A DNA stretch of 58,379 nt from a virus (Duplodnaviria; Caudoviricetes), in the IMG/VR virus record IMGVR_UViG_3300027965_000006, positions 1 through 58,379 of that record; one strand, written 5' to 3'. Within the stretch, counting starts at the first letter, position 1; each line of letters opens with the position of its first letter. The notes beneath the pieces were generated by a model. The model ran no database searches and was not told where the DNA came from. It was given only the letters and a program-made list of their open reading frames with translations. Position numbers and translations under genes: made by a program. Shown here piece after piece: positions 1 to 58,379 of this stretch.

Positions 1-154
1 CAAGGCTCGGCTCGCCGCCCATCTGATCGGGTATCCGATGGTCATAGCGGAAGCGGCCCGGCATCAGCAGGGCGCCACAGCCTTCGGCCTCACAGCGTCC
101 TTTCGCGCGCTGGAAGGCGGCGAGCTTTACCTTGGCTGAAAACTCCTGTCTCAC
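1..154 (-). CDS. HNH endonuclease, truncated by window edge
   Basis: Manual translation from GTG at 154: [27 protein letters not shown]...YDHRIPDQMGGEPSL. Cys pair plus DHxxP...GG is typical of an HNH N-terminal half. Confidence 0.8.
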   Translation of the reverse strand, partial: MRQEFSAKVKLAAFQRAKGRCEAEGCGALLMPGRFRYDHRIPDQMGGEPSL

Positions 155-480
155 CTGACTCTCTCCGCTGCCCGAATGTTGGCATTCTCGGTGCGCCAAC
201 ATTCGATGATGAACTCGGCACCGCGCACCCGCTGCCGATGATCCTCAAGTTCAAGCGTGGCGTTCGCTTCGTCGTCCCTGGCCTTCACGTAGGCTGCAGC
301 CGTCTCGGCTGTCGCCTTGCGGGCATCGACCGGACCATCGGCGAGCAGCAGCGCCTTGGCGTAGAGCTGCTTCGCCTTGTTCTCGGCGTCGAGCAGTCGC
401 TTCCGAGCGCGGGCGAGCGGGTGTGGCTGCTCGTTGAGATACGCCAACGCCTGCTCGACCATTTGCTCGGTGACGATCAT
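151..480 (-). CDS. Phage hypothetical protein (helical/coiled-coil)
   Basis: 109-aa ORF with 4-nt start/stop overlaps to both neighbours. Confidence 0.8.
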
Positions 481-1370
481 TCGGCCGCCTCAGTCACGGC
501 ATTGAAGCTGTCCAGTCGCGCCTTTGTGGCGGCCGTGATGGAGCGGAACGCCTTCGGGGCGTGCTCAGCGATCTTGTCCAGCACGTCCTTGTTGACCTGC
601 TGCCACTCCGCGAGCTCGGTCGCGTCTTTGGCCGTCTTGACGGCGGCGATGTACGTCGCGCCCCAATTCAGGGTGTTGCCCTCGAACGGGATCGCGTGAG
701 GCGACACCTCGCCGGTCTCGGGATGCGTCGGCGCCTCAATCGGCTTCGGCGGGATCACTTCCTGCTTGGGCGCCTCAGCCGGCAGGCTGCTGGCCTGATC
801 CATCTCGTCCGACGTGTAGAGGCCGGAAAGCTCCTGCGGGAACGCCTTGCGCAACGCTAGCGCCTCGGCGCACTTCGCCAGCATCACGTCCGGCATGTTC
901 GCCCACATGCGGGTCGGCACGCCGTCACGCGTTTTCTGGGCGTAGGAGTCGAACCGGGCGACGCCCCAGCACGGCTCCTTGAAGTCGTCGCGGATCACGC
1001 CGACGCGGGCAGCCAAGGGTGGCTCAGCCTGCAGCCACACGTCACACCACTGGCCATCCTTGCCGCACCAGTACGGGCCGACCTGGCCGGCGTATTTGCC
1101 GCTGCGCTCGGCCACCAGCCGGAAGCCGTCGATCGACACCTGGATTGACCTGACAGTGACCCACTGCTCGCCGCGCTTCTCGCGCCGCTCGATCGAGTAG
1201 ATTTGCCGGGCGAACGGGTCGAGACCGGTGCGCTCGCACTGCCACATGAACATCTTGAGTTCGTCGTCGGTCGCCCCCTTGCAGATGACCTTCTTGATAA
1301 GGTCCACCTGTTCGGGGTTGAAATGCGCAACAGCCTGAGGCTGGGCGCGTGTGGGAAGGTTGACGTTCAT
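477..1370 (-). CDS. bet: Phage recombination protein Bet (RecT/Red-beta single-strand annealing)
   Basis: ATG 1370 with GGAGG SD. Motifs [51 protein letters not shown]. Confidence 0.93.
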
Positions 1371-2155
1371 TGCACTGCCTCCTTGATGCTGAGCCGTCCG
1401 GCTCGGTCCCTCTTGATCTCGATCGCGTGTCCGAAGCACCGGGCGGCATCGCTCGGCACCATGGCCTTGAGTTCCTTTTCGGCGGCCTCGTTGTCCTTGC
1501 GGGCCTGCCGTGTGGTGGCCCACGTCGCGGCATTCGCGCCCCACGAGTTGTTGCCGGTCATGTCGTAGGTCTTCTCGGCCTTGACCGGCGCCGTGACGGC
1601 CGCCTGGGCGAAGGGTTTGCGGAGATCCCATACGCACCGGATGAATTCGGTGGCGCGCTTGAGCAGCTCGGCCGCGTAGGCGGCATCGCCGTCGATAATC
1701 TCGACGATCGGCTCGCTGGCGCCCATGATGACCGATAGGGCGCAGCGCCGCGCGCCGGTCACGATCATTTGCCAGTGCATTTGCGCCTGATAGCGGGCGA
1801 TGATGGTCTCGATCGGCTCGCGCCCGCCGACGTGCTTGCACTCGATCGGGCAGTCGAGTTTGACGGACCAGCCGTCGAGCGTGCAGGCGGACCAGCCGTT
1901 CATGTGAGTGACGACTTCGCCGCGCCGGGTGACTTCGCCGCTCTTGCGCTCGAACCAGTCGAGGTTGAGGCTTTCGGTGTGCGAGCCGAGCTGCACCGCC
2001 CAGACGCCGGAAAGGTCTTCCGGCACGTAGTCAGGGTCGCCGACCATCTCGCGCCAAAGGTTCATGATCTCGGCCTGGTCGCCGGTCATGAGGCAGGCGA
2101 CGCGCGAGGCGGTCAGCTTGCCGTCGCGGGCCGCGGTTTGGGCGGGACTCAACAT
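1367..2155 (-). CDS. YqaJ-like / lambda-exonuclease-family recombinase nuclease
   Basis: Motifs [25 protein letters not shown]; adjacent to bet. Confidence 0.9.
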
Positions 2156-2157
2156 AG

Positions 2158-3078
2158 CTATTTTCCCCTCAGTCTTGGTTGATTAGCAAAATCGGGCTTG
2201 CGGCCCGCGTGAGTGAACATGTCGTGCTGCGCCTGGGCCATGTCGATCGCGGCCGAGGCCCGCGGATTGATCCAGAGGACTTCGACACGATCTCTCGCAC
2301 CGTCCGCGTGAGCTTCCAGCTCGACCCTTCTCCACCCAGGCAGCGCCTTGTCGTAGCTGTCATGCGGATAGCCTGACAGGATCACGAAGCCTTTGAGCGT
2401 TCGCAGAAACGTCAGCAGGCGCGCGTGTCCATCGGCGTCGAGTTCGTGGGTGTAGCAACGGTTCCGGTGCATCGCCGATGATCTGGTCTCCCATACGTAG
2501 GGCGGATCGACGTAGTGCAACGTCTCGGCGCTATCGTGCTGCCCCATGACCTCCAATGCGTCGCGGTTCTCGATCACGATGCCGCGCAGCCGCTCGATGA
2601 TCGCCGGCAGGCGGTCGGGGTAGTTCGCCCAGTCGTGCGCCGGCGTGGTCCCTGATCGGTTTGAATTGGCCCGGAAGCCGGTGCGGGTAGCCTTGTTGTG
2701 GCCGTTCGATCCGAACCCCATGAAGCAGAGGATAACGAGCCTCCGCGCACGCTCGACCGGCTCGTCGGTATCGAGATAGCCGACCTCGAACTCGTCGCGA
2801 GCGAACGGGGTGAGGCGCAGTTTCTCCGAGAGCTGGCGCGCCTGGGTGTCGTCTTGGAGCACCCGAAATAGGTTCACAACCTCTTGGTCAAGATCGTTGT
2901 AGACCTCGCCGTAGGCCCGCGGCTTCTGCATGAGCACAGAAGCGGCCCCGCCGAATGGCTCGACGTACACCCGGTGCGGAGGAAAGTGGCTGATGATCCA
3001 CGGTGCCAGTTTCCACTTGCCGCCGTGCCAGCGGAGCACGGGCCGAGTCGGTTCGGCTATGGTCGCCATTACGTTCAT
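2158..3078 (-). CDS. dam: DNA adenine methyltransferase (Dam/D12 class)
   Basis: Motifs LRWHGGKW, YVEPFGGAASV, YNDLD and catalytic YVDPPY. Confidence 0.93.
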   Translation of the reverse strand: MNVMATIAEPTRPVLRWHGGKWKLAPWIISHFPPHRVYVEPFGGAASVLMQKPRAYGEVYNDLDQEVVNLFRVLQDDTQARQLSEKLRLTPFARDEFEVGYLDTDEPVERARRLVILCFMGFGSNGHNKATRTGFRANSNRSGTTPAHDWANYPDRLPAIIERLRGIVIENRDALEVMGQHDSAETLHYVDPPYVWETRSSAMHRNRCYTHELDADGHARLLTFLRTLKGFVILSGYPHDSYDKALPGWRRVELEAHADGARDRVEVLWINPRASAAIDMAQAQHDMFTHAGRKPDFANQPRLRGK

Positions 3079-3149
3079 TTCGCCAGCATGTTTATAAGGG
3101 TGCCGATCGCGAAGCAGATCGATCCGGCAAGGTAGAAGTAGTTGGCCAT
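3075..3149 (-). CDS. 24-aa hydrophobic peptide
   Basis: MANYFYLAGSICFAIGTLINMLAK; stop overlaps the dam start (ATGA). Below the ORF-track cutoff. Confidence 0.45.
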   Translation of the reverse strand: MANYFYLAGSICFAIGTLINMLAK

Positions 3150-3168
3150 GTTCGCTGAAGTTCCGTGA

Positions 3169-3345
3169 TTACGCGGAAGTCGGAATGGCGCCGCCGTCGA
3201 TCTCGTAGCCGGCCTTCTGCAGCTCGCGCATGTACCAAGCGCGATCCTCGGTGCTCAGCGCCTTGATCTCGGTCATGAACGACCCGGCGGACTGGCCCGG
3301 CTTCTTGAACACTTCGGTCATCGTCGCGATGAAGGACTTGGCCAT
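3169..3345 (-). CDS. 58-aa hypothetical protein
   Basis: MAKSFIATMTEVFKKPGQSAGSFMTEIKAL... with AGGAG SD; not in the ORF track. Confidence 0.7.
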   Translation of the reverse strand: MAKSFIATMTEVFKKPGQSAGSFMTEIKALSTEDRAWYMRELQKAGYEIDGGAIPTSA

Positions 3346-3385
3346 AGCTTTCTCCTGGGTTAAGTTGCTGGTTTAGTTATCGAGT

Positions 3386-3634
3386 TCACAGTAAGTTTTT
3401 GCGCAGCCGCGCGGCGCACCGGCGGCAAAGGTTGTCGTCCTCAAGCGCATCGGCGGCGGAACGGTCATCGAGCGCGAGCCAGCCGGTGGACGCAGGAAGG
3501 CCGCAGAGCGTCCCGCTGCCGTTGGAGGCGTGGTAGGGCTCGCGCTTCCACCACTGATGGTTTCGGCCCGATCCGGTGGCCGCCCGAGGCTTGGCACTGC
3601 AAACGAAGTGAAGCATGGGCCGATCCCCACTCAT
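3386..3634 (-). CDS. Small Cys/His-containing hypothetical protein
   Basis: H...TLCG...LCRRC possible Zn ligands; co-oriented with the early arm. Confidence 0.6.
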   Translation of the reverse strand: MSGDRPMLHFVCSAKPRAATGSGRNHQWWKREPYHASNGSGTLCGLPASTGWLALDDRSAADALEDDNLCRRCAARLRKNLL

Positions 3635-3640
3635 GATTTC

Positions 3641-3871
3641 TCATTCCATCGCGTTGATCTTTTCGAGATCGCCGGGCTTCGGCCATTCGAACGCAAAGGC
3701 TCGTCCGCGCAGGACTTCCCAAGCCGCGAAAAGTCGGCCGGCGGTGTATGGAACGCATACGGCGCGAACCCATTGCGAATAGCGGGTGCCTTGGCGCTCG
3801 ACGAAAACCTCGGTCTGCGCGCCTCGCGCATAGCAGCGCCGAAAGTTGTGGATGTAGAATGGTGTGCTCAT
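3641..3871 (-). CDS. Hypothetical protein
   Basis: 76-aa ORF with AAGGA SD, tightly packed. Confidence 0.6.
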   Translation of the reverse strand: MSTPFYIHNFRRCYARGAQTEVFVERQGTRYSQWVRAVCVPYTAGRLFAAWEVLRGRAFAFEWPKPGDLEKINAME

Positions 3872-3877
3872 TTTTCC

Positions 3878-4186
3878 TTAGTGGCGCTCATCCGCATGCA
3901 CTACGTGCATGTTGATCGGCGCCTTATCCATTTCCTCTTGGAACATCCTGACCCTGGTGCGGATGCGTTTAGCGCACCATTCGCTAAACCGGCGGGTCCC
4001 CGCTGCGGTGGCAGTCTCTTTTGATGTCGATGCCGCGAACGAGAGGACCATCAGGCAGGCCGAAATGATCTCGCCAGAAAGCAAGATCAATGTTCCTCCG
4101 CCATATTGCTTTCCAACATCAAAGATCGCGGTAGTTATCGCTTCTTCGATCTTCTCGGCATATTCCTGGTTAACCACTTGTGGCAT
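3878..4186 (-). CDS. Hypothetical protein
   Basis: 102-aa ORF, tightly packed, lower GC. Confidence 0.65.
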   Translation of the reverse strand: MPQVVNQEYAEKIEEAITTAIFDVGKQYGGGTLILLSGEIISACLMVLSFAASTSKETATAAGTRRFSEWCAKRIRTRVRMFQEEMDKAPINMHVVHADERH

Positions 4187-4194
4187 CTATTCTC

Positions 4195-4635
4195 TCACGT
4201 ATCTTGATTGGGTAATTGTGCGTCGGCCGATGCCCTTGAGCGCCATGAACGTCCCCCCTGTCCCGAAACGCAGGGCACCTTTCTGAAAGCCGACCCCGAC
4301 GCTGGCCGGCCGGTCTCCACGGGAGGGGGTAACTCACGTTTGCGGTCGAGCGCCGAGCGCCCCGGCAAAGGATCGCCGAAATAGGTTTGTCCGTAGTTGC
4401 GCGGCATCGCGAACAAAGCATCACGCTCGGCTAATAGGTCGGCTTCGTTGCGGATAGGGGAGGGGGATGGAGCCGGCGCGCGATGCGCTTGCGCGATGCT
4501 GCCGTTGATGCCGCCCCATGACAGACGATCGGCGCGGGCGAGGATGCGCGATCTACGCAAGGACGCGGACTGACGCGAGCGCGATAGGACATCCGCGATC
4601 CGCTTCGCCTGCTGTGCGGAGTTCAGGTAGCTCAT
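4195..4635 (-). CDS. Hypothetical protein
   Basis: ATG 4635 overlaps the upstream stop; contains FGDPLPGRSAL. Confidence 0.55.
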   Translation of the reverse strand: MSYLNSAQQAKRIADVLSRSRQSASLRRSRILARADRLSWGGINGSIAQAHRAPAPSPSPIRNEADLLAERDALFAMPRNYGQTYFGDPLPGRSALDRKRELPPPVETGRPASGSAFRKVPCVSGQGGRSWRSRASADAQLPNQDT

Positions 4636-4946
4636 GCCGCGACCCTCAGCCCGCGCGCCCAGGCAAGGCCGGCGTGCTTCTCGATGAAGTCGCGAACCGC
4701 AAGGGTGATGTCGTCGCCGGCCGCCTGCCGCTGCTCGGCCTCGTTGGCGACCGCGCGCGCGATCGTCTCCGTCACGTCGTCGCAGACGTGTTCCTCGGGA
4801 TTGCATTGCAGGATCGCCGTGATGTCGGCGACCGGAACCTGCTCGTTGAGGATGTCGGCGACGACGGCGGCGCGCGTGAGGAACAGGCGCTCGAGGATCG
4901 AGTCCTCGGTCCAGTCGAGCCGAAGCACGAAAACGTCTTGTGGCAT
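4632..4946 (-). CDS. Hypothetical protein, first gene of the leftward early operon
   Basis: ATG 4946 with GGAGG SD, just downstream of the PL-like promoter. Confidence 0.7.
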   Translation of the reverse strand: MPQDVFVLRLDWTEDSILERLFLTRAAVVADILNEQVPVADITAILQCNPEEHVCDDVTETIARAVANEAEQRQAAGDDITLAVRDFIEKHAGLAWARGLRVAA

Positions 4947-4975
4947 GCGATCCTCCAAATCAGAGGACCGCAATT

Positions 4976-5000
4976 TGGGACGCTCAGTCCCACATGTCAA
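4976..5000 (-). promoter_or_regulatory. PL-like promoter with repressor operator
   Basis: Minus-strand TTGACA (5000-4995), then 2 nt, then the palindrome TGGGAC-N5-GTCCCA (4976-4992). Confidence 0.8.
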
Positions 5001-5003
5001 GGA

Positions 5004-5315
5004 CTATTTGTCGAGCGGTAGATAACCCCGTGACGCCATGCAACCCTCGTAGACCGTCTCGAGGCTGCCCGAATAGCCGAACATCCGCGAGCCAATCTGC
5101 GCGTTATCCCCAGCCGACAAGTTGGCGCGCTCAGTATCGCCGCGGCACGCGGCTTGATCGGCCATTAGCTGATTTTGGGTGATGTCCTTCCCGTCCGCGC
5201 GCGTCCAAAGCTGTGGAGTATGCGCGCAGGCGGTTAGGAAGATCGGCGCTGCCGCGATCCAGAGGCAGCGGCTGACTCCTGACCAGTGATCAGCCATGTC
5301 ATTGAAACCCCGCAT
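5004..5315 (-). CDS. Putative lipoprotein downstream of the repressor (start uncertain)
   Basis: Lipobox-like FLTAC after a hydrophobic stretch; two further Cys (AAC...GCM..RGY). Confidence 0.6.
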   Translation of the reverse strand: MRGFNDMADHWSGVSRCLWIAAAPIFLTACAHTPQLWTRADGKDITQNQLMADQAACRGDTERANLSAGDNAQIGSRMFGYSGSLETVYEGCMASRGYLPLDK

Positions 5316-5500
5316 ATTTTGCAGAACTTCGGAAGAAGCCTGATCGGCAAGTCCGTGTCGCGGCCGCCCTCATATTTGGAGTAGGCGTCGCGCGTGACAC
5401 CTAGCAGCTCGGCCATGTCTTCCTGCGTGCGCGGCCCGCGCGCCTCCTTAAGGCGCCTCTTAAAGCCCTGACGCCACTGACGATCTGCCCCTTCATCCAT
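5234..5500 (-). CDS. CI-like XRE helix-turn-helix repressor
   Basis: From ATG 5500: RLKEARGPRTQEDMAELLGVTRDAYSKYEGG...GVSMTWLITG. Divergent from a Cro-like gene; no S24 peptidase domain. Confidence 0.85.
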   Translation of the reverse strand: MDEGADRQWRQGFKRRLKEARGPRTQEDMAELLGVTRDAYSKYEGGRDTDLPIRLLPKFCKICGVSMTWLITGQESAAASGSRQRRSS

Positions 5501-5579
5501 GCGGACAACTTGTCCCACAGCAGGTTGGATGTCACGGGACATCGCGGCCTTGACATTTGGGACCGTGGGTCCCATAGAT
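5501..5579 (+). promoter_or_regulatory. PR-like promoter and operators
   Basis: GCGGAC-N5-GTCCCA at 5501-5517; TTGACA at 5550-5555, then 2 nt, then TGGGAC-N5-GTCCCA at 5558-5574. Confidence 0.8.
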
Positions 5580-5585
5580 GGGAGC

Positions 5586-5813
5586 ATGTCAAAGCCCACT
5601 TCGTTTCGGTCGATCATCGCCCTCTGGCCGACCCAGGAGGCACTTGCGCTTGATGTGGGCGCCTCGCATGACGCGGTGCGCAAGTGGGCGCAGCGCGGAT
5701 TCATCCCTTCCGAATGGTGGACCTCGTTGCTCGGCACCACCCGAGCCCGCCAAGCTGGCGTCAACGCTGATTTGCTCGCGAAACTCGCCGCTTCCCGTGA
5801 GGCCGCCGCATGA
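5586..5813 (+). CDS. Cro-like HTH protein
   Basis: IIALWPTQEALALDVGASHDAVRKWAQRGFIPSEWW; divergent from the cI-like gene. Confidence 0.85.
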   Translation: MSKPTSFRSIIALWPTQEALALDVGASHDAVRKWAQRGFIPSEWWTSLLGTTRARQAGVNADLLAKLAASREAAA

Positions 5814-6069
5814 CGCCTCGGGAACTCCAACACCCTGCCCGACACTGCCGCACTCCCTCTTCTCGGGGGTCGGTACCATCTTATGACCGAATTGCGACAG
5901 GACGCCATCAAAAGGTTGTGTGTGCGGCATACGGTCAAATACTGATCCGGTCAGCAGGTCCCAACGTAAACCGGGCCGCTCCCACCATCCCCAGTTCCAA
6001 TCAGATTCTCGCGACCGATCAACGGGCGCGGCGTCGTGTTCATTGTCGCGTTGGGGAGGCGTTTTTGTC

Positions 6070-6366
6070 ATGGGTGCATTGTCCGCGGTTCCGAAATCGG
6101 AACCGGAAGAATCGACCGACGAGCCGAGACAGAGACCGACGCGGCGCGTCGTTAGCGCGAAAACCGGGTCAGATCGCATCACTTTCGGCGATCTCGCGCG
6201 CTTCGCTTGTCCTTACAAAACAGCAGCTTGGCTGGCACACATCGCGAAATGCGAGGTGCGAACCGCAGAACGATGGCTCGAGGGCAAACACGAGCCGCCA
6301 ATGGAAATGCTCGGCGCCGTGATGGCCGAGATCATGCGCCGGTTCAATCAGCGGATCGGCGAGTAG
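6070..6366 (+). CDS. HTH protein in the CII position
   Basis: GGAGG SD; TAAWLAHIAKCEVRTAERWLEGKHEP. Confidence 0.65.
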   Translation: MGALSAVPKSEPEESTDEPRQRPTRRVVSAKTGSDRITFGDLARFACPYKTAAWLAHIAKCEVRTAERWLEGKHEPPMEMLGAVMAEIMRRFNQRIGE

Positions 6367-6421
6367 CACGGGGGTTGCTTGTTGCGTTCGCGTGCTGCGC
6401 TTCCAGCGCCACGGGGATGCC

Positions 6422-6844
6422 ATGCCGCAAGCCTGCCACGCGATCGATTACATCGACCCGCCTTTCATGGCGCCGCTCGAATGCGTGATGGACATCCCGT
6501 TCCCGCCGAGCACCAACAAGCTCTGGCGCATCAGCGGCCGGCGCAATCACCTGTCCGCCGAATACCAAGCTTGGCGGAAGCAGGCCGACATGGCGGTCAT
6601 CGCCAACGGCACTTGGCGCAATCGCGTCGCGATGCCGGCGCACTTCACGGCGCTGATCCTGCTCAGCACCGAGCACCGCACGGCTCGAACCGACGGAGAT
6701 AATCGGATTAAGGCGTGCCTGGATTGGGCGCAGCGGATTGGGCTGATCACCAATGACGCGAAGTGCGACGAGGTGACGGCCCGGTGGGTGCCGACGCATG
6801 AGGCGCCGCACGGCGCCAGATTGGTTTTACGGAGCGTGGCATGA
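6422..6844 (+). CDS. rusA: RusA-family Holliday junction resolvase
   Basis: Motifs PFPPSTNKLWR, DGDNRIKACLD, ITND. Confidence 0.88.
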   Translation: MPQACHAIDYIDPPFMAPLECVMDIPFPPSTNKLWRISGRRNHLSAEYQAWRKQADMAVIANGTWRNRVAMPAHFTALILLSTEHRTARTDGDNRIKACLDWAQRIGLITNDAKCDEVTARWVPTHEAPHGARLVLRSVA

Positions 6845-7425
6845 GCCGAAATCTTGCCACGCAGGCAAGTCGAGCGCCGCTCGCCGAGCGCAAGGATGAT
6901 CTGTACGAAACGCCGCCCGAGGCCGTTCGAGCACTGCTACGCGTCGAGCCGCTGCCGCCAACGATCTGGGAATGTGCCTGCGGTCCTGGCAGCATCGTGC
7001 GCGAACTCCGCGCCGCGGGCCATTTGGTCTACGCCACAGATCTCGTGGACTACGGCTGTCCTGATTCTGAGGCGCGGATCGATTTTCTGTTGGAGCGCCA
7101 GCCATCGTTTTGTGTCGGCGCGGTGGTGACGAACCCGCCGTACAAACTGGCGAACAAGTTCGTCTCCCATGCGCTCGCACTCGGCATTCCAAAGGTGGTC
7201 ATGCTTCTGCGGCTCGCCTTCCTAGAAGGACAAGGCCGCACACCGATCCTTGATCAAGGGCTACTGGCCCGCGTCCACGTCTTTCGCAATCGGTTGCCTC
7301 GAATGCATCGTTCTGGATGGGACGGTCCGCATGCGTCGTCGTCGATTGCGTTCGCATGGTTCGTCTGGGACCTCGCGCATCGCGGCCCGACCGAGCTGCG
7401 CCGGCTCTCGTGGGAGGCCGCATGA
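6841..7425 (+). CDS. N6-adenine DNA methyltransferase-like protein
   Basis: Motifs DLYETP, WECACGPG (SAM binding), VTNPPY, FAWFVW. Confidence 0.85.
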   Translation: MSRNLATQASRAPLAERKDDLYETPPEAVRALLRVEPLPPTIWECACGPGSIVRELRAAGHLVYATDLVDYGCPDSEARIDFLLERQPSFCVGAVVTNPPYKLANKFVSHALALGIPKVVMLLRLAFLEGQGRTPILDQGLLARVHVFRNRLPRMHRSGWDGPHASSSIAFAWFVWDLAHRGPTELRRLSWEAA

Positions 7426-8018
7426 GCCGACCCACTCCCGAGGACATCGAGGCCGCCAAGACGCCAGCCGGTGGCTGGACGCGCGAGCAGCTCGCACAAT
7501 GGGGCGTGCCGTGGCCGCCGCCGGTCGGCTGGCGCGATCGGCTATGCGCGGATGCGGCCCTTAACCGGCCGCTCGACGATGGCGATCGACCGCAATGGCG
7601 ATCGGTCGGGCGCGCGTCCCAGGACGCTACTCGCGTGTCGGAATATACGCTCGCCCTTAAGCCGCACTGCGACAGCCCAATAGAGGTCATGCTCGGCGCG
7701 CATCTGCGATGGATCATCGCGAAGCGCCAAGCGTGGGCCGAGGCGCTTCCGCAATATCGCCTCCAGAGGTTCCGCTACGATTTCGCGATCAAGGTTCCGG
7801 GCCTTCTATTGTCGCCGATCGTCCTGATCGAATGTGACGGCGCCGAATTTCACTCGACCGCAGCGCAGATCGCCAACGATCAAAAGAAAGACGCCCTCGC
7901 CGCCGAAATTGGCGCTGCCATGTTCCGCTTCACCGGCAAAGACATCGTGCGCGACCCGCACGGATGCGCATTGCTGGCGTTCACCGAGTTCATGCGACGG
8001 ACGGCGAACCTGCGATGA
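7422..8018 (+). CDS. DUF559/Vsr-like PD-(D/E)XK endonuclease with small N-terminal domain
   Basis: Motifs DSPIE, QYRLQRFRYDFAI, IECDGAEFH, DQKKD, FRFTG. Confidence 0.82.
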   Translation: MSRPTPEDIEAAKTPAGGWTREQLAQWGVPWPPPVGWRDRLCADAALNRPLDDGDRPQWRSVGRASQDATRVSEYTLALKPHCDSPIEVMLGAHLRWIIAKRQAWAEALPQYRLQRFRYDFAIKVPGLLLSPIVLIECDGAEFHSTAAQIANDQKKDALAAEIGAAMFRFTGKDIVRDPHGCALLAFTEFMRRTANLR

Positions 8019-8767
8019 CGCCGATCGCCGACATGGCAGAACAGCTGCTCGCGGCCGGCGTGTCCGCGGAGCACGTCGTCGCCGCTATTCGGGCGGCCGA
8101 GCGCACAGCTGCGCTGGCGCGTTCCACCGGAATTCCGGTGGATGCAGCTGCCGAAAAACGGCGCGCATGGGATCGAGCAAGGAAAGCAAAGGCCGCAAAT
8201 TCCACCGGAATTCCACCGGAAATTCCACCGGACCAAGAAACCGCTCTTTCTTCTTCTAAGGAAAAAGATGCTCATCAAGTTCCTAAGAAAGAAAGAGCGC
8301 GTGGCGAAAAACTTCCACCGGATTGGAAGCCTAGCGAACAGCACTACGCCCAAGGCGCCGAACTCGGCCTCGATCGCCAGCAGGTCGACGGCCAAGGCGA
8401 AGACATGCGGCTATGGGCTCGAGCAAACGAGCACCGCGCGGTGGCGCGAAAGTCAGACTGGGATCTCACGTTTTCGGGCTGGATGAGGAGGAACTGCAAT
8501 GGGCACGGAACTCGCAACGATCGAGCCAATTCTGCCGCTCGACCAGGCGCGACCGGCGCGGATGCCATCCTTGCCGGGATGGGTCGAATTGCGTCTCGCA
8601 TCCCTCGCGAGGGTCGTCCAGGTGGACCAGGCGGGGAAATACCGCGAAGCCCCGACGCTTCCGCGGGATCTCCTCCCGATCGACAGTCAGAAGGCGATGC
8701 TGCGGCAGCACGTCGCCGCGCTGAACAAGAGCTGCTCGATGACGCCCGAAGCGGACGCTGGGGCTGA
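8015..8767 (+). CDS. Replication initiator protein
   Basis: Position in the replication arm; internal DNA repeats; LPPDWKP...KSDWDLTFSGWMR. Confidence 0.75.
   Translation: MTPIADMAEQLLAAGVSAEHVVAAIRAAERTAALARSTGIPVDAAAEKRRAWDRARKAKAANSTGIPPEIPPDQETALSSSKEKDAHQVPKKERARGEKLPPDWKPSEQHYAQGAELGLDRQQVDGQGEDMRLWARANEHRAVARKSDWDLTFSGWMRRNCNGHGTRNDRANSAARPGATGADAILAGMGRIASRIPREGRPGGPGGEIPRSPDASAGSPPDRQSEGDAAAARRRAEQELLDDARSGRWG
8122..8322. repeat. Iterons / putative replication origin inside the initiator gene
   Basis: TTCCACCGGA at 8122, 8200, 8211, 8223 and 8313; perfect 20-bp palindrome TCCACCGGAATTCCGGTGGA at 8123-8142; A-rich tract about 8235-8310. Confidence 0.8.
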
Positions 8768-9173
8768 GGCGGCGACGCTCGTGATCGTGACGAAGATGCT
8801 GCTGGCGCTTGCCGGCCAGCGCACGAGCGAAACCGGGGCTGAGGCGAAGGGCGAGGCCTACATGGCCGCGCTGGACGATATTCCGGCGTGGGCGGTCGAC
8901 GAGGCGGTGCGCGGTTGGTACCGCGGATCGAGCCGGCAGTTGGATCCTCGACAACCCCACGATTTCCGATATGCGCCGGCGCCGGCTGTGCTGCGGCGGC
9001 TGGCGAAAATCGAGGCTTTCAAGGTCAAGGGCCGCGCGATCGCACTGCAGGCCTTGATCGATGCCGAGCCGAAGATCGAATACAGCGAGGAGCACTGCGC
9101 AACGATGCGCGAGCGGATCGCAGGACTATTTCTCGGGCGCCGCGCCGCAGAGCAGGCCAAGGCGGCGCTATGA
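8499..9173 (+). CDS. Replication-associated protein (helicase loader/inhibitor position)
   Basis: GAGGAGG SD; YMAALDDIPAWAVDEAVRGW...PAPAVLR. Confidence 0.7.
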   Translation: MGTELATIEPILPLDQARPARMPSLPGWVELRLASLARVVQVDQAGKYREAPTLPRDLLPIDSQKAMLRQHVAALNKSCSMTPEADAGAEAATLVIVTKMLLALAGQRTSETGAEAKGEAYMAALDDIPAWAVDEAVRGWYRGSSRQLDPRQPHDFRYAPAPAVLRRLAKIEAFKVKGRAIALQALIDAEPKIEYSEEHCATMRERIAGLFLGRRAAEQAKAAL

Positions 9174-9356
9174 CTGCGGCAGCCCGTGGGCGAGATACTG
9201 GGCGAGCAACAGCTCGACCGTGCGCGGCACGTCCTGGCGCCCGGCGGCGATGCGCTGGGTGGATGACAGCGACAGCCCGAGCAATTCCGCGGTGCGCTTG
9301 CTCGCCGGGGTCAGCCCCAGCGAGCGCAGCGCGGCGAGATAGCGTGAGGTGGTCAT
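9168..9356 (-). CDS. Small HTH DNA-binding protein
   Basis: LGLTPASKRTAELLGLSLSSTQRIAAG. Confidence 0.75.
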   Translation of the reverse strand: MTTSRYLAALRSLGLTPASKRTAELLGLSLSSTQRIAAGRQDVPRTVELLLAQYLAHGLPQS

Positions 9357-9568
9357 CAGATGTCGCCCGCCCGCAGCGCCCGACCGACGCGCTCAATCTC
9401 GTCCTCGCCGAGCCAATGGCTACGTTGCGGCTGCGCGATACGGATACGGCCGTCATCGGTCACCTCGACCTCACGGCAGTTGTAGATCGTCTTGATTCCG
9501 TCGATCAGCGCCTCGCGGTCGTTTTCGATCGCGGCGTTGATCCAACCCTGAGCCGTCATCGTCGTCAT
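9356..9568 (-). CDS. Hypothetical protein
   Basis: ATG 9568 with GGGAG SD; stop overlaps the next start. Confidence 0.65.
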   Translation of the reverse strand: MTTMTAQGWINAAIENDREALIDGIKTIYNCREVEVTDDGRIRIAQPQRSHWLGEDEIERVGRALRAGDI

Positions 9569-9608
9569 CTGTCTCTCCCGTCCGGGCGACCATCGCCCAT
9601 GGACAGCA

Positions 9609-9643
9609 GGATATGTCATGGTGATGGATATGTCAACATGACA
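9609..9643. promoter_or_regulatory. Candidate promoter/operator
   Basis: GGATATGTCA direct repeat (9609, 9626), TGTCA-N3-TGACA inverted repeat (9631-9643), minus-strand TTGACA. Confidence 0.5.
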
Positions 9644-9684
9644 CGTGATCACGTTATGTTACAACGGCAGGCCAAGGCAGGGGC

Positions 9685-9873
9685 ATGAGCGAGCCGATCG
9701 TACTGCGCTGCTCGCGCGATCTCGCGCTGCGCCTCGGGGCGGTCGCGCCGGACGATGCCGCGCACTTCCGCGCGCTCGCGGCCGCGGCGGGCGGCATGCT
9801 GATTCGCGACGTCGCGACCGGCTGGCCACTGTTCTGGCCGCCAGCGCGGGCCGAGGCTGTCAGTTCGCGGTAA
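9685..9873 (+). CDS. Hypothetical protein
   Basis: 62-aa ORF with AGGGG SD filling the gap. Confidence 0.4.
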   Translation: MSEPIVLRCSRDLALRLGAVAPDDAAHFRALAAAAGGMLIRDVATGWPLFWPPARAEAVSSR

Positions 9874-10450
9874 TCTTTGCCGTCGCGTGGCGCGCCTTCT
9901 CCCCCGCGTAGCCGATCGCCCGCAGCGCCAGACCGATGATCGCCCGCTCGGTCTTTGGACCGGCCGCCCCCTGCAGAACCGAGGCCGTCAGCGCGCCCCA
10001 GACCGCGATTGCGACCAGCCCGGCGTCGCACGGCGGAATCTCCCGCCGGCGCACCGCTGCCTCGATTGCGTCCTGCAGCTCGCGGGTCACGCAAACCCAG
10101 TAGCCGGGCTCGCCGGCGAGCGAGCGCGTCAGGGGCAGGGAAAGCCGCGCCCGGGCGAGATACGCGCCCAGCGCCGCCGCCAGCCCCGCGGCGCTATCCT
10201 TGGGATGGCATGCCCGGATCGCGCCGAGATCCCGCTCGAGCCGCTGCGCCACCACGGCGGCGACGAGCTCGCCCAGGTTCGGAAAATGCAGGTAAAGCGT
10301 TCCGACCGCGATTCCGGCACCCGCGGCGACGTCATCCACGTTGATGGCGGACAGCCCGTCGCGCGCCGCTAGGTCGGCAGCTGCGGCCAGAATCTCCGCC
10401 CGCCGGCCGGCCAGACGCGCGAGCACCCGCTCGGTTCTTCGATAGGCCAT
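9860..10450 (-). CDS. TetR/AcrR-family transcriptional regulator
   Basis: ILAAAADLAARDGLSAINVDDVAAGAGIAVGTLYLHFPN. Confidence 0.9.
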   Translation of the reverse strand: MAYRRTERVLARLAGRRAEILAAAADLAARDGLSAINVDDVAAGAGIAVGTLYLHFPNLGELVAAVVAQRLERDLGAIRACHPKDSAAGLAAALGAYLARARLSLPLTRSLAGEPGYWVCVTRELQDAIEAAVRRREIPPCDAGLVAIAVWGALTASVLQGAAGPKTERAIIGLALRAIGYAGEKARHATAKITAN

Positions 10451-10453
10451 GGA

Positions 10454-10669
10454 TCAGGTCTCCTCGTCGTCAGGTAAGCCGAATTTCTGGAACATCCACA
10501 AGAGGCGCGCGAGCGTGCCGGTTACCGGCGAGGTTCCCGCGGACAATCGCGCGGCGTGGCGCGGCGTGACGCCGAGCATGTGCGCGGTGCGCTTGTCCAC
10601 ACCCGGACGAAGCCCCAGCTTTTCGATCGTCGCAAGGTAGCGCTTTCGGGTGTACTGTGTCCGCGTCAT
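10454..10669 (-). CDS. Small HTH protein, paralogue of 9168-9356
   Basis: YLATIEKLGLRPGVDKRTAHMLGVTPRHAARLSAG. Confidence 0.75.
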   Translation of the reverse strand: MTRTQYTRKRYLATIEKLGLRPGVDKRTAHMLGVTPRHAARLSAGTSPVTGTLARLLWMFQKFGLPDDEET

Positions 10670-10721
10670 GGTGCGTTCCCTGGGTTGCCCTCGCTGGGCC
10701 CTGGTCGAGCCGCGATGATAA

Positions 10722-10762
10722 GGCCCGGGCGGGCGCCAACCCGCCCGGGCCGCTTTTCGTTT
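10722..10762. terminator. Rho-independent terminator-like hairpin
   Basis: Perfect 12-bp stem GGCCCGGGCGGG/CCCGCCCGGGCC with 6-nt loop, then GCTTTTCGTTT on the + strand. Confidence 0.7.
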
Positions 10763-10998
10763 CACAAACTCAACCGATCATTGGCCGCCTGATCCTCGTA
10801 TCGGATCGTATTGTTGCAGTCCCACATCGGGCCACAGAATCGGGAAAGAACGGGCTGACCTTGCAGTTCCGCGCGATGGCGCGGGTTGTCGTTCAGCTTG
10901 ATCACGTCGACGCCGGCCGCGGCGGCCCAAGCGAATATGTCGGTTGGCTGCGTTACGATCATATGCCCGTCAACGATCTGCACGATTTTGTATCGCAT
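10762..10998 (-). CDS. Hypothetical protein
   Basis: 78-aa ORF with GAGG SD. Confidence 0.65.
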   Translation of the reverse strand: MRYKIVQIVDGHMIVTQPTDIFAWAAAAGVDVIKLNDNPRHRAELQGQPVLSRFCGPMWDCNNTIRYEDQAANDRLSL

Positions 10999-11002
10999 GG
11001 TT

Positions 11003-11191
11003 TCATCCTCGCTGTTTGATCAGGTCTTCCAAGTCGATCTGCGCCGGGCTATCGCCAAACAGCCCGACGTCGCACGGTTGCTGCGGCCGAACGGGTCGCA
11101 GGGGTTGCTTGGCGCGCTCGTGCGCGATGCCGTCTCGGCGCGGCGGATTGCCGGCAAGATCAAGCTGGCGCGGGTCATCGGTCAGGATCAT
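11003..11191 (-). CDS. Hypothetical protein
   Basis: 62-aa ORF, ATGA-coupled to the upstream gene. Confidence 0.6.
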   Translation of the reverse strand: MILTDDPRQLDLAGNPPRRDGIAHERAKQPLRPVRPQQPCDVGLFGDSPAQIDLEDLIKQRG

Positions 11192-11364
11192 TGATCCATC
11201 CCCAGAATACGGCGGCGCTCGCTATCCAACTCGGCGATGCGACGCTTGATCTTGATTTTCTCGGCGAGTGTAAGACTGGAAGTCTGCAGCAATAACTGCA
11301 GATCTCCGATCTTGCGAAAAATCTCGCCCGATTGGTCGAATTGCTCTTTGGTGATGACGCGCAT
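11188..11364 (-). CDS. Hypothetical protein
   Basis: MRVITKEQFDQSGEIF... with GGAGG SD. Confidence 0.6.
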   Translation of the reverse strand: MRVITKEQFDQSGEIFRKIGDLQLLLQTSSLTLAEKIKIKRRIAELDSERRRILGMDQ

Positions 11365-11374
11365 GTGGCCCTCC

Positions 11375-11644
11375 CTAAAACGTATCCAACAGATCGACCG
11401 GGATGCGCCGGTCCGGGAACACCGCGTCGCAGTAATCGAACAACGCCTGCGACATCTCGAATTTGCAGCGATGCACGATCTCGGCGAACGGCCCGCTCGT
11501 GCGATTCGCCAGCATGGCGCGAGTCGACCTATAGACGCGTACCGTCGACCCGCCACGCTCGCGCCGCACCTTGGCGGCGGTGCGGAAATCGTCATCGAAG
11601 GGAGTGAACATGCTCAGTCCCTCCAGCAAGGCGTTCATTGTCAT
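11375..11644 (-). CDS. Hypothetical protein
   Basis: 89-aa ORF, ATGA-coupled. Confidence 0.55.
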   Translation of the reverse strand: MTMNALLEGLSMFTPFDDDFRTAAKVRRERGGSTVRVYRSTRAMLANRTSGPFAEIVHRCKFEMSQALFDYCDAVFPDRRIPVDLLDTF

Positions 11645-11865
11645 CCCTCCACGCGGTTGTCGAAGATGATGCGGTCGCGGTTCCAGATGCGGCCGTTGTA
11701 CGAAAAGCGTCCGATAATCTGATTAGATCCGCCGACGCGCACGGCCGGAGTAGGGAAGGTGCGCATGCCCTCGCCGCTCGCATCACGGATGCGGCTGTAG
11801 GCGCGCGAAAGGTCCGCAAGCGTCGCCGCCTCGACCATCTGGCCTCGAAGGTTAAAGAACCACAT
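11641..11865 (-). CDS. Hypothetical protein
   Basis: 74-aa ORF with GAGG SD; IGRFSYNGRIW. Confidence 0.65.
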   Translation of the reverse strand: MWFFNLRGQMVEAATLADLSRAYSRIRDASGEGMRTFPTPAVRVGGSNQIIGRFSYNGRIWNRDRIIFDNRVEG

Positions 11866-12182
11866 TTTGGTTTCCTCGCTGTTGTTCCCGGCGCCAACCA
11901 GGAATGACGAGACAATAGCACGCCTGATGACAAAATGTCAGCGGACATTTCCGCACAATAGCGGAAAGAATGGCCACGTTCTCATTTCTTCGATGGTCGA
12001 CGCGGCCGCGAGTGAAATCGCCAACGCGCAACAAAACGCCGAAAGGTCCGAATCGGACCTAACTCGCCCAACGAAATCAACAACAACGTACCATCTTGAC
12101 AAGCGCTGCCGACTTGGCGTCGTCTCGCGCGCGGCACAGTCGCCCCGTTGAAACGAATGCAATCTCAGTACATCATGCTGCC

Positions 12183-12677
12183 ATGGAAAGGCCAACCCGC
12201 GAAACCCTGATCGCCGACGCTCGCCAAGCCAAGGCGGCCGCTCTTGAGCAGCGCGACGTCAAGGCCATCGACGCCGCAAGCGATCTCCTCCGCCAGCTCG
12301 GCGACGACCGCTTTACCGAGCAAGAGCGGCAAGAGATCAGCCTGATCGCCGAGCTCGACGCCATCGGCACTGCGCTCTATCGCCATTTCGACCATGACGG
12401 ACGATTGCTCTATGTCGGCATCTCGTTGAGCGCCGTCACGCGCACCGCACAACACCGCAGTCGCGCCCCCTGGTTCAGCCAGATCACGCGAATCGAGATC
12501 GAGTGGCACAAGTCCCGCTCAGCCGCAGCACTTGCCGAAAAGCGCGCAATCAAGGCCGAGCGCCCGCTCTACAACATCGTCCACAACGAGGCCGACAATG
12601 GCGACCCTGACAAACCCCAAACACGAACGGTTCGCGCAGGAACTCGCAAACGGCGTAAGTGCAAGTCAGGCCTATGA
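12183..12677 (+). CDS. GIY-YIG nuclease-family protein
   Basis: ALYRHFD..GRLLYVGIS...R..QH...AE..AI...RPLYN. Confidence 0.85.
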   Translation: MERPTRETLIADARQAKAAALEQRDVKAIDAASDLLRQLGDDRFTEQERQEISLIAELDAIGTALYRHFDHDGRLLYVGISLSAVTRTAQHRSRAPWFSQITRIEIEWHKSRSAAALAEKRAIKAERPLYNIVHNEADNGDPDKPQTRTVRAGTRKRRKCKSGL

Positions 12678-13128
12678 AAAAGCCGGCTTCAGGCCCAATC
12701 GGCCAAACGCTTCGCGCCTACGACACTCCGAACACATAAAGCAACGCGTCGCCGAATTGCTCGCGGCAAGGCAGCGGCAAGCCGAGAAAGCGTCCGAAAA
12801 AGCCCTGCGCGAGCTCGCAATCGATCGCCGATGGGTGCTAGAGCGCCTCGTCACGAACGCCACGACCGCGCTGGAGAACGGCGACGGCAGCGTTGCAAAC
12901 CGCGCGCTTGAGCTGATCGGGATTGAGCATGGCATGTTTATCAAGCGCAGTGAGACCGGCGGCCCCGGCGATTTCGCCGCGATCCAGAGCGCGCAAGACC
13001 TGATTGCTCAAGTCCGTCAACAGCTTGGCGACAAGTTTGCTGACTTCCTCGCCAGCGAGCTCGGTGCCGACGACGTGCCGCCGATCGACTTGGCAACGGT
13101 TGAGACCGCCAATCGAGACGCGACATAA
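12598..13128 (+). CDS. terS: Terminase small subunit
   Basis: MATLTNPKHERFAQELANGVSASQAYEKAGF...NASRL...ANRALELIGIEHGMF. Confidence 0.88.
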   Translation: MATLTNPKHERFAQELANGVSASQAYEKAGFRPNRPNASRLRHSEHIKQRVAELLAARQRQAEKASEKALRELAIDRRWVLERLVTNATTALENGDGSVANRALELIGIEHGMFIKRSETGGPGDFAAIQSAQDLIAQVRQQLGDKFADFLASELGADDVPPIDLATVETANRDAT

Positions 13129-13155
13129 CAAGGCGTTACACCTAAGTCATTGATA
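13126..13155. promoter_or_regulatory. IHF-consensus sites just after terS (candidate packaging-site region)
   Basis: Minus strand 13155-13143 reads TATCAATGACTTA, matching WATCAANNNNTTR; near match TAACAAGGCGTTA at 13126-13138. Confidence 0.5.
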
Positions 13156-13559
13156 TTGCTTGGTCTAGTTGTTCAATCAGGCAGCGTGACCGCCGCGCAA
13201 CCGGATCGACTTGGCGCGCGCCGCGGCCGGCCGGCGGAGGAAAAAGGGGGTCCGGTGCATACGGCGGCAGGGCTCGGCTGGATTGCGCTGGCCAAAACGC
13301 GGTCCCTCCGCTCCCCAAAACATAGGAGGTTCCGATGCGCGGGGTTCGGTACGATACGGCGGGCATTGAAGAAGGGGACCCGTCTCTGTGGTAGGATGCG
13401 GTGCTTCGGGGCCCGCCTGAACGGGCGTCGGCGGTATACGGGGGCAAACCCGGGAGTGGTCACCCGGTCCGGCGCGCGAGCGCCCATCCAATCCGCGAGG
13501 CGGTGCAAGACCTCACCGCGCGGTTTTCCGGGGACCCGTTCTGATGCAGGGAGGTTCCG

Positions 13560-13892
13560 ATGAACAGACGCTCGTTGCTTAAGGTCCTGGCGGGGTTGCC
13601 GCTGGTCGGGGCGCTGTTTCGGATCGAGGGGGTCTCGGCGTCGCCTGTGCCGGCTCGGCGCGTCTATGCGGCTGCTGGTGCGACGGTGACGTGTGCGAAC
13701 GGGCACCCGATCTGCGATTTTGCGGAGACGGTGTATTTCGGGGACTTTCAGGACCTGCCGCGGCAACTGGGAAACTGGCGGCAGGCTGAGCCGGTGGTTG
13801 GACAGTGCCCGATACCGGGGTGCGCGCGGTGCGGCGCGGCGTTTACGGATGGGACCCGGTGGCACTTTGCCGATGGGTGGCGCCGATCATAG
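13560..13892 (+). CDS. Cys-rich protein with twin-arginine-like leader
   Basis: GGAGG SD; MNRRSLLKVLAGLPLVGALF; CANGHPIC and CARC. Confidence 0.7.
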   Translation: MNRRSLLKVLAGLPLVGALFRIEGVSASPVPARRVYAAAGATVTCANGHPICDFAETVYFGDFQDLPRQLGNWRQAEPVVGQCPIPGCARCGAAFTDGTRWHFADGWRRS

Positions 13893-14171
13893 GCCTCGAT
13901 AACCGTACATCGCGCGCCGCATCTCAGCGTCCATTTTTGCCGAGATTTCACGCCGCAATTGGTCGGCAATGGCTGGATGGACGATCAGCGTTCCGTCGAC
14001 GTGCTGTAGCGCAATCGGCTTGTGGCGGATGATGATGTTCTGGCGATGCCCCTGCTGGCGGCGCCGCTCGGCTCGCGAGGGCGAGCGCACGCGTGACCAA
14101 TCCTCGATCGGCTCGTAGGCTTCGGCGCTCTCGATTATGCGCACACCGGCGAACGTGCTCATGGTCGTCAC
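13887..14171 (-). CDS. Hypothetical protein
   Basis: 94-aa ORF; DWSRVRSPSRAERRR; GTGA-coupled. Confidence 0.65.
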   Translation of the reverse strand: MTTMSTFAGVRIIESAEAYEPIEDWSRVRSPSRAERRRQQGHRQNIIIRHKPIALQHVDGTLIVHPAIADQLRREISAKMDAEMRRAMYGYRGL

Positions 14172-14485
14172 CTCACCGGATCCCCGGTGTCGTGGTGGAA
14201 GGATGAGCCGGAGGTCGCAGCAGGCGCGCTCGGGCTAGGAGGAGGGGCAGGCTGAAAGGTGGGGCCGTCGAGCGGGGGGCCTCCGTTGCCCATGGCCTGC
14301 TGCATGGCGACGAGCTGGTCGTCGTAGGCTTTGATCTGGTCGAAATGGGACCCGGCGCCGGCGAGGTGCTGCTCGAAGGCGTCGAGGATTTTGGCGCCGC
14401 GGTCCGATTCGGAGGCGGCTTTGGCGGTCAGGGTGTTGGCGCGCTGGATGTTCTGGGCGAGGCGCTGGATGTCGATGGTTGGCAT
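14168..14485 (-). CDS. Hypothetical protein
   Basis: ATG 14485 with GGAG SD; helical with a Pro-rich tail. Confidence 0.65.
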   Translation of the reverse strand: MPTIDIQRLAQNIQRANTLTAKAASESDRGAKILDAFEQHLAGAGSHFDQIKAYDDQLVAMQQAMGNGGPPLDGPTFQPAPPPSPSAPAATSGSSFHHDTGDPVR

Positions 14486-14605
14486 GGGCTTCTCCATGGC
14501 GGCCGCGACGGCGGCGAGGTACGGGCGCATGCGGTATCGCGCGAGGTCGGCGATGAGTTTCGGGTCGAAGTAGTACCGCATCGGGACCCGGGTTGGAACA
14601 TGGGT

Positions 14606-15652
14606 TCAGCTCTTCGCGAGCGCCCATTCGCCGATCGGCTCGCCGCGGGCGATGTCGCGCGGGCATGTCCGGCCGATCAGGTCGGGCAGCCTGCTCGGCG
14701 GCAGGCCGTGGCCGGGCCGGATCGAGCGGATGTTGGTCTCCGTGAAGGGGGACCCGGCCGCGATGTCGGCAACCGCGAATACGGACCGCCGCAGCGGGCG
14801 GTGCATGTCCTGGCTCGGCGCCGGCGATGGCTGGCAGGCCGCCCAGGCGTTGCGGACCGCGGCGGCCATGGCGGCGAATTCCTTCGGCTCGAGGCTGAAC
14901 GTGGCGTCAGGCGTGGTGCTGGACAGGGTGAAGTGCTTCTCGACGATGGCCGCGCCGAGGACGGTTGCGGCGACGGGGATCTCGATGCCGGTGGTGTGGT
15001 CGGACAGGCCGGTCTCGGCGGCAACGCCGAAGGCCTGCCGCGCCCACAGCGGACCCCGCAGCCACGCCATGCGGCGCAGATTGGCCTCCCCGGCCGGGAC
15101 GGGATAGCCCGATACGCAGTGCAGGAGCGCAGCACCGTCGGCACCGTGCGTCGCATGAAGGGCGCTCCGGATTTCCTTGTCGCTCGCCATCCCGGTGGAG
15201 AGGATCATCGGCTTGCCGAGCCGCGCGGCGTAGCGGATGAGCGGGGCGTCGACGAGCTCGAACGACGCGATCTTGATTGCGGGGGCCTCGAGGCGCTCCA
15301 TGAGGTCGACGGACGATTTGTCGAACACCGAGGCGAACCAAGTTATCCCCAGTTTTTTTGCATGCTCGGCAATTCGGGGAAACCACGCGAACGGCGTCTG
15401 CGCGCGCCGGTAGAGGTCGTAGAGCCGCTGTCCCTTCCATGGCCCGTCGGCGATAACGAACTCCGGCCGGTCGCAGTTGAGCGTGATGGTGTCGGCCTCG
15501 TAGCACTGGAATTTTACACAATCCGCGCCAGCTGCCTTCGCCGCATCCATCGTGCGCAGCGCGAGGTCGAGGTCGCCGCCGTGGTTCGCGCCGATTTCGC
15601 AAATCAGGTATGGCGGCTGGTCAGCGCCGATTGATCTTCCGTCGATATTCAT
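14606..15652 (-). CDS. pseI: Pseudaminic acid synthase-like (NeuB family with C-terminal SAF domain)
   Basis: Motifs EIGANHGGD, GADCVKFQCY, KIASFEL, ILSTGMA, LLHCVSGYP, GLSDHT, EKHFTL, RRSVFAVADI...IRPGHGL. Confidence 0.93.
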   Translation of the reverse strand: MNIDGRSIGADQPPYLICEIGANHGGDLDLALRTMDAAKAAGADCVKFQCYEADTITLNCDRPEFVIADGPWKGQRLYDLYRRAQTPFAWFPRIAEHAKKLGITWFASVFDKSSVDLMERLEAPAIKIASFELVDAPLIRYAARLGKPMILSTGMASDKEIRSALHATHGADGAALLHCVSGYPVPAGEANLRRMAWLRGPLWARQAFGVAAETGLSDHTTGIEIPVAATVLGAAIVEKHFTLSSTTPDATFSLEPKEFAAMAAAVRNAWAACQPSPAPSQDMHRPLRRSVFAVADIAAGSPFTETNIRSIRPGHGLPPSRLPDLIGRTCPRDIARGEPIGEWALAKS

Positions 15653-15893
15653 CGGTCCACATCTCGTGTTCGTATCGAGCGATTGGCTGACCCTCGTACA
15701 TACCAGCCGTCCAATCCCAATCCTTCATGAACTCGATCACGTCGGCGCGCCGCCATCCTTTGATCTGAAGCAGGGCTTGCGCGAGTTCTTCCGGAATCGG
15801 AAGTTCCTGCGCGAGCCAGTTGATGATGACGCATTCGATGACCGACGCTGGATTGAGCGGCGTCTGATACCAGATCGGGAAGATGTCGCGCAC
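15621..15893 (-). CDS. Hypothetical protein
   Basis: 90-aa ORF, co-oriented within the cluster. Confidence 0.55.
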   Translation of the reverse strand: MRDIFPIWYQTPLNPASVIECVIINWLAQELPIPEELAQALLQIKGWRRADVIEFMKDWDWTAGMYEGQPIARYEHEMWTDEYRRKINRR

Positions 15894-16039
15894 AGGATCA
15901 TTCCGTCTTCACACCGAGCGCCTTCGCACTCATGGTGACGATCCGCTGAAACGAAAGCGCCGTCATCGGCTGGTGATACATCATGACCGGCCATGCGACG
16001 GACGAGAGGAAGCGGGCGCGCCAGCGTTTCATTTACATG

Positions 16040-16486
16040 TCACCTTAGACTGTCGAATTTGGCGACGCGCTCGATGTCGACCGTTTCTGCCTTGATCAGC
16101 CCCTCGCAGACCATCCGCTCAATAATTCGCCGGTCGTAATGCGTCCCGTAACAAGTCGCCTGATCCCCAAGACTTGGAGAGTAGGTGCGATGATCGCCAT
16201 GAATCGATGTGTATTGTCGGCCGATGCGCAGGTCACTTAGGAACTTCGATGCTTGCTTCTGGTACTCGTGTTCCGTCAGCGGGTTTTCCCCAAACCTCCC
16301 GCCATTCTTGCCGAAAATCGCGACAAATGGTTGCCCCTGACGCTCCCGGTGTTCGATTCCTATTCCACCGCCGGCTGGCGTTGCGACTGAGACTGGCCAG
16401 TCTGGTGGAAATGCCGATAACATTTCCATGAAATCGGCGACGGTTTCTGGACCGTCCCACATGCTCTCGTATTTTTTATTGGTCAT
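16040..16486 (-). CDS. Hypothetical protein (lower-GC insert)
   Basis: 148-aa ORF with GAGG SD, overlapping the pseC stop. Confidence 0.65.
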   Translation of the reverse strand: MTNKKYESMWDGPETVADFMEMLSAFPPDWPVSVATPAGGGIGIEHRERQGQPFVAIFGKNGGRFGENPLTEHEYQKQASKFLSDLRIGRQYTSIHGDHRTYSPSLGDQATCYGTHYDRRIIERMVCEGLIKAETVDIERVAKFDSLR

Positions 16487-17609
16487 TTGCTAGCCTCATA
16501 TACGCGGCGACTTTCTGGAACGCCGTGCCGATCTGCCTGATCTGCGCGAGCGTCGGGTCCCACGCGCAGTTTTCGAAATAGAACAGCCGATTGTCGTGCA
16601 GGTCCTCCGCGACGCGGCACGGCCGCGCGAACTTCGCGAACGCGGGCAGGCGATAGAGCGGGGCCACATAGCCCTCGACGAGCGGGACGCCCTCGGCCGC
16701 GAGCGCCTGCACGAATGCCGCGCGTCGCCGTGCGCCGCCGTCGATCAGGAACGGGATCGTGTAATAGACGTGCGTGCAGCCAGGCCGCACCACCGGCGGC
16801 CGCAGCCCCGCAATGTTGCCGATCGCGTCGATGATCGCCTCGGCCTTCTCGACGCGATCCTGCACGAGGCGCTTGCCCTTCTTCAACTGCGCGAGCGCGA
16901 TGGCGGCGGTAACTTCGGTCATGCGCAGATTGAGGCCGACGCGGTCGCCCGCCATCTCGCCGTGATTGATGAAGTGGCGCATCTTGAGCGCGAGATCGGC
17001 GTCATCGGTCGTGCAGACGCCTCCCTCGCCGCTGTTCCAATGTTTGTGGACATTCATGCTCCAGCAGCCGATATGCCCGATCGTGCCCGCGTAACGTCCG
17101 CGCTCTATCGCGAACGGGGACTGAGCATTGTCCTCAATGATTGGACGAGCAGGACTCATGAACCTGGACATCTCGTTCACCTGAGCTGGATGACCAAACA
17201 GATTCGTGACGATGGCGCACTTCACGGCGATGTTGATTCCGGAGCTTCCGAAGCTTTCATCTTCGCAATCGTCAAAATGCAGTTTCGCTCCCAGCAATGC
17301 CGGCGCGGCCGCGCTTGCGCTCATCGTGAGACAGGGGACGGAGACTGGATCGCCGTGTTCGACGCCGGCCGCAGCACATGCCGCCAACAGTCCACTCGTC
17401 GCCGAATTGCACGCGACGGCATTCTTGACCCCGAATTCCTTGCACCACGCCTCCTCAAGCGCGCGCACCCAATAGCCGCCGCGCTCCTGCCCGCCGATGA
17501 AACCGGACAGCGGCCAGCTCATCGCGGTGACGGCGGCCTCGCGCTCCTCCTTGCCGATCGAGCGGTAGGGAAGAATCGGCGTGGTGACGGCGGGGCGCGG
17601 GTCCGTCAT
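16476..17609 (-). CDS. pseC: DegT/DnrJ/EryC1/StrS sugar aminotransferase (PseC-like)
   Basis: Motifs ACNSATSGL, NLFGHPA, IEDNAQSP, PLP-lysine SMNVHKHWNSGEGG, GLNLRMTE. Confidence 0.88.
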   Translation of the reverse strand: MTDPRPAVTTPILPYRSIGKEEREAAVTAMSWPLSGFIGGQERGGYWVRALEEAWCKEFGVKNAVACNSATSGLLAACAAAGVEHGDPVSVPCLTMSASAAAPALLGAKLHFDDCEDESFGSSGINIAVKCAIVTNLFGHPAQVNEMSRFMSPARPIIEDNAQSPFAIERGRYAGTIGHIGCWSMNVHKHWNSGEGGVCTTDDADLALKMRHFINHGEMAGDRVGLNLRMTEVTAAIALAQLKKGKRLVQDRVEKAEAIIDAIGNIAGLRPPVVRPGCTHVYYTIPFLIDGGARRRAAFVQALAAEGVPLVEGYVAPLYRLPAFAKFARPCRVAEDLHDNRLFYFENCAWDPTLAQIRQIGTAFQKVAAYMRLANDQ

Positions 17610-17618
17610 TTGGGCTAT

Positions 17619-18605
17619 TCAGCCTTCGTTTTTGAAACTGTTGAAACCAACTTGACGGCGCATGCCACCTCGGCCATCCGAGGCGATGGCCTCGCTTCGC
17701 ATCTCGTCGAGGCGTTGAAAAACCTCGTCCTCAGGCTGTTCAAAGCAGCGCGCGGCAACGATAACCTCTCGCAAATGGGCGATGCTGTAGCCCTCGGATC
17801 GCTTTACCCAACGAGCCAGCGTCACGTCGTCAAGCGCCGGCTCTTTGGCTTTGAAGTAGACCCGTCGCGCCTCGGCAGAGGGCATGTCCACCAGCATGAT
17901 CGTATCGAAGCGCGATGGGCGGTCGACAAATCGGCGATCGAGATATTCGGGATAGTTCGTCGTCGCGACGTGTACGACGTTGGAAATCTGCGTCTCGCCA
18001 TCCAGCAGCGCCAGAAATCCATGATCGCCGTGGCGCTGCACCAGCGCGTCGAGGTCTTCCATGATCGAGATCATGGGGCGCGCCGGCTCGATCCGGCGAA
18101 GGACCGAGATGCACATCGTTGCAAGCGCCGGGTCTTCGACGAAGATCACGACGCCGTTGTGAGACCGAACAAGTTCCTGCGTCATCTGCCAGATGGCACT
18201 CGTCTTGCCGCTGCCCGGAGGACCCCAAAGAAGGAGGCCGCGCTTGAAGGTAAAGCCGCGCTCGGCAAAATTGGCGCGCAGGGTCCAGAACTTTCGGAAT
18301 TCGGATAGCAGCTTCTCGACCGCCCCATCTGGCAGATGAAGGAGACTGTCGATCTCGATAGGCATCTTTTCGAGGTACGGGCCGCGATTGGAGATACGGC
18401 ACCGATAGGCGCCCGCGGGGATTTCCTTGACGACATCAGTGACGGGAAAGAACGCATCGCCACTTTGCGCCCAGCATCTCGCGCTCGCGGCAATCTGCGC
18501 CCATTCGTTGTCAACGGGCGCCACAGCCTGCGACGCTTCTGGGTAACCCTGGGAGTGGGCCCCTACCATCGTCCCAACCCGGTTGGCAAAACTGGCGTTG
18601 CTCAA
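17619..18605 (-). CDS. AAA+ ATPase (start uncertain)
   Basis: Walker A GPPGSGKT, Walker B IMEDLD, SRH ATTNYPEYLD..FVDRPSRFD. Confidence 0.9.
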   Translation of the reverse strand: MSNASFANRVGTMVGAHSQGYPEASQAVAPVDNEWAQIAASARCWAQSGDAFFPVTDVVKEIPAGAYRCRISNRGPYLEKMPIEIDSLLHLPDGAVEKLLSEFRKFWTLRANFAERGFTFKRGLLLWGPPGSGKTSAIWQMTQELVRSHNGVVIFVEDPALATMCISVLRRIEPARPMISIMEDLDALVQRHGDHGFLALLDGETQISNVVHVATTNYPEYLDRRFVDRPSRFDTIMLVDMPSAEARRVYFKAKEPALDDVTLARWVKRSEGYSIAHLREVIVAARCFEQPEDEVFQRLDEMRSEAIASDGRGGMRRQVGFNSFKNEG

Positions 18606-18616
18606 TTGCGCTCCCT

Positions 18617-19480
18617 TCAAGATCGGGCCTCCAGCGCCGCGCGCAATTCATCCACGCTCATGCGCCGGGCCTTGTCGCTGCTGTTGCCGGGTCCCATGCT
18701 CTCGTGTTTCTTTTCGAACGCGGGAAGCCCGCGCACGTCCATCGTCGCGCCCATGGCTTCGGCAAGGTCGCCAAGCCGATAGGCGGGCAGTGTCGGTATC
18801 ATCACCTCGCCGCCCTTCATGGTCTCGATCGTGTTGAGCACGAGGTCGACGGCCTGATCCATCGTCATGAAGAATCGCGTGCAGTCGGGATCGGTGACCG
18901 GCACCGACGGCGCGCCGCCGGCGATGATCTCCTTCCACGTCGGGACGACGGAGCCGGTTGACGCCCAGACATTTCCATATCTGCAGACGGCGAAGATCGG
19001 ACCGTTCCAGCCGCGCGTGTTGTTGGCGTTGAGGAACAAGGATTCGGCGAACGCCTTGCTCGTGCCATAGGGGCTGACGGGTTCGAATGCCTTGTCGCTC
19101 GACAGGGCGACGACGCGGCACACGCCGGCGTCTTGCGCGGCCTCGATCACGTTGGTGGCTCCGTCGATGTTGGTTTTCTTGACCTCGATCGGGTTGTAGG
19201 CGCCGACCTCGATGCGCTTGAGCGCCGCGGCATGAACGACGGTCTCAATGCCGTGCATGGCGCGGTGCAGGCGGTCGCGGTCGCGGACATCGCCGATGAA
19301 CATGCGAAGCGTGCCGAACTGATCGAGCGCGGATAGTTCGCGCAGCATGGCGGCCTGCCGGTGTTCGCTGCGCGAATAGATCACGATGCGATGGGGCGGG
19401 GACGGCAAGCGGAGCAGGCGCTTGGTGAACGCCGTTCCAAACGCACCCGAGCCGCCGGTGATGAGGATGCTGCCGATCAT
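18617..19480 (-). CDS. pseB: UDP-GlcNAc 4,6-dehydratase (PseB/FlaA1-like)
   Basis: ATG 19480 with GGAG SD. Motifs ITGGSGAFG, IGDVRD, HAAALK, ALSSDKA, YGTSK, RYGNVWASTGSV, TRFFM, EKKHE. Confidence 0.92.
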   Translation of the reverse strand: MIGSILITGGSGAFGTAFTKRLLRLPSPPHRIVIYSRSEHRQAAMLRELSALDQFGTLRMFIGDVRDRDRLHRAMHGIETVVHAAALKRIEVGAYNPIEVKKTNIDGATNVIEAAQDAGVCRVVALSSDKAFEPVSPYGTSKAFAESLFLNANNTRGWNGPIFAVCRYGNVWASTGSVVPTWKEIIAGGAPSVPVTDPDCTRFFMTMDQAVDLVLNTIETMKGGEVMIPTLPAYRLGDLAEAMGATMDVRGLPAFEKKHESMGPGNSSDKARRMSVDELRAALEARS

Positions 19481-19626
19481 CTGCGCTCCCACGGCCGGGC
19501 GCATTTGCGGCGGGACACGAAGATCAGTTTGCGCAAAAAATCCTCCCATTCGATCGCGGTCCGGTATTGCTTTGCGGTGCAGCGCCATTCGCGATCGAAC
19601 CAAAAGTGGAGCAAGTCGAGCATCAC
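19477..19626 (-). CDS. 49-aa hypothetical protein
   Basis: MMLDLLHFWFDREWRC...; 4-nt overlaps with both neighbours. Confidence 0.45.
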   Translation of the reverse strand: MMLDLLHFWFDREWRCTAKQYRTAIEWEDFLRKLIFVSRRKCARPWERR

Positions 19627-21650
19627 GATGCCCTCACCATCGGCGCGATCGTCGCGCCCTCGAGGCGCCGCGCGATATTGTCGTGATCAAGTGCCTCGCG
19701 CATGATCGCCAGCGTGTGGTCATAGGATTTCAGAACGCGCTTGATATCGCCTTGCGTGTGGGCATAGCAGATGTTGTGCGATCCGATGATCAGGGTCCCG
19801 CTCGCGATCATCTCTTTGCGGAACAGAGCCCAGAGCTGGTCGACCGTCGCATTCTCGTGCGCCTTCATCGAAATGCGCTTGAGCGGGGCCTGACCATAGA
19901 GGCCGATCACGTCACCGAGTCCGTGCGCGCGGATGAGGTCGGTAACGTCGCTGCGCAACGTCTCGCCGGTCTCCCAAATCTTGTCGATGACGTTCTCGCG
20001 CTCCATCTTCGCAATGGTCGCGATCGACGCCGCGAGCGACAGCGTCTCGCCGCCGAACGTGCCGGAGAAGAACACGCACGGGTTCGGCGGCTCCAGCTTG
20101 CGCATGATATCGGCGCGCCCGACCAGCGCGGACAGCGGCATGCCGTTCGCCATCGCCTTGCCGAAGCAGGCGAGGTCCGGCGTCACGCCGTAGTATTCCT
20201 GCGCACCGCCGAGTGCGAAGCGGAAGCCGGTGATGACCTCGTCGAAGATCAGGAGGGGTCCTTCTTTGTCGCAGACATTACGCAGGTATTGCAGATATTG
20301 TGGGTTGCCTTCCGGCTCGACGATGATTGCAGCTACGTTGGAGAGGTCGTCGGGCGGACACTGGCTGAAATCAAGTCGTGCCGTCAGCTCCTTGACCGCA
20401 GTCGGCACGCCGAGATCGCGGAACGCGCCCGCGATCGACCAGTCATGCCAGCCATGATACCCGCCGCAGATGAGCACGCGGTCGCGGCCCGTGTAGGCGC
20501 GGGCGAGGCGGATCGCCGCCGTCGTCACGTCGGAGCCGTTCTTGCCGAACCGCACCATCTCGGCGCACGGGATCAGCCGCGTGAGCTTTTCGGCGAGCTG
20601 CGCTTCGAGTTCAGTGGAGAGACTGAAAGAGGCTCCAGATGCAAGCTGAGTGCGCACGGCACGGTCAACGTCTGCGTCACGGTAGCCAAGAATGTTTGGC
20701 AGCAGTGCGGACACGAGATCGACAAACTCGTTCCCGTCGATATCCCAACAGACTCCTCCCTGCCCGTGACTGAGGAAGAGCGGGGAGGGCTGGGGGAATT
20801 GAACGAAAGACTTGCTGAAGGTTTGCGCTGCGAGCGGGATGACTTTGTGCGCGCGCTCGAACTGCGCCTGCGACCTTTCGTATGACCGCGGGATGATCGG
20901 CTCATTGGCGATGGCCTCATAGTAACGTTCGTTCATCGGGTGGTGCCGGTTGATCTTGCGCAGCTCAGGCTTGCGGTCGAGCACGGCAAGGATATCGAGG
21001 TAGCGCGCGGGCGGGCCGTGCAGCTCGTTGGCGATGGCACTGCAGAACCGATAGTCGTTTTTGGTGTCGAGCACCCAGCGCTCTTTGTGCAAGCCGGGGA
21101 TCGGACACACGACCGCCGCGGCCGGCAGGCGCGAGCGGTTGCGCTGGATGAAGGTCGTGACGCACTCACGGTCGATCGGCCGCGTTGCGACTTCATGCGC
21201 GAACGCGAGCGAGTCGAAGGTGAATGCTTCGACATCAAGCCCGTCCGGCCATGTACGCGGATCGATGTTGGAGACGTAGTCGGCGCCGGTCTCCTTCTGC
21301 AGACGCACGACCTCGCCGATAACGTATGGATCGATGAACGGGCAGTCTCCGGTGATGCGCACGACGATGTCGGCCTCGACCTCTGCGGCTGCGCAATAGA
21401 CGCGGTCGAGAACGTCGTTCTCCGAACCCTGGTAGCAGGGAATATCATGGCGAGCGCACCACGCCCTGATCGGATCGTCGCCGACGAGCCCGGTCGTGGC
21501 GACGACGACTTGGTCGACGCCGGCCGCAGCGCGTGCAGCAGTGTAGACCCAGTGCAGCACCGGACGACCATCGCGGCCGAGCGGCATCAGCACCTTGCCG
21601 GGCAGGCGAGTCGAGCCCATGCGGGCGATGATGACGGCGGTTACGGTCAT
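19623..21650 (-). CDS. SpsF/PseF-like acylneuraminate cytidylyltransferase fused to a class III (GSA-aminomutase-like) aminotransferase
   Basis: N-terminus: ARMGSTRLPGKVL, GSENDVLDR, RITGDCP, PDGLDVE. C-terminus: QTFSKS, DIDGNEFVD, FGKNGSD, GYHGWHDW, FDEVITGFR, FGKAMANG, SGTFGG. Confidence 0.92.
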   Translation of the reverse strand: MTVTAVIIARMGSTRLPGKVLMPLGRDGRPVLHWVYTAARAAAGVDQVVVATTGLVGDDPIRAWCARHDIPCYQGSENDVLDRVYCAAAEVEADIVVRITGDCPFIDPYVIGEVVRLQKETGADYVSNIDPRTWPDGLDVEAFTFDSLAFAHEVATRPIDRECVTTFIQRNRSRLPAAAVVCPIPGLHKERWVLDTKNDYRFCSAIANELHGPPARYLDILAVLDRKPELRKINRHHPMNERYYEAIANEPIIPRSYERSQAQFERAHKVIPLAAQTFSKSFVQFPQPSPLFLSHGQGGVCWDIDGNEFVDLVSALLPNILGYRDADVDRAVRTQLASGASFSLSTELEAQLAEKLTRLIPCAEMVRFGKNGSDVTTAAIRLARAYTGRDRVLICGGYHGWHDWSIAGAFRDLGVPTAVKELTARLDFSQCPPDDLSNVAAIIVEPEGNPQYLQYLRNVCDKEGPLLIFDEVITGFRFALGGAQEYYGVTPDLACFGKAMANGMPLSALVGRADIMRKLEPPNPCVFFSGTFGGETLSLAASIATIAKMERENVIDKIWETGETLRSDVTDLIRAHGLGDVIGLYGQAPLKRISMKAHENATVDQLWALFRKEMIASGTLIIGSHNICYAHTQGDIKRVLKSYDHTLAIMREALDHDNIARRLEGATIAPMVRAS

Positions 21651-21856
21651 TTGCTGCTATTGATCTGTATGTTCATCGATTGGAGCATGTCGCTTGCGTG
21701 CACCCATGCGACGCCGTTCCAAACCTCGAAATCGGTTATCTCCTCCGGAGGAGTTCCTGGCGGGTAATCTCCGGTGACATGAACGTCGCCGAGGTAGGGA
21801 TTCTCGGGGCGCGGTGAGGGGCCCGGATAGTCCGGGTATCGGAGCTCCCGTTTCAT
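21647..21856 (-). CDS. Hypothetical protein
   Basis: 69-aa ORF, ATGA-coupled on both sides. Confidence 0.6.
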   Translation of the reverse strand: MKRELRYPDYPGPSPRPENPYLGDVHVTGDYPPGTPPEEITDFEVWNGVAWVHASDMLQSMNIQINSSK

Positions 21857-22728
21857 GTCGGCAGCCCCGCCATCTTGCGCGCGTCGAGGCAGAGCCGCAG
21901 TACGGCGAGTCCGTCCTCTCCGGTGGCGCCGCGCGTTTCCTTGCCTTCACAGCGATCGACGAAGGCGCGCATCTCGGCCATGTAGTCGTCGTCCCATGAC
22001 GCGAAGCCGCTTGCGGACATTCGATTTGTTCCCACTACGAGATCAGAGGATCGTCTTTCCAGGTCCACCGCGATCAGGCCATGCTCGCCTGCGATGACGA
22101 AGGTGCGAAAACTCGGAGCGGTGACGTAGTCGAGATGCACAGTCGTCCGCGTCATGTCGTCGTGCACCAAAAAGAGATCAGCTATTTCGTCTCCATCCGT
22201 CGAAGCCGCAGAGGCCAAAGTCGCCGGACCGAGCAGATGCAGCGCAAGATCGAGTTCGTGTGCTCCCCAGTTCAAAATGACGCCATCCCGCCGATAGGCC
22301 GGGCGGTTATTTTTCTGAGCGCAGGTGAAGTTAGCCCATAAAGGCTTGCCGATCGCAGTGGCGCCGAGCCAGCGCTTTGCGTCAATGACCGATTGATGAA
22401 ACCGCAACATGCACCCGACCATCACCTGCGCGCCGTTCTTCTTTGCCAGCGCGAGCAGGTCGGTGATGACCTCCGGGCTGCCGGTCGCGATCGGCTTCTC
22501 GACGAAGATGTGCTTGCCGCGCTCGGCTGCGGCGCGGATGCCGCCGGAATGGAATGCGCTCGGCGTCGCGATCACCACGGCATCGCAGATGTCGTAGACC
22601 TCGCGCTCGAAACTCATGTCCATCCGGCCGGCGGGGTCGAAGTGGATCACGTCATGCCCGAGCGCGGAGAGATTCGCGGCGTGGCGCGAGCCGATCGATC
22701 CCGCGCTGCCGAGGACGCCGATCTTCAT
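21853..22728 (-). CDS. Gfo/Idh/MocA-family oxidoreductase
   Basis: MKIGVLGSAGSIGSRH, VIATPSAFH, IFVEKP, LRFH, HELDL. Confidence 0.9.
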   Translation of the reverse strand: MKIGVLGSAGSIGSRHAANLSALGHDVIHFDPAGRMDMSFEREVYDICDAVVIATPSAFHSGGIRAAAERGKHIFVEKPIATGSPEVITDLLALAKKNGAQVMVGCMLRFHQSVIDAKRWLGATAIGKPLWANFTCAQKNNRPAYRRDGVILNWGAHELDLALHLLGPATLASAASTDGDEIADLFLVHDDMTRTTVHLDYVTAPSFRTFVIAGEHGLIAVDLERRSSDLVVGTNRMSASGFASWDDDYMAEMRAFVDRCEGKETRGATGEDGLAVLRLCLDARKMAGLPT

Positions 22729-23330
22729 GGGCGCTCCTCGATCAGATGACCCTTGCGCAGTGCGGTCACGCATTCGTCGCCAATGATCCGGCGCTCCATC
22801 AGCATGTACCAAGGATGCGCCAGCCACAGTTTTGCGAAGTCGAAATGATAGGCGGTCACGCCGGCGTTGTGCTTGTAGAAGCGAGCGAAGGACTCGCCCT
22901 TCACGGCAAAGTCGTGGATGACGAGAACGCCGGTGTAGAAGGTCAGCACGCGGTTGACCTCGGCGGCGATGCGCAGCCAATCGGCGGGATCGGTCAGATA
23001 CAAACAGAACCCGCAGATCACGAGATCGAACATCTCGCGGCCAAGCGGAAGGGAATCGGCGGTGCCGCGCGCGGCCGGGACGGAGTTGAGCCCGCCCGCC
23101 TCGGCGACCGCCTTCGCGCTCGGGTCGACGCCGAACACCTCGCATCCGTATTGTGCGCGCAGCCGAGCGAGCCGCCATCCGTTGGCGCAGCCTATTTCGA
23201 GCACGCGCTTCGGCTGCAGGCGGAGATCGGCGATGACCTCGCTCACCGGATCGTGCTGGCCGAGCTTGGCGCGGTTGCGCTCCAGCCACGCATCGCCTTC
23301 CGATTCGAGCATGATGTCGGTCTGGCTCAC
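22725..23330 (-). CDS. Class I SAM-dependent methyltransferase
   Basis: GTG start; EGDAWLERN, VLEIGCANG, GVDPS, FDLVICGFCLY. Confidence 0.88.
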   Translation of the reverse strand: MSQTDIMLESEGDAWLERNRAKLGQHDPVSEVIADLRLQPKRVLEIGCANGWRLARLRAQYGCEVFGVDPSAKAVAEAGGLNSVPAARGTADSLPLGREMFDLVICGFCLYLTDPADWLRIAAEVNRVLTFYTGVLVIHDFAVKGESFARFYKHNAGVTAYHFDFAKLWLAHPWYMLMERRIIGDECVTALRKGHLIEERP

Positions 23331-23731
23331 GGACGAAGCTCGTAGGTGTGTTGCAGCGCCTTGAAGCCGAGGCACTGGAACATGCGGGCCGAGCGTGCGT
23401 TGCCCGGCGCGACGTTGGCGAGATAGCGCTCACGCGGATGCGCCTTCATCAGCAGGCTAATCGCGGCCGGCGCGTAGCCGCGACCCCAGTACGACTTGAA
23501 GATCGACACGCCGATCTCGTCATCGACCGTGAGATAGATCGCGCCGACATATTCGCCGTCGACCTCGATGAGGTACCACTCGGTATAAGGTCTGGAGGCG
23601 AAAAATCTCGCGTGCTCGACGAGCGCCGGCATCTTGCGATGCGAGATGTTCGCTTCGGCCGGACGCTCCGCGAGCAGGTCGTAGAGCAGCGGCATCGCGC
23701 CGTGCTCGGTATAGGCATCGACAAGTTTCAC
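23327..23731 (-). CDS. GNAT acetyltransferase (PseH-like)
   Basis: GTG start; YVGAIYL...EIGVSI...WGRGYA...ANVAPGNARSARMF..LGF. Confidence 0.85.
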   Translation of the reverse strand: MKLVDAYTEHGAMPLLYDLLAERPAEANISHRKMPALVEHARFFASRPYTEWYLIEVDGEYVGAIYLTVDDEIGVSIFKSYWGRGYAPAAISLLMKAHPRERYLANVAPGNARSARMFQCLGFKALQHTYELRP

Positions 23732-24243
23732 CGGAACCTCCCGTAATAGACGGCGGCGGTGAGTTCGTTCCCGAGCATGAAATGCGCGCGGCGCTCGCCC
23801 TCGAAGGTGAAGCCGGACCGCTCCGCGACCTTGCGCATGGCGTGGTTCGCCGCCATGAATCCGCATTCGAGCTTGCGGAAGCCGCCCGCATCCTTGTCGA
23901 GCAGCCATGCCGATGCGGCCTTGAACGCCTCAGTCGCAAATCCCTTGCCCCATTGCTCGCGGTCGCCGATCATCACGCCGAGATCGGCGATGTGATTGGG
24001 CTCGTCGGCGTCGGCTGAGATGTTGCCGATGTGCGCGCCGTCGGCGACGTGCTCTATGGCCCAGAGATGGCTGCCGGGCGGGCGCGAGCGGATGTAGGTC
24101 AGTTGGGATGACAACGAATGGTGCGCATGCCGTTGTTCGGAGAACGCGACAACTTGCGGATCACGCAACCAATCGACTTGGCGCTGCGTGGCCTTGGTCA
24201 GCGGCCGCAGGACGAGGCGCTCGGTGTTCAAAGTTGGCGTCAT
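23728..24243 (-). CDS. GNAT acetyltransferase (RimJ/RimL-like)
   Basis: LNTERLVLRPL, HIGNI, IGDREQWGKGFATEA, NHAMRKVAERSGFTFEG. Confidence 0.9.
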   Translation of the reverse strand: MTPTLNTERLVLRPLTKATQRQVDWLRDPQVVAFSEQRHAHHSLSSQLTYIRSRPPGSHLWAIEHVADGAHIGNISADADEPNHIADLGVMIGDREQWGKGFATEAFKAASAWLLDKDAGGFRKLECGFMAANHAMRKVAERSGFTFEGERRAHFMLGNELTAAVYYGRFR

Positions 24244-24554
24244 CGATCTTTGATCCAGTCGAACCAAGATCGGAAAAACCATCGTCGCCATTCGAATCCG
24301 GCAAATCCGATTTCTCTGCCGGTCCAGGCTGCCGCCGAGCCTTGAATGGTGGCCGCAGGGGATAAGTGTCGATAGCGAATCGGCGGAAGCCAATTCCATG
24401 CACAGCCGGCACTCAGGCGCCACACGATATCGCCCTCGCTTACATGATTGCGGCGCAATAGACCGAATGAAATTTCTCGGTCGGCGTAGTAATAGAACGA
24501 CCGCCCGATGTAGAAATATCCGAATTTGTCGTGACGAATGCGCATCGCGGTCAC
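24240..24554 (-). CDS. Aromatic-rich hypothetical protein
   Basis: Fills the gap with 4-nt overlaps at both ends. Confidence 0.45.
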   Translation of the reverse strand: MTAMRIRHDKFGYFYIGRSFYYYADREISFGLLRRNHVSEGDIVWRLSAGCAWNWLPPIRYRHLSPAATIQGSAAAWTGREIGFAGFEWRRWFFRSWFDWIKDR

Positions 24555-24919
24555 CGCGGCTCCTGAGAATTGCAGCATCCGTAAGGGCTTATGCGCTCGT
24601 CCAGCTCGAAGATTTCCGGCAGCTTCCGGTTCAGCTCGGCATAGAGCCGACAGCGCGGCGTGGCGTCGGGCTTGAACTTGCAATTCTGGCACCGCACCTG
24701 CCGCTCGACATAGCCGGTCTGCTTGCGGGTGAGGCTTGCGATATTGCGGTCGCGCGTCGGCGTGCCCTTGATGTGGAAATTGCAGCTGCCGTCGTGCGCC
24801 GAGACCTCCGCGTTGCCCATGATGGCGCAGCGGTCCTTGCCGAAGGCGCACGAGCCGCACTGGGCAAACGTGTCGTCGCGGCCTTCGAGATAGAGGAACG
24901 CGCTGCGGGTGATTTTCAT
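24551..24919 (-). CDS. Cys-rich protein with two HiPIP-like Cys motifs
   Basis: CGSC..C..GSC and CQNC..C..GCC. Confidence 0.6.
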   Translation of the reverse strand: MKITRSAFLYLEGRDDTFAQCGSCAFGKDRCAIMGNAEVSAHDGSCNFHIKGTPTRDRNIASLTRKQTGYVERQVRCQNCKFKPDATPRCRLYAELNRKLPEIFELDERISPYGCCNSQEPR

Positions 24920-25140
24920 GATTTTTTCATCCGATCGATGCGGTCCTGCACCAGCACGAGCACGCCTTCGAGCGCGAGCCGCACGCCGGATGCGCTGACG
25001 TCGTAGTCGCCGAGCGCGCGGCGCTCGATCAGGCCGGGGATTCCCGTCTTCCGCGCCGGTTTTCCGAGCGAATCGACCGTGAATGGCGGATCGCCCTGCA
25101 AAATCTTGTCGCGGAGGGCGAGAAAATCGTCGCGGGTCAT
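24916..25140 (-). CDS. Hypothetical protein, first gene of the leftward cluster
   Basis: 74-aa ORF with GGGAG SD. Confidence 0.65.
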   Translation of the reverse strand: MTRDDFLALRDKILQGDPPFTVDSLGKPARKTGIPGLIERRALGDYDVSASGVRLALEGVLVLVQDRIDRMKKS

Positions 25141-25415
25141 GCCGAACTCCCGGCCGTGAGGGCTTTTTCGAGCAGAACGCCCATCATTGAGGCGGTTGAG
25201 CGCATTTCCTGCACCGCGAGCGCCTGAATCGCCTCGCGCACGGTCCGGCGCAGGGTGATTCGTGTCTGCCAGCTCTCAAATTCGCCCTCGATGCGGCGCT
25301 GCATGTGCTGATTGATACCAAACTGACACCAAAACGCAATAAGAATGAGTAACGGTTCATCTTATCCACCGTTTTTGCTATGCTTTCGGTCGATGCGCGC
25401 TTCGGAGCAGCAAAA

Positions 25416-28226
25416 ATGGGCATGACGCCGGCTCAGGCGGCGGTTTTCGCCCGCGCGCTCAAGCGCGGCCGCGAAATCCAGGAGGCGGAGCGCTGCGAGG
25501 CGAGCCTCTACGAGTTCGTCAAGGCTGCCTGGCACGTGTTCGACCCGGCCGAGTTCGTCGGCAACTGGCACCTGGAGGACATCTGCGAGCACCTGGAGGC
25601 GGTGGCGCGCGGCAACATCCCGCGGCTCCTGATCAACGAGCCGCCGCGCACCGGGAAGACCGCCCTGGTATCGATCTGCTTCCCGGCGTGGGTGTGGGCG
25701 CAGCGCGAAAAGGGCCCGCTGATGGGCCCGCAGGTCTCGTTCTACTACGCGAGCTACGCCGAGCAGCTGTCGCTCGAGCATTCGCTCAAATGTCGGCGCC
25801 TGATCGAATCGCGCTGGTATCAGCGGCTATGGGGCAGTCGCTTCAAGCTGGTCTCCGACCGCAATACCAAGGGGCACTTCGAGAACGACAAGGGTGGCTA
25901 CCGCATGGCGTCGTCGGTCGACGCGAGAGCCACGGGGTTTGGCGCGGATATCTTGTGCCTGCCAAAGGATGAGCATATACTCACGTCTTCGGGATGGCTC
26001 CCGATCGGAAAAATAGTTGGGGAAAAACTGGACGTCGAGGTCGCGGGCTATGACCACGCGACCGGATGTGTCGTTTGGCAGAGAATCCTTGAGCACGAAC
26101 AAAATCCGGGACGGCCGCTCGTCGCAGTCACTTTTGATGGCGGCTCTTTTCGGTGCACCGACGACCATCCCGTCTTCGTCGAGGGACGGGGTTACGTCCC
26201 CGCCGGAAGCGTCCGTGTCGGTGACCGCCTCATCCTGTGTGATCTGTCAGGGCCCGCTCTATTTCGCGAAACGCAGGGCGAGCAACAAGGTGACGTGCTC
26301 GGCGCGATGCTATGCGGAACTACAGCGGCGCAGGATCGCGGCGAGTACCACGCCATGCAGGGTATGCGGCGCCCCGGTCTACGCGACGCCAGCACACCGA
26401 CGCCGTGGCAATGGGCAGTATTGCTCAAGGGTTTGTTCAGGAAAGGCAGAAGCCGGCGCGAAAAATCATCAGTGGCTTGGCGGAAAGGTTACGAAGAACT
26501 GCAAGCGTTGCGGTGCCGAGTTTCGCTGCGATCCGGGGCAATCGGCGCGACGGCAATACTGCAGCCATTCGTGCACTTCTCGTTCGGCATGGGATCGGCG
26601 CGGTCGGATGCCGTGGCGAAATTGCGAGGAGTGCGGGCTGCCGTTCAAGCGTGGCGCAGTGGACGGCAAGAAGGTCAGATTCTGCTGCAAGGCATGCAAG
26701 GACCGGGCGCATGCCAAAGAGATGCGGGACCGGGGCAATCCGCGCTACGTCCACGGCGAATCTCGGCGGCGATACGGGCGTGGTTGGACAAGGGGGCGCA
26801 AGCTATCCGTTCGCTCTCGGGATGGCTTCATGTGCCGCGTTTGCAGCCTGCCGGAATCGGAGCATGGGACGGCGTTGCACGTGCACCACATCAACTACGA
26901 CAAGAACGACATGGCGCTCGACAACCTGATTTCAGCCTGTCGCGACTGCCACGGTCGGATGCACGGGACGCCCGACCAGCGCAAGGAGTGGCAACGGCGG
27001 TTGTCCGCTCTATTGAGCGCGCCGGCTACGCCGAGCACACCTACAATCTCAATGTAAGCCCCTGCCACAACTACTTTGCCGGCGGCGCGTTGCTGCACAA
27101 CTGCGCCGACGACCCGCACCTCGTGAAAGAGGCCGAATCGGACCTCGTGCGCGAGGGCGTGGTGCGGTGGTGGAGTGAGACGATGCCGAGCCGCATGAAC
27201 GACCGGCGCACCGGCGCCATGGTCGTGGTGATGCAGCGCGTGCACGAAGGCGATCTTTCGGGGCACATCCTCGCCAACGACCTCGGCTACGTGCATATCT
27301 GCGTGCCGCTCTGCTACGTGCCGTGCTTCCACGTCAATGCCTGGGTCGGCGACCGGATCGAGACGATCATCGGCGAGGAAGACGTCGCGGAAATTGCTGA
27401 CGAGGACGTGTTCTGGACCGATCCGCGCACCGAGGAGGGCGAGCTGCTGTGGCCCGCCCGCCTGCCGGCGAGCGAGGTGGCGAAGATCGAAAAAGAGGTG
27501 GGCCCGTATGGGTTTGCGGGGCAATACCAGCAGGAGCCGGCCCCGCGCGGCGGCGGAATCATCCGCGCCGAGTGGTGGCAGCAATACAACGACGACGTCG
27601 GGGCCGACGCCGGCGCCAAGCCGGGGCAATACCCGCCGTGCGAATACATCCTCGCGTCGCTCGACACCGCCTACACCGAAAAAGAGGAAAATGACTATTC
27701 GGCGCTGTCGATCTGGGGCATCTGGCGCGACAAGAACGGCAACCCGCAGATCATCCTCATGCTGTGCTGGCAGGAGCGGCTCCAGATACACGAGCTGGTG
27801 AGCCGGGTCGGGGCGGACTGCAAGACCTTCACGGTCGACCGGCTGATCATCGAGGACAAGGCGGCCGGCCATTCGGTGAGCCAGGAACTGGCGCGGCTGT
27901 TCGGCACGTTTGATTTCGGCATCGAGCTGGTCAATCCCCGGACCGGGTTCATCAAATCGCCCGACAAGGTGGCGCGGCTGCAGACGGTGGTGCACTTGTT
28001 CGCCGAGGGGCTTGTCTGGGCTCCGGACAAGGCGTGGGCGGACGAGATGATCAAGCAGTGCGCCCTGGTGCCGCGCGCGCTGCACGACGATCTGGCGGAT
28101 TCGATGAGCCAAGCCCTGATCTACCTGCGCCGCGCCGGCTGGGCGCAGCGCAAGGAGGAGCGGGCGATCGAGGTCGAGGACGAGCTACGCTATCGGCCCC
28201 GGTCCGGGGCGCTCTATCCGGTGTGA
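25416..28226 (+). CDS. terL: Terminase large subunit (intein-containing)
   Basis: ATG 25416 with GGAG SD. Walker A NEPPRTGKT; Walker B ADIL|CADDPH split by the intein; VMQRVHEGD, GQYQQEP, SLDTAY, IEDKAAG, HDDLADS. Confidence 0.95.
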   Translation: MGMTPAQAAVFARALKRGREIQEAERCEASLYEFVKAAWHVFDPAEFVGNWHLEDICEHLEAVARGNIPRLLINEPPRTGKTALVSICFPAWVWAQREKGPLMGPQVSFYYASYAEQLSLEHSLKCRRLIESRWYQRLWGSRFKLVSDRNTKGHFENDKGGYRMASSVDARATGFGADILCLPKDEHILTSSGWLPIGKIVGEKLDVEVAGYDHATGCVVWQRILEHEQNPGRPLVAVTFDGGSFRCTDDHPVFVEGRGYVPAGSVRVGDRLILCDLSGPALFRETQGEQQGDVLGAMLCGTTAAQDRGEYHAMQGMRRPGLRDASTPTPWQWAVLLKGLFRKGRSRREKSSVAWRKGYEELQALRCRVSLRSGAIGATAILQPFVHFSFGMGSARSDAVAKLRGVRAAVQAWRSGRQEGQILLQGMQGPGACQRDAGPGQSALRPRRISAAIRAWLDKGAQAIRSLSGWLHVPRLQPAGIGAWDGVARAPHQLRQERHGARQPDFSLSRLPRSDARDARPAQGVATAVVRSIERAGYAEHTYNLNVSPCHNYFAGGALLHNCADDPHLVKEAESDLVREGVVRWWSETMPSRMNDRRTGAMVVVMQRVHEGDLSGHILANDLGYVHICVPLCYVPCFHVNAWVGDRIETIIGEEDVAEIADEDVFWTDPRTEEGELLWPARLPASEVAKIEKEVGPYGFAGQYQQEPAPRGGGIIRAEWWQQYNDDVGADAGAKPGQYPPCEYILASLDTAYTEKEENDYSALSIWGIWRDKNGNPQIILMLCWQERLQIHELVSRVGADCKTFTVDRLIIEDKAAGHSVSQELARLFGTFDFGIELVNPRTGFIKSPDKVARLQTVVHLFAEGLVWAPDKAWADEMIKQCALVPRALHDDLADSMSQALIYLRRAGWAQRKEERAIEVEDELRYRPRSGALYPV
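25956..27101 (+). mobile_element. Intein (382 aa) in terL Walker B
   Basis: Block A CLPKDEHILT; block B FRCTDDHPVFV; blocks F/G TYNLNVSPCHNYFAGGALLHN followed by extein Cys+1. Confidence 0.93.
26050..27057 (+). CDS. Zn-finger-repeat HNH endonuclease in the +1 frame inside the intein (start ATG 26050 or GTG 26215)
   Basis: Four CxxC...C[SC]xxC modules, then RDGFMCRVC...LHVHHINYDKNDMALDNLISACRDCHGRMH. Confidence 0.88.
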   Translation: MTTRPDVSFGRESLSTNKIRDGRSSQSLLMAALFGAPTTIPSSSRDGVTSPPEASVSVTASSCVICQGPLYFAKRRASNKVTCSARCYAELQRRRIAASTTPCRVCGAPVYATPAHRRRGNGQYCSRVCSGKAEAGAKNHQWLGGKVTKNCKRCGAEFRCDPGQSARRQYCSHSCTSRSAWDRRGRMPWRNCEECGLPFKRGAVDGKKVRFCCKACKDRAHAKEMRDRGNPRYVHGESRRRYGRGWTRGRKLSVRSRDGFMCRVCSLPESEHGTALHVHHINYDKNDMALDNLISACRDCHGRMHGTPDQRKEWQRRLSALLSAPATPSTPTISM

Positions 28227-28414
28227 CGAAATCCGCTGATCGCCCAGGCCAGCAGTCCGCCGATCAACAGGACGGCGAGGGGCGGAACGGCGCACAGGCG
28301 GATGGCGACATCGAGCGGAGACGACCACGCGATCGGCACGGTGATCACGAGCCATAGCGCCGTCGCCGCGAGCCAAAGGCGGACGAGGCCGCGTCGCCAG
28401 TTTATCCGGGCCAT
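28214..28414 (-). CDS. Small two-TM membrane protein (moron)
   Basis: MARINWRRGLVRLWLAATALWLV...LAWAISGF; antisense between terL and portal. Confidence 0.65.
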   Translation of the reverse strand: MARINWRRGLVRLWLAATALWLVITVPIAWSSPLDVAIRLCAVPPLAVLLIGGLLAWAISGFRHTG

Positions 28415-28513
28415 GTTCCTGCTCCCCGTCCGCAATCTTATACCGCCATCGCCCCTAGCGCCACGGGCGCGGCTGTGTTATTTCCATGGAAGGAGTGAAT
28501 TATCGCTCATCAC

Positions 28514-30949
28514 ATGGCCGCGCCCACCAGCCTTCGCCTCGTTGACCAGCAGCCGGACGCCGAGCCGCTCGCGCCGTCGACGGTGCAGTTGCCGGGCGAC
28601 GATGACGGCATCTCGCTGGAGAACGGCGCGCTCAAGGTCGAGCGGCCGGACGGTTCGGTCACCATCGACCTCAATCCGGATCTGTCCGGCGCGCAATCGG
28701 GCAGCGGCGACTTCTACCGCAACCTCGCCCTTGAGATCGCCGAGGCCGATCTCGCGGCGATTGCGACCGATCTTCTGACCGGCATCGAGTACGACGAGCA
28801 GTCGCGGCGGGAATGGCTGGAGACGCGGGCGACCGGAATCAAGCTCTTGGCGCTCAAGCTGGAGGAGCCGCGCGGCGACGTCGGGACGTCATCGGCCCCG
28901 CTCGAAGGCATGGCGACCATCCGCCATCCGCTCCTGCTGGAGGCGACGGTCCGGTTCCAGGCGACGGCGCGCGGCGAGTTGCTGCCCGCCGCAGGTCCCG
29001 TGAAGGTGCGCAACGACGCGACGCCGGCCCCGGAGCCGCCCGCACCGGGCACGCCGCCGGCCGCGATCGGCCACAACGGCGGACCGTCGATGACCGAACT
29101 CGACGATCTCGGCACCGCGCTCGAAAAGGACATGAACCACTATCTCACGGTGACGGCGAGCGAATACGTCGCCGACACCGACCGCATGCTGTTCTACATC
29201 GGCTTCGGCGGGGACGGATTCAAGAAGGTCTACAACTGCCCGCTGCGCCGCCGCCCGGTGTCCGAATCGGTCGATGCCGAGAACATCATCGTGTCGAACG
29301 CCGCGACCGACCTGCAGAACTGCGGCAGAGTGACTCACCGCATCAAGATGCGGCCGTCGGTGCTGCGCCGCATGCAGATCGTCGGCGAGTACCGCGACGT
29401 GCCGCTCAATCCGCCGAATCCGTCCGAGCCGGTCAACGCGGTGGACAAGGAGAAGGCCGCTATCGCCGGGGTGAAACCGCAGCCGCAGCGACCGAAGGAC
29501 AACGATTACACGGTCTATGAGGTCTACTGCGAGCTCGACCTCGACAAGTTCGCGCCGGACCAGTTCAAGGGCAAGGCGCTGCCGCTGCCCTATGTGGTGA
29601 CGCTGGAGAAGGAAAGCCGACAGGTTCTGCAAGTTCGGCGCAACTGGAACGAGGACGATCCGCAGTGCCTCGCCAAGCGGTTCTTCGTCCAGTTCCCGTT
29701 CATCCGCGGCCTCGGTTTCTACGGGCTCGGGCTGATCCACCTGCTCGGCAACGTGACGATGACGCTGACGGCGGTGTGGCGCGAGTTCATCGACAGCGGG
29801 ATGTTCGCGAATTTTTCCGGCTGGCTATTCGCCAAGGGCGCCGGGCGCCAACTCACCAATCAGCTTCGCGTGCCGCCGGGCGGCGGCATCGGGGTCGACG
29901 TGCCGCCGGGCATGCGGATCCAGGACGCCTTCATGCCGCTCCCGTACAAGGAGCCCGGCGCATCGTTCTCGCAATTCGTCACCCACGTCGAGGAGGTCGG
30001 CCAGCGGCTCGGGCAGACCGCCGACGTCAACATCGGCGAGGGCAAGCAGGACATGCCGGTCGGAACCACCATGGCGCTGATCGAGCAGTCGACCAAGGTC
30101 ATCGACTCGGTGCACAAGCGGCTGCACGCCGCCCAGGCCGAGGAGTTCGCGCTGCTCAAGGAGCGCTTCCGCGAGGATCCGGAGGCGTTCTGGCGCCACA
30201 ACAAGAAGCCGGCGCGGCAGTGGCAGGTGGAAGAGTTCAAGCGGGCGCTGGAGCAGCGTGAGCTTGTCCCGGTCGCCGATCCGAACAACCCGACGTCGCT
30301 GCATCGCATCGCCAAGGCGACGATCATCGATGCGCTGGTGACCAAGTATCAGCAATTGTTCAACGCGCCGAACGCGGTGCGTCGCATCCTGCGGGTCGCC
30401 GGGATCGATGCCGAGGGGTTGCTCAATGCGCAGCCGGCGCCGCCCCCGCCCGACCCGCGCTTTGCCGCGATCCAGGCCAAGGCGCAGGCCGAGGCGATGA
30501 AGGCCGAGATCGACAAGGCGCGGGTGCTGATCCAGGCGCAGACCGCGCAGGCCAATTTCGCCGACAAGCAGGCCGAACGCGCCTTCAAGGAGCGCATGCA
30601 GCAGTTCGAGATGTATCTCGAGGCGATGCGGGTGCAGGCCGAGGCGATAATCCACGCGCATGACCTGCACCGCGACAACGTGCAGGCCGCTTCCGAGATC
30701 GAAACGCAGCGCGCGCAGGCGGCACACGAGATCGCGATGGACCACGCCGCACACCAGCAGGACATGACGCACGAGGCGCAGCGGCACGAGCTCGGCCTTG
30801 CGGCCGAGCGGGCGCGCGCCGAGCAGCAAGGCGGCGCCGTCGAAGATCGCCACGAGCAGCAGATGCGCCACGCCGACGAGAAGCACGAGGCGCAACTGGC
30901 GCATCAGCGCGCCATGGCGGCCGCAAAGCCCAAACCGGGAGAGAAATGA
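28514..30949 (+). CDS. Portal protein
   Basis: 811 aa after terL; HPLLLEATVRFQATARGELLPAAGPVK, GFYGLGLIHLLG, PVGTTMALIEQ; long helical C-terminus. Confidence 0.9.
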   Translation: MAAPTSLRLVDQQPDAEPLAPSTVQLPGDDDGISLENGALKVERPDGSVTIDLNPDLSGAQSGSGDFYRNLALEIAEADLAAIATDLLTGIEYDEQSRREWLETRATGIKLLALKLEEPRGDVGTSSAPLEGMATIRHPLLLEATVRFQATARGELLPAAGPVKVRNDATPAPEPPAPGTPPAAIGHNGGPSMTELDDLGTALEKDMNHYLTVTASEYVADTDRMLFYIGFGGDGFKKVYNCPLRRRPVSESVDAENIIVSNAATDLQNCGRVTHRIKMRPSVLRRMQIVGEYRDVPLNPPNPSEPVNAVDKEKAAIAGVKPQPQRPKDNDYTVYEVYCELDLDKFAPDQFKGKALPLPYVVTLEKESRQVLQVRRNWNEDDPQCLAKRFFVQFPFIRGLGFYGLGLIHLLGNVTMTLTAVWREFIDSGMFANFSGWLFAKGAGRQLTNQLRVPPGGGIGVDVPPGMRIQDAFMPLPYKEPGASFSQFVTHVEEVGQRLGQTADVNIGEGKQDMPVGTTMALIEQSTKVIDSVHKRLHAAQAEEFALLKERFREDPEAFWRHNKKPARQWQVEEFKRALEQRELVPVADPNNPTSLHRIAKATIIDALVTKYQQLFNAPNAVRRILRVAGIDAEGLLNAQPAPPPPDPRFAAIQAKAQAEAMKAEIDKARVLIQAQTAQANFADKQAERAFKERMQQFEMYLEAMRVQAEAIIHAHDLHRDNVQAASEIETQRAQAAHEIAMDHAAHQQDMTHEAQRHELGLAAERARAEQQGGAVEDRHEQQMRHADEKHEAQLAHQRAMAAAKPKPGEK

Positions 30950-31176
30950 TGCCCCATATCCACCATGACGACGCCCGCAAGTCGCGCGGCGACAAGCTCA
31001 AGGCCATGACCGGCCAGCGCGGCGAGTACCCGCCCGATCGCGCGGCGCGCATCGCCAATCTCGGCGCCAGCGGCAGCGCGCAGGGCGATGCCGCCAAGCC
31101 GCCAGCCGAGGTCTTCGTCGGCGCCCCGGCGCGGCAGGTTTCCAACACCGGAAAGGTCATCGGAGAGGACGACTGA
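30946..31176 (+). CDS. Hypothetical protein
   Basis: ATGA-coupled to the portal gene. Confidence 0.6.
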   Translation: MMPHIHHDDARKSRGDKLKAMTGQRGEYPPDRAARIANLGASGSAQGDAAKPPAEVFVGAPARQVSNTGKVIGEDD

Positions 31177-31177
31177 C

Positions 31178-31702
31178 ATGCACCCCTTCCATCGCCACAA
31201 CGAGCACAAGAAGTCGCACGAGCGCGTCGGCCACATCCTCAAGCACGAGCCGAAGGATCAGCAGCGCCACGACGGCAAGGCATTCAGCCATCACGTCCGC
31301 TCAAAGTCGGCCGCCGTCGCGCACGAGCACAAGGTCGCTGGCAAGAAGAAGCCTGGACGCTACGCCCGTGGCGGCAAGGTCAAGGGTCATCAGACGAACA
31401 TCGCGATTGTGGTCCCGCACCGTTCACCCTCCCCCACGCCCGCGGGGCCACAAGCCGGGGCGGCCCCACCCATCCCCCCCATGGCGGCCGCCCCGGCGCC
31501 CATGGCCCCCCCGCCTCCCGGCATGCCGATGCGCGCCCGCGGCGGCAAGGTGATCGACGGCGAGGCGACCGCCGGCAATATCGGCAAGTGGGGCAGGCGC
31601 GCCGCCAAGAACTCCTATGCGCGCGGCGGCCGCCTGCCGAGCGCCGGCGCGCAGACTGGCGTCGCGCGGCTGCAACAGGCGCACGCCCGGGGCCATCGCT
31701 GA
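31178..31702 (+). CDS. His/Lys/Pro-rich protein with repeated ARGG motifs
   Basis: ATG 31178 with GAGG SD; YARGGKV, RARGGKV, YARGGRL. Confidence 0.75.
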   Translation: MHPFHRHNEHKKSHERVGHILKHEPKDQQRHDGKAFSHHVRSKSAAVAHEHKVAGKKKPGRYARGGKVKGHQTNIAIVVPHRSPSPTPAGPQAGAAPPIPPMAAAPAPMAPPPPGMPMRARGGKVIDGEATAGNIGKWGRRAAKNSYARGGRLPSAGAQTGVARLQQAHARGHR

Positions 31703-31911
31703 TGGCGGACGGTCTTCCGGTCATCGCCAGCCGGCACGCAAGCGTGCTCAAGCAGAAGATCGCGGCCGAGCGCGACAAGCTGCTCGAATCGCTCGCTGCC
31801 GGCGTGCCGGACTGGAATGTCTATCAACAGGTCGTCGGCCGGCTCGCCGGATTGAGCGACGCCGAGAAACTCAGCGACGACGCGGATTACGAACTCAGCG
31901 GAGGTTCCTGA
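31702..31911 (+). CDS. Small head-module protein
   Basis: MADGLPVIAS...LAAGVPDWNVYQQVVGRLAGL; TGATG coupling. Confidence 0.75.
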   Translation: MADGLPVIASRHASVLKQKIAAERDKLLESLAAGVPDWNVYQQVVGRLAGLSDAEKLSDDADYELSGGS

Positions 31912-32316
31912 ATGTCGATTGCCAGTGCCAAGAAGATCGAGGTAATCGCCCAGGCGAAGGACCCGAAACAGGCGATTTTTGATGCGGTGGGCGACCTCAC
32001 CGGCGTCGAGGTGTTTTCCGACCTCGTGCTGGTCGGCACCTTCATCCGCAACGAGAAGACGGCGGGGGGAATCATCATGCCGACCTCGCACCTGCAGGAG
32101 GACGAATTCCAGGGCAAGGTCGGGCTGGTGCTCAAGTCGGGCCCGCTCGCCTGGCTCGATGGCGAGAATGAGCCCGGGAGCAACGCGCGGCCCGGCACCT
32201 GGGTCGTCTATGCCATCAAGGACGGCTGGCCGGTGCAGATCAACGGCACCGCCTGCCGCTTCGTGCCCTACGAGAAGCTGCGCGCGCGCGTCGCCGACCC
32301 GAAGGCGGTGTTCTAA
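31912..32316 (+). CDS. GroES-like co-chaperonin
   Basis: DLVLV...EKTAGGIIMP (mobile loop)...GLVLKSGP...GTWVVY. Confidence 0.8.
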   Translation: MSIASAKKIEVIAQAKDPKQAIFDAVGDLTGVEVFSDLVLVGTFIRNEKTAGGIIMPTSHLQEDEFQGKVGLVLKSGPLAWLDGENEPGSNARPGTWVVYAIKDGWPVQINGTACRFVPYEKLRARVADPKAVF

Positions 32317-33353
32317 TGCCCAAACTGCGCCCCCTGAAGAAGCCGGAAGAGATCGCCGCCGTGCCGGCCGACCAGCCAGTCGCAATCGACCTGTCGCCCG
32401 CCGAGTCGCCGGAGCCCGAGGCGCCGGAGACGCTGGGCGAGCAGCCGCGCGATGCTGCTGGCCGATTTGCGGCCACGCCGCCGCCGGAGCCGGAGGAGCC
32501 GGAAGAGGGCGCCGAGCCGGCGGAGAACTCGCTCGCAAAACAGCTCGAAGCCGCGAAGCAGGCCGAGGCGGCGGCGAAGCAGCGGGCCGATGCGGAAGCC
32601 GCGCGCGCCGAGGCGGCGCTGCGGCAGGCGCGCGAGACCGAGGCCAATCTCGCCCGCGAGCGGGCCGGCCGCGAGCAGGCCGAATACGACACGGTGGTCA
32701 ACGCGATCGGTGCGGCGCAGGCCGAATTGGAGAAGGCCGAATCGGATTACGAGGCCGCGGCCGCCGCGCAGGACTGGAAGGCCGCAGCCGCCGCGCAACG
32801 GCGCATGTCGACGGCGGGTGCGCGGCTGGTACAGCTCGAGGACGGCAAGGTCGCAATCGAGGCGCGCCGCGAGGAAGAGAAGAAGCGCCCCGACCCGCCG
32901 CCCCAAGCGCATGACTTCGAGGCGAAGATCGCAGCGCTTCCAGAGCCGGCCAAGACGTGGTTGCGCGCCCGCCCGGAATACATGAACGATCAGGACAAGA
33001 ACGAGCAGATCGGCGCGGCCCACAACTACGTCGTGAAGGTGCAGCGGAAGCAGGCGTGGACGCCGGAATATTTCGAGGCGCTGGAGACGCATCTCGGCAT
33101 TCGCAAGTCGCCGACAGTACCCGATCCCGAGCCTGAACCGCAACCGCAGACCCGAAGGAGCCCGCCCATGTCCGCCCCCGTTTCCCGCGACGCGCCGAAC
33201 CTCTCGACCGGCCGGCCGCAGAGTCGCACCATCACGCTGTCGCCGGCGCAGAGGGACGCAGCTCGGATCAGCGGAATTTCGGAAACCGAATATGCGAAGA
33301 ACCTGATTCGCCTCAATGAGTTGAAGGCCCAGGGGCATTACCAAGAGCGATGA
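32316..33353 (+). CDS. Putative capsid scaffolding protein
   Basis: Acidic/Pro-rich N-terminus, coiled coil, C-terminal ITLSPAQRDAARISGISETEYAK; upstream of the capsid genes. Confidence 0.75.
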   Translation: MPKLRPLKKPEEIAAVPADQPVAIDLSPAESPEPEAPETLGEQPRDAAGRFAATPPPEPEEPEEGAEPAENSLAKQLEAAKQAEAAAKQRADAEAARAEAALRQARETEANLARERAGREQAEYDTVVNAIGAAQAELEKAESDYEAAAAAQDWKAAAAAQRRMSTAGARLVQLEDGKVAIEARREEEKKRPDPPPQAHDFEAKIAALPEPAKTWLRARPEYMNDQDKNEQIGAAHNYVVKVQRKQAWTPEYFEALETHLGIRKSPTVPDPEPEPQPQTRRSPPMSAPVSRDAPNLSTGRPQSRTITLSPAQRDAARISGISETEYAKNLIRLNELKAQGHYQER

Positions 33354-33392
33354 TTCCCGAGCGATTGGCTTCACGTTTGAGGAGATAGAAGC

Positions 33393-33992
33393 ATGACCGA
33401 CCAGCCCAACCCGTTCGCCCCGCGCAAGCCCGGCCGCCCGGCCCGCAAGCCCGCCGCACCCGCAGCCGAACCCGCGCCGCAGCGGCTCGCCGCCAAGCCG
33501 TCGCTCCTCTCCAAGATGAAGGCGCGGCCGAACTGGGACGACGATACCGCGCTCATGGTCGGCGAGGAGGGCACCGATACGCTGAAGATCCCGGACGACA
33601 TCGTGCAATCGCTGTGGCGCGACGGCATCGCGCTCGAATGGCACACCCGCACGGTGCGCGGCCAGGAGGCGCGGGGACAGGTGGCAAGCTCGGTCAAGGG
33701 CGGCTGGACGCCGGTGCACAACAGCGACTTCGACGGCCTGCTCGACGGCATGTTCCTGCCCAAGGGCATGGACGACTACATCGCCAAAGATGACTGCTTC
33801 CTGGTGGCGCGGCCGGTCGGCGTGCACCAGCGGGCGAAGCAGCGCGAGCGGGCACTGGCGCGGGCGCCGCTGGAGGTGAAGGCGGCCGAGATCGGGCAGG
33901 GCATACCGGGCGTGACCGGGGCCGATCATCCCTCGGCACGCAGCCAGAACCGTATCAACGTGACGCGCGAGCGGATCGAAATTCCGGAGTGA
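33393..33992 (+). CDS. Head-module hypothetical protein
   Basis: GAGGAG SD; GWTPV motif. Confidence 0.75.
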   Translation: MTDQPNPFAPRKPGRPARKPAAPAAEPAPQRLAAKPSLLSKMKARPNWDDDTALMVGEEGTDTLKIPDDIVQSLWRDGIALEWHTRTVRGQEARGQVASSVKGGWTPVHNSDFDGLLDGMFLPKGMDDYIAKDDCFLVARPVGVHQRAKQRERALARAPLEVKAAEIGQGIPGVTGADHPSARSQNRINVTRERIEIPE

Positions 33993-34296
33993 TCCTGTGG
34001 CACGCCGCGGATGCTCCATCTGCGGGCGCCCGATCATCGCCCGGCGACCGGGTTGGGGGAGAATGGTCGCCCCGGGGCGAGATCACGATCTCTGTCAGCG
34101 TTGCTGGAAGGCGGAACGCGACCGTCTCCGGCCGAAGCGCCGGCCCCCACTTGCGCAATCGCGTGAACCAGTATAATAGTCGTTCATTGCTTCATGGGCG
34201 GCGCTCGCCCGAAGCCTAAACCATCGCACGCCGTGATGGCTCGGATGTGACCGAAAACCGCGTGGACGCGGGGCCGGTCGACATGAGGAGCTATCA

Positions 34297-34965
34297 GTGG
34301 CGAACACCCTCGCAAATCCCACCGGAGGCTTTCAGTGGTTCGGCCGCCAAGACGGCGGCTCGCCCACGGCCGGCCTCACCCCCGTCTGGATCGGCACCTC
34401 CGACGCCAGCACGATCTTCAAGGGCGACCCGGTCATCACGTCATCGGCCGGAGGCGCCAACAACAACGGGCGCTACATCACCCAGGCCACGAGCGGCAAC
34501 AGCCAGATCGTCGGCGTCTTCATGGGGATGGAGCAGTACAACCCCACGGTCGGCCGCACCATCTGGCACAACTTCTACAACGGCACGATCTCGAACTCGA
34601 CCGGCGACATCAAGGCGTGGATCATCGATGATCCGAGCGCGCTGTTCCTGGTCCAGGGCTCGACGGTCCAGACGCTGCTCTCATCGTTCATTGGCCTGAA
34701 CGCCGGCTTCACGGCTAACTCGTCGAGCGGCAACACCACCTCCGGCCTTTCCAACGTCGCGCTGCAGTCGACCACGGTCGGCTCGACCAACACGCTGCCG
34801 TTCCGCATCGTCGACTTCTACTCGGCTTACGCGCCGCCGGCCAACCCCGGCAACCTCTCCAGCAACGCCTTCGTCAACGGCACCGACAACACTACCGCGG
34901 CGAACATGGTGCTCGTCCGCCTCAACAACTGCGACCGTCTCAATCTGACGGCGCGGTCGTCGTAA
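34297..34965 (+). CDS. Virion structural protein (capsid decoration-like), Ser/Thr/Asn-rich
   Basis: GTG start with GAGGAG SD; IFKGDPV, GVFMG, DDPSALFLVQ; directly before the major capsid gene. Confidence 0.8.
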   Translation: MANTLANPTGGFQWFGRQDGGSPTAGLTPVWIGTSDASTIFKGDPVITSSAGGANNNGRYITQATSGNSQIVGVFMGMEQYNPTVGRTIWHNFYNGTISNSTGDIKAWIIDDPSALFLVQGSTVQTLLSSFIGLNAGFTANSSSGNTTSGLSNVALQSTTVGSTNTLPFRIVDFYSAYAPPANPGNLSSNAFVNGTDNTTAANMVLVRLNNCDRLNLTARSS

Positions 34966-34977
34966 GGGGAGCCCACC

Positions 34978-35892
34978 ATGCCCGTCGCACTCAGTCAAAT
35001 CCGCGACCTCCTGCTCCCCGGCCTGTGGGGCATCGACGGCAAGTATCCGCAGATCGAGCGCCAGTGGCCGCAGATCTTCAAGCGCGTCCAGTCGAACATG
35101 GCTTTGGAGCGCCGCGCCGCGATGCGCTACCTCGGCTACGCCCAGCTCAAGAACGAGGGCCAGCCCACCGCCGCCGACAACAACATGGGGCAGCGCTACA
35201 TCTACAACGCCGAGCACTTCGAGATCGGCCTGATGTACGCGATCACCCGCAAGGCGATCGACGACAATCTCTACAAGAACGAGTTCGGGCCGAACAACGA
35301 CGGCCTGATGGAGGCGTTCAAGGAGACCGAGGAGGTCTACGCCGCGAACGTGCTCAACAACGGCAACGTGTTCAACGTCGTGACCCAGGGCGACGGCGTT
35401 TCGCTGATCAACACGGCGCACCCGATCGACGGCGCGACCATCGCCAACCAGCCCTCGCCGGACGTTTCGCTCAACGAGACCTCGCTGCTCAACGCCGCGA
35501 TCACCGTGCGCTCGACCTGGAAGAGCAATGCCGGTCTCAAGATTCACGCGCGCGGCCAGAAGCTGATCGTCCCGGCGAATCTGGAGCCGATCGCGGCGCG
35601 CCTGTTCCGCTCCGAGTTGCGCGTCGGCACCGGCAACAACGACATCAACGCGGTCAAGGAAATGGAGCAGTCCTTCAAGGAGGGCTACTTCGTCTACGAC
35701 TACCTGACCTCGTCGTTCGCCTGGTTCGTCAAGACCAACATCGATGGCCTCGTGTTCTTCGAGCGCAAGCCGTTCGAGTCGGACATGAGCGTCGAGTTCA
35801 CGACCGACAACCTGCTGGTCAAGGGTTATCAGCGCTACATCCCGGCCTACTACGAGTGGCGCTCCCTCTACGGCACCTATCCCACCTCGTAA
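34978..35892 (+). CDS. Major capsid protein
   Basis: 304 aa; LLLPGL, KNEGQ, AITRKAIDDNLY, ANVLNNG, GDGVSL..TAHP, KLIVPANL, YLTSSFAWF; strongly biased codon use. Confidence 0.88.
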   Translation: MPVALSQIRDLLLPGLWGIDGKYPQIERQWPQIFKRVQSNMALERRAAMRYLGYAQLKNEGQPTAADNNMGQRYIYNAEHFEIGLMYAITRKAIDDNLYKNEFGPNNDGLMEAFKETEEVYAANVLNNGNVFNVVTQGDGVSLINTAHPIDGATIANQPSPDVSLNETSLLNAAITVRSTWKSNAGLKIHARGQKLIVPANLEPIAARLFRSELRVGTGNNDINAVKEMEQSFKEGYFVYDYLTSSFAWFVKTNIDGLVFFERKPFESDMSVEFTTDNLLVKGYQRYIPAYYEWRSLYGTYPTS

Positions 35893-35904
35893 GGGGCTGC
35901 GCGC

Positions 35905-36882
35905 ATGAGCGTCACTGCAAACAGCGGCCCGCAGGTCAATTTCGGCGTCACGCTGACCTCGTCGGGCGCGGACCTGGAGCACAACCCGGATCGCGGGCCT
36001 TCGGTCGTCGACCTCGGCGAGATGATGGTCGACCCGCGGCCGCCGTTCTGCTTCCAGCCGGGGCAGGCTTCGTCGAAGGCATTCTACGGGTGGGCGGGCG
36101 CCTTCGGCGGCCCGGTGGTGGATCAGGCGCCGTCGGCCACTTCGACCAACAACGTCTCGTCGGCGCAGGTGCCGACCGGCGGCACCGCGCTCACGCTCGC
36201 GACCAACACGTCGCTCGGCTTCGGCGCGGCGGTGACGATCAACGCCTACGAGGGCGGCACGGTGTCGATCCGACCGATCGACGGCGCCATGGGCGGTCAG
36301 GCGTTCGGCGTCTCCGGTGGCATCAACATCTGGGACCCGACCAAGGCGGTCACCCGCACGCTCAACATCAACGGCTCCTCGAACGGGTCGAGTGCGGAGG
36401 CGTGGTCGATCTATGGCCGCGATCTCTATGGCCAGAAGGTCACCGAGACCGTGGTCGGCGCCTCGATCTCGGTCAACTCGAAGAAGGCCTACAAGTACAT
36501 CTCCTCGATCGTGCCCTCGACGGTGAACGGCGCGATCGGCTCGACCGTGGTCACGGTCGGGCTGAACGACGTGTTCGGCTTCCCGCTGCGGGTCGATCAT
36601 CCGGCCTATGTCACGGTGTGGGCCGGCCCGGCGTCGAGCGCGACCTTGGTCAACATCTCGACTGGCGCGCACACGTTCGCGGTTACCTCGGCGGCGTCGA
36701 ACACCACGGGCGACGTGCGCGGCACGATCGCGACGTCTGGCGTCGTCGGCTCGGTGTCGAATGCGTCGAACTGGAAGATCGTGATGTTCATCTCGCCGAG
36801 CGTGCAGAACCTGCAGGGTGTCTCGCAGGGATCGAGCTACCCGTCCGGCCTCGTCGGCCTGACGCAGTTCTCGTCGAACTAA
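35905..36882 (+). CDS. Virion structural protein, Ser/Thr/Gly-rich
   Basis: Follows the capsid gene; DVFGFPLR...TTGDVRGT. Confidence 0.8.
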   Translation: MSVTANSGPQVNFGVTLTSSGADLEHNPDRGPSVVDLGEMMVDPRPPFCFQPGQASSKAFYGWAGAFGGPVVDQAPSATSTNNVSSAQVPTGGTALTLATNTSLGFGAAVTINAYEGGTVSIRPIDGAMGGQAFGVSGGINIWDPTKAVTRTLNINGSSNGSSAEAWSIYGRDLYGQKVTETVVGASISVNSKKAYKYISSIVPSTVNGAIGSTVVTVGLNDVFGFPLRVDHPAYVTVWAGPASSATLVNISTGAHTFAVTSAASNTTGDVRGTIATSGVVGSVSNASNWKIVMFISPSVQNLQGVSQGSSYPSGLVGLTQFSSN

Positions 36883-36897
36883 CGGAAGGAGCGAACC

Positions 36898-37125
36898 ATG
36901 GCGCATCGCCACAAGGTCCATCACCGCGCCAAGGGCGGCCGCGTGGTCTACGAGGGCAAGGGCAGCCACGTCGAGCACGAGGCCGAGGAGAGGAAGCACG
37001 GCGGCCGCGTGAAGCATCACGACGGCCACAAGATGCACGGTCACAAGGGCAAGCACCGCTTCGCGCGCGGCGGCCGCGCCGGCAGCGACAAGCACCCTTT
37101 CAGCTCGGCGCACCGGGGAGCGTAG
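36898..37125 (+). CDS. Small His/Lys/Arg-rich basic protein
   Basis: AAGGAG SD; RAKGGRV, RKHGGRV, FARGGRA. Confidence 0.8.
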   Translation: MAHRHKVHHRAKGGRVVYEGKGSHVEHEAEERKHGGRVKHHDGHKMHGHKGKHRFARGGRAGSDKHPFSSAHRGA

Positions 37126-37322
37126 GCGGCTACGCCTCGGGTGGTAAGGCCCACTGGATCCAGGCAGCGATCAAGCATCCGGGCGGCCTGCATCGCGCCC
37201 TGCATGTGCCGCAGGGCGAGAAGATCCCGGCCGCGAAGCTCGCCAAGGCCCGCCATTCGGAGAACCCGCGGGTGCGCCGGATGGCGGGCCTCGCCAAGAC
37301 GCTGAAGGGCATGCACCACTGA
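37095..37322 (+). CDS. Basic protein domain without its own start codon; probable -1 frameshift extension of 36898-37125
   Basis: YASGGKAHWIQAAIKHPGGLHRALHVPQGEKIPAAKLAKA...LAKTLKGMHH; heptamer CCCTTTC at 37095-37101. Confidence 0.65.
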   Translation, partial: PFQLGAPGSVGGYASGGKAHWIQAAIKHPGGLHRALHVPQGEKIPAAKLAKARHSENPRVRRMAGLAKTLKGMHH

Positions 37323-37323
37323 C

Positions 37324-38004
37324 ATGCAGCCGATCTACGTCACCAAGAAGATCACGACCCTGGCGTCGTCGAACCTCGTCGGCAGCGTGTCGACGGCGGC
37401 GACGTCGGTCGCGACGGTGAACTCGTCCAACATGCCGCTCGATACCCAGCGGCGCATCGTCTTCACCTCGACGGCGGCCGATACCTCCTCGCTCAAGCTC
37501 ACGTTCACGGGCACGCGGGAAGGCGGCGGGACGGTGGTTGAATCGGTCACTGGGTCGACCGCGGGCGCGGGCACCAACGCCACCACGCTGTCGGACTTCC
37601 TGACCGTGACGGCGATAGGATTCTCCTCCAATGCCAACGTGCCGGTCCTCATCGGTGTCTCCTCGGCGGCCGGCACGCCATGGAAGCCGGCCAACTGGCA
37701 GACCACGCCGATCAACCTGTCGGCCGCGGTCGTTCTCAACTCGTCGCAAGCCTCGGCGACATGGGAATTCACCCTCGACGACGTTACCGGGACGTATCCC
37801 AACCCGAACGTCACAGTGCCGTCGGTGTTTGCCTCGACCGGCATTTCCGGCGCGGTCGGCTCGAGCGGGGCGAATTTCGGCTCGTCCGGGACCATGACGA
37901 CGGCATCGATCTCCTTCCCGGTCGCCTACTGGCGGATGACGCTGACCTCGTCGTCCTCGACCTATCTGCTCGACGCCACCGTCTTGCAGGCGGGCATCGG
38001 ATAG
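37324..38004 (+). CDS. Virion structural protein, extremely Ser/Thr-rich
   Basis: Hand count about 71 Ser+Thr in 226 aa; ends TVLQAG. Confidence 0.8.
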   Translation: MQPIYVTKKITTLASSNLVGSVSTAATSVATVNSSNMPLDTQRRIVFTSTAADTSSLKLTFTGTREGGGTVVESVTGSTAGAGTNATTLSDFLTVTAIGFSSNANVPVLIGVSSAAGTPWKPANWQTTPINLSAAVVLNSSQASATWEFTLDDVTGTYPNPNVTVPSVFASTGISGAVGSSGANFGSSGTMTTASISFPVAYWRMTLTSSSSTYLLDATVLQAGIG

Positions 38005-38046
38005 GGCATAGATTAGAGCGGTCGTTCACTCTTTTGAGGCCGCTTG

Positions 38047-38976
38047 ATGGGGATCCTGACGCCGACCTTCGCCGACAAGCAACGCGCCAATGGCGGCGCC
38101 CCGCACGTGGTCGCGGCGCATGAGCCGTTGGCGACCGGGGAGATGATGCCCTACGCCTTCTCGTCCCCCGCCCTGCCGGCCGAGCCGAAGCCTGCCCCCG
38201 TCGCCGAGTCGAAGCCGCTCAAGGTCGCGCTGATCGGCACCGCACCGTCCTCGCGCATGCTGGCCCCCTATGGCGACCCGTCGTGGACGATCTGGGCCTG
38301 CTCGCCCGGCAACATGAAGCAGATTCCGCGTTTCGACGCCTGGTTCGAGATCCACGCCAACCTGCTGTGGCCCGAGCACGCCGCCTACGGTCCGCCCTAC
38401 CTCGAATGGCTCAAGACGCTGACCTGCCCGGTCTACATGCAGGACCAGGTGCAGGTGCCGAACGCGACCACCTTCCCGATGGAGGAGCTGGTCGCCGAGT
38501 TCGGAAACGACTTCTTCACGTCGTCCTTCGCCTGGATGATGGCGTTCGCGATGAAGCAGGGCGCCAAGGAGATCGCGCTCTACGGCATCGACATGGCGAG
38601 CCGCGACGAATACATCCTGCAGCGGCCCGGCTTCTTCTTCTTCCGCCACATCGCCCGCACGCGCGGCATCACGGTCTCGGCCCCGCACGAATCCGACATC
38701 ATGCAGTCGCCGCCGCTCTACGGCTACAGCGACTCGCATCCGTTCGGCCGCAAACTGGCGGCGCGGCGCCAGGAGATCAAGGGCCGCATCAACGACATGT
38801 CGAACCAGCACGCGCAGCTCGCCAACAACCTGACCTACCTGCGCGGCGCCGACGAGGACATGGACTACGTGCAGAACATCTGGGCCGGCGTCGCCGACCA
38901 GATCAGGCTGCTGCAGCACGAGAACGACCGGCTCAAGCAAGAGAACCAGCAGCTTCGTCTCGCGCCGCCGGGGTGA
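38047..38976 (+). CDS. Putative sialyltransferase-fold (GT42 CstII / Maf-like) nonulosonate transferase
   Basis: KVALIGTAPS..., WTIWACS, FTSSFAWMMAFAMKQGAKEIALYGIDM parallel the CstII motifs as recalled (KVIIAGNGPS, TSGVYM..VAIALGYKEIYLSGIDF); C-terminal coiled coil. Confidence 0.65.
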   Translation: MGILTPTFADKQRANGGAPHVVAAHEPLATGEMMPYAFSSPALPAEPKPAPVAESKPLKVALIGTAPSSRMLAPYGDPSWTIWACSPGNMKQIPRFDAWFEIHANLLWPEHAAYGPPYLEWLKTLTCPVYMQDQVQVPNATTFPMEELVAEFGNDFFTSSFAWMMAFAMKQGAKEIALYGIDMASRDEYILQRPGFFFFRHIARTRGITVSAPHESDIMQSPPLYGYSDSHPFGRKLAARRQEIKGRINDMSNQHAQLANNLTYLRGADEDMDYVQNIWAGVADQIRLLQHENDRLKQENQQLRLAPPG

Positions 38977-38979
38977 GCG

Positions 38980-41607
38980 GTGACGCTCTCGCTCACCCAC
39001 GCCAAGGTCTCCAGCGTCACGGCCATCGCGCCGCCGACCGCCCTGGTCACCCCGACCGACTGGAACGCGCAGCACACGATTTCGGCCGCTGGCCTCTCAG
39101 TACTTGGCGTCACCGGATCGGCCGCCACCAGCGTCGCCGACATCACCGGCACCGCGAACCAGGTCCTGCGGGTCGATTCGGCCGGATCGACGCTCGCCTT
39201 CGGGGCGATCAATCTCGCCAGCACCAGCGCGGTCGCCGGCATCCTCGGCGGCGCCAACGGCGGGACCGGCGTCAACAACGGCACCTCGACCATCACGGTT
39301 GCCGGCAATTTCACGGTGGCGACCAACGGCGGCACGCTCGCGTTCGGCGCGGCGTCGAAGACCCTGACCGTCAACAACTCGCTCACGCTCGCCGGCGCCG
39401 ATGCGACGACGATGACGTTCCCGAGCGCGTCGGACACTGTGATGGGTCTCGGTGCGGCGCAGGCCGTTACGGGAAACAAGACTTTCAATTCCGGTACGCT
39501 GCTGCTCGCGGGCGCGACATCGGGCACAATCATACTCAAGGCCGCGGCGGTCGCCGGGGCGAATACGATCACACTCCCGGCCGGAACGACAGATTTCTCT
39601 GCAACCGGAGGCGCCGGCCAATACGTCAAGCAATCCGGCGCTGGCGCGGCCCTCACGGTCGGCACAATTACGGCGACTGATCTTCCGGGATCGTTCTCAG
39701 GCTTTGCCAATCCGACCGCATCGATCGGCCTGACGGCGGTCAATGGTGTTGCCACGACCGCGATGCGTTCCGATGGCGCGCCCGCGCTCTCGCAGGCCAT
39801 CGCGCCAACGTGGTCGGCAACACACATCTTCTCCGCAGCGACGATGTTGCAGTTACAGAGCCCGTCCGTTCGCACATGGAGCCTCTCCTACGACGGCACG
39901 CAGAATTTCGGCTCTGGCAGCGCCGTTAAGGCACTGAAACTCTCGTCCGACCTTCCCTCGCCGGTGCCGATCTGGGTGACCGAATACGGGATTCTCCACG
40001 TCGGGAACGTCTTCGCTCAGCAGCCCAACCTTTCGCCCATGAGCGACTCGACCGGGCCGGGCATCCGCCTTTTCGGCGACATCCTGGTCGGCGACGTGCG
40101 ATCGTTCGGTGATCTCGTCACCACCGTCACCGGAGCCGTCAACAACGGCTCCGGTCTCATTCGCCTCACTGCAAGCACGACGGGGCTAGCGACCGGCAAC
40201 GTCATTCAGGTCGGCGGCGTCGGCGGCGTTCCCAATGCGACGGGCGTGTGGACCATCACGGTCATCGACGGTACCCACATGGACCTGCAAGGTTCGACGT
40301 TCGCGGGATCATTCACGACAAACGGCTGGTTTGGCACCGGCGCGAACTCGATGGGGCTCGGCTGGAAAGAGCCGGGCGCGGTACCGACCTCGACGCGGCT
40401 CTACAGCGGCTCCGACCTCAATGTGGACGGCACCGGAGGCGGCTACATCATTGCGCATCCCGACAGCACTCTTACGCAATGCGCGGACCCCGGCGCGCTC
40501 GAGCTTGTCGCCTACGGCTCCTCCGGGTCAGGGACCTACTTCAACAAGGTTCGCATCGCCGCGCGCAACGGGGTCGGCACCATCACCGATCTTGCGGTTT
40601 TGGGGACATCCGGCATCACCTGCTCGGTAAACCTCACGGTCGCAACCGTCTTCGGAGGATCAGCCGCAGGTTCGACGCTCAACCTGCAGAGCACGTCTAA
40701 CGGCGCGCCGTCAGGCGACAAGATCACGATGACGACCGGCGGCAGCGTGCGCTGGACGATGCTCTCCAGCGGCAACATCGGCTTCGGCACCGAGACCAAT
40801 CCGACGCAAGGTTTCTGGACCTATTCGAAGAACGTCTCGACCGGGTTCTCCGCCAGCGGCGTCACGACAAATGGACTGGTCTTCGTAGGGGCAGATTCTG
40901 CCAGTGGCGGCTACGCGACGTTTACGTTTGCCCAGGCCGGCATCAACCAGTTCATGCGCGCGGAGGGCACCGGCGCGAGCCCAACGGCCCTCGGTGCGGG
41001 GTCTCTCATCGGTGGAATAGTTGCGGGCGGAGCAACCGGCGCGGCGACTTGGACCTCTGCGACCAAGGGGCGGATACTCTTTGTCTCGACCGAGTCCGGC
41101 GTCTGGTCGAGCACCAATCAGGGCTGCGGTATCGAATTTGATACGACGGCGGCCGGCGGCACGACACGCGCGCAGGCGATGCTGCTCAAGGCCGGGCTCA
41201 TCATCGGCGCCGGCACGACCGATCCGGGCGCTGGCGCGCTGCAGGCGAGCGCCGGCATCACGTCCACCGGCGCCACCTCCGGCATCGGTTACGCCACGGG
41301 AGCAGGCGGCACCGTCACCCAGGCAACCAGCCGAACCACGGGCGTCACCCTCAACAACGTGACTGGCGCCATTACGCTCGTGAGTGCGGCCGGCTCAGCC
41401 TCGTTTCAGTCCTTCACGGTGAGCAATACCGCCGTTGCGGCAACTGATGTCATAAAAGTCAACCAGAAATCAGGCACCGACAAATACGAGATATTCGTCA
41501 CCAACATCGCCGCCGGCAGCTTCCAGATCACGTTCGCCACCACGGGCGGGACGACCACTGAGCAGCCGGTTTTCCAGTTTGTCGTCATCAAGGGAGCGAA
41601 CGCTTGA
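38980..41607 (+). CDS. Tail fibre / receptor-binding-like protein
   Basis: 875 aa Gly/Ser/Thr/Ala-rich; ANGGTG motif; C-terminal GIGYATGAGGTVTQATSRTTGVTLN domain. Confidence 0.75.
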   Translation: MTLSLTHAKVSSVTAIAPPTALVTPTDWNAQHTISAAGLSVLGVTGSAATSVADITGTANQVLRVDSAGSTLAFGAINLASTSAVAGILGGANGGTGVNNGTSTITVAGNFTVATNGGTLAFGAASKTLTVNNSLTLAGADATTMTFPSASDTVMGLGAAQAVTGNKTFNSGTLLLAGATSGTIILKAAAVAGANTITLPAGTTDFSATGGAGQYVKQSGAGAALTVGTITATDLPGSFSGFANPTASIGLTAVNGVATTAMRSDGAPALSQAIAPTWSATHIFSAATMLQLQSPSVRTWSLSYDGTQNFGSGSAVKALKLSSDLPSPVPIWVTEYGILHVGNVFAQQPNLSPMSDSTGPGIRLFGDILVGDVRSFGDLVTTVTGAVNNGSGLIRLTASTTGLATGNVIQVGGVGGVPNATGVWTITVIDGTHMDLQGSTFAGSFTTNGWFGTGANSMGLGWKEPGAVPTSTRLYSGSDLNVDGTGGGYIIAHPDSTLTQCADPGALELVAYGSSGSGTYFNKVRIAARNGVGTITDLAVLGTSGITCSVNLTVATVFGGSAAGSTLNLQSTSNGAPSGDKITMTTGGSVRWTMLSSGNIGFGTETNPTQGFWTYSKNVSTGFSASGVTTNGLVFVGADSASGGYATFTFAQAGINQFMRAEGTGASPTALGAGSLIGGIVAGGATGAATWTSATKGRILFVSTESGVWSSTNQGCGIEFDTTAAGGTTRAQAMLLKAGLIIGAGTTDPGAGALQASAGITSTGATSGIGYATGAGGTVTQATSRTTGVTLNNVTGAITLVSAAGSASFQSFTVSNTAVAATDVIKVNQKSGTDKYEIFVTNIAAGSFQITFATTGGTTTEQPVFQFVVIKGANA

Positions 41608-41631
41608 TGAATCAAGAGATGGAGAAATAAA

Positions 41632-41970
41632 TTGTCGATCGACTTTACGGCCGTGCTGCGCGACTTCGACGACCGTCCCATCCGCGACGAGATCGCCATG
41701 GCATCGGCCGGCACTGGGGCGGCGCCGATCGATCTCACCCTCGGCCGCGCGGCGGCGCATGCGCTGTGCGCGAGCTTCGAGGACGAGCGCAACATTTCGG
41801 GAGAGAAGAAGTTCGAGCGAGGGATGCTTGCCGTCAAGGTGCGTGACGCGACTGATGTCGAGTTGAAAAGCGAGCAGGTCACCATCATCAAGCAAGCGCT
41901 AGCCAAGCTGTACGGCCCCGTGGTGATCTATCGCGCCTATCCGCTGCTCGACCCGAGCGAGAAGGCGTGA
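41632..41970 (+). CDS. Hypothetical protein (fibre chaperone position)
   Basis: TTG start with GGAG SD directly after the fibre gene. Confidence 0.7.
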   Translation: MSIDFTAVLRDFDDRPIRDEIAMASAGTGAAPIDLTLGRAAAHALCASFEDERNISGEKKFERGMLAVKVRDATDVELKSEQVTIIKQALAKLYGPVVIYRAYPLLDPSEKA

Positions 41971-42185
41971 GCGCCAAGGTCACCATCATCGAGAAGATCG
42001 TCCCGCCGCAGGCCGCGGTCGGCAACATCGAGACGCCGATCGCGATCCTCAGCCCCGTCGCCGCCGCCTTCCAGCAGGACGCCTTCCAGAGCAACGCCTT
42101 CCAGATGAGCCCGGTGACCCCGACCAGCCTGACGGCGCAGGCCTACCCGGCCGCCGTGACGGTCATCGAGACCGTACCCGGCTGA
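41967..42185 (+). CDS. Small virion-module protein
   Basis: GTGA-coupled; AFQQDAFQSNAFQ repeat. Confidence 0.65.
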   Translation: MSAKVTIIEKIVPPQAAVGNIETPIAILSPVAAAFQQDAFQSNAFQMSPVTPTSLTAQAYPAAVTVIETVPG

Positions 42186-42248
42186 TAGACCGGCCCTCCA
42201 AGCCGTGGTAAAACTGAGCCAACATTCATCGGTTGGTGCCACTGGACC

Positions 42249-42533
42249 ATGCCAGTCAACGTCACGTCCGGCAATTCGGCCGAGTTCGTCGCCCAGTTCT
42301 TCGACTCGACCGGGGCGGCGACCACGCCGTCGTCGGCGACGCTGACCATCACCTACACGGCCGCCGCCGGCTCGACCGCGAGCACGTCGCTCGGAATGAC
42401 GCTCTCCGGCACCACCTTCACGGCGACCTGGGCGACCTCGGTCGCGGCCATCGGTGCCGTCAACTGGTCGGTCAACGCGCCGGGCCAGACCGCCGCCACC
42501 ACCGGCTCGCTCCGGCTGATCTCGGGGAACTGA
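42249..42533 (+). CDS. Small Ser/Thr-rich beta (Ig-like) structural protein
   Basis: Hand count about 32 Ser+Thr in 94 aa. Confidence 0.7.
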   Translation: MPVNVTSGNSAEFVAQFFDSTGAATTPSSATLTITYTAAAGSTASTSLGMTLSGTTFTATWATSVAAIGAVNWSVNAPGQTAATTGSLRLISGN

Positions 42534-42537
42534 CGCC

Positions 42538-43236
42538 ATGTTCTCGCCAAGCGTGCAACTGTCAGGTTCGTACAACTTTAATCCGTCGGGCGGAGAAATC
42601 ATCCTCACTGCGTTCGACCGCATCCAAATCCGGCCGACCGAGATCACCGCCGCGCACATGCAGCGCGCCGTGATGGAAATGAACCTCGCGCTGGTGAAGT
42701 TCAACAACCTGCAGCCGAACCTGTGGACCGTCGACCTGCAGTCGTTCCCGCTGCTCGCCGGCTCGGCGACCTATTCGATCCCGGCCGAGACGACCATGAT
42801 CCTCGACGGCTTCCTGCGCTACGGCAGCCCGGCCACCGATCGCTATCTCTACCAGATCAGCCGCAGCGAATACGCGGCGATCTCGGTCAAGACGACGCAG
42901 GGCTTCCCGTCGCAGTTCTGGTTCGACCGGCTGATCTCGCCGACCGTGACGTTCTACCTCACACCCGACGCCGCCTATTCCTACGAGTTCTTCTATTACC
43001 GGGTTCGGCAAATTCAGGACGCGACCATCACCAACGGCGCCAACATCGAGGTGATCTACCGCTTCCTCGACGCGCTCACGGCCGCGGTGGCGCATCGGCT
43101 CGCCCGCATCTACCGGCCGGAGCTGGAGCAGCTGCGCAAGAGCGACGCCGACGAGGCGTGGCTGATCGCGGCGGCGCAGGACACCGAGGCGGTGCCGCTC
43201 TACATCACGCCGGCCGTCGGCGGCTACTGGCGCTAG
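42538..43236 (+). CDS. Head-tail adaptor-like protein
   Basis: NLWTVD, ISRSEYAAISVKTTQGFPSQFWFDR, YYRVRQIQDA; position before the nozzle gene. Confidence 0.7.
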   Translation: MFSPSVQLSGSYNFNPSGGEIILTAFDRIQIRPTEITAAHMQRAVMEMNLALVKFNNLQPNLWTVDLQSFPLLAGSATYSIPAETTMILDGFLRYGSPATDRYLYQISRSEYAAISVKTTQGFPSQFWFDRLISPTVTFYLTPDAAYSYEFFYYRVRQIQDATITNGANIEVIYRFLDALTAAVAHRLARIYRPELEQLRKSDADEAWLIAAAQDTEAVPLYITPAVGGYWR

Positions 43237-43239
43237 CCG

Positions 43240-44091
43240 ATGCGCCAGCACGGACATGCCCGCATCGACCCGCGCCATCCGCAGGCGCTCGGTATTTGCG
43301 ACCGCTGCGGCCGCATGGACAATCTGCGCAATCTCAGTTGGCAGTACGACTGGCAGTTCGGGCCTCGACTAAAAAACTTGCGCATACTTTGTTGTGCCTC
43401 ATGTCTCGACCGCCCGCAGGAATCCGGCCGCACCATCGTGCTGCCGCCCGATCCGGTGCCGGTGATGAACGCGCGGCCGGAGAACTACGCCAACGCCGAC
43501 AATCCGCTCTCCCCGCTCGGCTACAACGTCATCGACATGTTCGTGCCGGGATCGAGCCTCGGGGCGAACATCGGCACGATGACGCAGAACGCCGGGCTCG
43601 ACGCGGCGTTCGCGCAAGCGCCGCTCACGCTGCAGTCGACCGGGACGTCGGCCTTCACCACGGTCACGACCGCGCTGGTCAACAAGCCGTTCGGCCAGTC
43701 GGCGGCGAAGCTGATCTCCGATTCGAGCTTCGGCAACACGGTCGGCAAGAACTGGAACGGCAACGCCGACGGCACCACGATCTCGCTGCCGTCGACGGTC
43801 GCGGCGATCACCCACACGGTGTCGTCGGCGACCGCCTACGCGCCGAACGACATGGCGTTTTTGCGCTCTGGCGCGACCGGCTGGCTGTTCCAGGGATCGA
43901 ACGACGGCGCGACGTGGACGACGCTGTCGAGCGGCACCACGGCCGGGACGGTCGCGGAGACGCTCGGCTTCACGCCGTCCGGGGGCGCCTACGGCTATCA
44001 CCGCTTCGCGCTGCAGGGCGACGGCATTTCCAACGTCGCCGTGGCGGGGCTGGTGATCAGCGTGTCGGACGCGGCGGCGAACGAGATTTGA
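43240..44091 (+). CDS. Zn-ribbon protein with C-terminal discoidin/F5-8-like domain
   Basis: ICDRCG...CCASCLD; WLFQGSNDGATWTTL...YGYHRF. Confidence 0.65.
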   Translation: MRQHGHARIDPRHPQALGICDRCGRMDNLRNLSWQYDWQFGPRLKNLRILCCASCLDRPQESGRTIVLPPDPVPVMNARPENYANADNPLSPLGYNVIDMFVPGSSLGANIGTMTQNAGLDAAFAQAPLTLQSTGTSAFTTVTTALVNKPFGQSAAKLISDSSFGNTVGKNWNGNADGTTISLPSTVAAITHTVSSATAYAPNDMAFLRSGATGWLFQGSNDGATWTTLSSGTTAGTVAETLGFTPSGGAYGYHRFALQGDGISNVAVAGLVISVSDAAANEI

Positions 44092-44092
44092 C

Positions 44093-44812
44093 ATGAGCAT
44101 AACCTACGCCTCGTATGTCTCGCAGCTCGCCAACATCATGGTGGTGTCGTCGGCGGATGCGAACTTCGCCACCTTCCTGCCGGGCGCGATCGACTACGCG
44201 GAGGGCCGTGTCTACCGCGACCTCAACCTGGTCGCCCAATACGTGACCGACGCCTCCGGCACCTGCTCGTCGGGCACGCGCACGCTCGCACTGTCGACGG
44301 CCTCCGGCACCTATCTGGTGGTCGAGCAGGTGAGCATCCTGACATCAGCGGGCGCGCCGTCCTCGGCGGCGACGCGCAACCAGCTCTACGCGGTCTCGCC
44401 CGACTACATCAACGCCACCTATCCGTCGGCGGCGTCGTCCAACACCGGGCAGCCGGCGTTCTGGGCGCGGCTCAACGACACCACGATCATGTTCGGCCCG
44501 GCGCCCGACCAGCCTTACGGCGTCGAGGTGTACGGCACGCAGCGCCCGACGCCGCTGTCGTCCGCCAACTCCTCGACCTGGCTCACGCAGAACGTCCCCG
44601 AACTGTTCATGGCCGCCACTATGGTGTTCGCGACCGGCTACATGCGCGACTTCGGCGCGCAGTCCGACAATCCGCAGATGGCGCAATCGTGGGAGCAGAC
44701 CTATCGGGCGCTGCTGGAGACGGCCAACCGCGACGAGCTGCGCAAGAAGTTCTACGGGCCGGCCTGGACGGCCGCGGTGCCGTCGCCCCTCGCCACGCCG
44801 CCGCGGGCCTGA
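44093..44812 (+). CDS. Tail adaptor-like structural protein
   Basis: AEGRVYRDL, FGPAPDQPY, TWLTQNVPELF. Confidence 0.7.
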   Translation: MSITYASYVSQLANIMVVSSADANFATFLPGAIDYAEGRVYRDLNLVAQYVTDASGTCSSGTRTLALSTASGTYLVVEQVSILTSAGAPSSAATRNQLYAVSPDYINATYPSAASSNTGQPAFWARLNDTTIMFGPAPDQPYGVEVYGTQRPTPLSSANSSTWLTQNVPELFMAATMVFATGYMRDFGAQSDNPQMAQSWEQTYRALLETANRDELRKKFYGPAWTAAVPSPLATPPRA

Positions 44813-44815
44813 GCG

Positions 44816-46843
44816 ATGCCGCGCAGCGCCGTCCAACTCAAGCCTGGTGTCGACACCCAGCTCACGCTCTCCGCCAACCAGGCGGGAGTGTCGCAGTCGC
44901 AGCTCATCCGCTTCAAGGAAGGGCTGCTGCAAAGCTACGGCGGCTGGACCAACTACGTCGGCTTCACCATCGCGTCGACCATCCGCGACCTGCATCCCTG
45001 GCAGGACATCAACGGCACCAAGCGGCTGTCCGCCGCCGCGACTGGCAACGTGGTGGTGATCACGTCGGGCTCGGCGCAGGACATCACGCCGCAGACCAAC
45101 ACCACCAACCCGGCGCCGAACTTCTCCACCACCAACGGTTCCTGCCTCGTCACCATCGTCGACGGCGGCTCGAGCGCGTCGACCTTCAACACGGTGTATT
45201 TCAACACCCCGGTCGCCATCGCGGGCTTCCTGCTCAACGGCGCCTATCCGATCCACTCGGTCGGCGGCTCGTCGACCTACACGATCGCGCTGACCGCGAA
45301 CGCGACCGCGACGGTGACGTCGAGCGGCATCCTGCCGGTGTTCGCCGCCTCGTCGGGCTCCGGCACCGTGACGGTGACGCTGCCGAACAACGGCTTCACG
45401 GCGACCACTGGGCTCTTCCAGCAGTTCATCGCCGCGACCAGCGTCGGCGGACTGACGGTGCAGGGCAAGTACCAGATCGCCTCGGTCACCGACTCGACCA
45501 ACTTCACCATCAACGCGACGCAGCAGGCGAGCGCCACCGCGTCATCGACGATGAACGGCGGCCTCGCCCAGCTCGTCTACTACGTCACACTCGGCCCGAC
45601 CCAGGCGGGCTCCGGCTTCGGCGCCGGCGGTTTCGGATCGGGCGGCTTCGGCACCGGCACGGCGCAGTCGGGCGCGGCCGGCACGCCGATCACGGCGACC
45701 GACTGGACGCAGGACAACTTCGGCGAAATCCTGCTGATGTGCCCGACCGACGGGCCGATCTACGCCTGGTCGGCCGACTTCGGCTTCCAGAACGCGCAGG
45801 TGGTCAACCAGGCGCCGTTCTTCAACGGCGGCATCTTCGTGTCGATGCCGCAGCAGATCCTGGTGGCATGGCGCTCGGTGCAGGCGAGCGGCGTGCAGGA
45901 CCCGCTGATCGTGCGCTGGTCGAACGCCGGCGACTACACCAACTGGACGGTCTCCAACCAGACCACCGCGGGCTCGTTCCACATCCCGACCGGCTCGAAG
46001 ATCGTCGGCGGGCTGCAGTGCCCGCAATACGCCCTGATCTCGACCGACGTCGACGTGTGGACGATGACCTATGTGGGCGGCACGGTCATCTTCAACTTCA
46101 ACCGGGTCGGCACCGGCTGCGGCTTCATCGGCCCGCACGCCTGCGGGGTGCTGGCCGGCGCGCCCTACTGGATGAGCACCAACAATTTCTTCACCCTCGG
46201 CCCGAACGGCGCCGCGCCGCTGCCGTGCACGGTGTGGGACGCGGTGTTCCAGAATCTCTCCGCCGCCAACCAGTCGAAGGTGCGCGTCGCGGTCAACTCG
46301 GCCTTCAACGAGATCGCCTGGTTCTACCCGTCCGCCAACTCGACCGGCGAGAACGACAGCTACGTCAAGGTGCACATGGAGGGGCAGGAATACGAATGGG
46401 ACTACGGCACGCTCACGCGCACCGCGTGGGCGGACGTGTCCGCCCTGGGGATGCCGATCGGGGCGGACGCCTCCGGGCAGATCTACCAGCACGAGAGCGG
46501 CAACAACATCACGGGGGCTGGACTGCCGACCTTCCGCACCGGCTGGTTCACGCTGTCTGAGGGCACCGATATTCCTTTCGTCGACCTGATCATGCCCGAC
46601 TTCATCTGGGGCACGCGGTCCGGCGCGCAAACCTCGTCGGTCGCCATCACCTTCTTCGGCTGTGATAACCTGAGCGACACGGCGACGACCTACGGGCCGT
46701 TCGTTGTCAGCAATACGACCAATTATGTCAACTGCCGCATTCGCAACCGCTACCTGTCGATGCAGGTGCAGAGCAACGCGAGCTCGGAATTCTGGCGGCT
46801 CGGCCGCATCCGCTTCCGCTTCGCGCAATCGGGGAGGCGCTGA
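44816..46843 (+). CDS. Tail nozzle / DNA-stabilisation protein (P22 gp10-like position)
   Basis: 675 aa beta-rich; LKPGVD, DNFGEIL, VRWSNAGD..NW, FNEIAWFYPS, WRLGRIRF. Confidence 0.75.
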   Translation: MPRSAVQLKPGVDTQLTLSANQAGVSQSQLIRFKEGLLQSYGGWTNYVGFTIASTIRDLHPWQDINGTKRLSAAATGNVVVITSGSAQDITPQTNTTNPAPNFSTTNGSCLVTIVDGGSSASTFNTVYFNTPVAIAGFLLNGAYPIHSVGGSSTYTIALTANATATVTSSGILPVFAASSGSGTVTVTLPNNGFTATTGLFQQFIAATSVGGLTVQGKYQIASVTDSTNFTINATQQASATASSTMNGGLAQLVYYVTLGPTQAGSGFGAGGFGSGGFGTGTAQSGAAGTPITATDWTQDNFGEILLMCPTDGPIYAWSADFGFQNAQVVNQAPFFNGGIFVSMPQQILVAWRSVQASGVQDPLIVRWSNAGDYTNWTVSNQTTAGSFHIPTGSKIVGGLQCPQYALISTDVDVWTMTYVGGTVIFNFNRVGTGCGFIGPHACGVLAGAPYWMSTNNFFTLGPNGAAPLPCTVWDAVFQNLSAANQSKVRVAVNSAFNEIAWFYPSANSTGENDSYVKVHMEGQEYEWDYGTLTRTAWADVSALGMPIGADASGQIYQHESGNNITGAGLPTFRTGWFTLSEGTDIPFVDLIMPDFIWGTRSGAQTSSVAITFFGCDNLSDTATTYGPFVVSNTTNYVNCRIRNRYLSMQVQSNASSEFWRLGRIRFRFAQSGRR

Positions 46844-47068
46844 ATGGCTTCACTGACCGATCTTCTCACGGCGATGCAGCAGGGTGTGACCGGGCTCAAC
46901 AACCTGACCAACACGTTCAAGAGCTTCTTCCCGCAGGCGACCACGTCGTCGACCGTGGCGCCGTCGTCCGTCGGCGCGATCACGTTCACGTCGTCGCAGC
47001 CGGTGGGCTTCCTGCTGGTGACGCTGTCGAGCGGGACGACGGTCAAATTCCCCTACTACAACCAGTGA
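46844..47068 (+). CDS. Small tail-module protein
   Basis: MASLTDLLTAMQQGV...KFPYYN; GGAGG SD. Confidence 0.7.
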   Translation: MASLTDLLTAMQQGVTGLNNLTNTFKSFFPQATTSSTVAPSSVGAITFTSSQPVGFLLVTLSSGTTVKFPYYNQ

Positions 47069-47079
47069 AGGGCTGAGCG

Positions 47080-47997
47080 ATGGCCTCGACGTTCACGGCG
47101 AACATCAACCTGGAAGAGCCCGCCCGCGGCGACGACGTGGGAACGTGGGATACACCAGTCAACAACAACATGACGCTGGTCGACCTCGTCGCCGGCGGCC
47201 AGTCGAAGATCACGCTCAACAACGCCAACGTGACCTTGTCGGCGGCGCAGTTCCAGTCGAACATCATCACGTTCCAGTCGACCTTGACCGGCAGCGTGAC
47301 GATCACCTTCCCGTCCACGTTCAAGAAGCCGTACACGGTCGAGCACCTGTGCACGGGATCGAGCGCGTTCACGATCACGCTGCAGACCACGGTCGCGGGC
47401 GGGCAGGCGATCGTCTGTCCACCGGGGCAGGGCTTCGACTGCTACAATGACGGGACGAACCTCAAGTTCAAGAATCTCGGCCCGCAGGTCGGCGGCTATT
47501 GGGATTATTGCGGCTCGTCGGTGCCCGCGTGGGTGTCGGGCTGCACCGTGCCGCCATATCTCAACTGCGACGGAACGACTTTCTCGTCGGCCACCTATCC
47601 ACAACTCACCGTGATCATGGGCGGCACGACGTTGCCGGACCTGCGCGGCCGCGTGCGCGGCTATCTCAACCAGGGAACCGGCCGCATGACCTCCTCTGGC
47701 GGCGTGGATGGCAACACGCTGTTTGCCTCGGGCGGAGGTCAGACGACGACGCTGTCAAGCCTGCATCTGCCACAGCTTTCGGACCCCGGGCACCTTCATA
47801 CCGAGAATATCGGTGGCGGATCTGGCAGCGTGAATGCCGTTGCATTTTTGGCCGGAGATGGCGCCACCAACAATACATCCTTCAACACGACGCAGTCGGC
47901 CAAAACCGGCATTACCTACGGTAGTTCTAGCCAGATCGGCGCGCCGGTGGTGCAGCCGACCGCAATCGGCGGCCTGACCTTGATCCGCGCCGGCTGA
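47080..47997 (+). CDS. Tail fibre protein with tail-collar domain
   Basis: YLNCDG..FSSATYPQL...LPDLRGRV...DPGHLH...VQPT. Confidence 0.85.
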   Translation: MASTFTANINLEEPARGDDVGTWDTPVNNNMTLVDLVAGGQSKITLNNANVTLSAAQFQSNIITFQSTLTGSVTITFPSTFKKPYTVEHLCTGSSAFTITLQTTVAGGQAIVCPPGQGFDCYNDGTNLKFKNLGPQVGGYWDYCGSSVPAWVSGCTVPPYLNCDGTTFSSATYPQLTVIMGGTTLPDLRGRVRGYLNQGTGRMTSSGGVDGNTLFASGGGQTTTLSSLHLPQLSDPGHLHTENIGGGSGSVNAVAFLAGDGATNNTSFNTTQSAKTGITYGSSSQIGAPVVQPTAIGGLTLIRAG

Positions 47998-48940
47998 GCC
48001 ACGACCGCTTGACGGCGACCGTAAGGGGCCGCTCGATCAGGATATGGGCAGCGACTCCGATCATCCCGCTCAACGCCATGACGCCAATGGATGCCGCAAG
48101 GCTGTTGCTCGCGAAATCGCCCGCATTGATCAGCCGCATGACGATCGTGTGGGTGAGGTAGATCGAATACGAGGCGTCCCCCAAGATGATCGCCGGGCGC
48201 CAACGAAGATCGGCATTTGCGGTCGACGCGAGCAACGCTGCCGCGACGATGACAACCGGATAGATGGCGTCAGACGTGGCCGCTTGAACGACGTAGCATA
48301 GAACGACGAGCGCCCAAGCCGCGTATCCGAACGATGAGGATGGCGGCGCCGTGCGCAGGAAACTCCACGCGTAATAGAGGATGATCCCGTACAGGAAAAA
48401 ATAGACGTAGGGATGAGCGTAGACCTTGCACACGGTCGCGGCGCACCCGAATGCCGGCAGGCTCAGGATTGAGACAACGGCCGCCGCGGTCAGGATCGGG
48501 GCATGTTTCGGACTGATGCGGAGCGCCGCCGCGAACAGCACGTAGAAATACATTTCGAGATTGAGCGTCCAGCCGACCCCGAGCATCGGCGCGTCCGCCG
48601 ACGGCAGGAAGAGCAGGCTGCGGAATAGGGAGGTCGTAAAATCCGCATGCCAGTTCCAGAACCGGAAGAACGCGGATCGCTCGACCACCAGCGCGAGAAC
48701 GATGGTGCAGAGCCAGTACATCGGCACGATACGGATCAATCGTCGCTGGAAAAAATCCGCCGGTTCACGCTCCGCGATGAAGCACATGATGAAGCCGCTG
48801 ATGACGAAGAAGGTTGCGACGGCTCCAAAATCGGCGTGGAACCCGCCGATCAGATAGCCCGCGTGGTAAAAGACGACGGCGAGCGCCGACAATCCGCGGA
48901 GCGCCTGAAGCGATCCGATCGTCTCGTATTTCGCGGCCAT
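47927..48940 (-). CDS. Acyltransferase family 3 (OafA/Oac-like) membrane O-acyltransferase
   Basis: SLQALRGLSALAVVFYH, FFVISGFIM, RRLIRIVPMYW, GWTLNLEMYFY, LGDASYSIYLTH, IERP; antisense, lower GC. Confidence 0.92.
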   Translation of the reverse strand: MAAKYETIGSLQALRGLSALAVVFYHAGYLIGGFHADFGAVATFFVISGFIMCFIAEREPADFFQRRLIRIVPMYWLCTIVLALVVERSAFFRFWNWHADFTTSLFRSLLFLPSADAPMLGVGWTLNLEMYFYVLFAAALRISPKHAPILTAAAVVSILSLPAFGCAATVCKVYAHPYVYFFLYGIILYYAWSFLRTAPPSSSFGYAAWALVVLCYVVQAATSDAIYPVVIVAAALLASTANADLRWRPAIILGDASYSIYLTHTIVMRLINAGDFASNSLAASIGVMALSGMIGVAAHILIERPLTVAVKRSWLSRRGSRSGRRLRSAAPPARRSG

Positions 48941-49037
48941 TTTCCCCCTGCGTGCCCCGCAGTCGGGGAGTTGAGCAATTCCTGACCCCCACCGCAAGGG
49001 GCTTCCCCGACCAAACAAATGAGCGTAAAATCACTTC

Positions 49038-49820
49038 ATGCCGCTGATTAAGTCGCCCAGCCGCGCGGCGGTCGGGACCAACATCCGGGAAATGCAGGCA
49101 GCAGGGCATCCGCACGCCCAAGCGGTGGCCGCTGCACTCAATAACGCCCGCCGCTACGGCGCCAAGTTCGCCGACGGCGGCAACGCTCCGTTCTATGCCG
49201 CGCCGACCATCTACGGCTCCAAGACGCAGGCCGACATCCGCGGCGCGCTCGACGACATCGCGCGCCGGTTCCGGCCGCCGCCCGGAAAGGCGGCCTTTGC
49301 CGGGGGCGGCGCCACCACGCCGTTCGTCGAGCGGGCCGGGGCCTACCGGCTGGCGCACGAGGGGTTCATTCACAGTCCCGTGCCGGGCAGGACCGACGCC
49401 TTGCCCATCACGGTCAAGGGCGGCAGCTACATTTTGCCGGCCGATCATGTCGCGGCGATCGGGCAGGGCAACAGCCTCGCCGGCGCCGACATCGTCAATC
49501 ACATGTTCGGACTCGGTCCGGCCGGCGGATCGCCGCTGGGCAAGGGCATCGGTGCGGGACTGCATCCGATCAGGCCGACCATTCCGCATCTGTGGCACAT
49601 GGCCGTTCGCAAGGACGGCGGCGCGTCGCCGACGAAAATCATCGCCGCCGGCGGCGAGGTCGCGATCCCGCCCGCGAACGTCGTCGCCGGCGTGCGCAAG
49701 ATGACCGGCAATCCGCACGTCACCCTCGATCAGGCTCACAAGATTCTCGACGCATGGGTGATCAACACCCGCAAGAAGCACATCAAGACCTTGAAGGGTC
49801 TCAAACCGCCGAAGCGATAG
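49038..49820 (+). CDS. Putative internal virion protein
   Basis: MPLIKSPSRAAVGTNIREM...QAVAAAL; FADGG; VPGRTD...SYILPADHVAAIGQGNSLAG. Confidence 0.75.
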   Translation: MPLIKSPSRAAVGTNIREMQAAGHPHAQAVAAALNNARRYGAKFADGGNAPFYAAPTIYGSKTQADIRGALDDIARRFRPPPGKAAFAGGGATTPFVERAGAYRLAHEGFIHSPVPGRTDALPITVKGGSYILPADHVAAIGQGNSLAGADIVNHMFGLGPAGGSPLGKGIGAGLHPIRPTIPHLWHMAVRKDGGASPTKIIAAGGEVAIPPANVVAGVRKMTGNPHVTLDQAHKILDAWVINTRKKHIKTLKGLKPPKR

Positions 49821-49822
49821 CG

Positions 49823-50332
49823 ATGGCCGCCCCCTCGATCGTCCGCATCGCGCGCCCGGAGGATTACATGGGCGTGTGGAAGTTGTTGCTGTGCTCGCAC
49901 GCCGAGAACGGCAAATTCCCGCTCGCCCCAGAGAAGGTCGAATACTTCGTCCAGCGCGCCCTGGTGCCCGAGGTCATTCCACCCGACGACACCGGCCCGC
50001 GCGGCGTCATCGGCGTGATCGGGCCGCCGGGCGGCGGGCTCGAGGGTCTCGCCTTCGTGATCATCTCCTGCTTCTGGTACACGACGCAGAGACATCTTGA
50101 AGAGTTAATGGTGTTCGTCGATCCGGAGTGCCGGCGCTCCAACCACGCGCGCGCGCTGATCGACTGGATGAAACAGCAGAGCGACGAGACGCATCTGCCG
50201 CTGCTCACCGGCATCATCTCGACCGAGCGCACCGAGGCCAAGGTGCGGCTTTACGAGCGCGCGCTGCCGAAGGCGGGCGCCTTTTTCCTCTACGGCGCCG
50301 CGCCGTCGAGCGCCGCGCATGCGCTGAACTGA
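49823..50332 (+). CDS. GNAT-fold protein preceding the ejection proteins
   Basis: VRIARPED, FWYT..HLEELMVFVDPECRRSNHARALI. Confidence 0.75.
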   Translation: MAAPSIVRIARPEDYMGVWKLLLCSHAENGKFPLAPEKVEYFVQRALVPEVIPPDDTGPRGVIGVIGPPGGGLEGLAFVIISCFWYTTQRHLEELMVFVDPECRRSNHARALIDWMKQQSDETHLPLLTGIISTERTEAKVRLYERALPKAGAFFLYGAAPSSAAHALN

Positions 50333-50342
50333 GGAGGCGACA

Positions 50343-53180
50343 ATAGGGTCGAAAGGCTCGCAACAGGTTCAATCGAACCAATCGCAGCAGTACACGCCCG
50401 ACCCGAACGCCTATGCGGCGATCTCGGCGGCGCTGTCGCGCGCGCAGGGGGTGGCGGGAACGCCGTTCTCCACGCCCGTGGCGCCGGTTGCCGGCTTCTC
50501 GCCGCAGCAGCTGCAGGCGTTCAACGAGGTCGGCGCGAACCAAGGCTATGCGCAGCCCTACATCAACACGGCGGCGAACTACTTCTCGCCGGCGGGCGCG
50601 CAGGGCTTCCTCAATCCGTACACGGCCAACGTCACGGCGAACCTGCAGGACATCTTCGGCCAGCAGAACGTGCAAAATACGGGTGCGCTCACGCAGGCGG
50701 CGGGCGGGGTCGGGGCGGACCGCATCGCGGTCGGCCAGTCCGAGCTCGCCAAGCAGCAGGGGCTGGCGGCGGGGCAGACCTACGCCAACCTCTACGGCAA
50801 CGCCGCCAATCTCGCCCAGTCGGCCGGGTTCGGCACGGCCAATCTCGGCACGGCGGGGCAGAACGCCGCCTTCCAGGGCGCACAGATGCTGCTCGGCACC
50901 GGCGGCCTGCAGCAGCAGGAACAGCAGGCGCAGCTCAATGCGCCCTACCAGAACGTGCTGCAGCAGATCGCGTGGCCGTACCAGAACGCCCAGTTCCTCG
51001 CCGGCATCACCGGGGCGCTCGCGCCGGGACTTGGCGGCACCACCACGGGGCAGGGCACCACGACCTATCCGGGGCCGTCCTGGCTCGGCACCATCGCGGG
51101 CCTCGGCATGACCGGCGCCGGCGTCTACGGGCTCGGCAATCAGCAGGGATGGTGGGGCAGCGGCAAGGGAAGCGGGGGCGGCGGTCAGGCGCCGAGCGCG
51201 CGCGGGGGCCGCATCCATCCCTATGCGTCCGGCGGGGCGACGGACGACGCCGACATGGTGCCGGCCGTCTCGGGCGACCCGTTTTTGCGCATGGTCGAGG
51301 CGCGCAATCTTCAGTCCGCCGGCGCTGATGCGCCGGGGGGCGGCCCGATCCGCCTGCCGACCGGGGTGAATGCCCAGCCGATCGACGCCGAGCCGCAAAG
51401 TATCGTGCCGCAGGGCGGCGTTCCGGCGATCCAGCCGCGCATTCCGCAGCTCAACCTCTCGACGCCAGCCCCGTCGGGCGGCGGCAAGGGATCCGGTCTC
51501 GGCGACGTGCTCTCGACCGGCCTCAAGGTCGCCAGCATGTTCCGCCGCGGCGGGGCCGCCCATCCGTATTCCGAGGCCGAGCACATGGACGATGGCGGCG
51601 TCCCCGTCTCGCCGAACGACCGCGTCGCCCAGGCATGGGACAACGCCAATCGCTGGAATACGCAGGGCGCCGGCCTCATTCCGGGCGATGCCCATACGCC
51701 CGACCTGCTCGCGGCCGCCCCCGACGTGCCGTTGCCGCGCGCGCGGCCGGACATCAGCGCCGCGGCACCACCGGCCGAGGATGCCGATTTGCCGCCCTCC
51801 GCAACGCCGACGGCGGGCCTTCCTGACGACGCCCCTTCCAACCCCTATGCGCCGCCGAACGCGCGCCAGAGCCTCGCCAACTCGCCCTGGATGCCCCTGA
51901 TCACGGCGGGCCTCGGGACGCTGGCGGCGGCCGGCAGCCGGGACGCGCGCGGTTTGCCGATCTCGCCCGCGGCGGCGATCGGGGCCGGCGGCCTGCAGGG
52001 CGTCAAGACGCTGGAAAGCCAGCGCGCGGCGGAGCAGAAGCAGGAAAGCATCGACCAGGCGGCGCGCCGGCTCGATCAGGTCGCCCAGTTCCACCGCGAC
52101 CAGTATACCAAGATGACGCCATATCAGCAGGCGGAGATCGGCACGAGGCAGTATGCCCAGACCCACATGACGCCGTACCAGGAAGCGGAGGCGTCGAAGC
52201 CGTTCGTGGTCGGGCAGAACGCGCTCGGGCTCAATGTCTATGGGCGGCGCCTGCCGAACGGCCAGATCGTCGATGCCGCGACCGGGCAGCCGATCACGGA
52301 CAAGAATACCGCGGCGCCAAAGAATACCGACGACGAGGCCGCGCTGCCGCCAACCTCGACACCGACGGCGACGGGCGACATCCGCGACGAGTCGGTCCTG
52401 CGCGAGGTCGACCCGAAGATGGCGGCGACCATCCGTGCGATCGACGAGGGGCGCACCTCGATCGCGTCGGTGCCGCTCAAGATGCGCGGGCAGGTGCTCA
52501 ACCTGGTCAACGCCTACGACCCGTCCTGGGATCAGACGACCTGGGCGGCGCGCAACCGGATGCAGTCCGACCTCGCCCCCAACGGCAATTCCGGCAAGCT
52601 GCTGCTCGCCGTCAACCAGCTGCTGCCCCACCTCAAGGTCGCGAGCGACAAGGCGGCGGCGCTCGACAACGGCAACTTCCCGGCCGCCAACGCGGTGACG
52701 AACTGGCTGCTCACCCAGGCCGGCGATCCGCGCGTCACCTCGTTCAACACGGTGCGCGAGGTCGCCGCGCTGGATGCGGCACGCCTGTTGCGCGGCTCCG
52801 GTGCCATGGCGGAGGCGGACATCAATAATTGGCGCGAGCTTCTGGCGAGCTCGGGATCGCCGCGCCAGCTGCAGGAGAACATCGGGCTCCTGTCCGACGA
52901 GCTGATCGGCGCGCGCGTCTCCTCGATCGAGCATTCCTACCGCATGATCATGCGCAAGGATCCGCCGTCACTCGTGTCGGACGAGGCGAAGGACGCGCTC
53001 GCCGCGATCCAGAAGCGCCGGCCGAAGGCTCCAGGAGAGGCGGCGCCGGCCGCCCAACAGCCGGCACCTGCGCCTACTGCAGCAGCACCGGCACCGGCCG
53101 CAGTGCCACCCACACGCGTGCGTCAGAATGGCCATACCTACGAGCGTCAGCAGGATGGCTCCTATAGGGCGGTTGATTGA
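50343..53180 (+). CDS. DNA ejection / pilot protein (probable ATA start)
   Basis: GAGGAGG SD 5 nt before ATA; reads (M)GSKGSQQVQSNQSQ; Gln/Gly/Ala-rich VAGFSPQQ, FLNPY, GGLQQQ; frame continuous with ORF 50451-53180. Confidence 0.78.
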   Translation: MGSKGSQQVQSNQSQQYTPDPNAYAAISAALSRAQGVAGTPFSTPVAPVAGFSPQQLQAFNEVGANQGYAQPYINTAANYFSPAGAQGFLNPYTANVTANLQDIFGQQNVQNTGALTQAAGGVGADRIAVGQSELAKQQGLAAGQTYANLYGNAANLAQSAGFGTANLGTAGQNAAFQGAQMLLGTGGLQQQEQQAQLNAPYQNVLQQIAWPYQNAQFLAGITGALAPGLGGTTTGQGTTTYPGPSWLGTIAGLGMTGAGVYGLGNQQGWWGSGKGSGGGGQAPSARGGRIHPYASGGATDDADMVPAVSGDPFLRMVEARNLQSAGADAPGGGPIRLPTGVNAQPIDAEPQSIVPQGGVPAIQPRIPQLNLSTPAPSGGGKGSGLGDVLSTGLKVASMFRRGGAAHPYSEAEHMDDGGVPVSPNDRVAQAWDNANRWNTQGAGLIPGDAHTPDLLAAAPDVPLPRARPDISAAAPPAEDADLPPSATPTAGLPDDAPSNPYAPPNARQSLANSPWMPLITAGLGTLAAAGSRDARGLPISPAAAIGAGGLQGVKTLESQRAAEQKQESIDQAARRLDQVAQFHRDQYTKMTPYQQAEIGTRQYAQTHMTPYQEAEASKPFVVGQNALGLNVYGRRLPNGQIVDAATGQPITDKNTAAPKNTDDEAALPPTSTPTATGDIRDESVLREVDPKMAATIRAIDEGRTSIASVPLKMRGQVLNLVNAYDPSWDQTTWAARNRMQSDLAPNGNSGKLLLAVNQLLPHLKVASDKAAALDNGNFPAANAVTNWLLTQAGDPRVTSFNTVREVAALDAARLLRGSGAMAEADINNWRELLASSGSPRQLQENIGLLSDELIGARVSSIEHSYRMIMRKDPPSLVSDEAKDALAAIQKRRPKAPGEAAPAAQQPAPAPTAAAPAPAAVPPTRVRQNGHTYERQQDGSYRAVD

Positions 53181-54823
53181 TGGCCGACGCGCCCCCCTTT
53201 AACCCGAACGCCCCGTTCGATACCGTGACAGGTCCGGCGGCACCGCCGCCGTTCGATCCGAATAAGCCGTTTGAGCCAGTCGATCAGCCGGCCGCGCCGC
53301 CGCACGGCACGTTCCTCGGCGCGCTCGAATCGCTCGGCACCGGAGCGGTGCAATGGGCGCTCCAGCAGGCGCGCGGCGAGCAGATCGAGTCGGAGGACCG
53401 CGCGCGAGCATTCACCGATCAGCCGAATGCCGGGCCGCCAATCCCGACCGGCGACCAGGCCAATCAGATGCTCGGCCTGCATCAACCGACCGGATTCATG
53501 GAGCGCGGCGCCGAGGCGGTCGGCAGCAATCTCGTCAATCCCGGCAGCTGGTTCGGGCCAGGCGGCTGGATCGCCAAGGGATTGATGGCGGTCGGGTCGG
53601 GCGTCGGCTCGGAGGCGGCCGGCGAGGCATTCCAGGGGACGAGCCTGGAGATGCCGGCGCGGATCGTCGGCGGCATGGCGGCGGGCCCGCTCGCTGCCCG
53701 CGCGATCAAGCCGACGCTGCGGCCGGACCAGCAGGCGCTGGCGGATGCCGGCGTCACCATGACGCCCGGTCAGCTTTTCCCGGGCCCCCTCGGGTGGGCG
53801 AAGGACATCGAGGACCGGGCCTCGAGCTTTCCGATCCTCGGCAGCTTCATCAAGGCGGGGCGCCAGCGTTCCGTCGAATCCTTCAACAGGGCGGTCGGCA
53901 ACCAGGCGCTGGAGCCGATCGGCGAGCGGCTCGATCCGCGCACGCCGGCCGGGCACGAGACCATCGGCGAGGTCGAGCAGAAGCTCGGCGACGCCTATGA
54001 CAATCTGCTGCCGAGCCTCCATTACATTCCGGACCGGCAATTTGCCGTCGACATGAACGGCATCCTTCGCAACGAAGTGAACCTGATGCCGGCGCCGCAA
54101 CAGGCCCAGTTCCACAACATCGTGGATACGGTGCTCGGGCCGCCGGCGCCGATGAACGGGGCGATGCTCAAGAACATCGAAAGCGAGCTTACGGCCAGAG
54201 CCGCCAACTACAGCTCCTCGCAGATCGCTTCCGAGCGCGACCTCGGGCGCGCGCTCAATGGCGTGATCCGTTCGATCCGCTCCAACCTGGAGCGGAGCAA
54301 CCCGGCGCAGGCGGACGAGCTTTCGCGCATCAATGCCGGCTGGGCGATGTTCTCGCGCATGCGTGGCGCCGCGGCCCGGCGCGCCACCAGCGACGGGGTG
54401 TTCACGCCTTCTGATCTGCTCGCCGCAATCCGATCCGGAGACAAGTCGGTCGCGCGCGGCGCGTTTGCGCGCGGCGACGCGCTGATGCAGGCATTCGGCG
54501 AGGCTGGCCAGCGGGTATTGCCGAGCAAGGTCGGATCGAGCGGCACGACCGAGCGGGCCTCGCTGATCGGCGGCCTTGCGGCGGCCGCGCATTACATCCA
54601 CGAGCCGCACGTCCTCGCTGGCACCATGGCGGCCGGCACGGCAGCGACGCTGCCCTACACGCGCCCCGGCATGTGGGCGGTCAATCGCTGGGCGGCGCCG
54701 ACGACCGGCGCCCGCGCCGGCTACGCGGCCGCGGCGCAGGGACCCTATTCACTTTTCATGCGCCCGGCGGTCCAGGCGGCCCCGTTCGCCTTCCTCAATC
54801 CCTACGCGCCGTCGTCGCCCTAA
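53177..54823 (+). CDS. Putative DNA ejection protein
   Basis: 548 aa Ala/Gly-rich; N-terminal PFNPNAPF/PFDPNKPF; MTPGQ; SSGTTER. Confidence 0.7.
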   Translation: MMADAPPFNPNAPFDTVTGPAAPPPFDPNKPFEPVDQPAAPPHGTFLGALESLGTGAVQWALQQARGEQIESEDRARAFTDQPNAGPPIPTGDQANQMLGLHQPTGFMERGAEAVGSNLVNPGSWFGPGGWIAKGLMAVGSGVGSEAAGEAFQGTSLEMPARIVGGMAAGPLAARAIKPTLRPDQQALADAGVTMTPGQLFPGPLGWAKDIEDRASSFPILGSFIKAGRQRSVESFNRAVGNQALEPIGERLDPRTPAGHETIGEVEQKLGDAYDNLLPSLHYIPDRQFAVDMNGILRNEVNLMPAPQQAQFHNIVDTVLGPPAPMNGAMLKNIESELTARAANYSSSQIASERDLGRALNGVIRSIRSNLERSNPAQADELSRINAGWAMFSRMRGAAARRATSDGVFTPSDLLAAIRSGDKSVARGAFARGDALMQAFGEAGQRVLPSKVGSSGTTERASLIGGLAAAAHYIHEPHVLAGTMAAGTAATLPYTRPGMWAVNRWAAPTTGARAGYAAAAQGPYSLFMRPAVQAAPFAFLNPYAPSSP

Positions 54824-54894
54824 GTCGGCGACCCGACCGTGTCGCGCTACCGCCGGTAGTGACTTTGCCGTAAGAGTGAGTGTATATTCATCTC

Positions 54895-55266
54895 ATGCGG
54901 CCTCTCTCGATCGCGGTCCTCATCCTCGTCGCGTTCGCCCTTCCGGCCAGCCCGCGCTGGCGGGCGGAATACGCGAGTGCGCCCGTCGCGGTGCAGCAAT
55001 GGTACCGCAACGCGGAGCTGACCCCGGCGGCGCAGGAGCGCTTCCCGTTCAAGAAATGCTGCGACCATGCGGACGTGGTGAAGACGAAGTTCAACGTCAA
55101 CCGCACGACCGCCGGCGACGAATGGTATTGGCTCGACGGCGATACGTGGCGGCGCATTCCCGACGACATCATCCATTGGAACGAGCGCGCGCCGGGCGGG
55201 CAGCCGACGCTGTTCGTCTATTCCGGCCAGGAAACCTGCTTCTTTCCCGGCGATGGAGGCATCTGA
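54895..55266 (+). CDS. Secreted Cys-containing protein
   Basis: Signal peptide MRPLSIAVLILVAFALPA; CCDHAD...TCFFPG. Confidence 0.7.
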   Translation: MRPLSIAVLILVAFALPASPRWRAEYASAPVAVQQWYRNAELTPAAQERFPFKKCCDHADVVKTKFNVNRTTAGDEWYWLDGDTWRRIPDDIIHWNERAPGGQPTLFVYSGQETCFFPGDGGI

Positions 55267-56066
55267 TGGCGGCTTCGTCCTATGATGCCTGCGAGGCGCG
55301 CCTGCTGGTTCACGAGGGCGGCTACACCAACGATCCACGCGACCCTGGCGGCCCGACGAATTGGGGCATCACGATCGCGGACTATCGCCACTACAAGATG
55401 CCCAACGCGACGGCCGCCGACGTGAAGGCAATGCCGTTGGCCGATGCCAAGGACATCTACCGGCGCAAATATTGGGTGGCGAACGGCCTCTCCTGCGACG
55501 ACCTTCCCGCTGGTGTCGACGACAGCGTCTTTGATTATCGCGTGAATTCCGGGATCGGCCGCGCCGACAAGGTGCTGCGCCGCGTGCTCGGGCTGCCCGA
55601 CGATGCGCCGAACGGCGTCGTGATCGGCGCTCTCGAGCAGCGCGATACCAAGGCCGTCATCAACGCCATCAACGACGAGCGGATCGCGTTCCTGCGCAGC
55701 CTGCGCACCTGGGACCATTTCGGGGCGGGGTGGGGGCGGCGCGTCGCCGAGGTGCGCGCGTTCTCGCTCCAGCTCGCCGAGGGCGCGGCGCCCCCGACGC
55801 CGGTTCCGAGCGACGACGTCCAGCACGCCCGCAAGGGCCGCGTGCCGGCTCCTACCAAGGCCCGCACCGACATCAAGACTGCGGGGACGACCGCGACGGC
55901 GACCGCCACGGCCGCGGCGCACGGACATCCCGCGCTCGCCGCTGCCGCGATCATCGGCGGCGCCGTCGTCACCCTCGGCGCCCTGTGGTGGATCAACCGC
56001 AAGCACCAGGCGGCGCAGGAAGCGCCCATCCCCAACGTCATCCCGGTTCCCGCCAAGGCGGCCTGA
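55266..56066 (+). CDS. Endolysin, GH108 lysozyme with PG-binding region and C-terminal hydrophobic segment
   Basis: HEGGYTNDPRDPGGPTNWGIT, FD..VNSG, FGAGWGRRV; ATG 55266 with GGAGG SD. Confidence 0.92.
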   Translation: MAASSYDACEARLLVHEGGYTNDPRDPGGPTNWGITIADYRHYKMPNATAADVKAMPLADAKDIYRRKYWVANGLSCDDLPAGVDDSVFDYRVNSGIGRADKVLRRVLGLPDDAPNGVVIGALEQRDTKAVINAINDERIAFLRSLRTWDHFGAGWGRRVAEVRAFSLQLAEGAAPPTPVPSDDVQHARKGRVPAPTKARTDIKTAGTTATATATAAAHGHPALAAAAIIGGAVVTLGALWWINRKHQAAQEAPIPNVIPVPAKAA

Positions 56067-56080
56067 GAGGAGAAGGAATC

Positions 56081-56419
56081 ATGCTGCTCACGCTCCGTCT
56101 CGTCTTCGACTTCGGACTCGCGGCGCTCGCGGCCTATTTCGTGTTCAACGTCTATGCTGGCTACCGCGCCGCGACCGGCACCGTATGGCAGCGCCTGCTC
56201 GCCGGCGCACGCAACTCGGCGACGATGCTGTGGAGCAAGTTCTGCATCATCCTCGCGGCCGTCGTCGCCAATCTCGACCAGATCGCCGATGCGATCGGGC
56301 AGCCGGAGGCGAAGCAATACATCGCCGACATCCTCGGCAACCCGAAGGCGGTCGCCGGCGTGATGCTCGCGATCACCGCCGTGACGATGATCGCGCGGGC
56401 GCGCACGCTCACGAGCTGA
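56081..56419 (+). CDS. Membrane protein, holin candidate
   Basis: Up to three hydrophobic segments; follows the endolysin gene. Confidence 0.6.
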   Translation: MLLTLRLVFDFGLAALAAYFVFNVYAGYRAATGTVWQRLLAGARNSATMLWSKFCIILAAVVANLDQIADAIGQPEAKQYIADILGNPKAVAGVMLAITAVTMIARARTLTS

Positions 56420-56423
56420 CGCG

Positions 56424-56882
56424 ATGATCGCCCTGCAGTTCGCCGCCGAGGATGGCTGGCCGTCGCGCCTGATCGAGTTCTATGGGCACGGCGCGTTCTC
56501 CCACGTCGACGCCGTGCTGCCCGACGGCAACCTGCTCGGTGCCCGGCTGATGGGCGGCGTCGCCATCCGCAAGGACGGCTACGCGCATTTCGCCCGCACG
56601 CGACGCATCGACCTCGATGCGCTCGCGACGCCGGCGCAGGCCGAGGCATTCTACGCTTTCCTGACCCGTCAGGTCGGCAAGCCTTACGATTCATGGGCCA
56701 TCGCCGGGTTCGTTTCGGGACGCGACTGGCGCGCCGACGACAAATGGTTCTGCTCCGAGCTCGCCGCCGCGGCGCTGGAGGCGGCCGGCATCATCCGCAG
56801 GCTGCTCACGCCCGCGAACAAGCTCACGCCACCCGACCTGCTGCTGGTGCTGAGCGCGCTGACCGACCTGGAGGCGGCCTGA
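56424..56882 (+). CDS. Permuted papain-like NlpC/P60 (YiiX/YebB-like) hydrolase
   Basis: FSHV...GKPYD...WFCSEL (His before Cys). Confidence 0.85.
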   Translation: MIALQFAAEDGWPSRLIEFYGHGAFSHVDAVLPDGNLLGARLMGGVAIRKDGYAHFARTRRIDLDALATPAQAEAFYAFLTRQVGKPYDSWAIAGFVSGRDWRADDKWFCSELAAAALEAAGIIRRLLTPANKLTPPDLLLVLSALTDLEAA

Positions 56883-56883
56883 C

Positions 56884-57303
56884 ATGCTCTCGCTGCTCGC
56901 CTCGCTGATCGGGCTCATTCCGGGGCTGACCAATCTCGCCTCGACCATCGCGACCAAGGCGTTCGACGCCAAGGTCAAGATGTTCCAGGCGCGCACCGGT
57001 GCAGACCGCGACGTCGCCGTGCAAGCGCTGCGCACGGCGGCGCTGGAAAATCACGCCAGCGCCGAGCGTCTCAAGATCGTGGCCGGAAGCTGGCTGCTGA
57101 CCGCCCTGGTCGCCGGCTTCGCACTGCCGCTGATCGTCTTCGAATGGAAGGTGGTGGTGGTCGACATCGTGCTCAAGCTCGGCACGACCGATCCGATCAG
57201 GGGCCAGGTCGCCGACTGGGCGCAGGTGATCATCGCCTCGCTGTTCGGCTCGACCAGCGCCGTTGCCGTGACCAGCATGTGGCTGAACCGCAAGAACCAA
57301 TAG
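56884..57303 (+). CDS. Membrane protein, holin-like
   Basis: Amphipathic N-terminus, two C-terminal TM segments, TDP motif. Confidence 0.6.
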   Translation: MLSLLASLIGLIPGLTNLASTIATKAFDAKVKMFQARTGADRDVAVQALRTAALENHASAERLKIVAGSWLLTALVAGFALPLIVFEWKVVVVDIVLKLGTTDPIRGQVADWAQVIIASLFGSTSAVAVTSMWLNRKNQ

Positions 57304-57426
57304 CAGGCGGGGCGCGCGACCGCAGGAACGACCGCACGCCCCTTGACACCAGCAAGAGGAAAACTTGCCGATGCCCAGAAGCACAATACGAGGGGAAATG
57401 CTAACCGGACGTGAAGGCCGCCGGAA

Positions 57427-57705
57427 ATGAGTGCTGCAATCTGGATCGCGCTCGGCGGCTTCGTCCTGACGGCGATTGGCGGCATTTTCGGCGCGCTACT
57501 GGTGCCTTGGCGCCTTCGTGGCTGGCTCGGTGATCAGTTCGACGCGACCCGCAAGATGTTCAACGACACCATGAAGTCGCACGAGGACAAGGATCAGGAG
57601 CGCCACGAAGAGAACCTTGAGCGATTCGCTCGGATACGCATCGCACTTGCCAAGGCGGGTATCAACCCGAATGGCGAGAATGGAATAGCGCAGGACCGCC
57701 ACTAA
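57427..57705 (+). CDS. Single-TM lysis-module protein
   Basis: N-terminal TM, then HEDKDQERHEENLERF. Confidence 0.65.
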   Translation: MSAAIWIALGGFVLTAIGGIFGALLVPWRLRGWLGDQFDATRKMFNDTMKSHEDKDQERHEENLERFARIRIALAKAGINPNGENGIAQDRH

Positions 57706-57725
57706 TCGGCATGGGGAAGATTCCA

Positions 57726-58238
57726 ATGGCCCGACTTCTTGCCTTTGCTCTCGCAATCCTCGCCTGTCTTCCGGCGCAAGCCCGACACGCTCATCGGCAC
57801 CATCATCATTCCGTTTTTCGCTCTGGCGGATCCGGGCCGGCGCGATGCGATGACCGATTCCTTTCTTCTTGCGACGTGCGCTCGTGGCAGGAGACGCGGC
57901 GGCGAGTTCACGCGACATCGATCCCTGCGGGCTCGATCGTCTCGCACCCCGCGGGCTGCCCGCATGTCGCCTTCTGCGGCTGCGGTGCCGCCGTCGAGAT
58001 GTTCGGGCGTCCGATCAGGGAATTGTGGCTCGCTGCCAACTGGTTCCGGTTTCCTCGATCCGCGCCCGGGCCGGGAACGGCGGCTGTCCGCCAGCATCAC
58101 GTCATGGTCATCCGGGAATATCTCGGCGGCGGCCGGGCGCTGGTCTACGACGCCAACTCGGGGCACCACCTGACGCGAGTTCATGTCGTGTCACTTGCCG
58201 GCTACACGATCGTCAAGCCGCGCGAGCGATACTTCTGA
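57726..58238 (+). CDS. Secreted protein with CHAP/NlpC-like Cys-His motifs
   Basis: Signal peptide, His tract, FCGCG...LAANW...HHV...DANSG. Confidence 0.65.
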   Translation: MARLLAFALAILACLPAQARHAHRHHHHSVFRSGGSGPARCDDRFLSSCDVRSWQETRRRVHATSIPAGSIVSHPAGCPHVAFCGCGAAVEMFGRPIRELWLAANWFRFPRSAPGPGTAAVRQHHVMVIREYLGGGRALVYDANSGHHLTRVHVVSLAGYTIVKPRERYF

Positions 58239-58307
58239 CCAATCCGGCCTTGCGGCCGGATACAGGGCGCCTTCCTCCCAAGCGACCCTGTCCAATGCCC
58301 TGACTTC

Positions 58308-58339
58308 GGGCCGCTGGCGATGAGCTGGCGGCCCTTTTT
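58308..58339 (+). terminator. Rho-independent terminator of the late operon
   Basis: GGGCCGCTGGC-GATGA-GCTGGCGGCCC followed by TTTTT. Confidence 0.8.
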
Positions 58340-58379
58340 CATTTGCGCACCCGCCGAACCATCACCTTGGCTCGATATG

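Follow-up and report, generated by a model that had tools for sequence, protein, structure and literature searches.

Inteins with an out-of-frame endonuclease are treated as a class in passages of two bioRxiv papers (10.1101/2025.01.02.630785 and 10.64898/2026.09.14.751524), and an out-of-frame HNH within an intein of the large terminase gene (terL) of brucellaphages is stated in a passage of PMC4422536. In Brucellaphage Tb/Pr (Perisivirus, NC_019447) terL occupies 2347..4893, annotated 'intein present', and the HNH gene 3170..3856. For actinophage inteins, the text of 10.1101/2025.01.02.630785 that concerns their origin proposes that a free-standing nuclease gene invaded the intein, and a further passage gives the terL intein of phage Clown as the largest class-1 intein of the actinophage data set. 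Secondary invasion of a mini-intein is likewise proposed for a cyanobacterial dnaX intein in part of 10.64898/2026.09.14.751524. Fractured genes, in which split inteins have a free-standing endonuclease gene between their halves, were described by Dassa et al. 2009 (PMC2677866).

We analysed the virus record IMGVR_UViG_3300027965_000006 over its positions 1 to 58,379, and this whole stretch of 58,379 nucleotides is called the window below. The phage that carries the nested terL intein is a soil phage. It is very probable, in our judgement, that its terL holds a mobile class-1 intein in the Walker B motif, and that the middle of this intein also encodes its homing endonuclease, as a gene of its own in the +1 frame.

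The terminase gene and its intein

The assignment of the gene as terL rests on the PHROG family phrog_38 (terminase large subunit), which matches both exteins with E values of 1e-28 and 5e-51, and Pfam Terminase_6C was also found in it. The gene and its intein are laid out as follows.

25380..28226, plus strand: terL (large terminase) precursor ORF, 948 codons (948 aa), without a break through the intein
25380..25955, plus strand: N-extein, ending ...GFGADIL, the first half of Walker B; placed by alignment with intein-less terL
25946..25955, plus strand: upstream flank of the presumed homing site, with letters at -10, -7 and -3 common to the intein-bearing allele L002
25956..27101, plus strand: class-1 intein, 382 codons, with Cys1, block B T68..H71 and a terminal His-Asn, then Cys+1
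25956..26240, plus strand: N-terminal splicing lobe (HINT), under terL-frame selection; PT-HINT matches residues 9-93; AF2 pLDDT block means 53-80
26241..26990, plus strand: HNH gene as read through in the terL frame, about 250 codons, in which protein-level conservation is absent and only freedom from stops is kept; would leave with the intein on putative splicing
26991..27101, plus strand: C-terminal splicing lobe, GVATAVVRSIER...ALLHN, starting at codon GTG 26991, which aligns with the ATG that opens the separate IntC gene of split relatives
27102..28226, plus strand: C-extein, starting Cys+1-ADDPH, the second half of Walker B, and continuing through the nuclease domain
27102..27113, plus strand: downstream flank, with TGC (Cys+1) against GTC/GTG/ATT/TTT (Val/Ile/Phe) in intein-less alleles, and a shared letter at +12

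The insertion point is the Walker B motif of terL. In the terL frame the junctions read ...GADIL/CLPKDEH...ALLHN/CADDPH, where slashes mark the intein's ends. Intein-less terL homologues cross this point gap-free (GGDIICIDDPH against GADIL/.../CADDPH), and removal of the insert leaves a host motif colinear with their conserved Walker B. Residues C1, T68..H71, H381-N382 and Cys+1 are invariant in an alignment of three inteins. A sequence-only reading of this DNA had described a terL frame that stays open through a canonical C...HN/C intein with a centre resembling no known domain, and both statements hold: the frame contains 0 stops from 25956 to 27101, and the only Pfam matches of the terL-frame intein are Intein_splicing (E 5e-6, 26.7 bits, below the gathering score of 35.8) and PT-HINT (21.5 bits, below the cut-off of 27.7), both confined to its two ends. 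The lobes could be linked by tblastn to lobes at 20 other loci. An AF2 model of the intein, built on 3 sequences and with a mean pLDDT of 42, is confident in the lobes (residues 1-94 and 346-369; block means 53-80) and has pLDDT below 50 in the centre, residues 95-345.

A nuclease gene in the +1 frame

Over about 270 central codons of the intein, the +1 frame encodes four Zn-ribbon modules and an intact HNH domain, in an ORF with the following features.

26017..27057, plus strand: +1-frame ORF, 346 codons (346 aa), with stop TAA at 27055-27057 and candidate starts ATG 26050, GTG 26215 and GTG 26221
26236..26697, plus strand: four CxxC...CxxxC zinc-ribbon modules of the +1 product (26236-26310, 26356-26436, 26500-26574 and 26623-26697), its presumed DNA-recognition part
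26833..26964, plus strand: HNH catalytic core of the +1 product (CxxC...HH...N...CxxCH...H), from Pfam PF01844, PDB profile and Foldseek

Against Pfam HNH PF01844 the +1 product scores 27.5 bits (cut-off 21.4); among the four relatives scanned, L002 (27.7 bits) and L007 (21.9) also lie above the cut-off, and L004 (20.7) and L005 (19.6) fall just below it. The HNH residues C200, C203, H217, H218, N230, C235, C238, H239 and H243 are invariant in the five sequences aligned, as are the cysteines of all four CxxC...CxxxC modules in five aligned relatives. The best solved relative by sequence is 5h0m, the GVE2 phage HNH (E 9e-5, PDB profile search). An AF2 model of the HNH protein (mean pLDDT 70, core 71-88) gave HNH nucleases as its top Foldseek matches, although these were weak (best E 0.014). 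The zinc modules had weak PDB profile matches, at E 0.04 to a MYM-type zinc finger (2das) and at E 0.11 to L24e, and in Pfam the modules of the window had no match below E 0.1; they may resemble TRASH/FCS-type fingers. With PF01844 above its cut-off and the catalytic and zinc residues invariant, the nuclease looks intact and its activity is predicted, in agreement with the four Zn-finger modules and intact HNH domain that had been read from the sequence alone.

That reading had also picked out two starts preceded by Shine-Dalgarno (SD) sequences and a stop inside the C-terminal splicing block, and all three were found in place. GAGGT precedes ATG 26050 with an SD duplex of -6.6 kcal/mol, GGAAG precedes GTG 26215 with -3.5 kcal/mol, and the TAA at 27055-27057 sits within the block NLNVSPCHNYF. 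The SD at ATG 26050, the best of the window, is 62 codons upstream of the first zinc ribbon, within the N-lobe. A start at 26215/26221 is favoured, since in split relatives the ATG of the HNH gene lies 4-12 codons ahead of the first CxxC; the contiguous members have no start position in common. A scan of terL for promoters, using a sigma-70-like consensus only, found 0 sites against 0.6 expected. Among the sequencing runs listed for this DNA none is of RNA.

The two frames differ in how they have changed. Between the window and L002, differences in the N-lobe number 23/18/49 at terL codon positions 1/2/3, of 80 each, and in the centre they number 58/61/124 at +1-frame codon positions 1/2/3. 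Amino acid identity over the centre is highest for the +1 frame, at 0.68; the terL frame has 0.42 and the third frame 0.39. To the extent that pairs too diverged for a reliable dS can show it, codon-position counts of this kind reveal selection that acts on the terL frame where the splicing lobes are encoded and on the +1 frame across the centre. On shuffling synonymous codons of the window, with the HNH protein and codon usage fixed, the terL frame was open in 0 of 5000 shuffles (0 stops observed against a mean of 8.0 expected), while the third frame had 4 stops against 3.55 expected. Similarly, of 16 loci tested, 14 had 0 stops in the terL frame against 4.3-15.6 expected, with at most 7 of 2000 shuffles open, and the third frame had as many stops as expected across the loci tested. 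The dual coding suggested by the sequence-only reading is, judged by its frame-specific substitutions and terL-frame stop avoidance, real and maintained by selection. Some 250 residues of unselected peptide can be accommodated in an intein that nonetheless persists in an essential gene, and this tolerance bears on the size of linker or insert that intein engineering can allow.

The offset is constant at +1 in all relatives, which would also suit programmed ribosomal frameshifting, with a +1 shift near 26230 and a return near 26990 yielding a conventional intein-HNH fusion. However, a terL frame left untranslated in the centre would need no stop avoidance, yet the avoidance is strong. Moreover, the split relatives have terL-frame stops and separate ATG starts for HNH and IntC, and on reading by eye a conserved slippery sequence was not noticed at the switch points. 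We regard frameshifting as extremely unlikely, and a separately translated +1 gene as the better reading.

An HNH between intein lobes in terL was observed at 5 of 5 metagenome loci and at 17 of the 33 IMG/VR loci found by HNH profile, always in the +1 frame relative to the downstream part. The +1 nesting was found in 14 diverged lineages, and among cultured phages in 41 Brucella phage records, Gordonia phage Clown, Ralstonia RS-CA1 and Synechococcus S-EIVl; Brucella phage EF4, several genes of which are in pieces in its record, was excluded. In Brucella phage Pr/Tb the nested pair is annotated as two overlapping CDS. The HNH feature is absent from the terL record in three of the four cultured-phage groups (Clown, RS-CA1 and S-EIVl), and overlapping nuclease genes of the nested type are missed by standard annotation. 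Relatives were found by alignment-based scans; a single-protein viral scan and a genome-contig scan returned none. The only terL proteins found to share the terL-frame 'junk' were those of the window's own cluster, which says nothing on rarity because the junk changes so quickly that 5-residue words are no longer shared.

Reads with two frameshift errors whose correction places the HNH in frame with the intein had been named at the outset as what would refute the dual coding. By this account the intein is an ordinary one with its HNH in frame, displaced by two compensating indel errors of assembly. In favour of it, the virus record of the window derives from a metagenome, and its upstream frame switch (~26230) is covered only by runs that are possibly its own source. 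Logan contigs of two runs, both of which may be that source, extend across 25800-27300 with no letter different and no gap. The downstream switch is covered by a run from another study, identical over 26666-27250, and a fourth run covers 26515-26795. Stretches of 25800-27300 that X3 and X4 do not reach are gaps in coverage and count for neither side. The cluster of this terL protein comprises 3 members, found on 3 contigs. A fused in-frame intein-HNH form was absent among longer proteins, which is weak evidence, and among the best 150 profile matches (lengths 109-672 aa). Since independent contigs agree without a difference or gap, and the +1 offset with an open terL frame recurs in the 14 diverged lineages, in the 41 Brucella phage records and in three other cultured phages, the artefact is for practical purposes refuted, and we leave it next to no probability. 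Separately, one X2 contig carries CAA inserted at 26599, which was considered as a variant and rejected; the contig is a 2939-base record that matches over only 34 bases with 2 differences, and belongs to another organism.

Mobility of the intein

The insert is absent at the site in 75 of 76 close terL relatives. In a C-extein tree of 93 rows, intein presence needs at least 8 gains or losses, a measure of scatter and not of rates, since intein-bearing loci were gathered by HNH similarity and intein-less ones by extein similarity. In this tree the window is sister to the intein-less L061 and L002 to the intein-less L090; the two intein-bearing alleles are not sisters. They have letters in common against intein-less alleles at -10, -7, -3, +1, +2 and +12, and share the Val-to-Cys change at +1. 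Between L002 and L090, 8 of the 11 downstream differences (240 nt) fall within +45. Such sharing of letters in the flanks might stem from selection for cleavage immunity instead of co-conversion, and either implies a nuclease. In the relatives L028 and L029 the HNH is truncated, which fits a decay stage of the homing cycle. The sporadic occurrence among close host-gene alleles, with flank marks, is that of a homing (mobile) intein whose cleavage is predicted, and it is probably the HNH nuclease that spreads it.

The place of the HNH within a terminase gene raises another function, that of a packaging helper of the terminase-associated HK97 gp74 kind (Kala et al. 2014, as cited in a passage of PMC4422536) which has come to lie inside terL. 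A functional link is raised in that part of PMC4422536, and the closest solved sequence being a phage HNH, that of GVE2, would agree with it. A gp74-type gene is expected in all phages of its terminase lineage, but here 75 of the 76 close relatives are empty at the site and this HNH occurs at 0 of the 79 loci around close terL relatives, within the flanks examined, so it is dispensable for the terminase lineage. It travels with the intein lobes and flank changes, truncated copies occur (L028, L029), and four sequence-reading zinc modules suit a site-specific enzyme. A packaging role is therefore very unlikely, and homing is preferred.

The broken or truncated HNH of relatives such as L028 and L029 could instead suggest that the element in the window is fixed and immobile, with an HNH ORF intact by recency but inactive, and splicing alone of importance. 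We consider this unlikely: the ORF of the window is open over 346 codons and retains all of the invariant catalytic and zinc residues, the comparison with its nearest relative points to purifying selection in the +1 frame, and the nearest extein relatives are without the intein.

From these observations we infer a scheme for a mobile intein with its own +1-frame nuclease: how it would splice, where the nuclease would start, and which site the nuclease would cut. Ribosomes would read terL through, giving a precursor in which an N-lobe of about 95 residues and a C-lobe of about 37 are joined by about 250 unselected and probably disordered residues. The lobes would fold as a HINT domain and splice, joining ...GADIL to CADDPH... 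and restoring Walker B. Internal starts on the terL message, most likely GTG 26215/26221 and possibly ATG 26050, would yield a nuclease of about 280-335 residues, its HNH core preceded by four zinc ribbons. In a mixed infection this nuclease may cut an intein-less terL at or near the junction of ...GCCGACATCCTG and GTCGCCGACGAT..., and repair off the intein-bearing genome would copy the element along with a short piece of flank, the Val-to-Cys change included.

Split relatives and described systems

The same element is present in low-GC relatives (L019/L020, L021, L025, L028 and L029) as a split intein with a free-standing HNH gene, and L005/L006 has the split layout too. In split relatives the HNH has its own ATG, and there is a separate ATG for IntC. 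The GC content of the low-GC relatives is 29-34% over the regions read, and the contiguous state, at 14 loci including the window, is found at mid to high GC (47-69% over the intein). L025, the only low-GC split relative formally tested, has 38 stops against 36.7 expected, its stop avoidance gone; L005, at 58% GC, has 3 against 8.1. The invariant Trp codon of the HNH tail is overlapped by an NTG codon that is GTG in the window and L004 and ATG in L002; in Brucella phage Pr (L007) the codon is GCC, a non-start.

These split relatives match the fractured-gene layout of PMC2677866 exactly, and are the only loci here that do so, whereas the terL of the window is unbroken and its frame has 0 stops. 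In them the 3' end of the nuclease gene overlaps the start of the IntC gene, and the fractured-gene overlap is 6-69 bp in PMC2677866. The nucleases of that paper are GIY-YIG or Vsr-like and not HNH, and its single terminase locus is split at an unusual point. It may be that one homologous intein family shows the whole gene-breaking path to split inteins, a proposal that we judge evenly balanced between right and wrong. On this proposal base composition appears to decide how far the path goes: mid- and high-GC genomes would tolerate the invading HNH since selection keeps terL stop-free, L005 would be just broken, the future IntC start would already exist in contiguous forms, and the type represented by the window would be the long-sought intermediate. 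Our literature search found no publication stating such a path for the HNH/terL family. With one intein available at one site in contiguous, freshly broken and fully split form, the origin of split inteins can be tested directly.

A hidden out-of-frame HNH in an insertion open in the host frame is also described for the DNA methylase of actinophage ShiLan (PMC11855218). That insertion is without a splicing domain and is thought to be retained as a loop of the host protein, whereas the nuclease gene of the window is flanked by clear HINT lobes. The cyanobacterial dnaX intein with an out-of-frame LAGLIDADG resembles the window, in the relevant part of 10.64898/2026.09.14.751524, in its overlapping frames, frame-dependent selection, disordered in-frame middle and sporadic distribution; it differs in its cellular host, LAGLIDADG nuclease and +2 offset.

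The actinophage inteins of Gosselin, Arsenault and Gogarten (bioRxiv 10.1101/2025.01.02.630785) are, in the passages on them, like the window in that the splicing domain follows the extein frame while an overlapping ORF of its own encodes the nuclease; they also have an unstructured in-frame middle, a sporadic distribution and terL as a main host. The out-of-frame type of those passages is endonuclease VII-like in 'frame 3', or antisense LAGLIDADG/VSR-like, and the HNH inteins are listed there as in frame. We found that the Clown terL intein holds a +1 HNH, on which those passages are silent, although the supplements may classify it.

The window has all the features of the brucellaphage type: terL Walker B insertion, +1 HNH ORF, open terL frame and homologous HNH. 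Brucellaphage Tb/Pr shares its host gene and precise insertion point (Brucella GNRAD/C...HN/CVIIDDP), the +1 offset with the terL frame open, and stop avoidance (0 of 2000 shuffles open). Zinc ribbons lie upstream of its HNH too, which is homologous to that of the window (28.5% identity over 186 residues, E 1e-8). The Brucella phage intein has 332 codons against 382 in the window, the alignment reaches fewer zinc modules, and the exteins are only about 27% identical. The Brucella phage HNH also has an unambiguous start, a GTG with a strong SD of -8.7 kcal/mol, where that of the window is ambiguous. The arrangement had been called rare rather than certainly new on first reading, and this was right: as passages of PMC4422536, bioRxiv 2025.01.02.630785 and 2026.09.14.751524 attest, with the brucellaphage precedent in the first and the class in the other two, the nested design is already in print, and the window taken alone is an ordinary further example of it.

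Architecture of the terminase intein

In the window, a virus record of 58,379 bases, the large terminase gene (terL) matched PHROG phrog_38 on both of its outer parts (E 1e-28 and 5e-51), and the terminase nuclease domain was found in it by Pfam. The features of the region are as follows.

25380..28226, + strand: terL large terminase ORF, 948 codons
25956..27101, + strand: class-1 intein, 382 codons, with Cys1, a TxxH block (T68, H71), a terminal His-Asn and Cys+1
26017..27057: +1-frame ORF, 346 codons, with four CxxC...CxxxC modules and an HNH core
28514..30949: portal gene, after terL
18620-19603, minus strand: nucleotide-sugar epimerase match
19626-21650, minus strand: aminotransferase match
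23731-24423, minus strand: acetyltransferase match

The last three belong to a sugar-modification cluster (18620-24423, minus strand) that adjoins the packaging module upstream of terL. A GroES-like gene lies at 31912-32313.

The terL protein reads ...GFGADIL/CLPKDEH...ALLHN/CADDPH..., with slashes at the intein boundaries. Cys1, T68, H71, His-Asn and Cys+1 were invariant across three aligned relatives. These class-1 marks and the open ORF confirm the sequence-only reading, which had described a terL frame open through a canonical C...HN/C intein. Intein-less terminases could be aligned over the junction without a gap (GGDIICIDDPH against GADIL + CADDPH), and the insert therefore lies within Walker B.

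The HNH core scored 27.5 bits against Pfam PF01844 (cut-off 21.4). The catalytic and zinc residues of the product were invariant in five sequences, and it is unlikely that this copy of the element is already inert. Its AlphaFold2 model had a mean pLDDT of 70 (71-88 in the core), and its best structural and sequence matches were HNH nucleases, 5h0m matching weakly by Foldseek (E 0.014) and with a profile E of 9e-5. Translated in the terL frame, the same centre gave no family match in a Pfam scan, and residues 95-345 of the terL-frame intein model fell below pLDDT 50, with both splicing lobes confident. The four zinc-finger modules and intact HNH domain claimed for the +1 frame, and the terL-frame centre resembling no domain, were thus borne out. 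The Shine-Dalgarno-preceded starts were present as described, and the +1 stop was located inside the C-terminal splicing block, as had also been claimed.

Recurrence of the nesting and selection in two frames

Two compensating sequence errors could place an in-frame HNH out of step. The region 25800-27300 showed zero differences from independently assembled contigs of two runs, which are possibly the window's own source; identity was also complete over 26666-27250 in a run of another study, a stretch that takes in the switch back to the terL frame, and over 26515-26795 in a fourth run. The out-of-frame tails are retained in a protein of 57% identity from a public collection. The order from N-extein through N-lobe, HNH (shifted by one frame) and C-lobe to C-extein was found in all five metagenome loci recovered with the HNH (one, L006, ends within the HNH) and again in 17 of 33 IMG/VR loci retrieved by the HNH profile; the remaining 16 matched the HNH core only, outside terminase genes. 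The terL/+1 HNH layout is shared by 41 Brucella phage records, and NC_019447 is annotated with terL ('intein present') and an overlapping 'putative HNH endonuclease' in +1. Three other cultured phages have the same layout; in each, terL is annotated as a single long CDS, and the +1-frame ORF for a zinc-ribbon HNH, of 325-380 codons, lacks annotation.

Gordonia phage Clown (L123), locus 1480-4239: long terL CDS, Walker B intein
Ralstonia phage RS-CA1 (L124), locus 1477-3963: long terL CDS, Walker B intein
Synechococcus phage S-EIVl (L125), locus 1441-3981: long terL CDS, Walker B intein

The layout is not an assembly error, its retention in relatives and cultured phages weighing more than the contig agreement, and compensating errors are vanishingly improbable. 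In the record of Brucella phage EF4 (L126, MT002975), terL is broken into three CDS, and the genes for terS and a GcrA-like protein into two each, unlike in 40 sister records; the cause is probably faulty assembly, not a split intein.

Five lineages were aligned by protein and nucleotide differences counted per codon position. Between the window and L002, another intein-bearing allele, terL-frame positions 1, 2 and 3 of the N-lobe differ at 23, 18 and 49 of 80, and +1-frame positions of the centre at 58, 61 and 124 of 235, the third changing most in both. In the centre the +1 frame gave an amino-acid identity of 0.68, against 0.42 for the terL frame and 0.39 for the third frame, which is unused, and the terL-frame peptide is therefore not conserved as a protein. 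Selection is thus dual, acting on the terL frame in the N-lobe and on the +1 frame in the centre.

Synonymous codons were then shuffled, with the protein sequence and codon usage of every HNH kept constant. Against 4.3-15.6 expected terL-frame stops, 14 of the 16 loci examined had none; an open terL frame arose in no more than 7 of 2000 shuffles for any of those 14, and in none of 5000 for the window. Third-frame stops agreed with expectation. Such avoidance in the terL frame gives direct evidence that terL has to be translated straight across the nuclease gene. Double frameshifting, by which ribosomes would enter and leave the +1 frame, is most improbable.

Sporadic distribution and proposed mechanism

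The C-extein is 40-83% identical to the window's in 79 IMG/VR loci, and both exteins could be seen in 76 of them; among these 76 the site is gap-free in 73, differs by one codon in two and holds an unrelated 1188-base insert in one (L086). The window's HNH was absent from all 79 of these loci, and it is very unlikely that the HNH is a packaging helper. The L086 insert (L086:1722-3001, ~1188 bases between the extein matches, matching neither the window's intein lobes nor its HNH) is either a different insertion element or a diverged N-terminal part.

On a FastTree C-extein tree of 93 rows, built without duplicates (L003, L006, L011, L020) and loci whose C-extein match failed to cover all of residues 5-160, the intein requires at least 8 gains or losses, 7 forced by well-supported branches; two different queries supplied the loci, so that the tree shows scatter, not rates. 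The intein is confined to two of the 29 rows in the window's clade, the window itself and L002, whose sisters (L061 and L090, respectively) are intein-less.

Intein-less alleles read GADIL/V(or I, F)ADDPH, with Cys at that V/I/F place in intein-bearing ones. The window and L002 have letters in common at -10, -7, -3, +1, +2 and +12 against 5-6 of the 6 intein-less alleles compared, and 8 of 11 downstream differences (240 bases) between L002 and the near-identical L090 fall within the first 45. Flanks of this kind are to be expected from homing with co-conversion, or from immunity to the nuclease that the element itself encodes.

Two further matches to the intein N-lobe were noted. One (L024:5405-5668; 28% identity, E 3e-7) lies in the terL frame, downstream of the C-extein match, where the nuclease domain of that terminase may hold a second intein. 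The other, in L114-L117 (e.g. L115:1660-1893; 30% identity), lies in the same frame ~700 bases upstream of the N-extein match and may belong to an intein located at a different site or in the neighbouring gene.

We propose that the terL precursor splices and the read-through peptide is discarded. The nuclease would be initiated internally, probably at GTG 26215/26221 by analogy with the split forms, although ATG 26050 has the better Shine-Dalgarno sequence. It would cut empty Walker B alleles during mixed infections. This mechanism as a whole is highly likely.

Split relatives and known systems

Relatives of 29-34% GC over the regions read (L019/L020, L021, L025, L028, L029) carry the window's lobes and HNH at the same site. 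Their terL frame stops just past the N-lobe, a separate ATG for the HNH lies within -7 to +44 bases of that stop, and the C-lobe opens a new ORF starting ATG GAA. This start of IntC, the C-terminal half of the split intein, overlaps an invariant Trp codon of the HNH tail and aligns with GTG 26991 of the window. That GTG is directly preceded by AAGGAG (both within 26980-26993), and split relatives have a purine-rich stretch 5-9 bases upstream of the IntC ATG. L025 has 38 terL-frame stops against 36.7 expected, and stop avoidance is therefore gone. L005/L006 (58% GC) appears to have broken recently: 3 stops are present against 8.1 expected, a number as small being reached in 29 of 2000 shuffles. 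The HNH is shortened in L028 (3159-3800) and L029 (1-600), at ~60-90 codons with the zinc ribbons lost or one left, which looks like a decay stage of the homing cycle.

The out-of-frame HNH intein design is already known, and the window's element adds one member. PMC11855218 reports an HNH concealed within a methylase insertion that lacks splicing lobes. A literature search found no paper stating a contiguous-to-split series or its link to base composition, and this series within one family, with that link, may go beyond what is in print. The low-GC relatives have the 'fractured gene' layout described by Dassa et al. 2009 (PMC2677866), in which the end of the nuclease gene likewise overlaps the start of IntC.

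Follow-up and report, generated by a model that had tools for sequence, protein, structure and literature searches.

The locus raises the question of what an enzyme-like gene does among the head and fibre genes of a phage. The window (the whole stretch of DNA that was analysed; 58,379 bases) is a virus record with a completeness estimate of 79%. From 25.4 kb on, the + strand holds the genes for a large terminase, for a portal and an adaptor of SU10 type, for a capsid protein and for fibre-like proteins. The part before 25.4 kb carries, mostly on the - strand, recombination, methylase and sugar genes. An earlier note had proposed that the gene encodes a CstII/Maf-like nonulosonate transferase. 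This assignment is well supported: it agrees with the predicted fold, the co-occurrence with NeuB and domain fusions, although the Pfam GT42 and Maf models do not recognise the protein. The product is probably a soluble cytoplasmic enzyme of the sialyltransferase fold, which uses a phage-made CMP-pseudaminic-acid-type sugar and transfers it to an acceptor.

The ORF spans 38044-38976 (+ strand) and encodes 310 aa when read from a TTG, 309 aa when read from an ATG. The ATG at 38047 is the likely start, since GAGG is found 8 nt upstream, the database entry P0001 has 309 aa and the relatives have an MTILTP N-terminus; the gene had thus been correctly placed at 38047-38976. The ORF, its homologues, its fold and its hydropathy define a candidate CMP-pseudaminic-acid-type transferase (38047..38976, +; 309 aa, soluble). 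The codon GC content of the ORF (0.94 at third positions, 0.45 at second positions) and its 821 homologues (90%-clustered protein collection) indicate a real gene. It lies, as the earlier note said, directly before the 875-aa fibre gene: its TGA is at 38974-38976 and, 3 nt on, the GTG of the fibre ORF is at 38980. Its enzyme-like fold is also unique among the ORFs scanned from portal to adaptor, the rest of which yielded a GroES-like match, a capsid match or no family. In a promoter/terminator scan, sites were no more numerous than in shuffled sequence.

Residues are numbered below according to the 310-aa TTG form. The N-terminal peptide (38047..38151, +; about residues 1-35, delimited by alignment and model) is followed by a variable Pro/Ala linker. 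It is kept only in the phage lineage of the window (consensus in alignment A2: MTILTPTFA..NGAAGP.H..AAHEPTREGE), is modelled with low confidence (pLDDT 51-65) and is missing from the 225-aa stand-alone members of the family. The catalytic core (38218..38892, +; residues 59-283; pLDDT about 97) consists of an alpha/beta domain and a long conserved helix. This is the part common to the family, and many members have only about 225 aa and stand alone. Across 75 diverse members, seven residues never vary (75/75): G65, H104, G181, D183, E189, Q193 and Y226. Two motifs had been pointed out in the sequence and both are present. The G-T-A-P-S loop (38236..38250, +; residues 65-69) had been described as a GxxPS near the N-terminus; a 58-residue extension precedes it, however, and the loop opens the catalytic core. 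Besides G65, its conservation among the 75 members is 63/75 for P68, 56/75 for S69 and 66/75 for the adjacent S70. The T-S-S...G-A-K-E-I-A-L-Y-G-I-D motif (38518..38592, +; residues 159-183) is aligned by HMMER to the TS...GYxEIYLxGIDF stretch of GT42 enzymes; these profile alignments, to 9c08 and CstII 1ro7, have E-values of 0.2-1 and are not significant. The second C-terminal helix (38890..38961, +; residues 283-306 in the model) is coiled-coil-like and lineage-specific: it gives weak ZapB/bZIP-type matches only and varies among relatives. In the lineage of the window (lineage 1), this helix and the N-terminal peptide might serve for docking to something conserved. No hydrophobic segment was found (highest 19-residue Kyte-Doolittle mean: 0.75), so that the enzyme would work in the cytoplasm.

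The family includes 3530 representatives at 50% identity (E<=0.001). Among the 120 of the 821 homologues that were listed, none has a precomputed Pfam domain; their source names are only 'hypothetical protein' and, once, 'regulator of replication initiation timing'. Searches of Pfam, PHROGs and NCBIfam with the protein gave nothing but coiled-coil noise at the C-terminus, and searches of Pfam with 75 family members found no common family. PF01973 (MptE-like/DUF115) was not matched in hmmscan, by any of the 75 family members, or when the window was searched directly (E<=10). PF06002 (CST-I) gave no match in hmmscan (E<=10) or in the direct search of the window; this search was silent in 14/14 control genomes too and carries little weight by itself. 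In a language-model atlas, the nearest clusters are viral; of those with a Pfam family, MptE-like/DUF115 comes closest, with a score that has the value of a lead only. Bacterial genomes, scanned with the close-clade alignment, gave no relative. A homologue is found in one of 50,697 deposited phage records, that of Microcystis phage Mvi-Yong1342-1, where it precedes the annotated terS and terL. Its deposited label is 'type 11 methyltransferase'; this label was not retained, as no methyltransferase Pfam domain was found there. The family is unnamed, has been seen so far mostly in phages, and is new within the sialyltransferase-fold superfamily, outside the Pfam GT42 and Maf families.

The fold was predicted with AlphaFold2, using a 75-sequence alignment (mean pLDDT: 87.1). 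In a Foldseek search of the PDB, all listed matches at E<=0.001 are GT42 sialyltransferases (CstII, Cst-I and the Pasteurella enzyme). They are followed by a thiamine pyrophosphokinase, human ST8SiaIII, an archaeal HPPK and a Maf glycosyltransferase. The search of viral predicted structures gave a picture that agrees with the PDB result. Structural alignment to Cst-I, CstII and Maf spans residues 55-222. Scores, in Z units, are 11.0 for Cst-I 2p56 (152 residues, 19% identity), 10.3-10.6 for CstII (20-22% identity) and 10.6 for Maf 5mu5 (155 residues, 11% identity). The predicted core fold is thus that of CstII/Cst-I and Maf, as had been proposed, and not an unrelated one; the model places the protein in the GT42/Maf/MptE superfamily. 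The sequence leans towards GT42: GT42 enzymes are the sole PDB profile matches, at sub-threshold E-values of 0.2-1. According to PMC4202792, CstII uses His188 as catalytic base and Arg129, Asn51 and Tyr81 for acceptor binding, and the base of Cst-I is His202. H215, which matches the CstII His region by chain position, is a Pro in 30/75 members of the phage family; conserved residues beside it are E216 (58/75), S217 (71/75) and D218 (56/75). A Phe is found opposite the acceptor-binding Arg of CstII in the HMMER alignment. As neither the base His of CstII/Cst-I nor the acceptor-binding Arg appears to be conserved, the mechanism and the acceptor probably differ in detail.

The donor would be produced by the phage: the pathway encoded at 14.6-24.4 kb (- strand) is predicted to make a CMP-activated pseudaminic-acid-type sugar. 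The pseudaminic acid synthase PseI (14606..15652, -) has NeuB and SAF domains and matches TIGR03586 with 373.5 bits, above the cut-off of 340.25. The DegT-type sugar aminotransferase (16476..17609, -; PF01041, 5.9e-45) is PseC/LegC-like: its best NCBIfam matches are LegC and PseC, both under their cut-offs. The PseB-like UDP-GlcNAc 4,6-dehydratase (18617..19603, -) matches PF02719 (2.7e-72) and, with 297.8 bits, below the cut-off of 407.75, TIGR03589. A PseF-type cytidylyltransferase (residues 5-173; PF02348, 9.2e-24) is fused to a class III aminotransferase (PF00202, 5.9e-46) in the product of 19623..21650 (-). A GNAT acetyltransferase (23728..24423, -; PF13302, 2e-20) is a candidate for the PseH-type step. 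The cluster also includes an AAA ATPase, a SAM methyltransferase (22725..23375, -; Methyltransf_25, 9.6e-14; Methyltransf_11, 2.8e-12), which is found in the sugar cluster of lineage 2 too, and a GFO/IDH/MocA oxidoreductase recognised by a domain match (21853..23433, -). The start of the latter is uncertain, since the domain begins only at residue 283 of the longest ORF. The upstream part of this ORF overlaps the methyltransferase gene in another frame. The ORFs scanned revealed neither a PseG-type hydrolase nor another glycosyltransferase-like product. The donor pathway that the earlier note had located at 14606-24243 is real: PseI exceeds a curated cut-off and is accompanied by PseB-like, aminotransferase, GNAT and cytidylyltransferase genes.

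The transferase family and NeuB are found together in two unrelated podovirus lineages. Lineage 1: window-like phages, with an SU10-type portal and an adaptor. Lineage 2: phages with a T7-type portal and a different capsid family. NeuB/PseI is found in 7/12 records of close relatives, including 5/5 of those that are at least 90% complete, and in 15/22 records of more distant family members, including 10/12 complete ones. By comparison, NeuB-like genes occur in 3 of 50,697 deposited phage records. When 14 lineage-2 records were selected with portal similarity as the sole criterion, 7 had both the family and NeuB and 7 had neither. The profiling that had been suggested as a check therefore links the family with Pse genes. 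Records of lineage 2 with both genes form one group in the portal tree (support: 86/96), a tree in which one row, L230, is mis-framed and has a very long branch. Many independent events of co-occurrence were considered and rejected: the tree shows essentially one gain or loss. In lineage 2, the gene is found 2-6 kb downstream of PseB/PseF/PseI, on the same strand, at 12/48 loci. G013 keeps the lineage-2 layout though it has no Pse cluster; the adjacency to the Pse cluster may therefore partly reflect the junction between early and late genes. G036, a complete relative from lineage 1, has neither the transferase family nor NeuB. Conversely, the family is present in G013 (96% complete), in G014 (88%) and in the complete Microcystis phage, none of which has NeuB, PseB or the cytidylyltransferase; G018 has PseB and the cytidylyltransferase and no NeuB match. 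In the three records with the family and no Pse genes, either the donor is host-derived or the enzyme does something else. What had been called a self-contained system is thus encoded as a full pathway in the window, but it is not universal in the family.

Domain fusions provide a link with the donor that is independent of phylogeny. Nine protein clusters (P0256, P0270-P0277; 475-513 aa) consist of a CTP_transf_3 cytidylyltransferase and a complete transferase domain. In P0277, the N-terminal half matches the PseF domain of the window (44% identity, 3e-29) and the other half matches the transferase gene (32%, 4e-34). The same cytidylyltransferase is fused elsewhere to NeuB, GNAT, DegT, PF04101 and aminotransferase domains; going by the Pfam labels, its fusion partners would belong to the Pse pathway. 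No fused form of 542-2000 aa was found. When viral contigs were searched for the 475-513-aa fusions, the only matches were three partial relatives, none of them fused.

According to the mechanism proposed here, the transferase would bind the CMP-activated sugar and pass the sugar to an acceptor, which would be one or several structural proteins of the phage, modified in the cytoplasm during assembly. This part of the proposal, the virion sialylation-like system of the earlier note, is put forward tentatively, on the basis of late-operon synteny and of the cytoplasmic location expected for the enzyme. It is a slightly more speculative suggestion that a widespread group of soil and freshwater podoviruses makes a modified (e.g. 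methylated) pseudaminic acid early and attaches it late to its own head or fibre proteins.

The genes around the transferase include the putative acceptors. The major capsid protein (34978..35892, +; phrog_371, 1.2e-8) has 72-91% identity in relatives. It is followed by a structural-module protein (35905..36882, +; Ser/Thr content 0.22), a possible acceptor according to synteny and composition, whose AlphaFold model is unusable (pLDDT 37.6). Directly upstream of the transferase, a variable protein (37324..38004, +) with a Ser/Thr content of 0.31 is another possible acceptor on the same grounds. The 875-aa fibre-like protein (38980..41607, +; Ser+Thr 0.25) matches phrog_18251 at its C-terminus and is hypervariable: similarity was found in only 2 loci, over short stretches. 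For all the window genes detected, the same order is kept in lineage 1, in 30/30 close and 27 further loci: capsid, 35905, 36898, 37324 and transferase, then the hypervariable fibre region, 42249, 42538 and the adaptor and nozzle genes. Identity across loci is 54-70% for the transferase and 32-57% for its immediate neighbours, and the fibre is not conserved, which argues against a tie between the enzyme and any single neighbour. The transferase belongs to the late operon, and the donor genes are grouped with early-type genes on the other strand. This arrangement would fit an acceptor that appears late, i.e. structural proteins. The Ser/Thr richness of these proteins had also been taken as a sign of acceptors, and this argument fails: their Ser+Thr content is 0.22-0.34, but fibre-like ORFs of G036, which lacks both transferase and NeuB, reach 0.20-0.23.

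The same chemistry could be directed at a host acceptor: flagellin or pilin before export, or a lipid-linked precursor of LPS or capsule. The cell surface would be altered, leading for example to a superinfection block or to progeny that do not stick to debris. This is unlikely, but has several points in its favour. The closest solved relatives act on a host glycolipid (CstII, Cst-I) or on flagellin (Maf); the core is CstII-sized and many members, of just 225 aa, have no extra docking domain. Furthermore, a host-made donor, hence a host glycan system, must exist for the three records without sugar pathway, and the virion proteins gave no acceptor signal. Against it, the place of the gene within the late structural operon does not change (the 30/30 and 27 loci above), and in lineage 2 it lies directly before packaging/portal genes, which is late for remodelling the surface of a cell near lysis. 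Moreover, the acceptor-binding Arg of CstII appears not to be kept, and the 309-aa protein has none of the additional domains with which Maf binds flagellin. The absence of another glycosyltransferase-like ORF fits either direct attachment of the sugar to protein, as for Maf, or attachment to a host glycan.

The protein could also be a nucleotide-dependent enzyme of the same fold that is not a glycosyltransferase, e.g. an MptE/HPPK or thiamine pyrophosphokinase type acting on a small molecule or a modified base. The structural scores are nearly tied: TPK 3lm8 (9.7 Z units, 8% identity) and HPPK 8sd5 (9.4 Z units, 11% identity) are within about 1 Z unit of GT42 and Maf, so that the fold alone cannot choose between transferase and kinase chemistry. 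Other data make kinase chemistry very improbable. Identity is 8-11% with these kinases versus 19-22% with GT42, Foldseek E-values are 100 times weaker, and GT42 alone gives sequence-level matches. Both the cytidylyltransferase fusions and the association with NeuB suggest a CMP-sugar, and the context of the phage gene is sugar activation, not cofactor synthesis.

A non-enzymatic or DNA-directed role in packaging or assembly (e.g. help in assembly, or modification of the DNA that is to be packaged) could be suggested by the location directly upstream of the packaging genes terS and terL in the Microcystis phage and, in lineage 2, ahead of the portal and of a 535-aa ORF (which matches no Pfam family and does not resemble the Microcystis terL), by the conserved N-terminal peptide and by basic C-terminal tails in relatives, but it is hardly credible given that the seven residues invariant in 75/75 members belong to nucleotide-binding motifs of an enzyme fold and that the 'methyltransferase' label of the Microcystis homologue has no Pfam support. 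We know of no transfer of sugar to DNA by a sialyltransferase fold.

The transfer of a CMP-activated sugar, the preferred reading, can be compared with known systems. GT42 enzymes (CstII and Cst-I of Campylobacter jejuni; Pasteurella 9c08) and the phage protein have in common a single-domain GT-A-like sialyltransferase fold and matching nucleotide-binding motifs (the G-x-G-P-S loop, here GTAPS, and T-S...G-I-D, with G65, G181 and D183 in 75/75 members). By contrast, the phage protein is missed by the Pfam CST-I model, shows no apparent conservation of the CstII catalytic His and acceptor-binding Arg, and has its own invariant set, including H104, E189, Q193 and Y226. It is phage-encoded, in a structural operon, and probably uses a derivative of pseudaminic acid rather than Neu5Ac as donor. 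Maf (PF01973, 5mu5) has a central sialyltransferase-like domain in common with the phage protein, with an identity of only 11%. The 5mu5 chain has 632 residues with flanking domains, whereas the phage protein has 309 aa and most family members have about 225; PF01973 gives no match and the phage gene is found among head and fibre genes, with no flagellar context. The family is therefore a new one, outside the Pfam families of GT42 and Maf: it is unrecognised by their sequence models and has neither the flanking domains of Maf nor, apparently, the catalytic and acceptor residues of CstII. Judging by its fold, the phage enzyme probably works like GT42 and Maf, with the same kind of chemistry. 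FlmG proteins (flagellin pseudaminyl/legionaminyl transferases of Caulobacter and relatives) are a different protein class; no similarity to them surfaced in searches that included no direct comparison. For MptE/HPPK and thiamine pyrophosphokinases, no match was found at the sequence level.

Virion glycosylation in mycobacteriophages relies on ordinary glycosyltransferases and host-made sugars. Phage-encoded glycosyltransferases are proposed or shown there to glycosylate capsid and tail proteins (PMC11256854). The window phage differs in that it also carries a full nonulosonic acid pathway and that its transferase has the sialyltransferase fold. A glycoprotein of an archaeal virus reportedly bears a host-made nonulosonic acid. 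A literature search, with most subscription journals and supplements outside its scope, found no phage-encoded Pse pathway with a transferase of the sialyltransferase fold, and no nonulosonic acid on phage particles.

If the phage modifies its own structural proteins, its particles would leave the cell with a coat of a bacterial sialic-acid-like sugar. Elsewhere, pseudaminic-acid-type sugars occur on flagella, capsules and LPS. Such a modification would be the first case in which phage-encoded enzymes decorate a virion with a nonulosonic acid, and the first function assigned to a family of thousands of proteins. Such a coat would matter for adsorption and stability, for the way in which host defences recognise the particle, and for the application of anti-Pse reagents. 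With a host structure as acceptor, the enzyme would give a lytic phage a new means of remodelling its host's surface. Few pseudaminyltransferases have, to our knowledge, been characterised, and with either acceptor the protein is a compact new candidate. Whole Pse pathways, whose NeuB-like genes are so rare in deposited records, are common in two uncultured podovirus lineages and travel with the gene. A family that is unannotated in Pfam, PHROGs and NCBIfam thereby gains a testable function: CMP-nonulosonate transfer.

In the pseudaminic acid cluster, one gene (19623-21650, minus strand) combines a PseF-type cytidylyltransferase with an aminotransferase of class III, of the glutamate-1-semialdehyde aminomutase-like kind. 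This architecture, 675-690 aa in length, is very common across the protein collection and suggests that the product is an amino-modified nonulosonic acid. An AAA ATPase gene (17619-18620, minus strand), flanked by an aminotransferase gene and a PseB-like gene, lies in the middle of the cluster.

In five relatives (G001, G008, G009, G031 and G039; loci L003, L031, L019, L102 and L109) the match to NeuB/PseI is limited to two parts of the model, positions 1-120 and about 173-235. The ORFs holding these partial matches encode 215-274 aa, and an in-frame TGA is found in one of the five. The synthase of these relatives could be a shortened or interrupted variant.

The homologue of the candidate CMP-nonulosonate transferase in Microcystis phage PP496355.1 (34781-35584, corresponding to 7902-8705 of locus L001) was deposited as a 'type 11 methyltransferase', a label behind which no methyltransferase Pfam domain was found; NeuB, PseB and cytidylyltransferase were searched for in this record and none was found. 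Protein P0242 (504 aa) has a separate architecture, in which the family domain occupies residues 279-499 and the preceding N-terminal part gives a weak match, under the cut-off, to PhyH dioxygenase.

A basic ORF of 75 aa (36898-37125, plus strand), with a high content of His, Lys and Arg (K+R 0.24), follows the capsid-side genes and precedes the transferase, a position it keeps in most relatives. The corresponding region of G036, a complete lineage-1 relative devoid of transferase and NeuB, carries two basic 80-aa ORFs resembling it. The head module includes a gene encoding a GroES-like co-chaperonin (31912-32316, plus strand), conserved among relatives.

The large terminase ORF (25380-28226, plus strand) is unusually long (948 aa). 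Its residues 236-574 give an intein-splicing match below threshold (23.5 bits versus a cut-off of 35.8), and the similarity of G036 to this terminase is confined to residues 577-948. The presence of an intein or of another insertion is possible.

In the early region, the minus strand encodes a RecT/YqaJ recombination pair (477-2155), a D12-class adenine methyltransferase (2158-3078) and a TetR-family regulator (9860-10450).

Two segments of the fibre (38980-41607), residues 383-455 and 34-100, show about 50% identity to ORFs in loci L058 and L021, which belong to one lineage-2 phage (T7-type portal, other capsid family) and one lineage-1 relative (SU10-type portal). These matches hint at an exchange of fibre modules between lineages 1 and 2, and therefore at related hosts.
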